A stretch of 41,357 bases of DNA from Gammaproteobacteria bacterium (GTDB taxonomy: Bacteria > Pseudomonadota > Gammaproteobacteria > AKS1), in the NCBI GenBank assembly GCA_027078075.1, contig JALTKP010000251.1:1-41357 (forward strand), given 5' to 3'. This document shows, piece by piece, positions 1-41,357 of the stretch. Positions within the stretch are counted from its first letter, which is position 1. Each line of letters begins with the position of its first letter. Below the pieces are notes generated by a model that was not told the DNA's origin, searched no databases, and worked only from the letters and a program-made list of their open reading frames with translations. A program made the translations under genes and the position numbers.

Positions 1-576
1 CCATCACTTGCTCCTGCAGGTAAAGCACTTTATCAACAAAACTGTATTTTTTGTCATCAGGCAGATGCTATCGGTAAACCAGGTTTTGCACCATCATTAA
101 CAAATCATGAATTCTTAAGTGTTGCATCAAATAAATTTATTTTGAGCACAATTAGGGATGGCCGAGCAGGAACTGGTATGCCTCCATTTTCCCACCTTGG
201 TAAGAAAGACATCGAATCTATTGTTGCTTACTTGCGAAGTTACGAAACATTACCAGAACGCGCTACAGAGATTGATGCACAACCAGCTGCGAAAGGTGAT
301 ATTGCACGAGGACAGGCAAGTTTCAATTTGATCTGTTTAAGTTGTCATGGCGAGAATGGTGATGGCTACGCCGCAGGTGGTACAGGTACCGCAATTGGTA
401 AAGCCGGATTCTTAGATAAGGTTTCAGATGGTTTTATTCGTACAACGATTAAAGAAGGTCGTACGAATACACGTATGCTTGGTTTTGGTAAAGAAGGACC
501 TCGTATCATGGCGGCACTATCTGATCAGGAAATTGATGACATCATCGTTTACCTGCGCACCGTACCAAGTAAATAA
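1..576 (+). CDS. Class I cytochrome c with at least two haems (c4/CcoP-like), 5'-truncated by the window edge
   Basis: Frame 1 is open from base 1: PSLAPAGKALYQQNCIFCHQ...GMPPF...GQASFNLICLSCHG...RMLGF...LSDQEIDDIIVYLR. It has two CxxCH motifs, each with a distal Met. The ORF track called only 142-576 and missed the first haem. Confidence 0.9.
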   Translation, partial: PSLAPAGKALYQQNCIFCHQADAIGKPGFAPSLTNHEFLSVASNKFILSTIRDGRAGTGMPPFSHLGKKDIESIVAYLRSYETLPERATEIDAQPAAKGDIARGQASFNLICLSCHGENGDGYAAGGTGTAIGKAGFLDKVSDGFIRTTIKEGRTNTRMLGFGKEGPRIMAALSDQEIDDIIVYLRTVPSK

Positions 577-590
577 AGGGGACACATAGA

Positions 591-3293
591 ATGAAACGTA
601 TCAAAATGAATCGTCGCGACTTCCTTAAAGGAAGTGCCTTTATTACGAGCACAGCAGCAGGTGCGAGTTTGATGGTTGGCAATAATCCAGAGCTTGAAGC
701 TGCACCTGCAACAGCAGCGAAAGCAACAACAACGCGCAAAACAGCAGTAGCACAATGCCCATACTGTGGTGTGGGTTGTGGCACTATCATTCAGGCTGAG
801 AATGGTAAAATTGTATCAATGCGCCCTGACAAAGATCATCCTACTAACTATGGTTTGCAATGTATTAAGGGTTTAACCGCAGCCGAACCTATTTACGTTG
901 ATCGCATGGAAGGCGACCCTTACGTACGTAAAGATGTTTGGGAAGAATGGAACAAGCCTGGCCACGGTGATATGGAATATATCAGTAAAACCAAAGGTTC
1001 TTTTGACGAAGAACACTTTGTTCGTGTTCCTTATCATGATGCATCGGAAATGACAGCGAAAAAGATTGCTCACTTTGCGAAGAAATACACTGGTAACTCG
1101 ATTGCATTGTATGGTTCTGGGCAGTTGACAGTTGAGGGACAGTATCTCGAAAATCTATTCATGAAAGGGGTACTTGGCTCAAATACAATCGAAGCCAACG
1201 CGCGTATGTGTATGACCTCTGCAGTAACAGGTTACTTCGCAACGTTGGGTTCTGATACGCCACCTTTAGCTTATGAGGATATTGAATTAGCGGATATGGT
1301 GATGCATTTTGGTCACAATGCACGTGAATCTCATCCTATTATCTATTGGCGTATTGCGGATCATAAGTTAAAAACTGATATTCCAACAGTTGTCGTTGAT
1401 CCACGTTACACCGGTACCGTTAAAGGTTATGAAGATATTAATAAAAAGAACTCGGTACACGTACCGATTCTAAATGGTGATATCAGTTTCCTAAATGCAA
1501 TTGCACATGTGTTATTGAAAGATCACCCAGATGTCATTGACTGGGATTTCCTCAAAGCACATACAACGGGTTGGAAAGAATACGTTGATGGTGTAACTAA
1601 TGATTACAGCCCTGAACAAGTGCAAGATCGTATGGGTGGACCTAACCATGAAGTACCACCTGAACTGATTCGCAGTATTGCATCAACATTTGCGGATGCA
1701 ACGCGCAAACGCTTAGTAAGAAGTAAAGGTAAGCACGAAGGTGAAGGTTACGGTGGCGTTATTATCATGTGGGGCATTGGTTACAACCAACACATCCATG
1801 GCCAACATAACGTTATCTCAATCATTAACTTGCTAACGTTAACCGGTAACCTTGCAAAACCTGGTTGTGGACCGTTCTCAATGACAGGTCAACCTAATGC
1901 GATGGGTGAACGTTTCACCGGTGGTTTAACTGGTCGTTTACCATTTAACCAACCATTGAAAAACACTGCACATCGTAAGCACATGGCGCGTCATTGGAAT
2001 GTGCCGGAAGCAAATTTGATTACAGCGATGAAGGCTAAAAATCCTGGTTATGCCATTGGTATGATGGAGCGAGCTTTAAAAGATGACGTGAAGGCTATGT
2101 TCTTTGTATATGCCACGCATATTGATTTACCGGATCAAGATAATCTGATTCGTCCGGCGATGATGAAAACATTCAACGTGGTTCAGGAAATTTATCGTCA
2201 TGCGCCGAACAACTTGTATGCAGATGTTATTTTCCCAGCGGCAACGTGGGGTGAAGTTGATGGTGTGTACATTAGTTCAGAACGTCGTATCAACCGAGTT
2301 GAAAAAGCGGCTGAGCCACCTAAAGGTTGTCTTCCAGATATGGATATGGTGATCGATAAAGGTAAAGAAATTGCACATTTATTAGGATTGGATGCAGATA
2401 AAATTTTCCCTTGGAATAAAAAGGAAGATGGTTTCTACGATGCTCAAGAAATCTTCCGTGCCATGGTTAGAGCGTCAGAGGGTACTGATACAGATCTAAC
2501 CGGTATTCTTGAAGTTGAAAAGATCGATGGTAAAACACCGTATGAACAATTACGTGATTTACGTGGTATTCAATGGCCTGCTCCTACCTACGAAACTGCG
2601 AAGGCAGGTGGTACAAAACGCCGTTTCATGTCACAGGAAGGTAAGTGGAAGAACAAACCTTACGGTTATTTCCGCACCAAAGATGGCAAAGTACATATGA
2701 AACTTTGTCAGCAGGATTATTCACAGCGTGAAGAGATCACCAAGAAGTTGATGGAATTTGGTAGCAAGAAAGGTGTCTACACAATTGATAATATTCCATT
2801 GTTGAAACAAGCTCGTGATATGGCTTTAACACCAGATATGCCGGATGAAGCAGAACGCGGTAAAAACTGGGATAAAGTCGCTAAAGATAAATATCCTTTC
2901 TGGTTGGGTCTGGGTGTGGTTTACGAGCATTTCCATACGGCTAAATCAAACCGTAGTCCAACAACTCGTCGTCTAGTACCTGAGATGTATGTAGAAATGC
3001 ATGCGGAAGATGCCAAGGAACTTGGTATTAAAGATGGTGATCAAGTGCGATTAGTGACACGACGCGGTTCGTACCAAGCAAAAGCGCAGGTAGGTTCGAA
3101 TAGCTTAGTCCGACCAGCACGTAATAGTGTACCTCGGGGTTACATGTTCAGCCCTTGGAACTTATCGGTAGCAGATAGTGCCGATCCGAAGAAGAACAAG
3201 TGGCTTGTAAATAGTACTTCGAGTCGTGTTTGGGATCTTGTTTCAGGGCAGGTAGATTTCAAGAAACTTGCTTGTCGTATTGAAAAAGTATAA
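591..3293 (+). CDS. Tat-exported Mo/W-bis-PGD oxidoreductase catalytic subunit, nitrate reductase (NapA/NasA/NarB) clade
   Basis: Tat signal RRDFLK plus h-region and AxA. N-terminal [4Fe-4S] motif CPYCGVGC...CIKG, Mo-ligand motif NARMCMTSA, GPFSMTGQPNAMG, and a C-terminal molydop-binding domain (VEMHAEDAKELGIKDGDQVRLVTRRG; DFKKLACRIEK). Confidence 0.9.
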   Translation: MKRIKMNRRDFLKGSAFITSTAAGASLMVGNNPELEAAPATAAKATTTRKTAVAQCPYCGVGCGTIIQAENGKIVSMRPDKDHPTNYGLQCIKGLTAAEPIYVDRMEGDPYVRKDVWEEWNKPGHGDMEYISKTKGSFDEEHFVRVPYHDASEMTAKKIAHFAKKYTGNSIALYGSGQLTVEGQYLENLFMKGVLGSNTIEANARMCMTSAVTGYFATLGSDTPPLAYEDIELADMVMHFGHNARESHPIIYWRIADHKLKTDIPTVVVDPRYTGTVKGYEDINKKNSVHVPILNGDISFLNAIAHVLLKDHPDVIDWDFLKAHTTGWKEYVDGVTNDYSPEQVQDRMGGPNHEVPPELIRSIASTFADATRKRLVRSKGKHEGEGYGGVIIMWGIGYNQHIHGQHNVISIINLLTLTGNLAKPGCGPFSMTGQPNAMGERFTGGLTGRLPFNQPLKNTAHRKHMARHWNVPEANLITAMKAKNPGYAIGMMERALKDDVKAMFFVYATHIDLPDQDNLIRPAMMKTFNVVQEIYRHAPNNLYADVIFPAATWGEVDGVYISSERRINRVEKAAEPPKGCLPDMDMVIDKGKEIAHLLGLDADKIFPWNKKEDGFYDAQEIFRAMVRASEGTDTDLTGILEVEKIDGKTPYEQLRDLRGIQWPAPTYETAKAGGTKRRFMSQEGKWKNKPYGYFRTKDGKVHMKLCQQDYSQREEITKKLMEFGSKKGVYTIDNIPLLKQARDMALTPDMPDEAERGKNWDKVAKDKYPFWLGLGVVYEHFHTAKSNRSPTTRRLVPEMYVEMHAEDAKELGIKDGDQVRLVTRRGSYQAKAQVGSNSLVRPARNSVPRGYMFSPWNLSVADSADPKKNKWLVNSTSSRVWDLVSGQVDFKKLACRIEKV

Positions 3294-3301
3294 AGGATGA
3301 A

Positions 3302-3353
3302 AGGCGTTAGGGTGAGAAGCGTGGTAGTAAGAAGCTTCTCACCCTTAACACCT
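3302..3353 (+). other. Intergenic stem-loop without a U-tract (candidate mRNA stability or processing element)
   Basis: AGGGTGAGAAGC (3309-3320) pairs perfectly with GCTTCTCACCCT (3334-3345), 13-nt loop; the stem extends further with a bulge. Confidence 0.6.
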
Positions 3354-3363
3354 AACAAAGATT

Positions 3364-3951
3364 ATGCAACGTAGAGCATTTCTTCAATCGTTAACTGCTA
3401 CAGCAGCATTGCTTGCGATGTCGCCGCATCTTGTGGCAAAGAGCCAAGCTTCGTTTCGATTTCTTCGTCCCCCAGGTGTGCTTGATGAAGAAGAGTTTTT
3501 ACAAAACTGTATACGCTGTGGTAAGTGTGGCGAAATATGTCCCAACCGAACGATTAAGTATTTTTCAACGGAGAATGGTGTTGATTCGATTGATACGCCA
3601 TATATCGTACCAAGAGAGCAAGCTTGTATATTGTGCATGAAGTGTGGTGATGTTTGCCCAACGGGAGCCATACAATCTATTCCTCGTGAGATGAATGCGA
3701 TTCTTGAAAAAGTTGAAATGGGAACCGCTCGTGTTGACCGAAGTTTGTGTTTGTCATGGCAGGGTAAAACATGTGGTGTCTGTTATCGAGCCTGCCCACT
3801 TCCTAATGTTGCAATACGCATAGGACGTTTAGAACAACCGCATGTATTAAATGATTGCGTAGGCTGTGGATTGTGCGAACGATCGTGTATTCAGATTCCA
3901 CAAGCGATCAGAATTATTCCGAGTAAAAGCCTTTCTAAAAAGAGCGGTTAG
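3364..3951 (+). CDS. napG: NapG/MauM-family periplasmic 4Fe-4S ferredoxin
   Basis: Tat motif RRAFL plus h-region; LRPPG; CIRCGKCGEICP, CILCMKCGDVCP, CLSWQGKTCGVCYRACP, CVGCGLCERSC. Confidence 0.8.
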   Translation: MQRRAFLQSLTATAALLAMSPHLVAKSQASFRFLRPPGVLDEEEFLQNCIRCGKCGEICPNRTIKYFSTENGVDSIDTPYIVPREQACILCMKCGDVCPTGAIQSIPREMNAILEKVEMGTARVDRSLCLSWQGKTCGVCYRACPLPNVAIRIGRLEQPHVLNDCVGCGLCERSCIQIPQAIRIIPSKSLSKKSG

Positions 3952-4042
3952 TACAATTAAGTTAATCGCAGCGTTGTGTATAGTTGTGTTCTATTAACGT
4001 GATAATTTTATATAAAATTAAGCAAATTGGAATTCGTAGATA

Positions 4043-5035
4043 ATGCAGAAGATAGTTGCTAAGCCATCATCACTCAGACATTTGAATAAGCTGCGTTGGT
4101 TTATTTTAACGTTAGTTTTTTCTATTTTAGTCTTGTTGCCATTTCTCCATCTCTATCAAACTTACGTGGCGGCACATGCATATGATTTATTATTGCCTAA
4201 CGAAAAGACAGTTTATGATGCAATGGAATGGTTAACATCTCCTTTTGTTAAAAATCCAGAACATGATTTAGATATGCTAAAAGGAACCACTTGGTCAGGT
4301 ACATTATTTGGCTTGAAGTTAAGTGATCCTCTCGCTGTATTGAGTCAGGTTGCGACATCATTATCATTGTATTGGCCGTTTTTGTTAACAGCTTTAATAC
4401 CGGTTGTTGCGACAATAATATTAGGACGTTTCTTTTGTGGATGGATTTGTCCTGCAACATTCATTTATGAGTTGAATGATACTGTTGCCGCATGGTTGCG
4501 CCGAGCAGGCGTTCCATTGGGCGATAAGATTTATGACAAAAGAATCAAGTATCTCGTTTTAACGGTAGGATTAATTTTATCGATGTTACTCGGTAGCATT
4601 ATGACGGCAGCAATTTATCCACCAGCAATAATAGGTCGTGAGTTGTACTACGTAATTGCACAGGGTGCATTTGGTAGTGGTGCAGTGTTTTTTATTCTTA
4701 CTATATTATTTGATTTGTTGGTTGCACGACGAGGATTTTGTCGATACATGTGCCCAGGTGGCGCGCTGTATTCACTGTTAGGTAGGTACCGTCTTTTACG
4801 GATTCAGCGTGTTGTTGAGCAATGCAATGACTGTAAAAAATGTAACGTAGTGTGTGAGTTTGGTCTTGATCCATTGCAAGATGGGTTTGGTCAGGAGTGC
4901 AATAACTGTACTGCGTGTATCGCGGTCTGCCCAACAGATGCACTTAAGTTCAAAATTCAAATTCATGATCAACCATTTCAAGGACCAGGACATCTCGGTC
5001 ACGCTTATCGTAATCAAAAGTCAGGAGATCAGTAA
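4043..5035 (+). CDS. napH: NapH/MauN-family quinol dehydrogenase membrane subunit
   Basis: LSDPLA, GRFFCGWICP, GFCRYMCPGGALYSLLG, two C-terminal 4Fe-4S motifs and several TM helices. Confidence 0.85.
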   Translation: MQKIVAKPSSLRHLNKLRWFILTLVFSILVLLPFLHLYQTYVAAHAYDLLLPNEKTVYDAMEWLTSPFVKNPEHDLDMLKGTTWSGTLFGLKLSDPLAVLSQVATSLSLYWPFLLTALIPVVATIILGRFFCGWICPATFIYELNDTVAAWLRRAGVPLGDKIYDKRIKYLVLTVGLILSMLLGSIMTAAIYPPAIIGRELYYVIAQGAFGSGAVFFILTILFDLLVARRGFCRYMCPGGALYSLLGRYRLLRIQRVVEQCNDCKKCNVVCEFGLDPLQDGFGQECNNCTACIAVCPTDALKFKIQIHDQPFQGPGHLGHAYRNQKSGDQ

Positions 5036-5664
5036 TGAAACGTCGCCGCTTTATACAAACAATTGGTGCTTATATGGCACTGGGCGTAGCGGCATCTTTA
5101 CCCTATGGGGTGGCACGATTGTTATCGCCACCTTTACATGCAGCAGAGCATGAGCATATTCCTTTACCAGGCGCTTTATCTGATCTGGACGCGTTTAATC
5201 GTGCTTGTATTGGCTGTGGATTGTGTGGCGAAGTTTGTCCACCTAAAGCCGTGAAGTTTAAACAACGCGATGGTGGCGAAGGGGTTAATACCCCCTATAT
5301 CGATCCTGCTAATAAAGCCTGTATTTTATGTAATAAATGTATGGAAGTGTGTCCAACAGATGCGTTGACAGTGATCCCGATAAGGGAGGTCGATATGGGA
5401 ACAGCACAGATTGATCGTGCGGCTTGTTACCCATGGGTAGATGAAGGAATTTGCGGTGCTTGTGTGGCTATTTGTCCACTGGGAGAGAAAGCGATTAGTT
5501 TCACTTTTGCGAATATTTATAAACCGGCAGTGAATGAAGGTTGTGTTGGCTGTGGACAATGCGTGGAGGTTTGTCCAGAGCCAAGTTTGCCTATCAGAAT
5601 TGTAAAACGTAGCGAAGGAACTATTGCGCGTCATGGTGTCGCAACGAGACGGCGTTCATATTAA
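5035..5664 (+). CDS. Second NapG/MauM-family Tat-exported 4Fe-4S ferredoxin
   Basis: RRRFI Tat motif plus h-region; PLPGA; four Cys clusters in the same order as 3364-3951; start overlaps the napH stop (TAATG). Confidence 0.8.
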   Translation: MKRRRFIQTIGAYMALGVAASLPYGVARLLSPPLHAAEHEHIPLPGALSDLDAFNRACIGCGLCGEVCPPKAVKFKQRDGGEGVNTPYIDPANKACILCNKCMEVCPTDALTVIPIREVDMGTAQIDRAACYPWVDEGICGACVAICPLGEKAISFTFANIYKPAVNEGCVGCGQCVEVCPEPSLPIRIVKRSEGTIARHGVATRRRSY

Positions 5665-5711
5665 AAGAAGTAAGCTTAGTTTTAGTAATTGAGTTTCAGG
5701 AGTTATGAGTT

Positions 5712-6293
5712 GTGAGATTGTCTCAGGTTTTTTTAGCAATGATTGTTTTTTTTTATGGCGTTGCAGCGGCGCAAGCTCATCACGTTTTAGGACGTCCATC
5801 ATATAGTCTTGGTGAAGATTCAAATACGCCACCTAGTATGCAGGTAGAAACACAGATTGGTGATTTCTATGTGACCTATATGGCATTTCCTGCTTTTCCT
5901 AAGCCTAATGAACAAGGGCGTGTTAATTTGTATGCTTCGCGCATTGATAATGGTTTGCCATTTGATGGTGAGGTAACGTTTAAAGTACGAGATGATAGTT
6001 GGTTTGCAAGTAAGGAAGAAATACTTGGTGTACAAAAGATAGATGACAATGTTTATCGTCAGGGATTTATTTTTAAAAGTGATGGTAGCTATATTGTTAC
6101 AGCTGAATTTGAATCGGGCGGTGAGCCTTATAAAATTGATTTTCCACTACAAATTGGTGAGCCTAGTTCCGTAGGTCCGATTGGCATTACTATTGGTGTT
6201 CTGATATTCGTTCTCATTATTGTCAATGTTTTGCAACGCAATCGTCGCTTTCAGCTTAAAGCACAAAGAGCACACCGAGCTAACAATCAATGA
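5712..6293 (+). CDS. Exported, C-terminally membrane-anchored hypothetical protein; predicted mature N-terminus His-His
   Basis: GTG start after AGGAG; signal peptide ending AQA then HHVLGRP; beta-rich body; C-terminal TM (IGITIGVLIFVLIIVNVL) and a basic tail. Confidence 0.75.
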   Translation: MRLSQVFLAMIVFFYGVAAAQAHHVLGRPSYSLGEDSNTPPSMQVETQIGDFYVTYMAFPAFPKPNEQGRVNLYASRIDNGLPFDGEVTFKVRDDSWFASKEEILGVQKIDDNVYRQGFIFKSDGSYIVTAEFESGGEPYKIDFPLQIGEPSSVGPIGITIGVLIFVLIIVNVLQRNRRFQLKAQRAHRANNQ

Positions 6294-7819
6294 TCATGAC
6301 ACACCCCGGTCTGCCAGATGCATGGTTATGGTTAGCGTTGGCCGTAATGTTTTTGGCATTGCTGAAAATTCTGAGTATTAAACCTAAGCTAACTAATAAA
6401 AGCCGTTATATTTCAGTTGAAAAAATTCCAGTTGTTGGCCAGATAGCGATTTTATTTTCAAAAAGTCCATGGCCACTAGTCATTTTGAAATTTGTATCTG
6501 TTGGGTTATTTTTAACAGTAATTGCCGCAGGTTTGTTTGGCACACCTATTCCGGAACGAAATTTAGCGACCACTTTGACTTGGACTGTATGGTGGTCGGG
6601 ACTGATTATTACGGTTTTTTTTCTAGGCTCGGCATGGTGTGCTGTATGTCCTTGGGACACGATTGCAAGTTGGCTAGTTAAACATCGTATGTGGAAGCGT
6701 GCGGATCCAAGTAGCAGCCTTGGGTTACGTATGCCTAAAATGTGGCGTAATACATGGCCTGCACTGATTATGTTTATTGGTTTAACTTGGCTTGAATTAG
6801 GGGTTGGTGTTACCACTAACCCTTATGCAACGGCTGTCTTATCATTAGTAATGATTGTTATGGCAACATCTTATATGGCTGTGTTTGAGGGTAAGCCTTT
6901 TTGTAAGTATGTTTGCCCCGTTGGCCGAACGGTTGGATTTTATTCTCAAGTATCGATGGTTGAGTTACGACCTAAAAAACAGGATATTTGTGCAGAGTGT
7001 AAAACACTGGAGTGTTATCACGGGACAGAAGAAATTGAACCATGCCCTACTCATCTGGTGATGGGAACCTTAACGCAAAGCACTTATTGTACTTCCTGTT
7101 CAGCTTGTACGATGAGCTGTCCTCATCAAAATGTAGCTTGGCGTCTACGTAGTCCAGCGAGTGAAGCAATTCAATATGCTCGACCACATTGGGATGAAGC
7201 ATGGTTTATGTTGGGCTTATTAGGCCTTACTACTTTTCACGGTATTACAATGATGGAGTTCTGGGAAAAGGGGCTATCTTCATTTGCACAAGTAATTGGT
7301 GACTCGGGGCAACTTATCTTGAGTTTTAGTTTGGGAATGGCAATCGTATTTGCTGCGCCTATCTTATTATATGCAGTCCTTATTAAAATAATGCAGTTAT
7401 TAATACCAATTAAAGTTTCTTTTAAGAAAGCATTTTCTACTTTAGCCTTTATTTCTTTGCCTCTCGCATTTGTTTATCACATTGCTCATAACTTAAATCA
7501 TTTGATTCGCGAGAGTCGAGGCTTTACGAATGTATTATTAAATCCACTTGGGCGGGATAGCTTACCGCTGAGTAGCAGTGAGTTACATATGCGTCATATG
7601 AACCCACTTATTTCTGAACAGCTACTTTATGCGTTGCAGGCAGGTTTAATGATTTTTGGTTTTTGGTTAGCACTACAAATCCTGCAAAAACGAACTTTGG
7701 ATATATTAAATAATCAATTTTATCGACGTTATTATTTATTGCCTGGTATCATTTTTATTATGAGTGTTACGGCTTTTAACTTGTGGTTGTTGGTACAACC
7801 AATGACGATGAGAATGTAA
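6290..7819 (+). CDS. Polytopic membrane 4Fe-4S protein (NapH/NosR/FixG-like superfamily)
   Basis: About ten hydrophobic segments; WCAVCPW and FCKYVCPVG (CxxxCP) motifs; CAECKTLEC...CP and CTSCSACTMSCP; ATGA overlap with the upstream gene. Confidence 0.8.
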   Translation: MIMTHPGLPDAWLWLALAVMFLALLKILSIKPKLTNKSRYISVEKIPVVGQIAILFSKSPWPLVILKFVSVGLFLTVIAAGLFGTPIPERNLATTLTWTVWWSGLIITVFFLGSAWCAVCPWDTIASWLVKHRMWKRADPSSSLGLRMPKMWRNTWPALIMFIGLTWLELGVGVTTNPYATAVLSLVMIVMATSYMAVFEGKPFCKYVCPVGRTVGFYSQVSMVELRPKKQDICAECKTLECYHGTEEIEPCPTHLVMGTLTQSTYCTSCSACTMSCPHQNVAWRLRSPASEAIQYARPHWDEAWFMLGLLGLTTFHGITMMEFWEKGLSSFAQVIGDSGQLILSFSLGMAIVFAAPILLYAVLIKIMQLLIPIKVSFKKAFSTLAFISLPLAFVYHIAHNLNHLIRESRGFTNVLLNPLGRDSLPLSSSELHMRHMNPLISEQLLYALQAGLMIFGFWLALQILQKRTLDILNNQFYRRYYLLPGIIFIMSVTAFNLWLLVQPMTMRM

Positions 7820-7828
7820 TGGGAGAAA

Positions 7829-8521
7829 ATGATGTCTGGTTTAAATAAACAAAAGTGTGAAACAAAAAGACAATGTTTGCGAGACTTGCTCTGTAAGTGG
7901 GTTGATCGCGCACCGATTATTTTTATGTTTGTCATGTTTGCATTGGGCATTATTTTTTGGGGTGGCTTTAATACTAGTATGGAAATGACAAACAATGAAG
8001 AATTTTGCATTAGTTGTCATGAAATGCGTAATAATGTTTACAAGGAATATAAAACAACTGTTCACTACACGAACCGAACCGGAGTGCGTGCAACTTGCCC
8101 TGATTGTCATGTGCCACGAGAATGGACTTATAAAGTTGCGCGCAAGGTAGCGGCGACTAATGAATTATATCATAAAGTCATCGGTTCAATTAATACAAAA
8201 GAAAAATTTGAATCTAAGCGCCTAGAACTGGCTGAGCATGTGTGGGATAGCATGAAAGCAACGGATTCACGCGAGTGCCGAAATTGTCACGCGAATGAGT
8301 TTATGAAATTAAACAGTCAAAGTAAATTATCTCAACGCAAACATGCTAGAGCGATTACTGATGGCTTAACGTGTATCGATTGTCATCGAGGGATTGCTCA
8401 TAAACTACCGAGAAACTTTGATGAGGATGGTAAGCTTCATGCCTCGTTCAAAAATACTAAACGTCCCTGTGGTGATTGTCATAAAAACCTGGCGCAATCA
8501 GATGATAAAATCACATGGTAG
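7829..8521 (+). CDS. napC: NapC/NirT-family membrane-anchored cytochrome c with a fifth CxxCH
   Basis: N-terminal TM with GIIFWGGFNT; TNNEEFCISCHEM, ATCPDCHVP, DSRECRNCH, TCIDCHRGIAH; an extra CGDCH near the C-terminus. Confidence 0.9.
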   Translation: MMSGLNKQKCETKRQCLRDLLCKWVDRAPIIFMFVMFALGIIFWGGFNTSMEMTNNEEFCISCHEMRNNVYKEYKTTVHYTNRTGVRATCPDCHVPREWTYKVARKVAATNELYHKVIGSINTKEKFESKRLELAEHVWDSMKATDSRECRNCHANEFMKLNSQSKLSQRKHARAITDGLTCIDCHRGIAHKLPRNFDEDGKLHASFKNTKRPCGDCHKNLAQSDDKITW

Positions 8522-9108
8522 ATGAAGTTGATCCAAGTCGACGTGCTTTCTTTCGACGTGCGGCCAGTAAAGCAGCAGAGAAAGTGGTTGAGCATGCGCA
8601 GACAAAAATAGAAGCACGTGCAACACGCTGGGTACGACCACCTTTTGCGGTGCCTGAATTGGAATTCATGTTGGCATGTACGCGTTGTGGCGACTGTATT
8701 GAAGCTTGCCCCCCTAAGGTGCTTTTTCCTTTAGCCGCAAGCTACGGCGCCGATGTGGCATCAACAGTTGCATTAGATGTTTTAAGCGGTGGTTGCCAGC
8801 TTTGTGAGGATTGGCCATGTGTGACAGCGTGTGAGGCAAATGCACTTAAGTTGCCAGAGACAGAAGAGGGCGAAAAAGTTTGGCCTAAAATGGCACAAGC
8901 ACGCATTATAAGTGATGAATGCCTCCCTTTTAGAGGGCCGGAGTGTGGAGCCTGTGCTGGTAGTTGTCCCATTGCTGAAACACTCACTTTTCAGCGGGAA
9001 AGACCCTACATTAACCCAGAGAATTGTGCCGGCTGTGGGCTTTGTTTAGCTGCCTGTATTGCTGAACCTAAGGCAATAAAGATGTCATCGCTTTATATTC
9101 AGGACTAA
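8515..9108 (+). CDS. napF: NapF-like (NapF/NapG family) ferredoxin, probably cytoplasmic
   Basis: DPSRRAFFRR with no hydrophobic h-region; VRPPFA; CTRCGDCIEACP and three further Cys clusters. Confidence 0.7.
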   Translation: MVDEVDPSRRAFFRRAASKAAEKVVEHAQTKIEARATRWVRPPFAVPELEFMLACTRCGDCIEACPPKVLFPLAASYGADVASTVALDVLSGGCQLCEDWPCVTACEANALKLPETEEGEKVWPKMAQARIISDECLPFRGPECGACAGSCPIAETLTFQRERPYINPENCAGCGLCLAACIAEPKAIKMSSLYIQD

Positions 9109-9389
9109 AAAATGCTTAACCTGATGAGTTGGCGCAATGGTGATAAAAATATTATTTCTATATATAACAACTAGTTACAAGGATTTAATCGAATTCGGAT
9201 GTAAAATACGATCTAGTCCGATCATTTCCCAAGTATTTTAGTCAGAAAAACTTCTTTGGGTGTAAAAAGACAGTTCATGAAAGGACAAGCCTAATACTCC
9301 ATTAATATAAGTATTAGTGATCATCCATCACTTTTATTGCGCCATTAAAAACTATTGCTCAATTACTGCCAGACTTGAACACATTTGAC

Positions 9390-9418
9390 TTGGCTCTCGT
9401 AGCCTCTTGATTTACACT
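9390..9418 (+). promoter_or_regulatory. Putative sigma70 promoter of aprMBA
   Basis: TTGGCT (9390-9395), 17 bp, TACACT (9413-9418); implies a transcription start near 9425 and a leader of about 170 nt. Confidence 0.4.
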
Positions 9419-9420
9419 AC

Positions 9421-9597
9421 CGCCTGTTTCCACCACGCTTGTTGATGGTGCTGTTTACCGTTTGGATAAAGGTATGCCGCATTTAAATCGTCCATTCGCA
9501 GAGTGGTAGAACAGCACAAGTTAGGTTACAGGTGTGTATACGCCCTTCCTGCTTAATAATATAACGATAGAAATTTAAACTTATAGGAAGTGTCGAT
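9421..9597 (+). promoter_or_regulatory. Structured 5' leader of aprMBA with alternative pairings and an anti-SD
   Basis: 9424-9436 and 9448-9459 can each pair with 9503-9517; CTTCCT (9545-9550) is complementary to the SD AGGAAG (9585-9590). Confidence 0.35.
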
Positions 9598-10446
9598 ATG
9601 TTCAACACCAACCCCTTTGATGCGCTAACAGCATTGATATCTACAGACATTATGCAGGGCTACATTTTTTTAATGGCTGCCCTAGTGTTCTTGGGTACAG
9701 TACTGGATATGATGCACAAGAAAAGTGCCAAATACTTTGCTCTAGATACGGCAAAAAATGATAAAAATGCTAAGCGTGCCGTAGGCGCTGGCGAAAAAGC
9801 TGGAATTGCAGTCGCAACACTAGCAAGCGAAGTGATCACTTCTAGTGAATTCTGCAACACGAAACGTAGAATTTCTCATCTTTTAACTATGTACGGTTTT
9901 ATTATCTTCGTTGCATCAACTGCACTGATGATTTTTGGTAACGGAGCAGAAATTTTGCCAGTACTTTGGCACACAGGCGCTATCATGCTTTGCCTTGGTG
10001 GTTACTGGTTCTGGTTCTCCATCCGCGTTGATGTGAATTCTGAAGGTATTAAGTGGTATCAATTACGTACTGCAGATATCTTTATTGTATCGCTTTTCAC
10101 AACAGCAACATTTGGATTAATCTGGTCTTACCTGCAGTCTTCAGGTATGGGCGCAGTCGCTGACATGGGCTGGACAACATTGTTCTTCGGTTTATTCATC
10201 TTTTCAAACACAATGCTTTTCGGTTCTGTATTTTGGTCTAAGTTTGCACACATGTTCTTCAAACCAGCTGCAGCATTCCAAAAACGTGTTGCTCATGCAG
10301 ACGGTGGACATTTGAATTTGCCTAGTGATTTCGATTTATCATCACCAGAAGTACACGCAAAATTCCCTGATATCCCGCAGTACATGGGTAAGAACCCAGT
10401 CAACATGGGTGCTGGTATCCGTCGCGAACCACCAAACCATTACTAA
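9598..10446 (+). CDS. aprM: Adenylylsulfate reductase membrane anchor AprM
   Basis: Multi-TM protein directly upstream of aprB; HKKSAKYF, RRISHLLTMYG, WSKFAHMFFKP, C-terminal GIRREPPNHY. Confidence 0.92.
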   Translation: MFNTNPFDALTALISTDIMQGYIFLMAALVFLGTVLDMMHKKSAKYFALDTAKNDKNAKRAVGAGEKAGIAVATLASEVITSSEFCNTKRRISHLLTMYGFIIFVASTALMIFGNGAEILPVLWHTGAIMLCLGGYWFWFSIRVDVNSEGIKWYQLRTADIFIVSLFTTATFGLIWSYLQSSGMGAVADMGWTTLFFGLFIFSNTMLFGSVFWSKFAHMFFKPAAAFQKRVAHADGGHLNLPSDFDLSSPEVHAKFPDIPQYMGKNPVNMGAGIRREPPNHY

Positions 10447-10477
10447 ATTTAACTATTAAAGTATAAGAGAAAATATT

Positions 10478-10960
10478 ATGCCTACTTTTGTATATATGAC
10501 TCGTTGTGATGGTTGTGGCCAGTGTGTAGATATCTGCCCATCAGACATCATGCACATCGACAAAACATTACGCCGTGCTTACAACATTGAACCAAACATG
10601 TGTTGGGAATGTTATTCATGCGTAAAAGCTTGCCCACATCACGCAATTGACGTGCGTGGCTATGCTGATTTCGCTCCATTAGGTTCTTCAGTTCGCGTAC
10701 ATCGTGATGAAGAAAAAGGCACCATTGCATGGCGCATCAAGTTCCGTAATGGTCAAAAAGACATGGAACTACTTGCACCAATCACAACTAAGCCTTGGGG
10801 TACTTGTATTCCAAAACTAGCTAACGAAGCAGCTCCTGCTGACACTATGCGTAATAGTGAATTGTTATTTAATGAGCCTAAGTATGTTGCGATGAATGAC
10901 AGTGCGTTACCTACACTGAAATCTAATAAGTTGTCGCTTAAAGAAGGGGTTTACTACTAA
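10478..10960 (+). CDS. aprB: Adenylylsulfate reductase beta subunit
   Basis: MPTFVYMTRCDGCGQCVDICPSDIMH...CWECYSCVKACP...VRGYADFAP. Confidence 0.97.
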   Translation: MPTFVYMTRCDGCGQCVDICPSDIMHIDKTLRRAYNIEPNMCWECYSCVKACPHHAIDVRGYADFAPLGSSVRVHRDEEKGTIAWRIKFRNGQKDMELLAPITTKPWGTCIPKLANEAAPADTMRNSELLFNEPKYVAMNDSALPTLKSNKLSLKEGVYY

Positions 10961-12825
10961 TGAGTTACAAGACAATTATTGAAGACGATATTGACGTCTT
11001 GGTCGTTGGTGCTGGTTTAGGCGGTACAGGCGCAGCATTTGAAGCAAGATACTGGGGCAAGAACAAGAAAATTGTTATTGCAGAAAAAGCTAACATCGAT
11101 CGTTCTGGTGCGGTAGCTCAGGGTCTTTACGCGATTAACTGTTACATGGGTACTCGCTTCGGTGAGAACAATCCTGAAGATCACGTACGTTATGCACGTA
11201 TGGATTTAATGGGCATGGTTCGTGAAGATTTAGCCTTTGATATGGCTCGCCACGTTGATTCAGCTGTACATCAGTTTGAAGAATGGGGTCTACCTATCAT
11301 GAAAGATGCCAAGACAGGCACCTACCTACGTGAAGGTCGCTGGCAGATTATGATTCACGGTGAATCATACAAGCCAATCGTTGCAGAAGCAGCGAAGAAC
11401 TCAGCTGATAAAGTATTCAACCGTATTTGTGTAACGCATTTATTGATGGATGACAGCAAAGACAACCGTATTGCTGGTGCAGTAGGCTTCAACGTACGTA
11501 CTGGTAACTACCACGTATTTAAGTCTAAGACTGTAATCTGTGGTGCTGGTGGTGCTTCTAACATCTTTAAACCACGTTCAGTGGGTGAAGGCGCAGGTCG
11601 TGTTTGGTATGCACCTTGGTCATCGGGTTCTGCTTACGGTCTTATGATCGAAGCTGGCGCGAAAATGACACAAATGGAAAACCGTATCGTACTAGCTCGA
11701 TTCAAAGATGGTTACGGTCCTGTTGGCGCATACTTCTTACACCTTAAAACATACACGCAAAACTGTTTAGGTGAAGAGTACGAATCAAAATGGTTCCCAG
11801 CTCTAACAGAGATGGTTGGTAAAGAGTATCTTGATACAGAAAACCAGCATTTATCTCACAAGCCAATTCCAACATGTTTGCGTAACCATGCATTCATTAA
11901 TGAAGTGAATGCGGGACGTGGTCCGATTCACATGATCACTATGGAAGCATTCCAAGATCCTCATTTAGAAGAAATTGGCTGGCATAACTTCTTAGGTATG
12001 ACAGTTGGTCAAGCGGTTCTTTGGGCGGCAACTGACGTTAACCCTAAATACGAAAACCCTGAATTAACAACTTCTGAGCCATATGTTATGGGTTCACATG
12101 CAACAGGTTGTGGTGCATGGTGTTCAGGTCCTGAAGATGTTTCTCCTGATGAATACTTCTGGGGTTACAACCGTATGACGACTGTTGAAGGTCTGTTCGG
12201 TGCCGGTGATGCTGTTGGTGGTACACCACACGCATTTTCATCAGGTTCTTTCACTGAAGGTCGTTTAGCTGCTAAAGCTGCTTGTAAATACATTGATGAC
12301 GGTAAAGCTGCTGGTATCATGGTTTCTGATAAGCAGATTGCTGACCGTAAGGCAGAAATCTACAAGCCAATGGAAACATACACAGTTGGCCGTAACGAAA
12401 TCGTTGCTGGTTCTGTTAACCCTAACTACATCAACCCACGTCAGGGTCTTGATCGTCTACAAAAGATGATGGATGAGTACTGTGGTGGTTTCGGTGTTAA
12501 CTACATGACTAACGAAAAGCTTCTTCAAATTGGTCTTAAGAAGATGGCTACTCTTGGCGAAGATTTAGAAAAAGTAGCTGCTGAAGATATCCATGAACTA
12601 CTACGTGCATGGGAATTGAAGCATCGTTTCCTTACTTCTGAAAGTGTATTCCAACATACATTATTCCGTAAAGAAACACGCTGGCCTGGTTACTACTACC
12701 GTGGTGATGCGATGAAGTTAGATGATAAAGACTGGCATGTATTGACAGTTTCTCATCGTGATCGTAAAACTGGTGCGTACACCATGGAAAAAGCGCCTCT
12801 TTATCACTTAGTTGATGATGAATAG
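10960..12825 (+). CDS. aprA: Adenylylsulfate reductase alpha subunit (flavoprotein)
   Basis: GAGLGG FAD motif, EKANIDRSGAVAQGLYAIN, WQIMIHGESYK, ARFKDGYGPVGA, ETRWPGYYYR. Confidence 0.98.
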   Translation: MSYKTIIEDDIDVLVVGAGLGGTGAAFEARYWGKNKKIVIAEKANIDRSGAVAQGLYAINCYMGTRFGENNPEDHVRYARMDLMGMVREDLAFDMARHVDSAVHQFEEWGLPIMKDAKTGTYLREGRWQIMIHGESYKPIVAEAAKNSADKVFNRICVTHLLMDDSKDNRIAGAVGFNVRTGNYHVFKSKTVICGAGGASNIFKPRSVGEGAGRVWYAPWSSGSAYGLMIEAGAKMTQMENRIVLARFKDGYGPVGAYFLHLKTYTQNCLGEEYESKWFPALTEMVGKEYLDTENQHLSHKPIPTCLRNHAFINEVNAGRGPIHMITMEAFQDPHLEEIGWHNFLGMTVGQAVLWAATDVNPKYENPELTTSEPYVMGSHATGCGAWCSGPEDVSPDEYFWGYNRMTTVEGLFGAGDAVGGTPHAFSSGSFTEGRLAAKAACKYIDDGKAAGIMVSDKQIADRKAEIYKPMETYTVGRNEIVAGSVNPNYINPRQGLDRLQKMMDEYCGGFGVNYMTNEKLLQIGLKKMATLGEDLEKVAAEDIHELLRAWELKHRFLTSESVFQHTLFRKETRWPGYYYRGDAMKLDDKDWHVLTVSHRDRKTGAYTMEKAPLYHLVDDE

Positions 12826-12828
12826 GAG

Positions 12829-12858
12829 TAAAATTTAGTTATTCGTAACTAAGTTTTA
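12829..12858 (+). other. Hairpin with a TTCG loop immediately after aprA
   Basis: TAAAATTTAGTTA-TTCG-TAACTAAGTTTTA; 13-bp stem with one G-U pair. Confidence 0.45.
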
Positions 12859-12869
12859 TCGAAGCTTAT

Positions 12870-12905
12870 AAAAAAGACCAACAACTTGTTTGTTGGTCTT
12901 TTTTT
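12870..12905 (+). terminator. Rho-independent terminator of aprMBA
   Basis: AAAAAAGACCAACAA-CTTGT-TTGTTGGTCTTTTTTT. Confidence 0.85.
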
Positions 12906-12973
12906 ATGGTTTATAATACGACCCCTTATGGCAGCAAGTAACCATATAAATAGTAGGTATTAAGAAGAGTAGA

Positions 12974-13327
12974 ATGATGAATATTATTGAAAATACAGAT
13001 GAAGAGATTTTAGAGCATGCACATACTATGTGGGCTGATCTGGTCAAATACTCGAATGAAGGAAACTACGGTGCGTTTACCCGAAATTTTTCAGCCTCTT
13101 TTCAAATGGGTGCAAATGAAATAGAAATGGGTAAGCAGTTTGCAAGAAGCGATCTAGCGAAAAACCTATCTGATGATTATGAATACCTTGGCATGATACG
13201 CCGTGGTGAACATGTTACGGTTTTGTACAAGCAGATCAATTCAAAAGATAAAGGCGAATGGTTGGGCAGACTCGTGCTGGGTTATGAGAAGGATAAAGTG
13301 AAAATCTTTGGCGCGACTTTATTTTAA
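12974..13327 (+). CDS. Hypothetical protein (small alpha/beta, possibly NTF2/DUF3887-like)
   Basis: 117-aa ORF with a purine-rich RBS; the fold guess comes from the helix-then-strands pattern only. Confidence 0.7.
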   Translation: MMNIIENTDEEILEHAHTMWADLVKYSNEGNYGAFTRNFSASFQMGANEIEMGKQFARSDLAKNLSDDYEYLGMIRRGEHVTVLYKQINSKDKGEWLGRLVLGYEKDKVKIFGATLF

Positions 13328-13360
13328 GATCGCTTTTTTTCTAAAACAGGTTTCCTAGTT

Positions 13361-13861
13361 ATGTCAGATACAATTGAAAAAGAAAAATTCGTTGAATTGA
13401 ATTATAAAGTCATCGATGAAAAAACCGGCGATGTGCTTGTTACCGTTGATTATCCTATTGGCTACGTTCATGGTGTTAACGATGTTATGAATGAAGAGGT
13501 GACGAAACACCTTGATGGTAAAAAAGTCGGTGACATTATCGAAGTGCCGATTGATATGAAGCAGGTATACGGTGAGAGAGATGAATCACTAGTGTTTACC
13601 GATAACATCGAGAACGTTCCAGAGGAATATCATGAAATCGGTATGACTATCACCATGGAAAATGAAAAAGGTGAACCTAAAAGTTTTATTGTTACTCGTT
13701 TTGATGACAAGACATTAACGGTTGATGGGAATAACCCTCTATGCGGTCGTGAAGTTGTATTCGTGTTGGAAGTACTTAGTATACGTGATGCAACAGATGA
13801 AGAGGTCGATCTTGGGGGAGCAGTAGACGCTGATCCAGATCTTAATGAAATTCTTAGCTAA
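13361..13861 (+). CDS. slyD: FKBP-type peptidyl-prolyl isomerase, SlyD/SlpA-like
   Basis: VELNYKV, PIGYVHG, KKVGD, YGERDE, VDGNNPLCGREVVF, IRDATDEE; no His-rich tail. Confidence 0.8.
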   Translation: MSDTIEKEKFVELNYKVIDEKTGDVLVTVDYPIGYVHGVNDVMNEEVTKHLDGKKVGDIIEVPIDMKQVYGERDESLVFTDNIENVPEEYHEIGMTITMENEKGEPKSFIVTRFDDKTLTVDGNNPLCGREVVFVLEVLSIRDATDEEVDLGGAVDADPDLNEILS

Positions 13862-14883
13862 TGAAATTTTCAACTAATTACATATTTTATCCAGACAATA
13901 AATCGTTGGAAAAGGCCGTTGAACACTATAAAAGCCTAAATTCTGATGATCTTGCTGAGAATGCGAGTGCTGATAACAGAAGTACCGTCATGGATAATTT
14001 TATTTATACTCGCGGTAATTTTGAACAGCATCGTTACAGTGCGAATGTGTTTGAAAGTGCACGTACGTTCCTGCAAGCTTTACTGACAGATGACTTACGT
14101 AATGAATCAGCGAGTAAATGGGCTGAAATACATAATAGCTTAGGTAATATCCTGGCGGCACAAGGGCAAAATCTAAGAGATGCTGATCTATATAAACAGT
14201 CGATTGCATCATTTACGAGTGCTTTAGATGTCATTAGCCAAGCTGACTCTCCTCTTGAGTGGGCTGCAACACAGTCTAATCTTGGCACAGCATTGCAAGC
14301 TTTGGGGCGACAAGAAGCTGACGCAAAACTAATGAACAAAGCCATTGACGCTTACACTGCTGCGTTATTGGAATATTCACGAAAAGATACGCCAGAAGAA
14401 TGGTCGATAGTCATGTTACAACTTGGCGCCACATTTCATACCTATGGTAGCTTGCTTAAAGGTAACCGAACCTTTCAGAAGGCTGTCGTATCCTACAAAA
14501 ATGCTCTTACCGAACTAGATGCCGATCTATATGCGCTAGAGCTAACCGCAACACACAATAATCGTGGTGCGGTACTTCATCATTTGGGTGAATCAGAAGA
14601 AAATGCAGATCGTATAGAAGAAGCGATCAGAGCTTACGAAACGGCATTAACTGTTAGCATGGAACAGCAGCTTCCATTTCACTTGGCTGTGTTGATTCGA
14701 GTGAATAAAGCCACAGCCAATAGCGTATTCGCTGAAATGACAAAAAATACGAGTCTTTCCGAGGAAACGGCAGATGAATTTGAATTAATTATTGCTTGTT
14801 TCCCGCATGCGATTCAACCTTTGTGTTTAAAACACTGTGAAGAGCAGTTGCTTAAGGCGCGATCTTTGGCGAGCGGCAAGTAA
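13861..14883 (+). CDS. Tetratricopeptide-repeat protein
   Basis: Repeats of the WA.TQ.NLG.AL..LG / A..AY..AL type; TAATG coupling to the slyD-like gene. Confidence 0.85.
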   Translation: MKFSTNYIFYPDNKSLEKAVEHYKSLNSDDLAENASADNRSTVMDNFIYTRGNFEQHRYSANVFESARTFLQALLTDDLRNESASKWAEIHNSLGNILAAQGQNLRDADLYKQSIASFTSALDVISQADSPLEWAATQSNLGTALQALGRQEADAKLMNKAIDAYTAALLEYSRKDTPEEWSIVMLQLGATFHTYGSLLKGNRTFQKAVVSYKNALTELDADLYALELTATHNNRGAVLHHLGESEENADRIEEAIRAYETALTVSMEQQLPFHLAVLIRVNKATANSVFAEMTKNTSLSEETADEFELIIACFPHAIQPLCLKHCEEQLLKARSLASGK

Positions 14884-15053
14884 TGGCTGAAAATATCACT
14901 CTATTAGATATTATAATGCCTAGGTAAGAAGATTGTATAATTACCCTGTTATGTTTTTACGCTAAAAGAGGTAAAATGGGGTATATAAAGATAGTTATTA
15001 ACTACAATACCTTGTGGTGGCTATCATGAATTTAAGTTAATAGGAGAATTCAA

Positions 15054-15221
15054 ATGAGCGGAGCCGGCCCTAAAACCAGACCAAAAGTGCCTGAAGGTAA
15101 ATCACAGTTTTTGACAACTACTCAGAAAGAGATTGTTGAAGGAGCGTTTCATGTTGGTTATACGACTACATGGGAACCATTCCAAAAAGAAGTGAAGTAC
15201 AGCACTCCAAAACGCCCATAA
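15054..15221 (+). CDS. Small hypothetical protein (55 aa), absent from the ORF track
   Basis: AGGAGA RBS, then MSGAGPKTRPKVPEGKSQFLTTTQKEIVEGAFHVGYTTTWEPFQKEVKYSTPKRP*, followed by a terminator. Confidence 0.7.
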   Translation: MSGAGPKTRPKVPEGKSQFLTTTQKEIVEGAFHVGYTTTWEPFQKEVKYSTPKRP

Positions 15222-15273
15222 GCTCTTCAGTTGTGTGAACTATAAGCTCACACGAGATGATTAGTTTAGTTTT

Positions 15274-15304
15274 TAAAAAGCACGCTTTTATAGCGTGCTT
15301 TTTA
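15274..15304. terminator. Bidirectional intrinsic terminator
   Basis: TAAAAAGCACGCT-TTTAT-AGCGTGCTTTTTA between convergent genes. Confidence 0.85.
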
Positions 15305-15339
15305 ATTATAGTACGAAATATCAGGATAGAATTTTTAGC

Positions 15340-15771
15340 TTAAACTCGATCAGAAAGCTTGTAATCAACATCAATAAAAGCCCCAATATCTGCTAAAAAT
15401 TTTACCAATCTGCCACCAAAACCAACATCCGGGCAGGTATCTCCCTTATCAATAGATAAGGTTATCACTACGCCAAATCTGGCGGATAAATTGTGGCTTT
15501 TACAGATCTCAATAATTTTTTCTTTGATGGGTTCAAGTTGCTTAAAGATGATTTCAGTCATTTTATAAAGATCAACTTCTTCAGTGCCATCATCCGTTGT
15601 AATTGTCGCGGTTGATATCTCCCATGAACTAATTGCGGGTTTATCCATACCGCTTCTGCAGCCAGCACTATTGGTTGAAGTAGGTTCTACTCCAAGCAGA
15701 CGAGTTATGTCATCAGGGTTGAAGTGATAACCTGAAAGCGAGAAGTAAGCTCGTCCTTTGTTAGATGCCAT
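15340..15771 (-). CDS. DUF4279-like protein
   Basis: AYFSLSG...FNPDDITRLLGVEPT...SSW...LVKFLADIGAFIDVD; GAGG RBS. Confidence 0.75.
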   Translation of the reverse strand: MASNKGRAYFSLSGYHFNPDDITRLLGVEPTSTNSAGCRSGMDKPAISSWEISTATITTDDGTEEVDLYKMTEIIFKQLEPIKEKIIEICKSHNLSARFGVVITLSIDKGDTCPDVGFGGRLVKFLADIGAFIDVDYKLSDRV

Positions 15772-15951
15772 GGATAATTTCCTCGTTATTAAATAGCAGA
15801 CCAGATTATAACGTATAGATAGTAATAGATGGATTCTAAAATTAATTTATTAAGTATAAGAATGCGGTACTAGGACAAGATAATAGAAATACCTTATAAT
15901 GCGCGTATTTCATAGGGTTTAAAGTAACGTCTATATAGAGGGAAGAGAAAC

Positions 15952-16356
15952 TTGTCATCTGAAGAAAAAAAGCGAGATCCAAATAATCCATGTCTATTTT
16001 GTACAGATCCAAAAGGTGTGTCGCTGGATAGCGAACTTGCATATAGTGCACGAGATACTTATGGAGTGAGCCCAGGTCATACTCTGGTGATTCCAAAACG
16101 TCATGTCGCCAGTTTTTTTGATCTGACACCTAACGAAGTCAGTGCCTGCATGGAATTAATAACTGAGGAACGAAAATTACTAGATCAAGAATTTAATCCT
16201 GATGGTTACAATATTGGCGTTAACGTGGGAGCAGCGGCAGGACAGAGCATCCTTCATGTCCATATTCACATTATTCCCCGATATAAAGGTGATGTTGAAA
16301 ATCCCCAAGGTGGAGTCCGACATGTGATCCCAAAGAAGGCTCATTACACACGATAG
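15952..16356 (+). CDS. HIT-family nucleotide hydrolase
   Basis: CLFC, SPGHTLVIPKRH, GYNIGVNVGAAAGQSILHVHIHIIPRY (HxHxH triad); TTG start. Confidence 0.92.
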   Translation: MSSEEKKRDPNNPCLFCTDPKGVSLDSELAYSARDTYGVSPGHTLVIPKRHVASFFDLTPNEVSACMELITEERKLLDQEFNPDGYNIGVNVGAAAGQSILHVHIHIIPRYKGDVENPQGGVRHVIPKKAHYTR

Positions 16357-16382
16357 ATAATATTCTTCAGAATAAGTTAGAT

Positions 16383-16416
16383 ATTTAAAAAGGCCGCATA
16401 AGCGGCCTTTTTAAAT
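16383..16416. terminator. Bidirectional intrinsic terminator
   Basis: ATTTAAAAAGGCCGC-ATAA-GCGGCCTTTTTAAAT between the convergent HIT and MCP genes. Confidence 0.88.
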
Positions 16417-16435
16417 CAAGTATTAAAGTAATAAA

Positions 16436-18067
16436 TTAAACTTTGAAACCACCAACTAAGTTTTGTAAGTGAGCGGCAAGCTCAGATAAGTTGTTACTTG
16501 ATTGTGCCGTTTGTTGTGCACTTTGAGCTGAGTTTTCACTGATATCATTAATGGTTGTAACATTGCGATTGATATCTTCAGCAACTGTGCTTTGTTCAGT
16601 CGCGGCGGTGGCAATCTGAGTATTCATTTCGTTGATAGTACTGACAGCAGTAGCAATATTAACAAGAGAAGAATCTGCTTCGGATGCTTGAGAAACAGCT
16701 TCCTGCGCTTTCTCCTTACTTTTGTTCATAACACTTACTGCATTGCGAGCACCTGCTTGTAAACGTTCAATCATAGTTTGAATTTCTTCTGTTGATGATT
16801 GGGTTCTACTTGCGAGTGTCCGAACTTCATCAGCAACAACAGCAAAGCCACGACCTTGTTCACCTGCACGAGCAGCTTCAATAGCCGCATTAAGGGCTAA
16901 TAAGTTAGTTTGTTCTGCGATCCCCTTGATAACATCAAGAACTTTACCAATATTTTCGCTATCTTCAGATACGGTATCAATTGCGTGTGATGCGCCTTCA
17001 ATATCAGAAGAAAGAGCATCGATTGATTGGACTGTAGCTTTAACAATATTTTTACCATTGCTCGTATCTTGGTCGGCAGAGAGTGCAGCTTCAGCAGCGT
17101 TAGTAGCACTTCGGGCAACTTCTTGTACCGTAGCTGTCATTTGATGCATAGCTGTGGCAGCTTGCGTTGTTTCCATACGCTGAGTATCAGCACTGATAGA
17201 AAGCTCGCTGCCTGCAGTTTGTAGTAACTGAGATTCATTATTTAAGCTAGCAACATCCTGAACAATATTAGAGATGATGCCTTGAAGCTTAGTAATAAAT
17301 ATATTTACTGCATCACATAATTGACTAATTTCATCGTCATTTGGCGTTGGTAGACGTCGAGTTAGATCACCATTACCGTCAGCAAGCTCAAACATAAGAT
17401 CGGTTGTCGCCTCAAGCCTAGAGACAACAAGCTTTTTAAATAATAGATAAACAACAAATGAGATGATAAGTAGAGTAATAATGACAGAAAGAGTGCTAAC
17501 AGTAATAAAGTGTGTAAAAGAATCACTAGCAATGTTTTGTACATTGTCTATAGCATGTTTGATTCTATTATCACTATTCAGGATTCCTTTATTAACATTA
17601 ACTTTCGACATGCCTAGTAGGACATGCCCAATAAGATCACCATCAGAATTAATTTCAAATTTATACTCAATAATATCAGAGGTACTATTGGGCTTTGTAA
17701 ATTCAGTAAGATTTGAACTGTCTGGTTTTAAATAGGCCGCATAGGAAACATCAGGATCTTTTTGTGCGCTTTCTTGGTATTCCTGTAGGCTTGTAAAATC
17801 GTAAGACATAATAAGGTCAGGCGCTGTTTTAGCCATAAATCGACCTAGGCTGTTAGCTTTAGATGAGAGCGCTTCTAGAGCTGCTTTTGCTGCACTTGAT
17901 TGTTCTGACTTTAAAGCATCCTCAGCAAGTTGAACTTGATTGTCAGTTGAACTACGAACTCCCTGTACATGGATATAAGCAGCAATTGAGAGTGATACCA
18001 CCATACTAACTAATATAGGGGCAAGAAACTTACCCATTAATGAAATGTTTTTAATGTCATATTTCAT
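16436..18067 (-). CDS. Methyl-accepting chemotaxis protein
   Basis: Two TM segments, HAMP (GDLTRRL...DEISQL), signalling motif [37 protein letters not shown]. Confidence 0.95.
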
Positions 18068-18136
18068 TTTGATTGCCTGCTAAGTAATTTAAATTATTAT
18101 ATAAACATAAAAGCCATCCATGGCATTAGTAAAATG

Positions 18137-18985
18137 TTACAAGTCTTCACCAGTTACTGATTTGACAATTTCACGTACTTTAGCAAAATCAGAATCAGAA
18201 GCTTTTATAAAATTGGTCACTTTAGCTGCTTTAAGAACACCAGGTGCCGTAGTTTTAAGAGAAGTCATGATTGATTGAATTTTGTCAGCCTTTGCTTGAG
18301 GCATATCAGCTTTAACAGCCCAAGTTAGGTGAATGAATGGTTCACTTTCAACAACAATTTTCATCTGTGACACATCAATTTTTTTGGTAACACCTTTTAC
18401 TTTTAGAATTACGTTACCGGCACCAGCTGCATCAGCTGCCTTGTTGTAAACACCAATCACTGCACTAGGTGGGTTTTTAGAGAATTTGACCGTGTAATCT
18501 TTACCCGCAACAAGACCCGCTTTCATTAGTGCTGAAGTTGGTGCAATGAAACTTCCCATTGCTTTTTTGCCACCTCCAAAGAGGATTGTTTTACCTTTGA
18601 GGTCTGCAACTGAATTAATGCCACTGTCTTTGCGTACTGACAAAGAGCCAGCTAATGTACTGGTGTTAAATTCTTCATTAACAGCAATAACTTTATAGCC
18701 TTTTTCTTTATGATTTAGCAGATAATGATATTGGTTGTAATGCACAAGATCATATTTACCTGTTTTTGCGCCTTTCCAGAATTCTTTGAAATTCTTGGCA
18801 ACAACTAATTTAACAGGCTCACCTAATTCTTTAGATAATTTTTCAGCAAGTGGTTTAAAGAATTTATGGGTTTTAGCAACAGGTCGTCGTGGAAATACAC
18901 CCATCGAGAGATCTGCAAGTGCAGCTGTCGATGTTAGTAACATAGTCGATGACATGGCAAGTATAGGTAATAATTTATTGTTCAT
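18137..18985 (-). CDS. PhnD/SsuA-like periplasmic substrate-binding protein
   Basis: Signal peptide; FKPLAEKLSKELGEPV, VRKDSGINSVADLKGK, GSFIAP, FIKASDSDF. Confidence 0.85.
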   Translation of the reverse strand: MNNKLLPILAMSSTMLLTSTAALADLSMGVFPRRPVAKTHKFFKPLAEKLSKELGEPVKLVVAKNFKEFWKGAKTGKYDLVHYNQYHYLLNHKEKGYKVIAVNEEFNTSTLAGSLSVRKDSGINSVADLKGKTILFGGGKKAMGSFIAPTSALMKAGLVAGKDYTVKFSKNPPSAVIGVYNKAADAAGAGNVILKVKGVTKKIDVSQMKIVVESEPFIHLTWAVKADMPQAKADKIQSIMTSLKTTAPGVLKAAKVTNFIKASDSDFAKVREIVKSVTGEDL

Positions 18986-19282
18986 ATTTCCTCCGAAATT
19001 TAGGATGTCCGTACCTCAAAAATCTAGTTAAATGACTAGGGGTAAGTATCTTATCGTCGAGAGGAAAAAGATCTTTAATACTAATCGTAATTAATTTAAC
19101 TTATTGTTTTTAATAGATTATTGTGGAATAAGCACAAGTATTATGTAGAATACGTAAGTATTTCAGTAAGTTAATTTAATAAGGTCGGCAAAGAAATAGT
19201 TAAATTAAATGATATATCTGTCAATTATGCTCTAAATAGAGCGCTTATACTGCGTGTTGGTTGGTGAGGTTAATAAAATAAT

Positions 19283-19726
19283 ATGATAATACATGCATTA
19301 AAGTTAATTCTTCCTGTATTAATACCTTCATGGGATTTTTTTGATGTTATTGTCGCCTCTCCTCGGATTCAATTTAGCTTAGTAGATAACGAAGCGGCTG
19401 AAGGTGTGGTGTGGCAGGAATACAGACCTCGACCAGCAACACTGTCGCTAGGAGTGATGCTTAGGCGCATGTTTTGGAACGCACCGTGGAATGAGTCCTT
19501 ATATATGGTGAGTTGCGCAGAGAGGCTTATAGATTATCCTACCAAACATAGTGAAGATGAAATTTTTAGACGCCTTATAAAGGAAGTAATTGTAAAAGAG
19601 ACAAATGTAGAAAATAAGTCATTAAGATTTCGGTTAGTGTTTATTAAAAGAACGGGAGAGCAGTTAGTTGAGGAAATTTGTTTTCAATCAGGTATTAAAC
19701 CCATTATAGAAAAAGATTTTTCATGA
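19283..19726 (+). CDS. Hypothetical protein, partner of the HTTM gene
   Basis: 147-aa ORF with PSWDFFD; ATGA overlap with the next gene. Confidence 0.7.
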   Translation: MIIHALKLILPVLIPSWDFFDVIVASPRIQFSLVDNEAAEGVVWQEYRPRPATLSLGVMLRRMFWNAPWNESLYMVSCAERLIDYPTKHSEDEIFRRLIKEVIVKETNVENKSLRFRLVFIKRTGEQLVEEICFQSGIKPIIEKDFS

Positions 19727-20415
19727 GCTTTGAAGTAGCTATTCGTATTACTGAATTAATGATGGGTTTAGCCTTTGCCCAACAAAGTGTAGAGCATCTA
19801 AGGGCATACCGAGATGAATGGATAATATTTTTACCTAGATTGATATTGGCTGTATTGCTAGTAGCTGGAATTGCAACTAATTGGGTTTTATTAGCATTAC
19901 TATTACTGGGTATTATTGTTTTCTATCGATTTGATGGCCCTTATAATGGTGGTGCCGATCGAATGAGTATGTTAATCCTGATTTGTTTGGTATTAGAGAA
20001 TTTTTTACCATCACAATATTGGCGAGAAATAGCATTTGGATATTTAGCCATACAGTTGATATTGTCATATTTTATTTCGGGTTGGGTGAAAATTATTAAC
20101 CCAGAGTGGCGTAGTGGTCAGGCATTATCAGATGTTTTCTTGTTTTCAGCCTACCCCGTTAGTGAAGCATTACGACGCTGGTCGACTTCGACAAGGTTTT
20201 TGTTAACTATGTCATGGGCGGTCATTATTTTTGAATTAATCTTTCCTCTATCTATATTGTCGCCTATAACACTTAAAATTGCGCTTGTTGTAGCCGCGAC
20301 TTTTCATTTATCAAATGCCTTTCTATTTGGGCTAAATAGATTCTTTTGGATATGGTTAGCCGCTTACCCATCTATTATATGGTTTCAGCAACGTGTTTTC
20401 GTTACAATTCAATAA
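19723..20415 (+). CDS. HTTM-domain membrane protein (SdpB/VKGC-like)
   Basis: YNGGADRM, YFISGWVKIINPEWRSG, FELIFP, FHLSNAFLFGLNRFFW; multi-TM. Confidence 0.8.
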   Translation: MSFEVAIRITELMMGLAFAQQSVEHLRAYRDEWIIFLPRLILAVLLVAGIATNWVLLALLLLGIIVFYRFDGPYNGGADRMSMLILICLVLENFLPSQYWREIAFGYLAIQLILSYFISGWVKIINPEWRSGQALSDVFLFSAYPVSEALRRWSTSTRFLLTMSWAVIIFELIFPLSILSPITLKIALVVAATFHLSNAFLFGLNRFFWIWLAAYPSIIWFQQRVFVTIQ

Positions 20416-20444
20416 TGCGCACTGCTAAATAAATTGAGATTAAT

Positions 20445-21410
20445 ATGGACCGTAAAACACTCTTAAAAGCATCTGAACAAGGAATTATAAGCAAACAACA
20501 AGTTGAGTTGTTAATGAGCTTTGATCCTAGTGATTCTGCTTCTGAAGCTAACTCAGAAGAGCAACTGAGATTTATCCGAAGTTTTGGTGATATATTTATT
20601 ACGCTAGGGATTGTATTTGTATCTATTGCAGTCGCGCAATTTGAGATAAATGGAATATATAAAATAATTCCGGTACTGGTATTAATTGCAACCACAGAGT
20701 GGCTAGTACGGGTAAGACGTTTAGCATTACCGGGGATAGCCTTACTAGTTGCAACTTTATATTATTCGAGTCAATTTATCGGTCTTTCTGAACCTGATTT
20801 TAAATTAGCTAATATTACAATTCCAACTTTAGTCGCAGTGGCTTTTTATTGGCGTTATAAGATGCCATTTACATTGCTTCCAATTGCGCTAGGTGTAATA
20901 AGTATAGTTACTGTCCTATTAGATATTGATATTCGACAGGCAAAAATGTTAATTGTTATATATGGTTTAGCTATTTTTGTTGTGGCGATGTGGTTCGATT
21001 CACGGGATGTTAAGAGACAAACTAGACTTAGTGATGCAGCCTTTTGGTTACATCTTCTGGCAGCACCATTAGTTGTACACGGAGTTATGGTAAATCTTCT
21101 TGTCGAAGCTCATTCATTACCATATAGAGAGTTGTTGATCATTTTATTTTTTACAGGATTTTTCTTGATAGCAATGTATGTCGATAGGCGTGCAATACTT
21201 GTTTCAAGTATTTCATATGCTATTTACGCTATTGTTGAATTAGCAAGAAACAATCAGATTCATATTGAAAATATGACGTTAGTAATTTTTATTGGTTTTG
21301 GGGTTTTTATTATCATATTTGGTGTTTATTGGTACAAAATACGCGCAGCAATCTTTGGTAAATTTAATAATGCTAAATTGTCGAAATATGTACCTGTAAT
21401 CATTAGATAG
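20445..21410 (+). CDS. Polytopic membrane hypothetical protein (DUF2157-like N-terminus)
   Basis: EQGIISKQQ N-terminus, EEQLRFIRSFGDIF, AFWLHLLAAP, VDRRAILVS; about ten TM segments. Confidence 0.75.
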   Translation: MDRKTLLKASEQGIISKQQVELLMSFDPSDSASEANSEEQLRFIRSFGDIFITLGIVFVSIAVAQFEINGIYKIIPVLVLIATTEWLVRVRRLALPGIALLVATLYYSSQFIGLSEPDFKLANITIPTLVAVAFYWRYKMPFTLLPIALGVISIVTVLLDIDIRQAKMLIVIYGLAIFVVAMWFDSRDVKRQTRLSDAAFWLHLLAAPLVVHGVMVNLLVEAHSLPYRELLIILFFTGFFLIAMYVDRRAILVSSISYAIYAIVELARNNQIHIENMTLVIFIGFGVFIIIFGVYWYKIRAAIFGKFNNAKLSKYVPVIIR

Positions 21411-21881
21411 ATGGATAAAATAAGTTTACACAAGGCAATTAGCACGGCACTTCAAATATTGAGCCAGAACGCAATTAATGCGGCTAATCAGGCACATGAT
21501 ACGGCAACTAATAAAGAAAGTGTCGCCGAGAATAAATATGATACGTTTGGGTTAGAAGCATCCTATTTAGCACATGGTCAGGCAAAACGTGTTGAAGAAT
21601 GTAGACATGATCTGGAATTATTCTCGGCAATTAATGTGACTGATTTCAATCAGCAAGATGCGATTAATTTAGGGGCACTCGTTCAGGTTGACTCTGATAA
21701 ATGCTCTAAGCAATATTTATTTCTTAGCCCTTCTGCTGGGGGAGTAGGACTTAGGGTTGATAACAGAGAAATAACGCTTATTACACCTTCATCGCCATTA
21801 GGTAAAGCTCTTTTGGGTTGTTATGTTGGCGATGAAATATTAGTGCAAGGTACTTGTTACGAAGTAATAAGCGTCATTTAG
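21411..21881 (+). CDS. GreA/GreB-family elongation-factor-like protein
   Basis: AENKYDTFGLEASYLAHGQ, INLGALV, ITPSSPLGKALLG..VGDE. Confidence 0.85.
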   Translation: MDKISLHKAISTALQILSQNAINAANQAHDTATNKESVAENKYDTFGLEASYLAHGQAKRVEECRHDLELFSAINVTDFNQQDAINLGALVQVDSDKCSKQYLFLSPSAGGVGLRVDNREITLITPSSPLGKALLGCYVGDEILVQGTCYEVISVI

Positions 21882-21882
21882 C

Positions 21883-22536
21883 TCAACTACTAAATATTGG
21901 TTCAAGCCTCTCAAGATCATTGATTACCTGCCATTCACCACCACCAGACTCTACTTTATTACGCCAGTCTTCTAATCGATCTAGGTACTCAACAGGGTCT
22001 ATATTGTCACTACGTAGTTTGGTTACATTGATAGCAATAACACGATAGCCTTCAAGATTAAGAGGGATGTCTCGGTTATAACCAGTTTGAATTTCTTCTT
22101 TAAGATCTGAAAATATGAGGATTGTTTTTATGCCTGATTTTGCCTCATTCATGTACTCAACAGCTTGTAACATGCCACCGGTAATATCGGTGTAAGCACT
22201 GGGCCTAACTTCATCAATAAATTTGTTAATACCTTCTCTAAATAAACGCTTTTGTTGATTAGCCATACTAGGTCGATCTTCAAAAGTTTGTTTTTGAACA
22301 ATGTCTTTTTCACTAAAACTACCGGTATCGACACGCGCCACTACAAAGGTGTCACCAGGATTCAGTTTAGCAAGCGTAAAATTAATAATCCGTTGCGCTT
22401 GTGCAAGTTCTCTGGTGTAGGTGCCAGATGTATCCACTAACATATAAACCCCTTTTGAATAGGAGGCCTGTTCTGAGCAGCCCAGTAACAGTAATGCAAT
22501 CGTTAATGATAATAATCTTGAGATTAATTTGATCAT
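21883..22536 (-). CDS. VWA-domain lipoprotein
   Basis: Lipobox LLGC; MIDAS motif DTSGT; TDITGG; ILIFSD. Confidence 0.8.
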   Translation of the reverse strand: MIKLISRLLSLTIALLLLGCSEQASYSKGVYMLVDTSGTYTRELAQAQRIINFTLAKLNPGDTFVVARVDTGSFSEKDIVQKQTFEDRPSMANQQKRLFREGINKFIDEVRPSAYTDITGGMLQAVEYMNEAKSGIKTILIFSDLKEEIQTGYNRDIPLNLEGYRVIAINVTKLRSDNIDPVEYLDRLEDWRNKVESGGGEWQVINDLERLEPIFSS

Positions 22537-22548
22537 AATGTTAGTCCT

Positions 22549-23988
22549 TTAAAGATCATTATGGGATGTTGATTCGGGGCTTAGTGGGCCAAGTTTATCT
22601 TGTTTATGTTTAATCATCGTTTCTACCCAGAGAGGCGCGAAGATAATAAAATCATAAAATTGGATTAGAGCATTACCCATAAAGCGAACAATATCGCCAC
22701 TAAGACGTAATGCCCACTCGATAGTTTGAAGTACGCCAACTGTAATAACGCCTAGTACGGTTCGCATTGAATGTATAAATGATTCTAGTGGGATGGCAAC
22801 AAACATAAGTGCGAATGGTAGAATAAATCCCATACCCATTTGAGCAGCAGTGGTAATCCAAAGATAAGAGCTTTGAGCAACAATACTGGCATTATCTCCA
22901 CGCAGGATGGCACGTGTTGCAGCATCTTCTTCCATTAATAATTCACGCATGAAGGCAAGGCTAGCTTCGATACAGGCAAGAAAGGTGAGGATAGTAATAA
23001 ATACTGCCGCCATACGAATACGAACTTTGTCATTTAATGCGCCAATGATTGGGAATAGGCGGGTAATCCGCATTGTTTCCATGAAGAATAAACCCATCGC
23101 AATTTCAAGCAGAATAATAACTAGGGCGGCAACTGTATTGATTTGAAAGCCAGCAATGTGACTTGTGCCTCCGACCATTTCAGATAAAGGCCGAGCAATT
23201 AAATGGAAGTTAATAACAGCGCCACCAACAGCAATTGCAAGGACAATGCCAGAGATAAAAAATTGCGTCATTGATGAAGAGGATAGCATTTGTTGTGAAC
23301 GATCAGTTCGCTTCAGAATACCTTCGTATTCGTTCATGTGCCGGTCAATACTGATACTGCGAGCGAATAAATTACTAACATGTTTCTCTACTTGGTTAAG
23401 AAGGCTGAGCACTTTACGCCAATGAGGCATCATATTTTTTAAGTAATTGTGTCGAGACTGATTAGATATACGATATTCATCTAATGTTTTTTCATTTGCT
23501 TTAACTAATGAACCATGAATATCTTCAAGGATATCAGCTACCACTGGATCGCCTTTAGAGGGGATTTTTGCCACAGCCTCAACTGCTTTTACCCAACCTG
23601 GCGGGTTAGGTGGAACCTCAATGCTATTCTTATAGTCTTCATCGATATGGCTAATTTCATCACTTAATATGCGATGTATCGCTGGGTACTCAGAAAGATC
23701 ACGTCGTACAGATGCTTCAATACGATCAAACTCACGTTCAATAATTCGTTCGCTAGCTTCACGACCTTGTGCTAATAGCACTTCTTTATTGCGGTCTTGT
23801 AATCGTTTTTCAGTATGCTTTATAGCGTGCGCAGAAAGTCGCATGGCATTATGAAGCACTCGAGATAGAGCGCGAATACTGTAATGAGCTGGTGTCCTAG
23901 CTAAATATAAAGACACAACAATAGCGAGCAGCCAAATGAGTCCAGAAAAAAATGGACTTGGTACAATCATAAAAATATCAGATGACAT
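22549..23988 (-). CDS. Hypothetical membrane protein with a large cytoplasmic helical domain
   Basis: N-terminal TM, about 200-aa helical region, 4-5 C-terminal TM segments; GAGGAGG RBS. Confidence 0.8.
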   Translation of the reverse strand: MSSDIFMIVPSPFFSGLIWLLAIVVSLYLARTPAHYSIRALSRVLHNAMRLSAHAIKHTEKRLQDRNKEVLLAQGREASERIIEREFDRIEASVRRDLSEYPAIHRILSDEISHIDEDYKNSIEVPPNPPGWVKAVEAVAKIPSKGDPVVADILEDIHGSLVKANEKTLDEYRISNQSRHNYLKNMMPHWRKVLSLLNQVEKHVSNLFARSISIDRHMNEYEGILKRTDRSQQMLSSSSMTQFFISGIVLAIAVGGAVINFHLIARPLSEMVGGTSHIAGFQINTVAALVIILLEIAMGLFFMETMRITRLFPIIGALNDKVRIRMAAVFITILTFLACIEASLAFMRELLMEEDAATRAILRGDNASIVAQSSYLWITTAAQMGMGFILPFALMFVAIPLESFIHSMRTVLGVITVGVLQTIEWALRLSGDIVRFMGNALIQFYDFIIFAPLWVETMIKHKQDKLGPLSPESTSHNDL

Positions 23989-24130
23989 ACAGACCTCCTC
24001 GTCAACACACTATTGTGTTCTGTCTTGATGTTGAGAGAAGTATGTGGAGTCTGTATAAACTAAACTGTCTAATAGGTCACAGTTTATCTGGGGCTAGTTC
24101 ACGAAATAGAATATTTTTTTATTGTTAAGA

Positions 24131-24898
24131 TTACCTTTGCCAGCGGATCTCTATAGCAGTGATAGGTCCGATCATGGTTTTATTAAAACTACGGGGCATT
24201 ATTGATTTGTTATTCGTGATAGGAATTCTTCCACCCATTAATTCGGCTTTGTATTGAGGGTAAAGAGGGCGTTGCTTTGGGTTGGCGTAGCCTTCTGGAT
24301 AAATAGGTTGAGATGTTTCTAAGTTGTACTTATCGGTTGCGCCAACGGTATGTAAAAGTTCATGCGCAATAACAACATTATTAGATTGATTGTATTGGCG
24401 ATTGGAAAAGGCATGGACAACACCAATTAACCCTTTTGCCAAGCCAATGGAATGGGGGACACGTTCAATATAATTTGGATCATAGTAAACCACAAACATT
24501 TGAATATCAGGCTCAGGCCCGGGATCAGTATTATGAGTCCAACTCCAAAAACGTAATTTCATACTCCACCACATAACTTGCAGAACATTACCTCCAATGG
24601 GTGGTAGGGGGGGCTTTGATTTAACTTGTGGTGACAGGGAAAGAATAAATGGTTCAGTTGTTACGTGGGTATATTGGGCGGCTTGCTGCGTCATATATCT
24701 ATCGATGCTGGAAAAATGCGAGTCAGTTAGGTGGTTAATATAATTTTGGGTCGCTTGTGTTCCATCGCCATTAATAGGGTAGACATAAACATAAAGTGGT
24801 TTATCCCAGCTAGTGACACGTTCTTTGGTGAGATAAGCCGATACAGAAACAAACAGTAGTATTATTAAAGCAAATAAAATACGAACTTGTTTGAACAT
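24131..24898 (-). CDS. Exported zincin-like (HExxH) hypothetical metallopeptidase
   Basis: N-terminal TM or signal; VIAHELLHTVGATDKY; ELMGGR as a possible Met-turn. Confidence 0.7.
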   Translation of the reverse strand: MFKQVRILFALIILLFVSVSAYLTKERVTSWDKPLYVYVYPINGDGTQATQNYINHLTDSHFSSIDRYMTQQAAQYTHVTTEPFILSLSPQVKSKPPLPPIGGNVLQVMWWSMKLRFWSWTHNTDPGPEPDIQMFVVYYDPNYIERVPHSIGLAKGLIGVVHAFSNRQYNQSNNVVIAHELLHTVGATDKYNLETSQPIYPEGYANPKQRPLYPQYKAELMGGRIPITNNKSIMPRSFNKTMIGPITAIEIRWQR

Positions 24899-24899
24899 T

Positions 24900-25277
24900 T
24901 CATTCCTTCATTAAGGTGGTTTGCATTTCGGCAGTCGATACCGGTAATTGTAAGATAGCATGAAGTGGGAATAATTCTTCTAATTTTGATGCAAATTGTC
25001 GCTCTTCTTTACTAACAAGAATAATAACCTTGGTGTTAAGCGAATATTTTGGCAGGCTGTGTAACATAACATCCAAGTTACTAATATTAACGCCAGCATA
25101 GTTATTACCATAGCCATAGAAGAACTCGGCAACAATAAAATCAGGTTTCTGTTTAAGACTATTAATTGTTTTGCGTAAAGAATTAAAACGTGTTTCGGCT
25201 AAATTCATTGAGGCATAAAGCGCTGAGAAATCAGGATGCATTGAGGATTCAATAATTGAGAAAATCTTCTTTGGCAT
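24900..25277 (-). CDS. Hypothetical protein, possibly a degenerate receiver fold
   Basis: 125-aa ORF in an apparent operon with the DAHP synthase gene; KPDFIVAEF and TKVIILVS. Confidence 0.7.
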   Translation of the reverse strand: MPKKIFSIIESSMHPDFSALYASMNLAETRFNSLRKTINSLKQKPDFIVAEFFYGYGNNYAGVNISNLDVMLHSLPKYSLNTKVIILVSKEERQFASKLEELFPLHAILQLPVSTAEMQTTLMKE

Positions 25278-25321
25278 AATGAGTTTTAAAGAGTCATTAG
25301 TTTGACAACTAGCATAAACAA

Positions 25322-26398
25322 TTAATTAGTGAAGCGACTAGCTAGTTTATCTTTAAGCATTGCATGCATATGGCGTAAAAGTGTTTCCGTTGTGTCCCAA
25401 TCGATACAGGCATCAGTCACTGACACGCCGTATTTAAGTTGTGATAGGTCTTCAGGGATAGATTGATTGCCCCAGCCAAGGTTTGATTCCAGCATGAAGC
25501 CAATAATAGACTGGTTGCCAGCATTGATCTGTTCAATACAATTTTCTATTACTTTTGACTGATTAGCTGGGTCCTTGCTTGAGTTACCATGGCTGCAATC
25601 AACTGTAATATTAAGTGGTAGCTTGGCGTTAACGAGTGCTTTCTCACATTCAGCAATATGCGTAGCATCGTAATTGGGCTTACCACCACCACCGCGTAAT
25701 ACAACATGTCCATAGCGGTTACCACGTGTTTTGACGACAGTGCATTGACCTTGTTGATTAATACCAAGAAAGTTATGTGGCTGTGAAACAGAGTGCAGAG
25801 CATTAATTGCTACATCAAGACTACCATCAGTGCCATTTTTGAAACCAACGGGTGTTGAAAGTCCGCTCGCCATTTCACGATGCGTTTGTGATTCAGTAGT
25901 GCGCGCGCCAATTGCTGACCAAGTAATAAGATCAGAAAGGTATTGGGGTGTAATTGGGTCAAGTGCTTCTGTTGCAGTGGGAATACCCATTTCCGCTAAT
26001 GTCAGTAATAGTTCACGCGCCTTGTACAAGCCTTTTTCAATATGAAAAGAATCATCCATGTGTGGATCGTTAATTAAACCTTTCCAGCCAACCGTAGTGC
26101 GTGGTTTTTCAAAGTAAACACGCATAATGATGTAGAGGCTTTCACTGACTTCAGCGGCGAGTTTCTGTAATTTTTCAGCGTAAACCAGCGCAGCATCAGG
26201 ATCGTGGATTGAGCAGGGTCCAATCACAACGAACAAGCGTTGATCATCATGATCCAGTATTTGCTGAATGGTCTCACGCCCGGCTAATACGGTTTGTTCT
26301 GCTACTTCACTTAACGGTAACGCTTGTTTGACGACAGCGGGTGTCGGAAGTAGATCCTGAGATAGGACATTGATGTTATTTAATTGTTGGTCGCTCAT
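25322..26398 (-). CDS. aroG: 3-deoxy-D-arabino-heptulosonate 7-phosphate synthase, class I (AroF/G/H)
   Basis: IGPCSIHD, RVYFEKPRTTVGWKG, IGARTTESQTHREMASGLS, DCSHGNS, YGVSVTDACI. Probable start is MSDQQ at 26398; the isoenzyme type is not resolved. Confidence 0.93.
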   Translation of the reverse strand: MSDQQLNNINVLSQDLLPTPAVVKQALPLSEVAEQTVLAGRETIQQILDHDDQRLFVVIGPCSIHDPDAALVYAEKLQKLAAEVSESLYIIMRVYFEKPRTTVGWKGLINDPHMDDSFHIEKGLYKARELLLTLAEMGIPTATEALDPITPQYLSDLITWSAIGARTTESQTHREMASGLSTPVGFKNGTDGSLDVAINALHSVSQPHNFLGINQQGQCTVVKTRGNRYGHVVLRGGGGKPNYDATHIAECEKALVNAKLPLNITVDCSHGNSSKDPANQSKVIENCIEQINAGNQSIIGFMLESNLGWGNQSIPEDLSQLKYGVSVTDACIDWDTTETLLRHMHAMLKDKLASRFTN

Positions 26399-26510
26399 AC
26401 CCTGAAACTCAATTACGCTTATATTGGTGGCAAACGCCATAAAAGCGCGCATTTTACCTTATTTCTATTGGCTTTGCGCGGATAAATAATGTTTGGATAT
26501 TTTAGATAAA

Positions 26511-29012
26511 TTAGTGGCTGTGTGGAATGTGGGGTGTATCTAATTCACTCTGGCGAGCTTGATCAGCGCGTTCCAGAGCTGTTTTTATGCCGGGGTGGGC
26601 AAGCATGGCTTTCGTTAGATCGTGGCGCTTAAGGCGATACAGGGTGGTCGGCGTGAGGGTAGTGATAGTGGCGACACGTGGTGCATCGTGAAGTAATGCC
26701 ATTTCGCCAAAGAAATCGCCAGCTGAGAGAATCGCGAGTGGCTGTCCAGTATCATCCCTGCTTACTTGGACCTGCCCTCTTGCAAGCAAATATAAGCTAT
26801 CACCGTGGCTGTTTTGCTTAATGACCACTTCTTGGGCAGGAAGACTGATAGCCTCCATATGGGATGCGACCTGATTAAACTCTTGTCTACTCAGGGTCTT
26901 ACAGAAGGGAACTTTACAGAGCAATTCTTCAGGCGTCAGTATAAGACTAGTAGTATCTTGAATACTTAATTTCCATAAGTGTTGTTCACGTTTTTCTAGC
27001 ATAGTATGAGCAACAGCAGATGGCAGTTCACCGTGTCGTTGACGAAGTTTAATAGACTGCATTTCAGCAAGCAAAATAAGGCGTTGGCCATGGCGTTCTT
27101 GCATAGTCGTAACGAATTCGGGGTAAAGCTCGTTCATCTGTTTAATATTAGATTGAGCATAGTCACGCCAGCGTTGATATTGATGAGTGACAGATTTTAG
27201 CTTTTGCTGTGGTGTCGTTTCGTTATCCTTAACTACGTTGAGATACTGTAGAACATCATCAGACGCCTGCACATGTGCCCATGAAATCTCATATTCATGG
27301 GCAATTAAACGTAGTCGTAATTTTTCAGCAATCCGATTTAACCATGGAAGAGTAGCAAGCACACGGATTAACAGTTTAAAAGCTCGTCTTCTAGGTAATC
27401 GATTTTGTTCAACGGTATGATACCTTCCCTGATAACGAATGGTTTCGATTTGAATTGATAAGAGTGGCAGCATGTCACGTAAAGCCGACTCACTAAGATG
27501 TCCATTATTATAAAGTTCAATATAGTGACTTTTTTCCATAGCAAAACAACGTAAAGAAATTAGATTAATTTCATCTTGTTCACTGAGATATTTATTTCGT
27601 AATGCAGCAAGATGATGTTCTGCATGTTTGAGTAATTCTTCACATTGTTGCTCTAAACGCACAATAATAGCTGGGTTAAATTGGTCTGATTTTTTTAACT
27701 CAGGCAGGCGTGTTAGAGCATGTCGGGTTGCAGAAACATTACCGATGGCCTGAGCCACTTGATCGGCAAGAGGTGGTTTGTCTAAACCTAGTTTATGGAC
27801 TAGCCATTCCATGCTCAGACCCTGCACAAGTAATGTAAACAGAACAACACCCATGACTACTGCTACAAAAATATCAAAGTATGCAAAATCAGGTAGGCTT
27901 AGCACAATGGCTAGAGCAATAGCACCACGTAAGCCGCCCCAAACCATGACGGTTTGATAGGCACGATTAGTAGTTTGGCTACGAGGTAAACGATTGACGA
28001 GGGGAATAAGACTAAAGACAACAATTAGCCGTGATAGTAACATCGCAAATAATACCCATAATAGAATGTCAACACTTTCGATGATGGCGGTAAATTCAAC
28101 GCGCATACCTACCATTAAAAAAATCAAAGCCGTCGCCACAAACCCCATGTATTCCCAAAAATGATGGACATATGTTCTTACAGAGGGAGATACTTTAAAT
28201 TTACCCCAACTACCAAGCATCAAACCAGCCGCAACCGTTGCCACAACTCCACTGACATGTAGCCATTCTTCAGCGACTAAAAAGGAGGCATAAGCGAGAA
28301 TAGTAGTAAGTGTAATTTCTATAGAAGGATCGCTATGTACAGTACCTAACACTAGTCCTGTTATCCAGCCCATGACAAAGCCAACAAATAAGCCGCCGAT
28401 GAAAACAATAAAGAAGTCACTTGTACCAGATAGTATATGGCCGCTAGTAACATCACTATTCGCAATAGCAATAAAAAGTAGAATTTTTGCTAACACAATA
28501 GCCGTTGCATCATTAAATAAACTTTCACCCTCTACTAATATAGTTAAACGTTCTGGTGCACCAAGTCGTTTAAATAAAGCAATAACTGCAACAGGATCGG
28601 TTGCGCTGAGTATTGCACCGAGTAATAGAGAAAACATTAATGGAATGGATGTAGCGAGGTGAACGATACCGCCAATGATAGCCGTTGATAATAATAGCCC
28701 AGGTACAGCTAACACTAAAACCGGTAATAAATTATGCCAAAGTTGCCGAGCATCAAGGTTATAAGCGGATTCAAATATGAGTGTTGGTAAAAACACATAG
28801 AGAATTAGATCAGGCGATAAGCCAATGCCGTGTAGGCTATTAAAGATATTAGGGTAATATTCGACTAAAGATGAAACAATAATTCCGACGATAACAAGTA
28901 GAACACTAAAAGGTAAATGAATACGCTTGCTCATTGCTAAAGTAATAGCAGCTATTAATAAGAGGATAATAGTGCCAGCTACATTGTCAGCAAGAAGAGA
29001 AGAGTGTTCCAT
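26511..29012 (-). CDS. CPA1 (NhaP-type) Na+/H+ antiporter with a C-terminal cyclic-nucleotide-binding domain
   Basis: FLPTLIFESA, ATDPVAV, EGESLFNDATA, WGGLRGAIA; C-terminal GDFFGEMALL...PRVAT. Confidence 0.92.
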   Translation of the reverse strand: MEHSSLLADNVAGTIILLLIAAITLAMSKRIHLPFSVLLVIVGIIVSSLVEYYPNIFNSLHGIGLSPDLILYVFLPTLIFESAYNLDARQLWHNLLPVLVLAVPGLLLSTAIIGGIVHLATSIPLMFSLLLGAILSATDPVAVIALFKRLGAPERLTILVEGESLFNDATAIVLAKILLFIAIANSDVTSGHILSGTSDFFIVFIGGLFVGFVMGWITGLVLGTVHSDPSIEITLTTILAYASFLVAEEWLHVSGVVATVAAGLMLGSWGKFKVSPSVRTYVHHFWEYMGFVATALIFLMVGMRVEFTAIIESVDILLWVLFAMLLSRLIVVFSLIPLVNRLPRSQTTNRAYQTVMVWGGLRGAIALAIVLSLPDFAYFDIFVAVVMGVVLFTLLVQGLSMEWLVHKLGLDKPPLADQVAQAIGNVSATRHALTRLPELKKSDQFNPAIIVRLEQQCEELLKHAEHHLAALRNKYLSEQDEINLISLRCFAMEKSHYIELYNNGHLSESALRDMLPLLSIQIETIRYQGRYHTVEQNRLPRRRAFKLLIRVLATLPWLNRIAEKLRLRLIAHEYEISWAHVQASDDVLQYLNVVKDNETTPQQKLKSVTHQYQRWRDYAQSNIKQMNELYPEFVTTMQERHGQRLILLAEMQSIKLRQRHGELPSAVAHTMLEKREQHLWKLSIQDTTSLILTPEELLCKVPFCKTLSRQEFNQVASHMEAISLPAQEVVIKQNSHGDSLYLLARGQVQVSRDDTGQPLAILSAGDFFGEMALLHDAPRVATITTLTPTTLYRLKRHDLTKAMLAHPGIKTALERADQARQSELDTPHIPHSH

Positions 29013-29112
29013 ATCGTCAGTTGATAACTTCCTAGATGGATAATGATTAAGACTAGCATTGTTTAGATATTTTCTAAATCAACTAAGCCATTTATTTATC
29101 GGGGGTGTTAGT

Positions 29113-29143
29113 AAAAAAAAGGGCTTCCAAGTGGAAACCCTTT
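29113..29143 (-). terminator. Intrinsic terminator of the PstS-like gene
   Basis: Minus strand reads AAAGGGTTTCCACTTGGAAGCCCTTTTTTTT. Confidence 0.75.
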
Positions 29144-29165
29144 ATATTTTATTATGTATTAGAGA

Positions 29166-30053
29166 TTAGTTGCGATATAAACCACGTTCACTAGCACGCT
29201 CTTCTTGTTTCACTTGTGTGAGTACAAGTTTAAGTGCCTCTAAATAAGGAACGGTACCATTGTTACGGATAATATCTCGTCCTTCACGGCTGTGCGCATA
29301 TTTAATAAATTCCTTAACCTCGGTATATTTTTTACCTCGACTATTCATTGCTAAATAGAGTGGGCGATAGAGGCCGTATTCACCTTTGCGAATATTGTCA
29401 TAACTAGGTTCCTTGCCATCTAATTTTAGATTTTTTACTTCACGTTTACGAGCTGAACTAATGCCTGTGACGCCAATTGCATTAATGTCTTTTACAACGG
29501 CTTTTTCTAATGGACCAGAAGATTTAACAAATTCAGTTGCTTTAAATTTCTGGTTGTAATTAGCAAACACAAGTTTTCGTAAGGCACGGCCAACACCCGA
29601 TATTTTACCTTTACGTGCTATTAAGCGTATGGGAGCATCTTTACCACCAAGTTGTTTCCAGTTAGTAATTTTACCAAGGTAAAGTCCTCGAATTTGATCA
29701 AGGCTGATATTTTCAACAGGATTGTCTGGGTGAACAATAACAACAAGAGCATCCCAGGCAACTGGTTCAAGAATGGCACGACTTTCTTCAGGAGCGCTGC
29801 CAATTTTGTAGCGACAGGATCCTCCCATATCAGCATTGTTAGCAACAACTTCACGGATTCCCCGTGTTGCACCACCACCTTGAATATCGATGGTAACCCC
29901 GGTTTTTTTTTGGTAAGCCGCAGCAAGTTCTTTCATAAATGCTTTTTTGGAAATACCACAGCCAACCCATTTTAGTGTAACTGGTTCTTGTGCGATGGCT
30001 TGCTCCATATTGAGCAATAAAGCGATGGATAAAAATGCAATCAATGACTTCAT
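29166..30053 (-). CDS. PstS-like (PBP domain) periplasmic binding protein, orphan
   Basis: GGGATRGI, ADMGGSCR, VAWDALVVIVHPDNPV, IYLGKITNWKQLGG-like segment, YGLYRPLYL; GGAGG RBS. Confidence 0.85.
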   Translation of the reverse strand: MKSLIAFLSIALLLNMEQAIAQEPVTLKWVGCGISKKAFMKELAAAYQKKTGVTIDIQGGGATRGIREVVANNADMGGSCRYKIGSAPEESRAILEPVAWDALVVIVHPDNPVENISLDQIRGLYLGKITNWKQLGGKDAPIRLIARKGKISGVGRALRKLVFANYNQKFKATEFVKSSGPLEKAVVKDINAIGVTGISSARKREVKNLKLDGKEPSYDNIRKGEYGLYRPLYLAMNSRGKKYTEVKEFIKYAHSREGRDIIRNNGTVPYLEALKLVLTQVKQEERASERGLYRN

Positions 30054-30350
30054 ATTTCACCTCCTTCCCATTAAGTAGAATATTGTTATTGTTGTTTTTC
30101 GAGTCGAGTATAGAGCAAAATGCTTTAATTGGAACTAAATAAACTATAAACCAGTTATTAGGGCAATAGACCTGTTTTTTAAATTAGAACAGGTATAAGG
30201 GAGCTATTATCTGTAGTGCGACTGGGAACAATATTGCCAATATGACGTTGAATCTGAAAAAAGTGGGTTTGAAGAAGGGGGGGGTAGGATCATTGACTTA
30301 AACTTCAATGCTGCAAACAAATTAAGCTGTTTTTTTATTACTTAAAAGGT

Positions 30351-31931
30351 TTATCGTTGACGTAGTGGCACATCAATCCAGAAGGTACTGCCTTTTGATT
30401 CGACACTGGTGAAACCAATATCGCCACCCATTAATGAGATGAGTTTTTTACATAAAGATAGACCAATACCTGAGCCTTCAATGGCATGTACATTCTTAGC
30501 ACGAGTAAAAGGATCAAAAATAGTGTCATAGAGATTATTAGGAATTCCTTGACCTGTATCTTTAACAGATATTCGTAAAAAATTATCACTTATTTTTTTA
30601 GCTTCAATATCAATAGTGCCATTATCTGAATTATATTTTATTGCATTACTAATTAGATTAATAAGAACCTGTGTTAATGATTGTTCATCCGTATGCAGTA
30701 TAGGTGCATCATCATCAGAAATATGATTAGTTAAAGTAATAGACTTTGTAGAAAGTATTGGATTTATGATAGTCAGTACATGTCGAAGAATTTTACTAAG
30801 ATCAAGTTCATCTATATTAAGTTCAATTTGCCCTGATTCGATTTGTGATAAATCCAGAGTTTGATTAATAAGTGATAGCAGGTGTTTACCAGCATCTTCA
30901 ATGTGCTTGATATTGCTTATTTGTAATTCAGTAAGATTACTTGCATCACCCATAGTGAGAATTTGTGAGAAACCAATAATAGCATTTAAGGGTGTGCGTA
31001 ACTCATGGCTCATTTGTGATAAGAAGTTTGTTTTGGCATTATTTGCCATGTCAGCTTCTTGTTTTGCTATTTTCAGTTCTTCGGTCCGTTTTAATACACG
31101 GTATTCTAATGATTGATTGAGTGAAACAATGTTGTTTTCATATTCTTTGCGATCTGTAATATCTCTACCTTCTGGGATAATAATTGCGATTTTTCCAGAG
31201 CTATCTTTGACTGGTTTGAAAGTGTAATCAAAAGTGTATTTTATGTGGCAATGCTCAATCGCTAGTTCTTTGCGAATAGTATTGCCTTTTATAGCAGCCA
31301 TTATTGCATCAGCAACGGAATCCTTATCTTCCCACCAAGGAGCTTGAGCAAAAGAAGTACCTATTAATTCTTCTTCAGTATTATTAAAAAACGATAAAGC
31401 AGTTTTATTAATATCTTGAATAATGCCATCTTGGTCAAGGATGTACAGGAATTGAAATGATTGTTCAAAAATAGCACGGAAACGCCTTTCTGTTTCAAGC
31501 TTGCTTCGTAGGAGAATTTGATTAAGTTGGAAGCGTTTAAGTGTTTTAATCAGGTTAGCTGGATCAAGTGGTTTATATAGGAAATCATCAGCGCCACAAC
31601 GAATGGCAGTAATCGCATATTCAACATCACGGTATGCAGTCATCATAATACAGGTAATGCTAGGAGTGTCTTCTCGTAGCGAGGCAATCAGATCTAAGCC
31701 ACTTTCAGCTCCTAACTTAATGTCGAGTAAAGCAATATCAGGATGAAATGCACGAGCTTTATTTGTTGCAGATGAAATATCATGTGCTGTTTCTACAACA
31801 TAATCATCACACTCGATCTCAAGTACATCTTGTAATGATTCAACTATATCGCGATCGTCATCAACAATTAGTAACCGTAAGCGTTCATCAGGTTTTATAT
31901 CGTTAGATGATACAGTGTTAACGTAGCTCAT
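30351..31931 (-). CDS. Hybrid sensor kinase REC-PAS-HisKA-HATPase
   Basis: LLIVDDD...LLDIKLG, PAS region with PWW and EGRDITDRK, H-box FLSQMSHELRTPLNAI, N-box NLISNAIKY, DTGQGI, GSGIGL. Confidence 0.92.
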   Translation of the reverse strand: MSYVNTVSSNDIKPDERLRLLIVDDDRDIVESLQDVLEIECDDYVVETAHDISSATNKARAFHPDIALLDIKLGAESGLDLIASLREDTPSITCIMMTAYRDVEYAITAIRCGADDFLYKPLDPANLIKTLKRFQLNQILLRSKLETERRFRAIFEQSFQFLYILDQDGIIQDINKTALSFFNNTEEELIGTSFAQAPWWEDKDSVADAIMAAIKGNTIRKELAIEHCHIKYTFDYTFKPVKDSSGKIAIIIPEGRDITDRKEYENNIVSLNQSLEYRVLKRTEELKIAKQEADMANNAKTNFLSQMSHELRTPLNAIIGFSQILTMGDASNLTELQISNIKHIEDAGKHLLSLINQTLDLSQIESGQIELNIDELDLSKILRHVLTIINPILSTKSITLTNHISDDDAPILHTDEQSLTQVLINLISNAIKYNSDNGTIDIEAKKISDNFLRISVKDTGQGIPNNLYDTIFDPFTRAKNVHAIEGSGIGLSLCKKLISLMGGDIGFTSVESKGSTFWIDVPLRQR

Positions 31932-31958
31932 ATTGTTTCCGTTATAAATACTTTATGT

Positions 31959-32744
31959 TTAATTGGATTGGTTGTTAGGTTTAGCGTTGTTAAGTGGTTC
32001 GCAGTGAAGTAATGCGAGCTGCTCTATTGCGCTAATTATAGATTCAGGATCAAATGGTTTAAATAAACACCCAGTGATATTTATCTCATGAAATGGATCA
32101 TTATTATTTGATAATGGTCGTTCAGGGGCAATGATGACTGTGGGCATAGCAGTTGATTGTTTTTCAAGATTCAAGTAAACACCCAGAGCGCAAACTATGG
32201 GTTTTCCCATATCTAGAATGAGTGCATCAAATGTACCTTCGCTACAGGCAGTGATTGCTTCTTCTCCAGTATGTGAAATATGTGAGCGTAATTTCTTGCT
32301 ACGAAGAGCATTGCTTATTTGTGAAGCAAGATTGGTTTTATTATCTGCAATAAGGATTAGATTTTTTTCATCAGGACTAGAAATCCCTGCCATTTGAGAC
32401 TCAGGATTATCTAGTTTCTGAAATACTGCAATATTAGTATCACTGCCAAACATTTCCGTAACGAGTTGCTCAATTCTATATCCCGTCATCATGATCATTG
32501 TAATATCAGGATCTTGATTATGAAATTGATAAAATAAATCAAAGCCATTCATATCAGGTAGACGAATATCAAGAAAGCAGACGTCAAAATTATGTGCGTT
32601 AAAAGTAGTAATGGCGGTTTCACCGCGATATACAACTTTAACAAAATGACCAATATCACTAAGCATATCAGCCATGCTATCAGCTAGATCGCGATTATCA
32701 TCAACAATAAGAATGCGTAGTAATGGCTGCTCAGTCATTGGCAT
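31959..32744 (-). CDS. Response regulator with two receiver domains and no output domain
   Basis: ILIVDDN...FLDIRLPDMNG...MMTG; second domain ILIADN...LILDMGKP...LFKPF. Confidence 0.85.
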   Translation of the reverse strand: MPMTEQPLLRILIVDDNRDLADSMADMLSDIGHFVKVVYRGETAITTFNAHNFDVCFLDIRLPDMNGFDLFYQFHNQDPDITMIMMTGYRIEQLVTEMFGSDTNIAVFQKLDNPESQMAGISSPDEKNLILIADNKTNLASQISNALRSKKLRSHISHTGEEAITACSEGTFDALILDMGKPIVCALGVYLNLEKQSTAMPTVIIAPERPLSNNNDPFHEINITGCLFKPFDPESIISAIEQLALLHCEPLNNAKPNNQSN

Positions 32745-34275
32745 TATCAGCTTGTTGTTTGGGAATCTTAAAAGTGACGGTAGTGCCTAAATCAAGGGTA
32801 GAAGAGATATTGATCTCTCCATTATGTTGCTGAATTATTTTTTGCACAGAAGGCATACCTAAACCAACACCAAATCCTTTGGTGCTGAATAAAGGTATAA
32901 ATATTTTTTCAGCGACATCTTTTGCCATACCACAGCCATTATCAGTGACAATAAGATAAGCAAAATCATTATCTTGTTTGGTTTCTAGAACCAGATTAGA
33001 GTTAGGTTCATATAAGTCAATTTCATACTCTTTGAGCATAGCATGGCAGCCATTATCTACCACGTTAATAATAGCTCTTCTCATTCGGTTTGTATCGATT
33101 TCGATATAAATGTCTTTGTCTGATAACTTAACTGTCACAGTTATATTAGTATTTAGTTCAAGCTCGTTAATTAAATGTTTTAGCCAGGAGTTAAATTCAA
33201 TATTTGAAAATTCAAGTTGTTTTATTCGGGTGAAATCAAGTAGTTCATCAACGATATGATCACAGCGTTGTACATTCCTGTCTATTCTATCCATAACAGA
33301 AAGCAATTTATCATCAGCCTCTGGAATTCTCTTACGTAGTACATACAGCGAGGGTCTAATGGCGCCCAAAGGGTTGCGTAATTCATGGCTAACGGTTGCT
33401 GTAAGTTGTCCTAGAACAGCAAGGCGTTCACTTTGAACAAGTTCTTTTTGGGTTTGTTCTAGTTCTTGTGTGCGCTCAGTAATTAAATTTTCTAAGTTAA
33501 GCTGATATTTCTCAAGGGCAATTTTATCTTCAAATAATTGCTTATCTACATTTTGAATTGTTCTAGCTAGTTGTCCAAATTCATCATGTTGTTTTGATAA
33601 TTTAGAGAAGTTAATTTTATTGCTACCTATATTTTTTAGCTGTTGGATAATTGATCTTAAAGGGGTATTAATAAAACGTGCGAGTAAACTTGTAACTAAT
33701 ATAATGGCAAGAAAAATAAAAATTGTTAGGTAAATGGATTCAGTAAATAATTGCTCTAGGCGTAACAGCATTGGCTCTGCATCATAACTGACAATAAGTT
33801 CTCCAATTTTTTCGCCGCTGTAAGTAACGGGTATGTTTTTTACAAAAATATGGTTATTGTGAGTTGTTAGCGTATGATTTTTGTATCCATACTTTTCAAG
33901 GTGGTTATGATATGAGCTAAGCAGAGGGTGGTTCTTCGGATCTGTATGACCTAGGATTTTATTGTCATTATCAATAATGACAATTTCTTGAATATAAAAC
34001 AATCTACCAAGGTTGGATTGCTGTTGACTATTCTTTTTGTAGACTTGGTCTAGGTTGTTCCAGAGAGGATAGTATTTGTTGTAACGGACATCTTCGGCTA
34101 ATAATAAAGCTAATGTATCGGCAAGCTGTTGTGATTGTCGTTGCATGATTTCACGTAATTCATTTTTGTTATTGTAATAATCAATGCTGGTATAACTTAA
34201 CGAAAAAAGCATACCTGAAGCCAATAATAAAGCGCCAACCTTGCGATGAAATGAAGCTAGTATCCATTTAATCAT
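32731..34275 (-). CDS. Membrane sensor histidine kinase (TM-periplasmic-HAMP-HisKA-HATPase)
   Basis: Two TM segments, HDEFGQLA, ERLAVLGQLTATVSHELRNPL, DNGCGM, PLFSTKGFGVGLG. Confidence 0.92.
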   Translation of the reverse strand: MIKWILASFHRKVGALLLASGMLFSLSYTSIDYYNNKNELREIMQRQSQQLADTLALLLAEDVRYNKYYPLWNNLDQVYKKNSQQQSNLGRLFYIQEIVIIDNDNKILGHTDPKNHPLLSSYHNHLEKYGYKNHTLTTHNNHIFVKNIPVTYSGEKIGELIVSYDAEPMLLRLEQLFTESIYLTIFIFLAIILVTSLLARFINTPLRSIIQQLKNIGSNKINFSKLSKQHDEFGQLARTIQNVDKQLFEDKIALEKYQLNLENLITERTQELEQTQKELVQSERLAVLGQLTATVSHELRNPLGAIRPSLYVLRKRIPEADDKLLSVMDRIDRNVQRCDHIVDELLDFTRIKQLEFSNIEFNSWLKHLINELELNTNITVTVKLSDKDIYIEIDTNRMRRAIINVVDNGCHAMLKEYEIDLYEPNSNLVLETKQDNDFAYLIVTDNGCGMAKDVAEKIFIPLFSTKGFGVGLGMPSVQKIIQQHNGEINISSTLDLGTTVTFKIPKQQADNAND

Positions 34276-34300
34276 AGTTGTTCATCCATGAAGTTAAGAT

Positions 34301-35140
34301 TTATTTTTTACTAAGTTTACGTTGCATGTCAGCAATAGGCTTATAAAAATCATTATTTTTAATTACAAAACCATTCATGCTGAACGTATTTAGAATATTT
34401 TTCCCGACCACAGTTTTATTCATGTTGATTAAGGCGTCTTGTAATTTCTGCAGGGTTTGTTTATTTGTTGCATTACCCGTGACAATAGGTGTAAACGGAA
34501 AAGGCCCAAGGCGTTGTACTTCCCGTAGCGCAGCTTCTGCATTCGGATGTTTCTTTATATATTGTAGCCAAACATATTCATCGATGGCAGCGATATCGGC
34601 AAGGCCATTTAATAGTGCGGCAATACTTTTTTCGTGATTACCTGCATGTAGCGCAATGCGAAAATGGTTTTTTATATCTAATCCCTGTTGCATAAGGAAG
34701 TAGGCAGGTGCGAGATAACCAGAGTTAGATCGTGGGTCAGAATAAACAAAAACCTGATCTTTAAAATTAGCGAGGCTTGCGCCTGTTTTATTTTTAGATG
34801 TTAAAATTATACTGTGGTAGGTTGGTTTGCCATTAAATAACGGTACAGAAATTAATTGTTGTCCATCATTTTGGTGATCCTCAACATAAGGGGCACCGCA
34901 GTTCCAGCCAAAAGAATCGGGTTTTTTACGAAGTCGTGATGATAGCTCATTGTAGCTATCAACAAATACTGGTTTTAGGTCAATATTAGTTTGTTGGCTG
35001 AGATAATTTACAAAGTCAGAAATACTTTTGGCACTACCACTATTTATGACGACACCTGTTACTACAAATTCTCGGGAGTCAGCTTGAACAGTCGAAAAAC
35101 TTATAAGAAGTGTGAGACTAACAAGAATGCCCCGAATCAT
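34301..35140 (-). CDS. PhnD/SsuA-like periplasmic substrate-binding protein
   Basis: Signal peptide; CGAPYV, YHSIIL, DPRSNSGYLAP, GNHEKSIAALLNGLADIAAID. Confidence 0.88.
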   Translation of the reverse strand: MIRGILVSLTLLISFSTVQADSREFVVTGVVINSGSAKSISDFVNYLSQQTNIDLKPVFVDSYNELSSRLRKKPDSFGWNCGAPYVEDHQNDGQQLISVPLFNGKPTYHSIILTSKNKTGASLANFKDQVFVYSDPRSNSGYLAPAYFLMQQGLDIKNHFRIALHAGNHEKSIAALLNGLADIAAIDEYVWLQYIKKHPNAEAALREVQRLGPFPFTPIVTGNATNKQTLQKLQDALINMNKTVVGKNILNTFSMNGFVIKNNDFYKPIADMQRKLSKK

Positions 35141-35272
35141 GCGCCCCCCCTATATAGTGGGTAAAATATGGTTTTTATTAGATTACATACATATATAGAT
35201 AGATTGACGACATAGTCAAGCATAATATCTACAAGGTATTAACCCCGTACGTATCATCATGAATGAGGTAGA

Positions 35273-36187
35273 ATGAATCATAAATATTTAGATAATAATT
35301 ATGAAATGAACTTCAGCAGATACGTACAAGAAACGGATGATTATGCTTTGCTAGATTTTGGTGCAGGGCGTAAATTGGAACGCTTTGGTGAATACACTAT
35401 AGAGCGGCCGGCACCACATGCAAATAACAAGCCCCAGCTCGATAATTGGCAGCCTGACTGGGTTTATAGTGGCTTAAGAGTGGCAGATGGAGAGTGGTTA
35501 CCACAGCAAAATAATTTACCAACAGATTGGCGGGTAGCAATAGCGGGGCAAATGATGCACTGTCATTTGGGTAAAGGCGGGCAGATAGGTATATATCCTG
35601 AGCATGTTACTTGTTGGCGCTGGATCCACGAGCGCCTGGATGGATGTGATTTTATTACTGATTTGAAGGTGCTTAATTTATTTGCTGGCACGGGTGGTGC
35701 AACACAAGCGGCTGTTTTAGCGGGAGCACAAGTAACACATGTTGACGCACAAACCTCTCAGTTAGAGTTAGCGCGTCTAAATGTTGGGGATAAAGGTGCC
35801 CGCTTTATAAAAGAAAATGTCATGTCTTATGTTGAGCGCATGCTCCGTAATGGAGAGCGTTACCATATGGTGATCATGGATCCTCCTAGTTTTGGTCGGG
35901 CAGCAAAAGGTAAAGTATGGGATATACGCTGTGACTTAGATCCATTGATAAAATATTTACCAAGATTAGTCACAGATGATTGTCGTGGTATCTGGGTGTC
36001 ATTGCATACTCAAGATATGAGTGCAGAGGGAATTGCCGATCTTATTAATCAAGTACAGCCGGGTATTGCGCATCCATTTAATCTTGGTGTGCAAACAGAG
36101 CAAGGCAAAGTATTAGAGTCAGGTGTTGCAGCAACTTGGCAAGGCAATACTGAAATTGATCTGAGTGAAAAATATACTGCTTCGTAA
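35273..36187 (+). CDS. Class I SAM-dependent methyltransferase (RlmI/RlmK-like)
   Basis: DYALLDFGAGRKLERFG, GIYPEH, VLNLFAGTGG, VTHVD, MDPPSFG. Confidence 0.85.
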   Translation: MNHKYLDNNYEMNFSRYVQETDDYALLDFGAGRKLERFGEYTIERPAPHANNKPQLDNWQPDWVYSGLRVADGEWLPQQNNLPTDWRVAIAGQMMHCHLGKGGQIGIYPEHVTCWRWIHERLDGCDFITDLKVLNLFAGTGGATQAAVLAGAQVTHVDAQTSQLELARLNVGDKGARFIKENVMSYVERMLRNGERYHMVIMDPPSFGRAAKGKVWDIRCDLDPLIKYLPRLVTDDCRGIWVSLHTQDMSAEGIADLINQVQPGIAHPFNLGVQTEQGKVLESGVAATWQGNTEIDLSEKYTAS

Positions 36188-36233
36188 CCCTGCTATAAAT
36201 ATCACAACGTCAATCGCCTATCATCGCTATTAA

Positions 36234-37598
36234 TTACTGAAGGACTAGGGTCAATGCACTGCGTCCACGTGCTATGGATAACCGTATTCCACGCTGATTC
36301 GCTTCCGAAATTTTCTTTGCTTCAGTCGTATTATGTACTGTTTTATTATTTATTTTAGTAATAATGTCGCCTTTGCGTAAACCTGCGGCTGCGGCAGGAC
36401 TGTGTTTTTGAACATGTGAAATGACAATACCTTCAATTTTTCCAAAGGCAGGGTTATCTTCAATAATATTTGAAAACTCTGCACCACTAAGGCGTTTATG
36501 TATTTTCCTAGCATCAATTTTGACCTGTTTTGATCTGGAAATCTGCGCAGTAATAATAAATTTCCTTCCATGACGTAGTACATCAAGATCTACTTTGGTT
36601 CCTAGTCGTAGTAAGCCAATGGTATTGTGCAAGTCATCGGCTTTATTAACGGGGCGTTGATTCACTCTTTGTATAACATCACCGACCAGAAGCCCAGCTT
36701 TATCCGCTGGTGAGTTAGGAATTACTTTTACAACGACCGCGCCGTGTGTATTCGGATCGAGGTTAAAGGCTTTTGCTAATTCCTGAGTAAGATCTTGTGC
36801 TTGTGCACCAAGCCGTCCACGTTGGATACTGCCATTTTCAATCAGCTGCGCCATGATTTCGCGCGCCATATTAATAGGAATAGCGAAGCCAATGCCTATG
36901 TTGCCGCCACTACGAGAATAAATTGCATTGTTAATACCGATAAGGTGGCCACGTAAATCAATCAAAGCCCCCCCCGAGTTACCTTGGTTAATAGAGGCAT
37001 CTGTCTGGATATAATCTTCAAATCGGCCGATGCCAAGGCCGCTGCGGTCAAGCGCACTGATAATCCCAGATGTGACGGTTTGCCCAAGCCCAAAAGGATT
37101 ACCAATCGCCACCACGAAATCACCGACACGGAGTTTTTCTGAATCAGCGAAAGGCAGGGCGGTTAAATGGTCGGGTTCAATTTTTAACACGGCAATATCG
37201 GTATCAGGATCTGTGCCGATTAATTTTGCATCAAATTTTCGACCGTCTTGTAGGCTCACCGTAATAATATCGGCACCTTTAATAACGTGATTATTAGTTA
37301 GAATGTAACCGCGTTTGGCGTCAACAATGACACCAGAACCTAGCCCTTGTGTTTCGCGCTTACGTTGAGGCTGTAGATTAAAAAAATGCTTAAAAAAGGG
37401 GTCGTCCAATAGTGTATTTCGTTGAGTTTGCACGGTGGCACGGGTCAGGATATTAACTACGGCAGGTGTGCTACGTTCTAGAATAGGCGCAAGAGTGGGT
37501 AATTGCTGCCCATTGGCTGCAAAAGGTAAACCGGCATTTACTGGTAATGATAATAAAGTGAGTAGCGAAAAAATGAACCAGCGACGAAATGTTTGCAT
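36234..37598 (-). CDS. degQ: DegQ/DegP (HtrA) periplasmic serine protease
   Basis: Signal peptide from MQTFRR (37598); TNNHV, TDIAV, QTDASINQGNSGG; two PDZ domains. Confidence 0.92.
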   Translation of the reverse strand: MQTFRRWFIFSLLTLLSLPVNAGLPFAANGQQLPTLAPILERSTPAVVNILTRATVQTQRNTLLDDPFFKHFFNLQPQRKRETQGLGSGVIVDAKRGYILTNNHVIKGADIITVSLQDGRKFDAKLIGTDPDTDIAVLKIEPDHLTALPFADSEKLRVGDFVVAIGNPFGLGQTVTSGIISALDRSGLGIGRFEDYIQTDASINQGNSGGALIDLRGHLIGINNAIYSRSGGNIGIGFAIPINMAREIMAQLIENGSIQRGRLGAQAQDLTQELAKAFNLDPNTHGAVVVKVIPNSPADKAGLLVGDVIQRVNQRPVNKADDLHNTIGLLRLGTKVDLDVLRHGRKFIITAQISRSKQVKIDARKIHKRLSGAEFSNIIEDNPAFGKIEGIVISHVQKHSPAAAAGLRKGDIITKINNKTVHNTTEAKKISEANQRGIRLSIARGRSALTLVLQ

Positions 37599-37661
37599 GG
37601 GGTTACCCTTAAAATTTATATACTGTCTAGAATAAATGATTTTACAGTAGCTTTCATAAAG

Positions 37662-37689
37662 ATGGCGTAGCATTTTCATGCTACGCCAT
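37662..37689 (-). terminator. Stem-loop between hsp20 and degQ (weak terminator or stabiliser)
   Basis: ATGGCGTAGCAT-GAAA-ATGCTACGCCAT on the minus strand; perfect 12-bp stem but only a short T-run after it. Confidence 0.55.
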
Positions 37690-37713
37690 AAATAGCCAGA
37701 CTCTGGCTGAGTA

Positions 37714-38154
37714 TTAGTGATTGACGGTAATTCGCCGTGATAGCTCAGTAGCCTTTTTGGGAATTGTGATTTCCAGTACGCCATGATTGCTTTTGGCTGA
37801 AATAGACTCAGAATCAGCACTGTCTGGTAAATTAAAGCGTCTCAGAAACGTGCCACGGCTGCGTTCAATACGTTTGTAGCCATCACGTTCTTCCTTTTTC
37901 TCAGATTCACGCTCGCCGCTGATAGTCAGCATGCCATTTTCCATATGAACCTCAATTTCTTCAGGATCAACGCCAGGTAAGTCAGCGTGAATCAGGAACT
38001 GTGATTCTTCCTCCTTCACATCTACCGCTGGACTCCAATCACTGGCATTAATGGCATCGTCATCGTTTTGAGCGGCGATGGGCTCAAACATATGGCTTAG
38101 CTCACGTTGTAGACGAGTTAGGTTTTCCCATGGTTGATAACGCATTAGTGTCAT
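37714..38154 (-). CDS. Small heat-shock protein, Hsp20/alpha-crystallin family
   Basis: WSPAVDVKE, ADLPGV, LTISGER, ERSRGTFLRRFNLP, GVLEITIPK, RRITV; AGGAGA RBS. Confidence 0.95.
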   Translation of the reverse strand: MTLMRYQPWENLTRLQRELSHMFEPIAAQNDDDAINASDWSPAVDVKEEESQFLIHADLPGVDPEEIEVHMENGMLTISGERESEKKEERDGYKRIERSRGTFLRRFNLPDSADSESISAKSNHGVLEITIPKKATELSRRITVNH

Positions 38155-38232
38155 GATTATTCTCCTTTGTTCATTACAAATAATATGGTTTTACGATATT
38201 TTAAGCGGCTGTTATAGCTGTCTCATGATTAA

Positions 38233-38261
38233 GAAATGGGTCTGGTGAACCCGTTTTCAAG
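38233..38261 (-). promoter_or_regulatory. Sigma32 (RpoH) promoter of hsp20-degQ
   Basis: Minus strand reads CTTGAAA, 14 nt, CCCATTT, matching the RpoH consensus upstream of a heat-shock gene. Confidence 0.8.
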
Positions 38262-38349
38262 GCGTTTTTTGAATATTTTTGAGATTGACAATATTAAACT
38301 CACATTCGTATATGACTTGTTTCACAAAATGGTCATAAAGTGGTTGACC

Positions 38350-38397
38350 GCCCCCTATATAGTGTTTACATTACAGTCTTACCACAACATATAGTGC
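38350..38397 (+). promoter_or_regulatory. Tandem NrdR boxes
   Basis: GCCCCCTATATAGTGT (38350-38365) and CCACAACATATAGTGC (38382-38397), 32 bp apart, upstream of nrdJ; both match acaCwAtATaTwGtg. Confidence 0.85.
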
Positions 38398-38459
38398 TCG
38401 TATCCCCTAGGGGGTATATGGCTTAAAAGCCGCTAAAAAGCGGTAAAAACAATAAAATA

Positions 38460-40646
38460 ATGCAAAAACACAGCGGAGTGACACCATCAATGACTGCGAA
38501 CAGCGCGCATCTTAAAGCCGTGGCAACTAGCGTAGGACAAATACCTTTGCAAGCGGCCTCGGAAGATATCTGGGACAAGAAATACCGCCTAAAAACCAAG
38601 GACGAAGAGGCTATCGATGCAGATATCGATGCGACCTATCAACGCGTAGCAAGAGCGATCGCTGATGTAGAAAGTGAAGATAAGCGAGAAGAGTTCTTTG
38701 AACGTTTTGTTTGGGCACTTCGTCACGGTGCTATTCCTGCTGGTCGAATTATCTCTAATGCTGGCGCACAGGCGTATAAGCCAGCGACTTCAACGATTAA
38801 CTGTACTGTTTCAGGCACTATCGAAGATTCCATGAATGGTATCCTTGAAAAAGTCCATGAAGCCGGTTTAACGCTGAAAGCGGGTTGTGGTATCGGTTAC
38901 GAATTCTCAACACTACGTCCTAAAGGCGCTTATGTGTCGGGCGCGGGTGCTTACACATCGGGTCCACTGTCATTCATGGATATCTACGACAAGATGTGTT
39001 TCACCGTTTCATCTGCTGGCGGTCGTCGCGGCGCACAAATGGCCACTTTTGATGTAGGTCACCCTGATGCACTCGATTTTGTAAAAGCTAAACGAGAAGA
39101 TGGTCGTTTACGCCAGTTTAATCTCTCTTTGTTAGTCACTGAAGATTTCATGGAAGCGGTGAAAGCCGATCAAGATTGGCCATTGGCATTCCCTATTACT
39201 GAAGAAGAAGCCAAAGCTGACGGTATTGACACAAATAACCCAGAACAAGTGATTTGGCGTGAATGGCCAGTGCAGGGTAGTTACCTGACTAATGAAGAAG
39301 GTCTGGTTTGCTGCAAGGTTTACAAACGCATGCGTGCACAGCGTATTTGGGATGTAATCATGTCATCCACATACGATTACGCAGAACCTGGCTTCATCCT
39401 TATTGATAAAGTAAATGAAATGAATAACAACTGGTTCTGCGAAAATATCCGCGCAACCAATCCTTGTGGTGAACAGCCCTTACCACCATACGGTTCGTGC
39501 TTGTTAGGTTCAGTGAACCTAACTAAGTTTGTTCGTGACCCATTTACAGATAAAGCCAGTTTTGATTGGGATGAATACAACGAAGTTGTGAATGTATTCA
39601 CTCGCATGCTGGATAACGTAGTAGAGATTAATGGTTTGCCTTTAGAAGGACAGCGCGATGCGATTGAAAACAAACGTCGCCATGGTATGGGCTTCTTAGG
39701 TCTTGGTTCGACGATCACCATGTTAGGTATGAAGTATGGTAGCGATGAATCGGTAAGTTTCACGGATCGTGTTAGCCGTGAACTTGCGGTAACCGGTTGG
39801 AAAGCAGGATTAGATTTATCGAAAGAAAAAGGTCCAGCGCCTATCATGAATGAAGAGTTTGAGGTTACTGCGGCGATGTTACGCCAGCGTCCACAAATGA
39901 AACGAGATGGTATTAAACTGGGTGACAAAATTAAAGGTAAGGTTCTGCATGCAAAATACAGTAGCTATATGCAGCGTATTGCAGAACATGAGCCTGAACT
40001 AGTTGAACAATTGGCACAGACAGGTGCACGTTTTACACACCACAGTTCAATTGCACCAACGGGTACTATTTCACTGTCATTAGCCAATAATGCCAGTAAC
40101 GGTATTGAGCCTTCATTTGCGCATCACTACTCACGCAATGTGATTCGTGAAGGTAAAAAGACCAAAGAAAAAGTTAATGTATTTTCGTTTGAATTACTTG
40201 CTTATCGTGAATTGATTAATGAAAAGGCAATGCCATATTCAGAGGCTGCAGATGAGCAGTTACCTGAATATTTTATTACCGCAGAAGATATTACACCGAA
40301 GCAACATGTCGATATTCAGGCAGCCGCGCAGGTGTGGATTGATTCCTCGATTTCAAAAACAGCCAATGTGCCAACCGATTATCCTTACGAAGATTTTAAG
40401 GATATTTACCTATATGCCTACGAAAAAGGCTTAAAAGGGTGTACTACATTCCGCTTTAATCCAGAAGCCTTCCAAGGTGTATTGGTAAAAGAACAAGATC
40501 TGGAAAATACAATGTACCGATTCACACTAGATGATGGTTCAGTAGTTGAAGTGAAAGGTAACGAAGAAATTGAGTATGACGGTGAAATGCATACCGCAGC
40601 AAACCTTTATGATGCACTCAAAGAAGGCTACTACGGCAAGTTCTAA
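38460..40646 (+). CDS. nrdJ: Adenosylcobalamin-dependent (class II) ribonucleotide reductase, NrdJa
   Basis: PAGRI, TINCTVS, GGRRGAQM, ATNPCGEQPL, SCLLGSVNL, IAPTGTIS, IDSSISKT. The start may be 38490. Confidence 0.95.
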   Translation: MQKHSGVTPSMTANSAHLKAVATSVGQIPLQAASEDIWDKKYRLKTKDEEAIDADIDATYQRVARAIADVESEDKREEFFERFVWALRHGAIPAGRIISNAGAQAYKPATSTINCTVSGTIEDSMNGILEKVHEAGLTLKAGCGIGYEFSTLRPKGAYVSGAGAYTSGPLSFMDIYDKMCFTVSSAGGRRGAQMATFDVGHPDALDFVKAKREDGRLRQFNLSLLVTEDFMEAVKADQDWPLAFPITEEEAKADGIDTNNPEQVIWREWPVQGSYLTNEEGLVCCKVYKRMRAQRIWDVIMSSTYDYAEPGFILIDKVNEMNNNWFCENIRATNPCGEQPLPPYGSCLLGSVNLTKFVRDPFTDKASFDWDEYNEVVNVFTRMLDNVVEINGLPLEGQRDAIENKRRHGMGFLGLGSTITMLGMKYGSDESVSFTDRVSRELAVTGWKAGLDLSKEKGPAPIMNEEFEVTAAMLRQRPQMKRDGIKLGDKIKGKVLHAKYSSYMQRIAEHEPELVEQLAQTGARFTHHSSIAPTGTISLSLANNASNGIEPSFAHHYSRNVIREGKKTKEKVNVFSFELLAYRELINEKAMPYSEAADEQLPEYFITAEDITPKQHVDIQAAAQVWIDSSISKTANVPTDYPYEDFKDIYLYAYEKGLKGCTTFRFNPEAFQGVLVKEQDLENTMYRFTLDDGSVVEVKGNEEIEYDGEMHTAANLYDALKEGYYGKF

Positions 40647-40672
40647 GCCGAGCTGCGACAAGGAGACTAAAC

Positions 40673-41357
40673 ATGGCGATTAAAATTGGAAATAAAATTG
40701 TTAGCTACGAAGTGGCTAAGGAAGATGAACCAGAAGTAGCGGTGCCAGAAGTAGCTGTTACCGATGAGGCTTCAGCAACAGCTGAAGTCATTCATATGCA
40801 TGAAAAGCTTGAACGGCCTGAAATGCTGATTGGTTCTACCTATAAGGTAAAAACACCATTATCAGAACATGCACTGTACGTAACGATTAATGATGTCATC
40901 CTTAATGAGGGCACTGAGCATCAGTTACGTCGTCCATTTGAAGTTTTTATTAACTCCAAAAATATGGATCATTTTCAGTGGATTGTTGCATTAACACGAA
41001 TTATTTCAGCTGTATTCCGCAAGGGTGGCGACGTTACTTTCTTGGTCGACGAATTACGTTCCGTCTTTGATCCTCGCGGTGGTTACTTTAAGAAAGGTGG
41101 TAAATACATGCCATCGTTAGTTGCCGAAATTGGTGATGCAATTGAATGCCATCTCCGCATGATCGGTATGCTTAAAGATGAAGGTTTAGATGAGCATCAG
41201 AAAAAATTAGTAGAAGAGAAGCGTGCTCAGTTTGAGGCATCAAATGAGATAGTGGATAAAGAAACTAAGAGCGCTGATTTCCCTGCAGGTTCACAGCTTT
41301 GTGGTAAGTGTACAACTAAAGCTGTGATTAAGATGGATGGGTGTATGACATGTCTTA
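40673..41357 (+). CDS. nrdJb: NrdJb (TSCPD-domain) subunit of the split class II RNR, 3'-truncated by the window edge
   Basis: AGGAGA RBS; MAIKIGNKIVSY...ERPEMLIGSTYKVKTP...ALYVTIND...RPFEVFINSKN...CGKC...DGCMTCL; open to the end of the window and absent from the ORF track. Confidence 0.9.
   Translation, partial: MAIKIGNKIVSYEVAKEDEPEVAVPEVAVTDEASATAEVIHMHEKLERPEMLIGSTYKVKTPLSEHALYVTINDVILNEGTEHQLRRPFEVFINSKNMDHFQWIVALTRIISAVFRKGGDVTFLVDELRSVFDPRGGYFKKGGKYMPSLVAEIGDAIECHLRMIGMLKDEGLDEHQKKLVEEKRAQFEASNEIVDKETKSADFPAGSQLCGKCTTKAVIKMDGCMTCL

What the first reader, a model, noticed from the sequence alone, without database searches (positions are those of the whole stretch)
1..9108. Non-canonical periplasmic molybdoenzyme respiratory system: NasA/NarB-like catalytic subunit wired to Nap-type electron-transfer modules
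Seen: nine co-oriented, mostly tightly coupled genes: cytochrome c, Tat-Mo enzyme, NapG-like, NapH, second NapG-like, His-His exported protein, polytopic Fe-S protein, five-haem NapC and NapF-like. Established: canonical gammaproteobacterial nap is napFDAGHBC, with a NapB partner and a NapD chaperone. Neither is in the window, the gene order differs and there are extra components. Inference: this may be an independently assembled periplasmic oxyanion reductase (nitrate or another substrate) in which a class I cytochrome c replaces NapB. It is the best candidate for an undescribed system here.
Basis: partly seen in the sequence, partly recalled or inferred. Interest (0 to 1): 0.85.

Follow-up and report, generated by a model that had tools for sequence, protein, structure and literature searches.

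The report
Unnamed third nitrate-reductase-type respiratory operon
This nine-gene cluster encodes an exported molybdenum enzyme that forms its own widespread branch beside the known soluble nitrate reductases, lacks their usual helper proteins, and likely lets the cell use nitrate (or a still unidentified oxidant) when oxygen runs low, a capacity that curated gene models do not name.

Summary
Nine co-oriented genes encode a dihaem cytochrome c, a Tat-exported Cys-ligated Mo enzyme, NapG, NapH, a second NapG, a His-His membrane-anchored protein, a polytopic Fe-S protein, a five-haem NapC and NapF. The overlapping upstream contig holds a perfect FNR box, fnr and moaA, but no napB or napD; a closed same-genus genome lacks NapD, NapA and NarG altogether.

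The enzyme is neither NapA nor NasA/NarB. It is 28-33% identical to both and forms its own supported clade inside the Nap/Nas radiation, apart from FDH and AioA/IdrA. The operon is conserved across Proteobacteria (72-96% identity; FNR box in 39 of 67 loci).

Nitrate is the best guess (about 60%): the Cys-Met and funnel Arg are kept, all characterised neighbours reduce nitrate, and NarX/NarL genes adjoin 6 loci. Against it: invariant active-site changes, frequent coexistence with NapA, and no association with nitrite reductases in a 44-genome control. The His-His/Fe-S pair is fused in deep members and resembles copper-handling modules.

I found no paper on it. This scan already reported the same system on seven other genomes.

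The parts
1..576 (+). Dihaem class I cytochrome c (CcoP/c4-like; two CxxCH, two invariant Met as likely axial ligands). The 5' end lies in overlapping contig C202, with a lipoprotein-type leader and an FNR box upstream.
   Evidence: directly upstream of the enzyme in 74 of 75 loci
591..3293 (+). 900-aa Tat-exported Mo/W-bis-PGD catalytic subunit, an own clade within the Nap/Nas radiation. [4Fe-4S] Cys56/59/63/91 + Lys93; predicted Mo ligand Cys207 followed by Met208; funnel Arg441.
3364..3951 (+). NapG/MauM-like polyferredoxin with twin-arginine leader
   Evidence: PRK09476 135.6 bits, cut-off 269; 48 of 48 loci
4043..5035 (+). NapH/MauN-like membrane Fe-S quinol dehydrogenase subunit
   Evidence: PRK09477 152 bits, cut-off 234; 48 of 48 loci
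5035..5664 (+). Second NapG-like polyferredoxin (optional gene)
   Evidence: 30 of 48 loci
5712..6293 (+). Exported protein of no known family: signal peptide, invariant N-terminal His-His and Met, Ig-like beta-sandwich, C-terminal membrane helix; predicted metal (copper-type) binder
   Evidence: 48 of 48 loci; fused to the next gene in L184 and L186
6290..7819 (+). Polytopic NapH/CcoG-like Fe-S membrane protein with conserved Cys, His and C-terminal Met residues
   Evidence: 40 of 48 loci
7829..8521 (+). NapC/NirT-family membrane cytochrome with five CxxCH; position in the operon varies
   Evidence: 32 of 48 loci
8515..9108 (+). NapF-like ferredoxin
   Evidence: 45 of 48 loci

Best explanation
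The operon encodes a Tat-signal molybdoenzyme of its own lineage that likely works as a low-oxygen-induced periplasmic nitrate-to-nitrite reductase. Inferred steps: FNR switches the operon on as oxygen falls. NapH with one or two NapG proteins, and optionally the NapC-type cytochrome, oxidise quinol. Electrons pass to the membrane-tethered dihaem cytochrome, which would take the place of NapB, then to the enzyme's [4Fe-4S] cluster and the Cys-ligated Mo centre, where an oxygen atom is removed from nitrate. The role is likely respiration or redox balancing at oxic-anoxic interfaces, often alongside a canonical Nap. The NapF-like protein and the His-His/polytopic Fe-S pair likely serve maturation or metal supply in place of NapD. 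Shown: gene content, motifs, fold, tree position, FNR-box conservation, and no NapB/NapD found. Inferred: electron path, direction, substrate and accessory roles.
For: Fold: AlphaFold model pLDDT 86.9; best match D. desulfuricans Nap 2nap, Z 45.0, rmsd 2.3 over 697 residues. Active site: Cys-Met as in nitrate reductases (FDH has Cys/Sec-His), with the Asp155 and Arg354 equivalents kept; the RMCMTSA and GERFTGG motifs occur in 78 of 78 family sequences (the funnel role of these residues is recalled). Tree: the family is one clade (SH-aLRT 100) inside a Nap+Nas group (99; 96 for family+NapA+NasA/NarB-type), with FDH and AioA/IdrA outside. PMC10100899 (passages) lists only nitrate for NasC/NasA/NarB and NapA. 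Regulation: FNR box with at most 1 mismatch upstream in 39 of 67 loci versus 1.6 in shuffles, perfect in 22 versus 0.07. A NarX/NarQ-type sensor is divergently adjacent in 6 loci (L038, L040, L050, L053, L058, L078), with a NarL-type regulator beside it in those long enough that I read. In L010 a nirS cluster lies directly upstream on the same strand. Closed genome G052 has the operon plus nirS, norCB and nosZ, but no NapA, NarG, NapD or NrfA match.
Against: No activity, mutant or expression data were found. Family-invariant changes near the site: Arg-Phe instead of Arg-Asp/Glu with a Glu before the Arg, Ile for Met308, Thr for Ala142, and loss of the domain-IV Arg. 26 of 50 carrier genomes also have canonical NapA, several two or three copies. 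Of the 20 of 50 with neither NapA nor NarG, only 3 had a cd1 or NirK match and none NrfA (mostly incomplete MAGs). Control in one order (44 genomes): cd1 nitrite-reductase family in 9 of 21 carriers versus 15 of 23 non-carriers; of 10 cd1-positive genomes without NapA/NarG only 2 carry the enzyme. So the G052 'missing step' argument is weak. G052 also has two cytoplasmic NasA-like enzymes, one next to a DmsB/DmsC-like fusion. G056 (91% complete) has nirS without this enzyme. Five of the six NarX-adjacent loci have sensors 55-60% identical to each other and are probably kin.
Confidence: 0.6

Rival explanations
1. The same wiring, but the physiological acceptor is not nitrate: another high-potential oxyanion or N-O/S-O compound met at marine oxic-anoxic interfaces (for example chlorate, bromate, iodate or selenate).
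For: Invariant active-site substitutions and a long stem branch (0.51-0.74) from all Nap/Nas; coexistence with one to three canonical NapA in about half of carriers; presence unrelated to NapA (8 of 21 carriers vs 8 of 23 non-carriers) and not enriched with nitrite reductases; a dedicated accessory pair that Nap lacks.
Against: It nests among nitrate reductases and keeps Cys-Met and the Arg. NarX/NarL and nir neighbours occur in some loci. For iodate, 9 of 52 genomes searched already carry a separate IdrA-like gene and the enzyme does not group with AioA/IdrA. No substrate-specific neighbour recurs in 80 loci.
Confidence: 0.28
2. The enzyme runs as an oxidase or dehydrogenase (nitrite, formate or a sulfur compound), passing electrons to the dihaem cytochrome and on to a terminal oxidase.
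For: The partner cytochrome resembles CcoP and QcrC, proteins on the oxidising side of chains (recalled). The best NCBIfam score, Fdh-alpha 328.8, ties with NapA 327.3. In this genus the operon sits beside aprMBA.
Against: It lacks the FDH Cys/Sec-His motif and falls outside the FDH clade. NapGH and NapC are quinol-oxidising modules of reductases (recalled). Heterotrophic Shewanella, Photobacterium and Ruegeria carry it, and apr adjacency is not general.
Confidence: 0.07
3. It is simply a divergent ordinary NapA of the NapB-independent (Desulfovibrio/Firmicutes) type, already covered by known Nap biology.
For: Best PDB sequence and fold match is D. desulfuricans NapA. NapB-less napGHCAD systems are described (PMC12780646, passages). 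A sister relation of the family to NapA is not rejected (p-AU 0.168).
Against: It lies outside the NapA clade (99-100 support), which includes the Selenomonas and Flammeovirga NapB-less forms (45-50% to other NapA, versus 28-33% for this enzyme). NapA model scores are 310-327 against cut-offs of 904-931. Those NapB-less systems keep NapD.
Confidence: 0.05

Closest known systems
Periplasmic nitrate reductase Nap, NapB-independent types (D. desulfuricans NapA, PDB 2nap; Sporomusa ovata napGHCAD, PMC12780646; Selenomonas napD-G-H-C-A)
   Same: Tat-exported Cys-ligated Mo-bis-PGD enzyme with one [4Fe-4S] cluster; same fold (Z 45.0); Cys-Met, Asp155 and Arg354 equivalents; NapG/NapH/NapC modules; no NapB.
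   Different: Only 30-33% identical and outside the NapA clade; 900 aa versus about 720-760; no NapD; a class I dihaem cytochrome, a second NapG, and the His-His plus polytopic Fe-S pair; Arg-Phe for Arg-Asp/Glu; no domain-IV Arg.
Enterobacterial/Cupriavidus NapAB (napFDAGHBC, napEDABC)
   Same: NapF, NapG, NapH and NapC homologues; FNR-type control; periplasmic location.
   Different: No NapB or NapD; 30-31% identity; fails NCBIfam NapA cut-offs; often coexists with it in one genome (26 of 50).
Assimilatory nitrate reductases NasA/NasC/NarB
   Same: Same radiation; Cys-Met; GQPNAMG motif before the Arg.
   Different: Has a Tat leader and quinol-linked partners; 31-32% identity; NasC model 223 versus cut-off 1100; this genome has a separate NasA-like gene with narK-nirBD.
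Copper/iron-handling modules: H. pylori CrdA, P19/FetP/FtrA with a polyferredoxin partner, CcoG/CcoH (comparison for genes 6-7 only)
   Same: Ig-like periplasmic domain (CrdA Z 11.9, rmsd 2.3, 104 residues; HftA Z 10.0; FtrA Z 9.3) paired with a membrane polyferredoxin; His and Met conserved.
   Different: 14-15% identity; unrelated Ig-like folds score nearly as high (Z 9-10.5); metal binding is untested; no copper enzyme is evident in the operon.

Membership tests
DMSO-reductase (MopB) superfamily, Nap/Nas/FDH branch | Mo-bis-PGD domains plus N-terminal [4Fe-4S] motif and overall fold | tested here: met
   PF00384, PF04879 and PF01568 over cut-off; model matches 2nap at Z 45.0
Nap/Nas nitrate-reductase radiation | Cys Mo ligand followed by Met, funnel Arg, tree position with Nap and Nas | tested here: met
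   Cys207-Met208 and Arg441 in 78 of 78 sequences; trees
Nap/Nas nitrate-reductase radiation | Reduces nitrate to nitrite | not testable with these tools
   No assay or paper found; genomic context is mixed
NapA | Twin-arginine export signal | tested here: met
   RRDFL at residues 8-12; RRxF motif in 75 of 78 family ORFs
NapA | Passes curated NapA models | tested here: not met
   PRK13532 327.3 vs 904; TIGR01706 310.4 vs 930.55
NapA | Nests within the NapA clade | tested here: not met
   NapA clade supported at 99-100 excludes the family; sister position not rejected, p-AU 0.168
Nap system | NapD chaperone gene | tested here: not met
   No match in G000 (80% complete), in closed G052, or in 79 of 80 loci, while 23 of 26 canonical napA loci gave a NapB or NapD hit
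NapAB system | NapB dihaem partner | tested here: not met
   No PF03892 match in G000; found in 1 of 80 loci, in an adjacent canonical operon; the cytochrome here is PF00034/PF13442
Nap system | Quinol dehydrogenase module NapGH and/or NapC | tested here: met
   Best hits are NapG, NapH and NapC models, all below equivalog cut-offs; PF03264 passes its cut-off
NasA/NasC/NarB | Cytoplasmic enzyme without export signal, with nirBD/narK or ferredoxin partners; curated model pass | tested here: not met
   Tat leader present; NasC 222.9 vs 1100 and haloarchaeal NasA 273.3 vs 1000; separate clade
Formate dehydrogenase (FdhF/FdhA) | Cys/Sec followed by His; FDH clade | tested here: not met
   Cys-Met; outside the FDH group
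AioA/IdrA | No protein ligand to Mo, Rieske subunit, AioA/IdrA clade | tested here: not met
   Cys at the ligand position; no Rieske gene in the operon; TIGR02693 92.1 vs 359; separate clade
Copper-binding periplasmic proteins (CrdA, P19/FtrA) for gene 6 | Ig-like fold with His/Met copper site | tested here: inconclusive
   Top fold hits are CrdA and P19-like, but close to generic Ig-like folds; His1, His2 and Met35 invariant in 46 sequences; metal binding not testable

The most novel reading that the evidence does not exclude
A widespread, low-oxygen-induced respiratory reductase for an electron acceptor not yet tied to any enzyme. It descends from the nitrate reductases but has a re-tuned active site, is fed by its own dihaem cytochrome, and is matured by a dedicated copper-handling His-His/polyferredoxin pair, which would be a first for this enzyme family.
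Probability: 0.22. Interest if true: 0.88.

Novelty: new variant of a known kind. Interest (0 to 1): 0.62.

Why it matters
If it reduces nitrate, it is a third soluble nitrate-reductase lineage and a second periplasmic type. It occurs in many marine and sediment Proteobacteria (21 of 44 genomes in one order), and databases label it 'anaerobic selenocysteine-containing dehydrogenase', 'assimilatory nitrate reductase' or 'hypothetical'. Nitrogen-cycle inventories built on napA and narG models would then undercount nitrate respirers, including denitrifiers that seem to lack the first step, such as G052. If the acceptor is something else, it is a new respiration. It is directly testable: cultured, named carriers include Photobacterium profundum SS9 and 3TCK and several deep-sea Shewanella.

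Tried and rejected
Complex prediction of the enzyme (residues 5-820 of alignment A1) with the cytochrome gave no answer, score 0.01; this is no evidence either way.

No RNA holder was listed for the gene. The protein atlas gave no result for the His-His protein. Pfam on 46 His-His homologues gave no consistent family. The profile comparison of His-His with the fused L186 domain was weak (probability 5.4%, E 0.007); the L184 fusion scored E 1.3e-6 in a small set. The sigma-70 and terminator scan was at chance level.

A metagenome scan with deep member P0123 found nothing; the alignment scan returned 7 family loci among 80 kept. Neighbour clustering over 80 loci showed fnr, moaA, narX and response regulators but no substrate-specific gene.

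The 'missing first step' argument from G052 was weakened by my own control.

Literature leads that did not bear: Microaerobacter geothermalis carries a deep homologue but also Nar (PMC9119079, whole text). The S. piezotolerans WP3 napA double mutant cannot use nitrate (PMC6308320, passages), but WP3 was not among the named cluster members, so I cannot tell whether it has the operon. P. profundum papers PMC4019646 (passages) and PMC3669370 (passages and 2 supplements) gave no mention under the locus tags I estimated. PMC10305379, PMC6783814, PMC5520029 and PMC11427306 (passages) describe canonical or unspecified nap/nar. The original Sulfuriflexus mobilis description and one Nap review were not held.

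Nine paper searches found no description. The library lacks most subscription journals.

Rows left out of trees: representatives under 640 aa, 2 rows without a full domain match, and, in the IQ-TREE runs, the long-branch degenerate rows P0127, P0187, P0203 and P0226.

Full report
Observation. The nine ORFs are present as described, all on the + strand, with gaps of 14, 70, 91, -1, 47, -4, 9 and -4 nt. Pfam and NCBIfam give: a cytochrome c with two haem domains; a molybdopterin oxidoreductase with Fe4S4 and binding domains; NapG-like, NapH-like and a second NapG-like protein; one protein with no hit; a Fer4_5 membrane protein; NapC/NirT; and a NapF/NapG-like ferredoxin. The NapC has five CxxCH. 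The window begins at a contig edge. Contig C202 overlaps it by 127 nt and carries the cytochrome start with a lipoprotein-type leader, a perfect FNR consensus box, an fnr gene and, on the other strand, moaA.

The rest of the genome. G000 (80% complete) gave no NapB or NapD match, no NapA over cut-off and no NarG. Its other Mo-family genes are a NasA-like enzyme with narK and nirBD, NuoG, an ActB-like protein and a SoeA-like protein (the last two names are my recognition from sequence). The closed same-genus genome G052 has the same operon next to aprMBA and no NapD match, so the system can do without NapD.

Distribution. A GTDB scan confirmed 452 of 471 candidate stretches and kept 80 loci at 72-96% identity, from Gamma-, Alpha-, Beta- and Zetaproteobacteria. 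In 48 loci with enough flank, NapG, NapH and the His-His gene were in 48, the cytochrome in 47, NapF in 45, the polytopic protein in 40, NapC in 32 (position variable) and the second NapG in 30. NapB or NapD hits occurred in 1 of 80 loci, from an adjacent canonical operon, versus 23 of 26 canonical napA loci. Deeper members exist at 41-65% identity: a deltaproteobacterial cluster, Microaerobacter geothermalis and metagenomic loci L184 and L186. Sources name these proteins generically or wrongly.

What the enzyme is. It scores 327 on the NapA model (cut-off 904), 223 on NasC (1100) and 329 on Fdh-alpha (666). Identity is 28-33% to NapA types and 31-32% to NasA types, which are themselves 27-36% identical to each other. 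The AlphaFold model (pLDDT 86.9, pTM 0.88) best matches D. desulfuricans Nap, Z 45.0. A FastTree of 144 rows and IQ-TREE runs of 57 and 42 rows give the family as one clade (SH-aLRT 100 in IQ-TREE), outside the NapA clade (99-100) but within the Nap/Nas radiation, with FDH and AioA/IdrA outside. The branching among family, NapA and NasA/NarB-type is unresolved, and a sister relation to NapA is not rejected (p-AU 0.168). These were quick searches without bootstraps. Wells et al. (PMC10100899, passages) treat NasC/NasA and NapA as one nitrate-reducing family, and the passages I read do not single out this clade.

Active site. Kept: the four Fe-S cysteines and Lys93, Cys207-Met208, and the equivalents of Asp155 and Arg354 of D. 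desulfuricans Nap (numbering; their roles are recalled). Changed and invariant in 78 of 78 sequences: Glu-Arg-Phe in place of x-Arg-Asp/Glu, Ile for Met308, Thr for Ala142, and Val or Ile for the domain-IV Arg, with a new conserved Lys after the second His. The site is nitrate-reductase-like but re-tuned.

Regulation and context. An FNR box with at most one mismatch lies upstream of the first gene in 39 of 67 loci (1.6 expected from base shuffles), and is perfect in 22 (0.07 expected); kin are not independent. A NarX/NarQ-type sensor is divergently adjacent in 6 loci, five of them probably related. In L010 a nir cluster is directly upstream. G052 has nirS, norCB and nosZ without NapA, NarG or NrfA.

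Evidence against a simple nitrate story. Of 50 carrier genomes (of the 80 loci), 26 have canonical NapA over cut-off and one more a fragment. Of 51, 8 have a NarG match and 16 a cd1 match, and 15 of those 16 also have NapA or NarG. Of the 20 carriers with neither, 3 had a cd1 or NirK match and none NrfA. In an order-level control of 44 genomes, 21 carry the enzyme (4 as partial hits). NapA is in 8 of 21 carriers and 8 of 23 others; cd1 is in 9 of 21 and 15 of 23; and of 10 cd1-positive genomes lacking NapA and NarG only 2 are carriers. The enzyme does not generally fill a gap in denitrification. G052 also has two NasA-like enzymes, one beside a DmsB/DmsC-like fusion that could supply nitrite. 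Most of these genomes are incomplete. IdrA-like genes occur separately in 9 of 52 genomes searched and AioA in 2.

Accessory genes. The cytochrome has invariant Met60 and Met159 and resembles CcoP and QcrC, not NapB; its role as the enzyme's donor is inferred from position (74 of 75 loci). The His-His protein has invariant His1, His2 and Met35 after the signal peptide, an Ig-like sandwich plus membrane helix (pLDDT 88.5), and best fold matches to the copper protein CrdA (Z 11.9) and the P19/HftA/FtrA group (Z 9.3-10.0), only modestly above generic Ig-like folds. The polytopic protein keeps eight Cys, four His and three Met in at least 95% of 51 sequences. In L184 and L186 a His-His-led domain is fused to it (sequence support modest). 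I read the pair as one metal-handling or maturation unit, possibly for copper; this is inference.

Mechanism and rivals. Most likely (0.6): an FNR-induced periplasmic nitrate reductase fed from quinol through NapGH or NapC and the dihaem cytochrome, used for respiration or redox balance. Rivals: another high-potential acceptor (0.28), the oxidative direction (0.07), ordinary NapA (0.05).

Novelty. It works like Nap but fails NapA membership on model score, tree position, NapB and NapD. Nine paper searches found no description, within a library that lacks most subscription journals. This scan's earlier notes report the same system on seven other genomes; I treated them as leads and tested the claims here. 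Verdict: a new variant of a known kind, with the substrate open; interest 0.62.

Noticed in passing
window 9598-12825: aprM-aprB-aprA (APS reductase, sulfur-oxidiser type; AprA 1069.7 bits vs cut-off 641.75) follows the operon, and the same adjacency is kept in G052.
   Followed up: partly
L170:7166-16007 (G052) and G000 C271:4258-11218: A narK-nirB-nirD-nasA-like cluster. In G052 it is followed by a 619-aa DmsB/DmsC-like Fe-S plus membrane-anchor fusion, suggesting a quinol-linked cytoplasmic nitrate reductase rather than a plain assimilatory one; in G000 the contig ends after the nasA-like gene.
   Followed up: partly
proteins P0187, P0203, P0226: 930-960 aa relatives with twin-arginine leaders that group with this family on a long branch but lack the Mo-ligand Cys and part of the Fe-S motif: possibly catalytically dead derivatives.
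   Followed up: partly
L184:6502-9912 and L186:10092-12641: In deep members the His-His domain and the polytopic Fe-S protein are fused, with two CxxCxxxxCxxxH repeats in the linker.
   Followed up: partly
G023, G024, G061: G061 has two full-length copies of the enzyme; G023 and G024 show family-like matches beyond or at the known locus, G024 on two contigs.
   Followed up: no
L031:948-3620 (G016): An IdrA-like iodate-reductase gene lies about 6 kb upstream of the operon in one alphaproteobacterial genome.
   Followed up: no
L053:1728-6338: A P19-like protein, an FTR1-like permease and a polyferredoxin (an ftr-type iron uptake cluster; names recognised from sequence) lie just upstream of the narXL pair and the operon; the polyferredoxin is a weak homologue of gene 7.
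   Followed up: no
window 21883-25277: Four consecutive minus-strand ORFs (217, 479, 255, 125 aa) with no Pfam match at E 0.001 (three of them rescanned).
   Followed up: no
window 16436-18985 and 29166-35140: Two modules pairing a phosphonate-type periplasmic binding protein with a chemoreceptor or with histidine kinases and response regulators.
   Followed up: no
G000 C202:3-3599: Upstream of the operon: fnr, moaA, an inorganic pyrophosphatase-like gene and a ferredoxin-reductase-like gene. In G052 a globin-like gene and an Rrf2/NsrR-like gene follow, and four extra genes, including a GMC-type oxidoreductase-like one, are inserted between fnr and the cytochrome.
   Followed up: no
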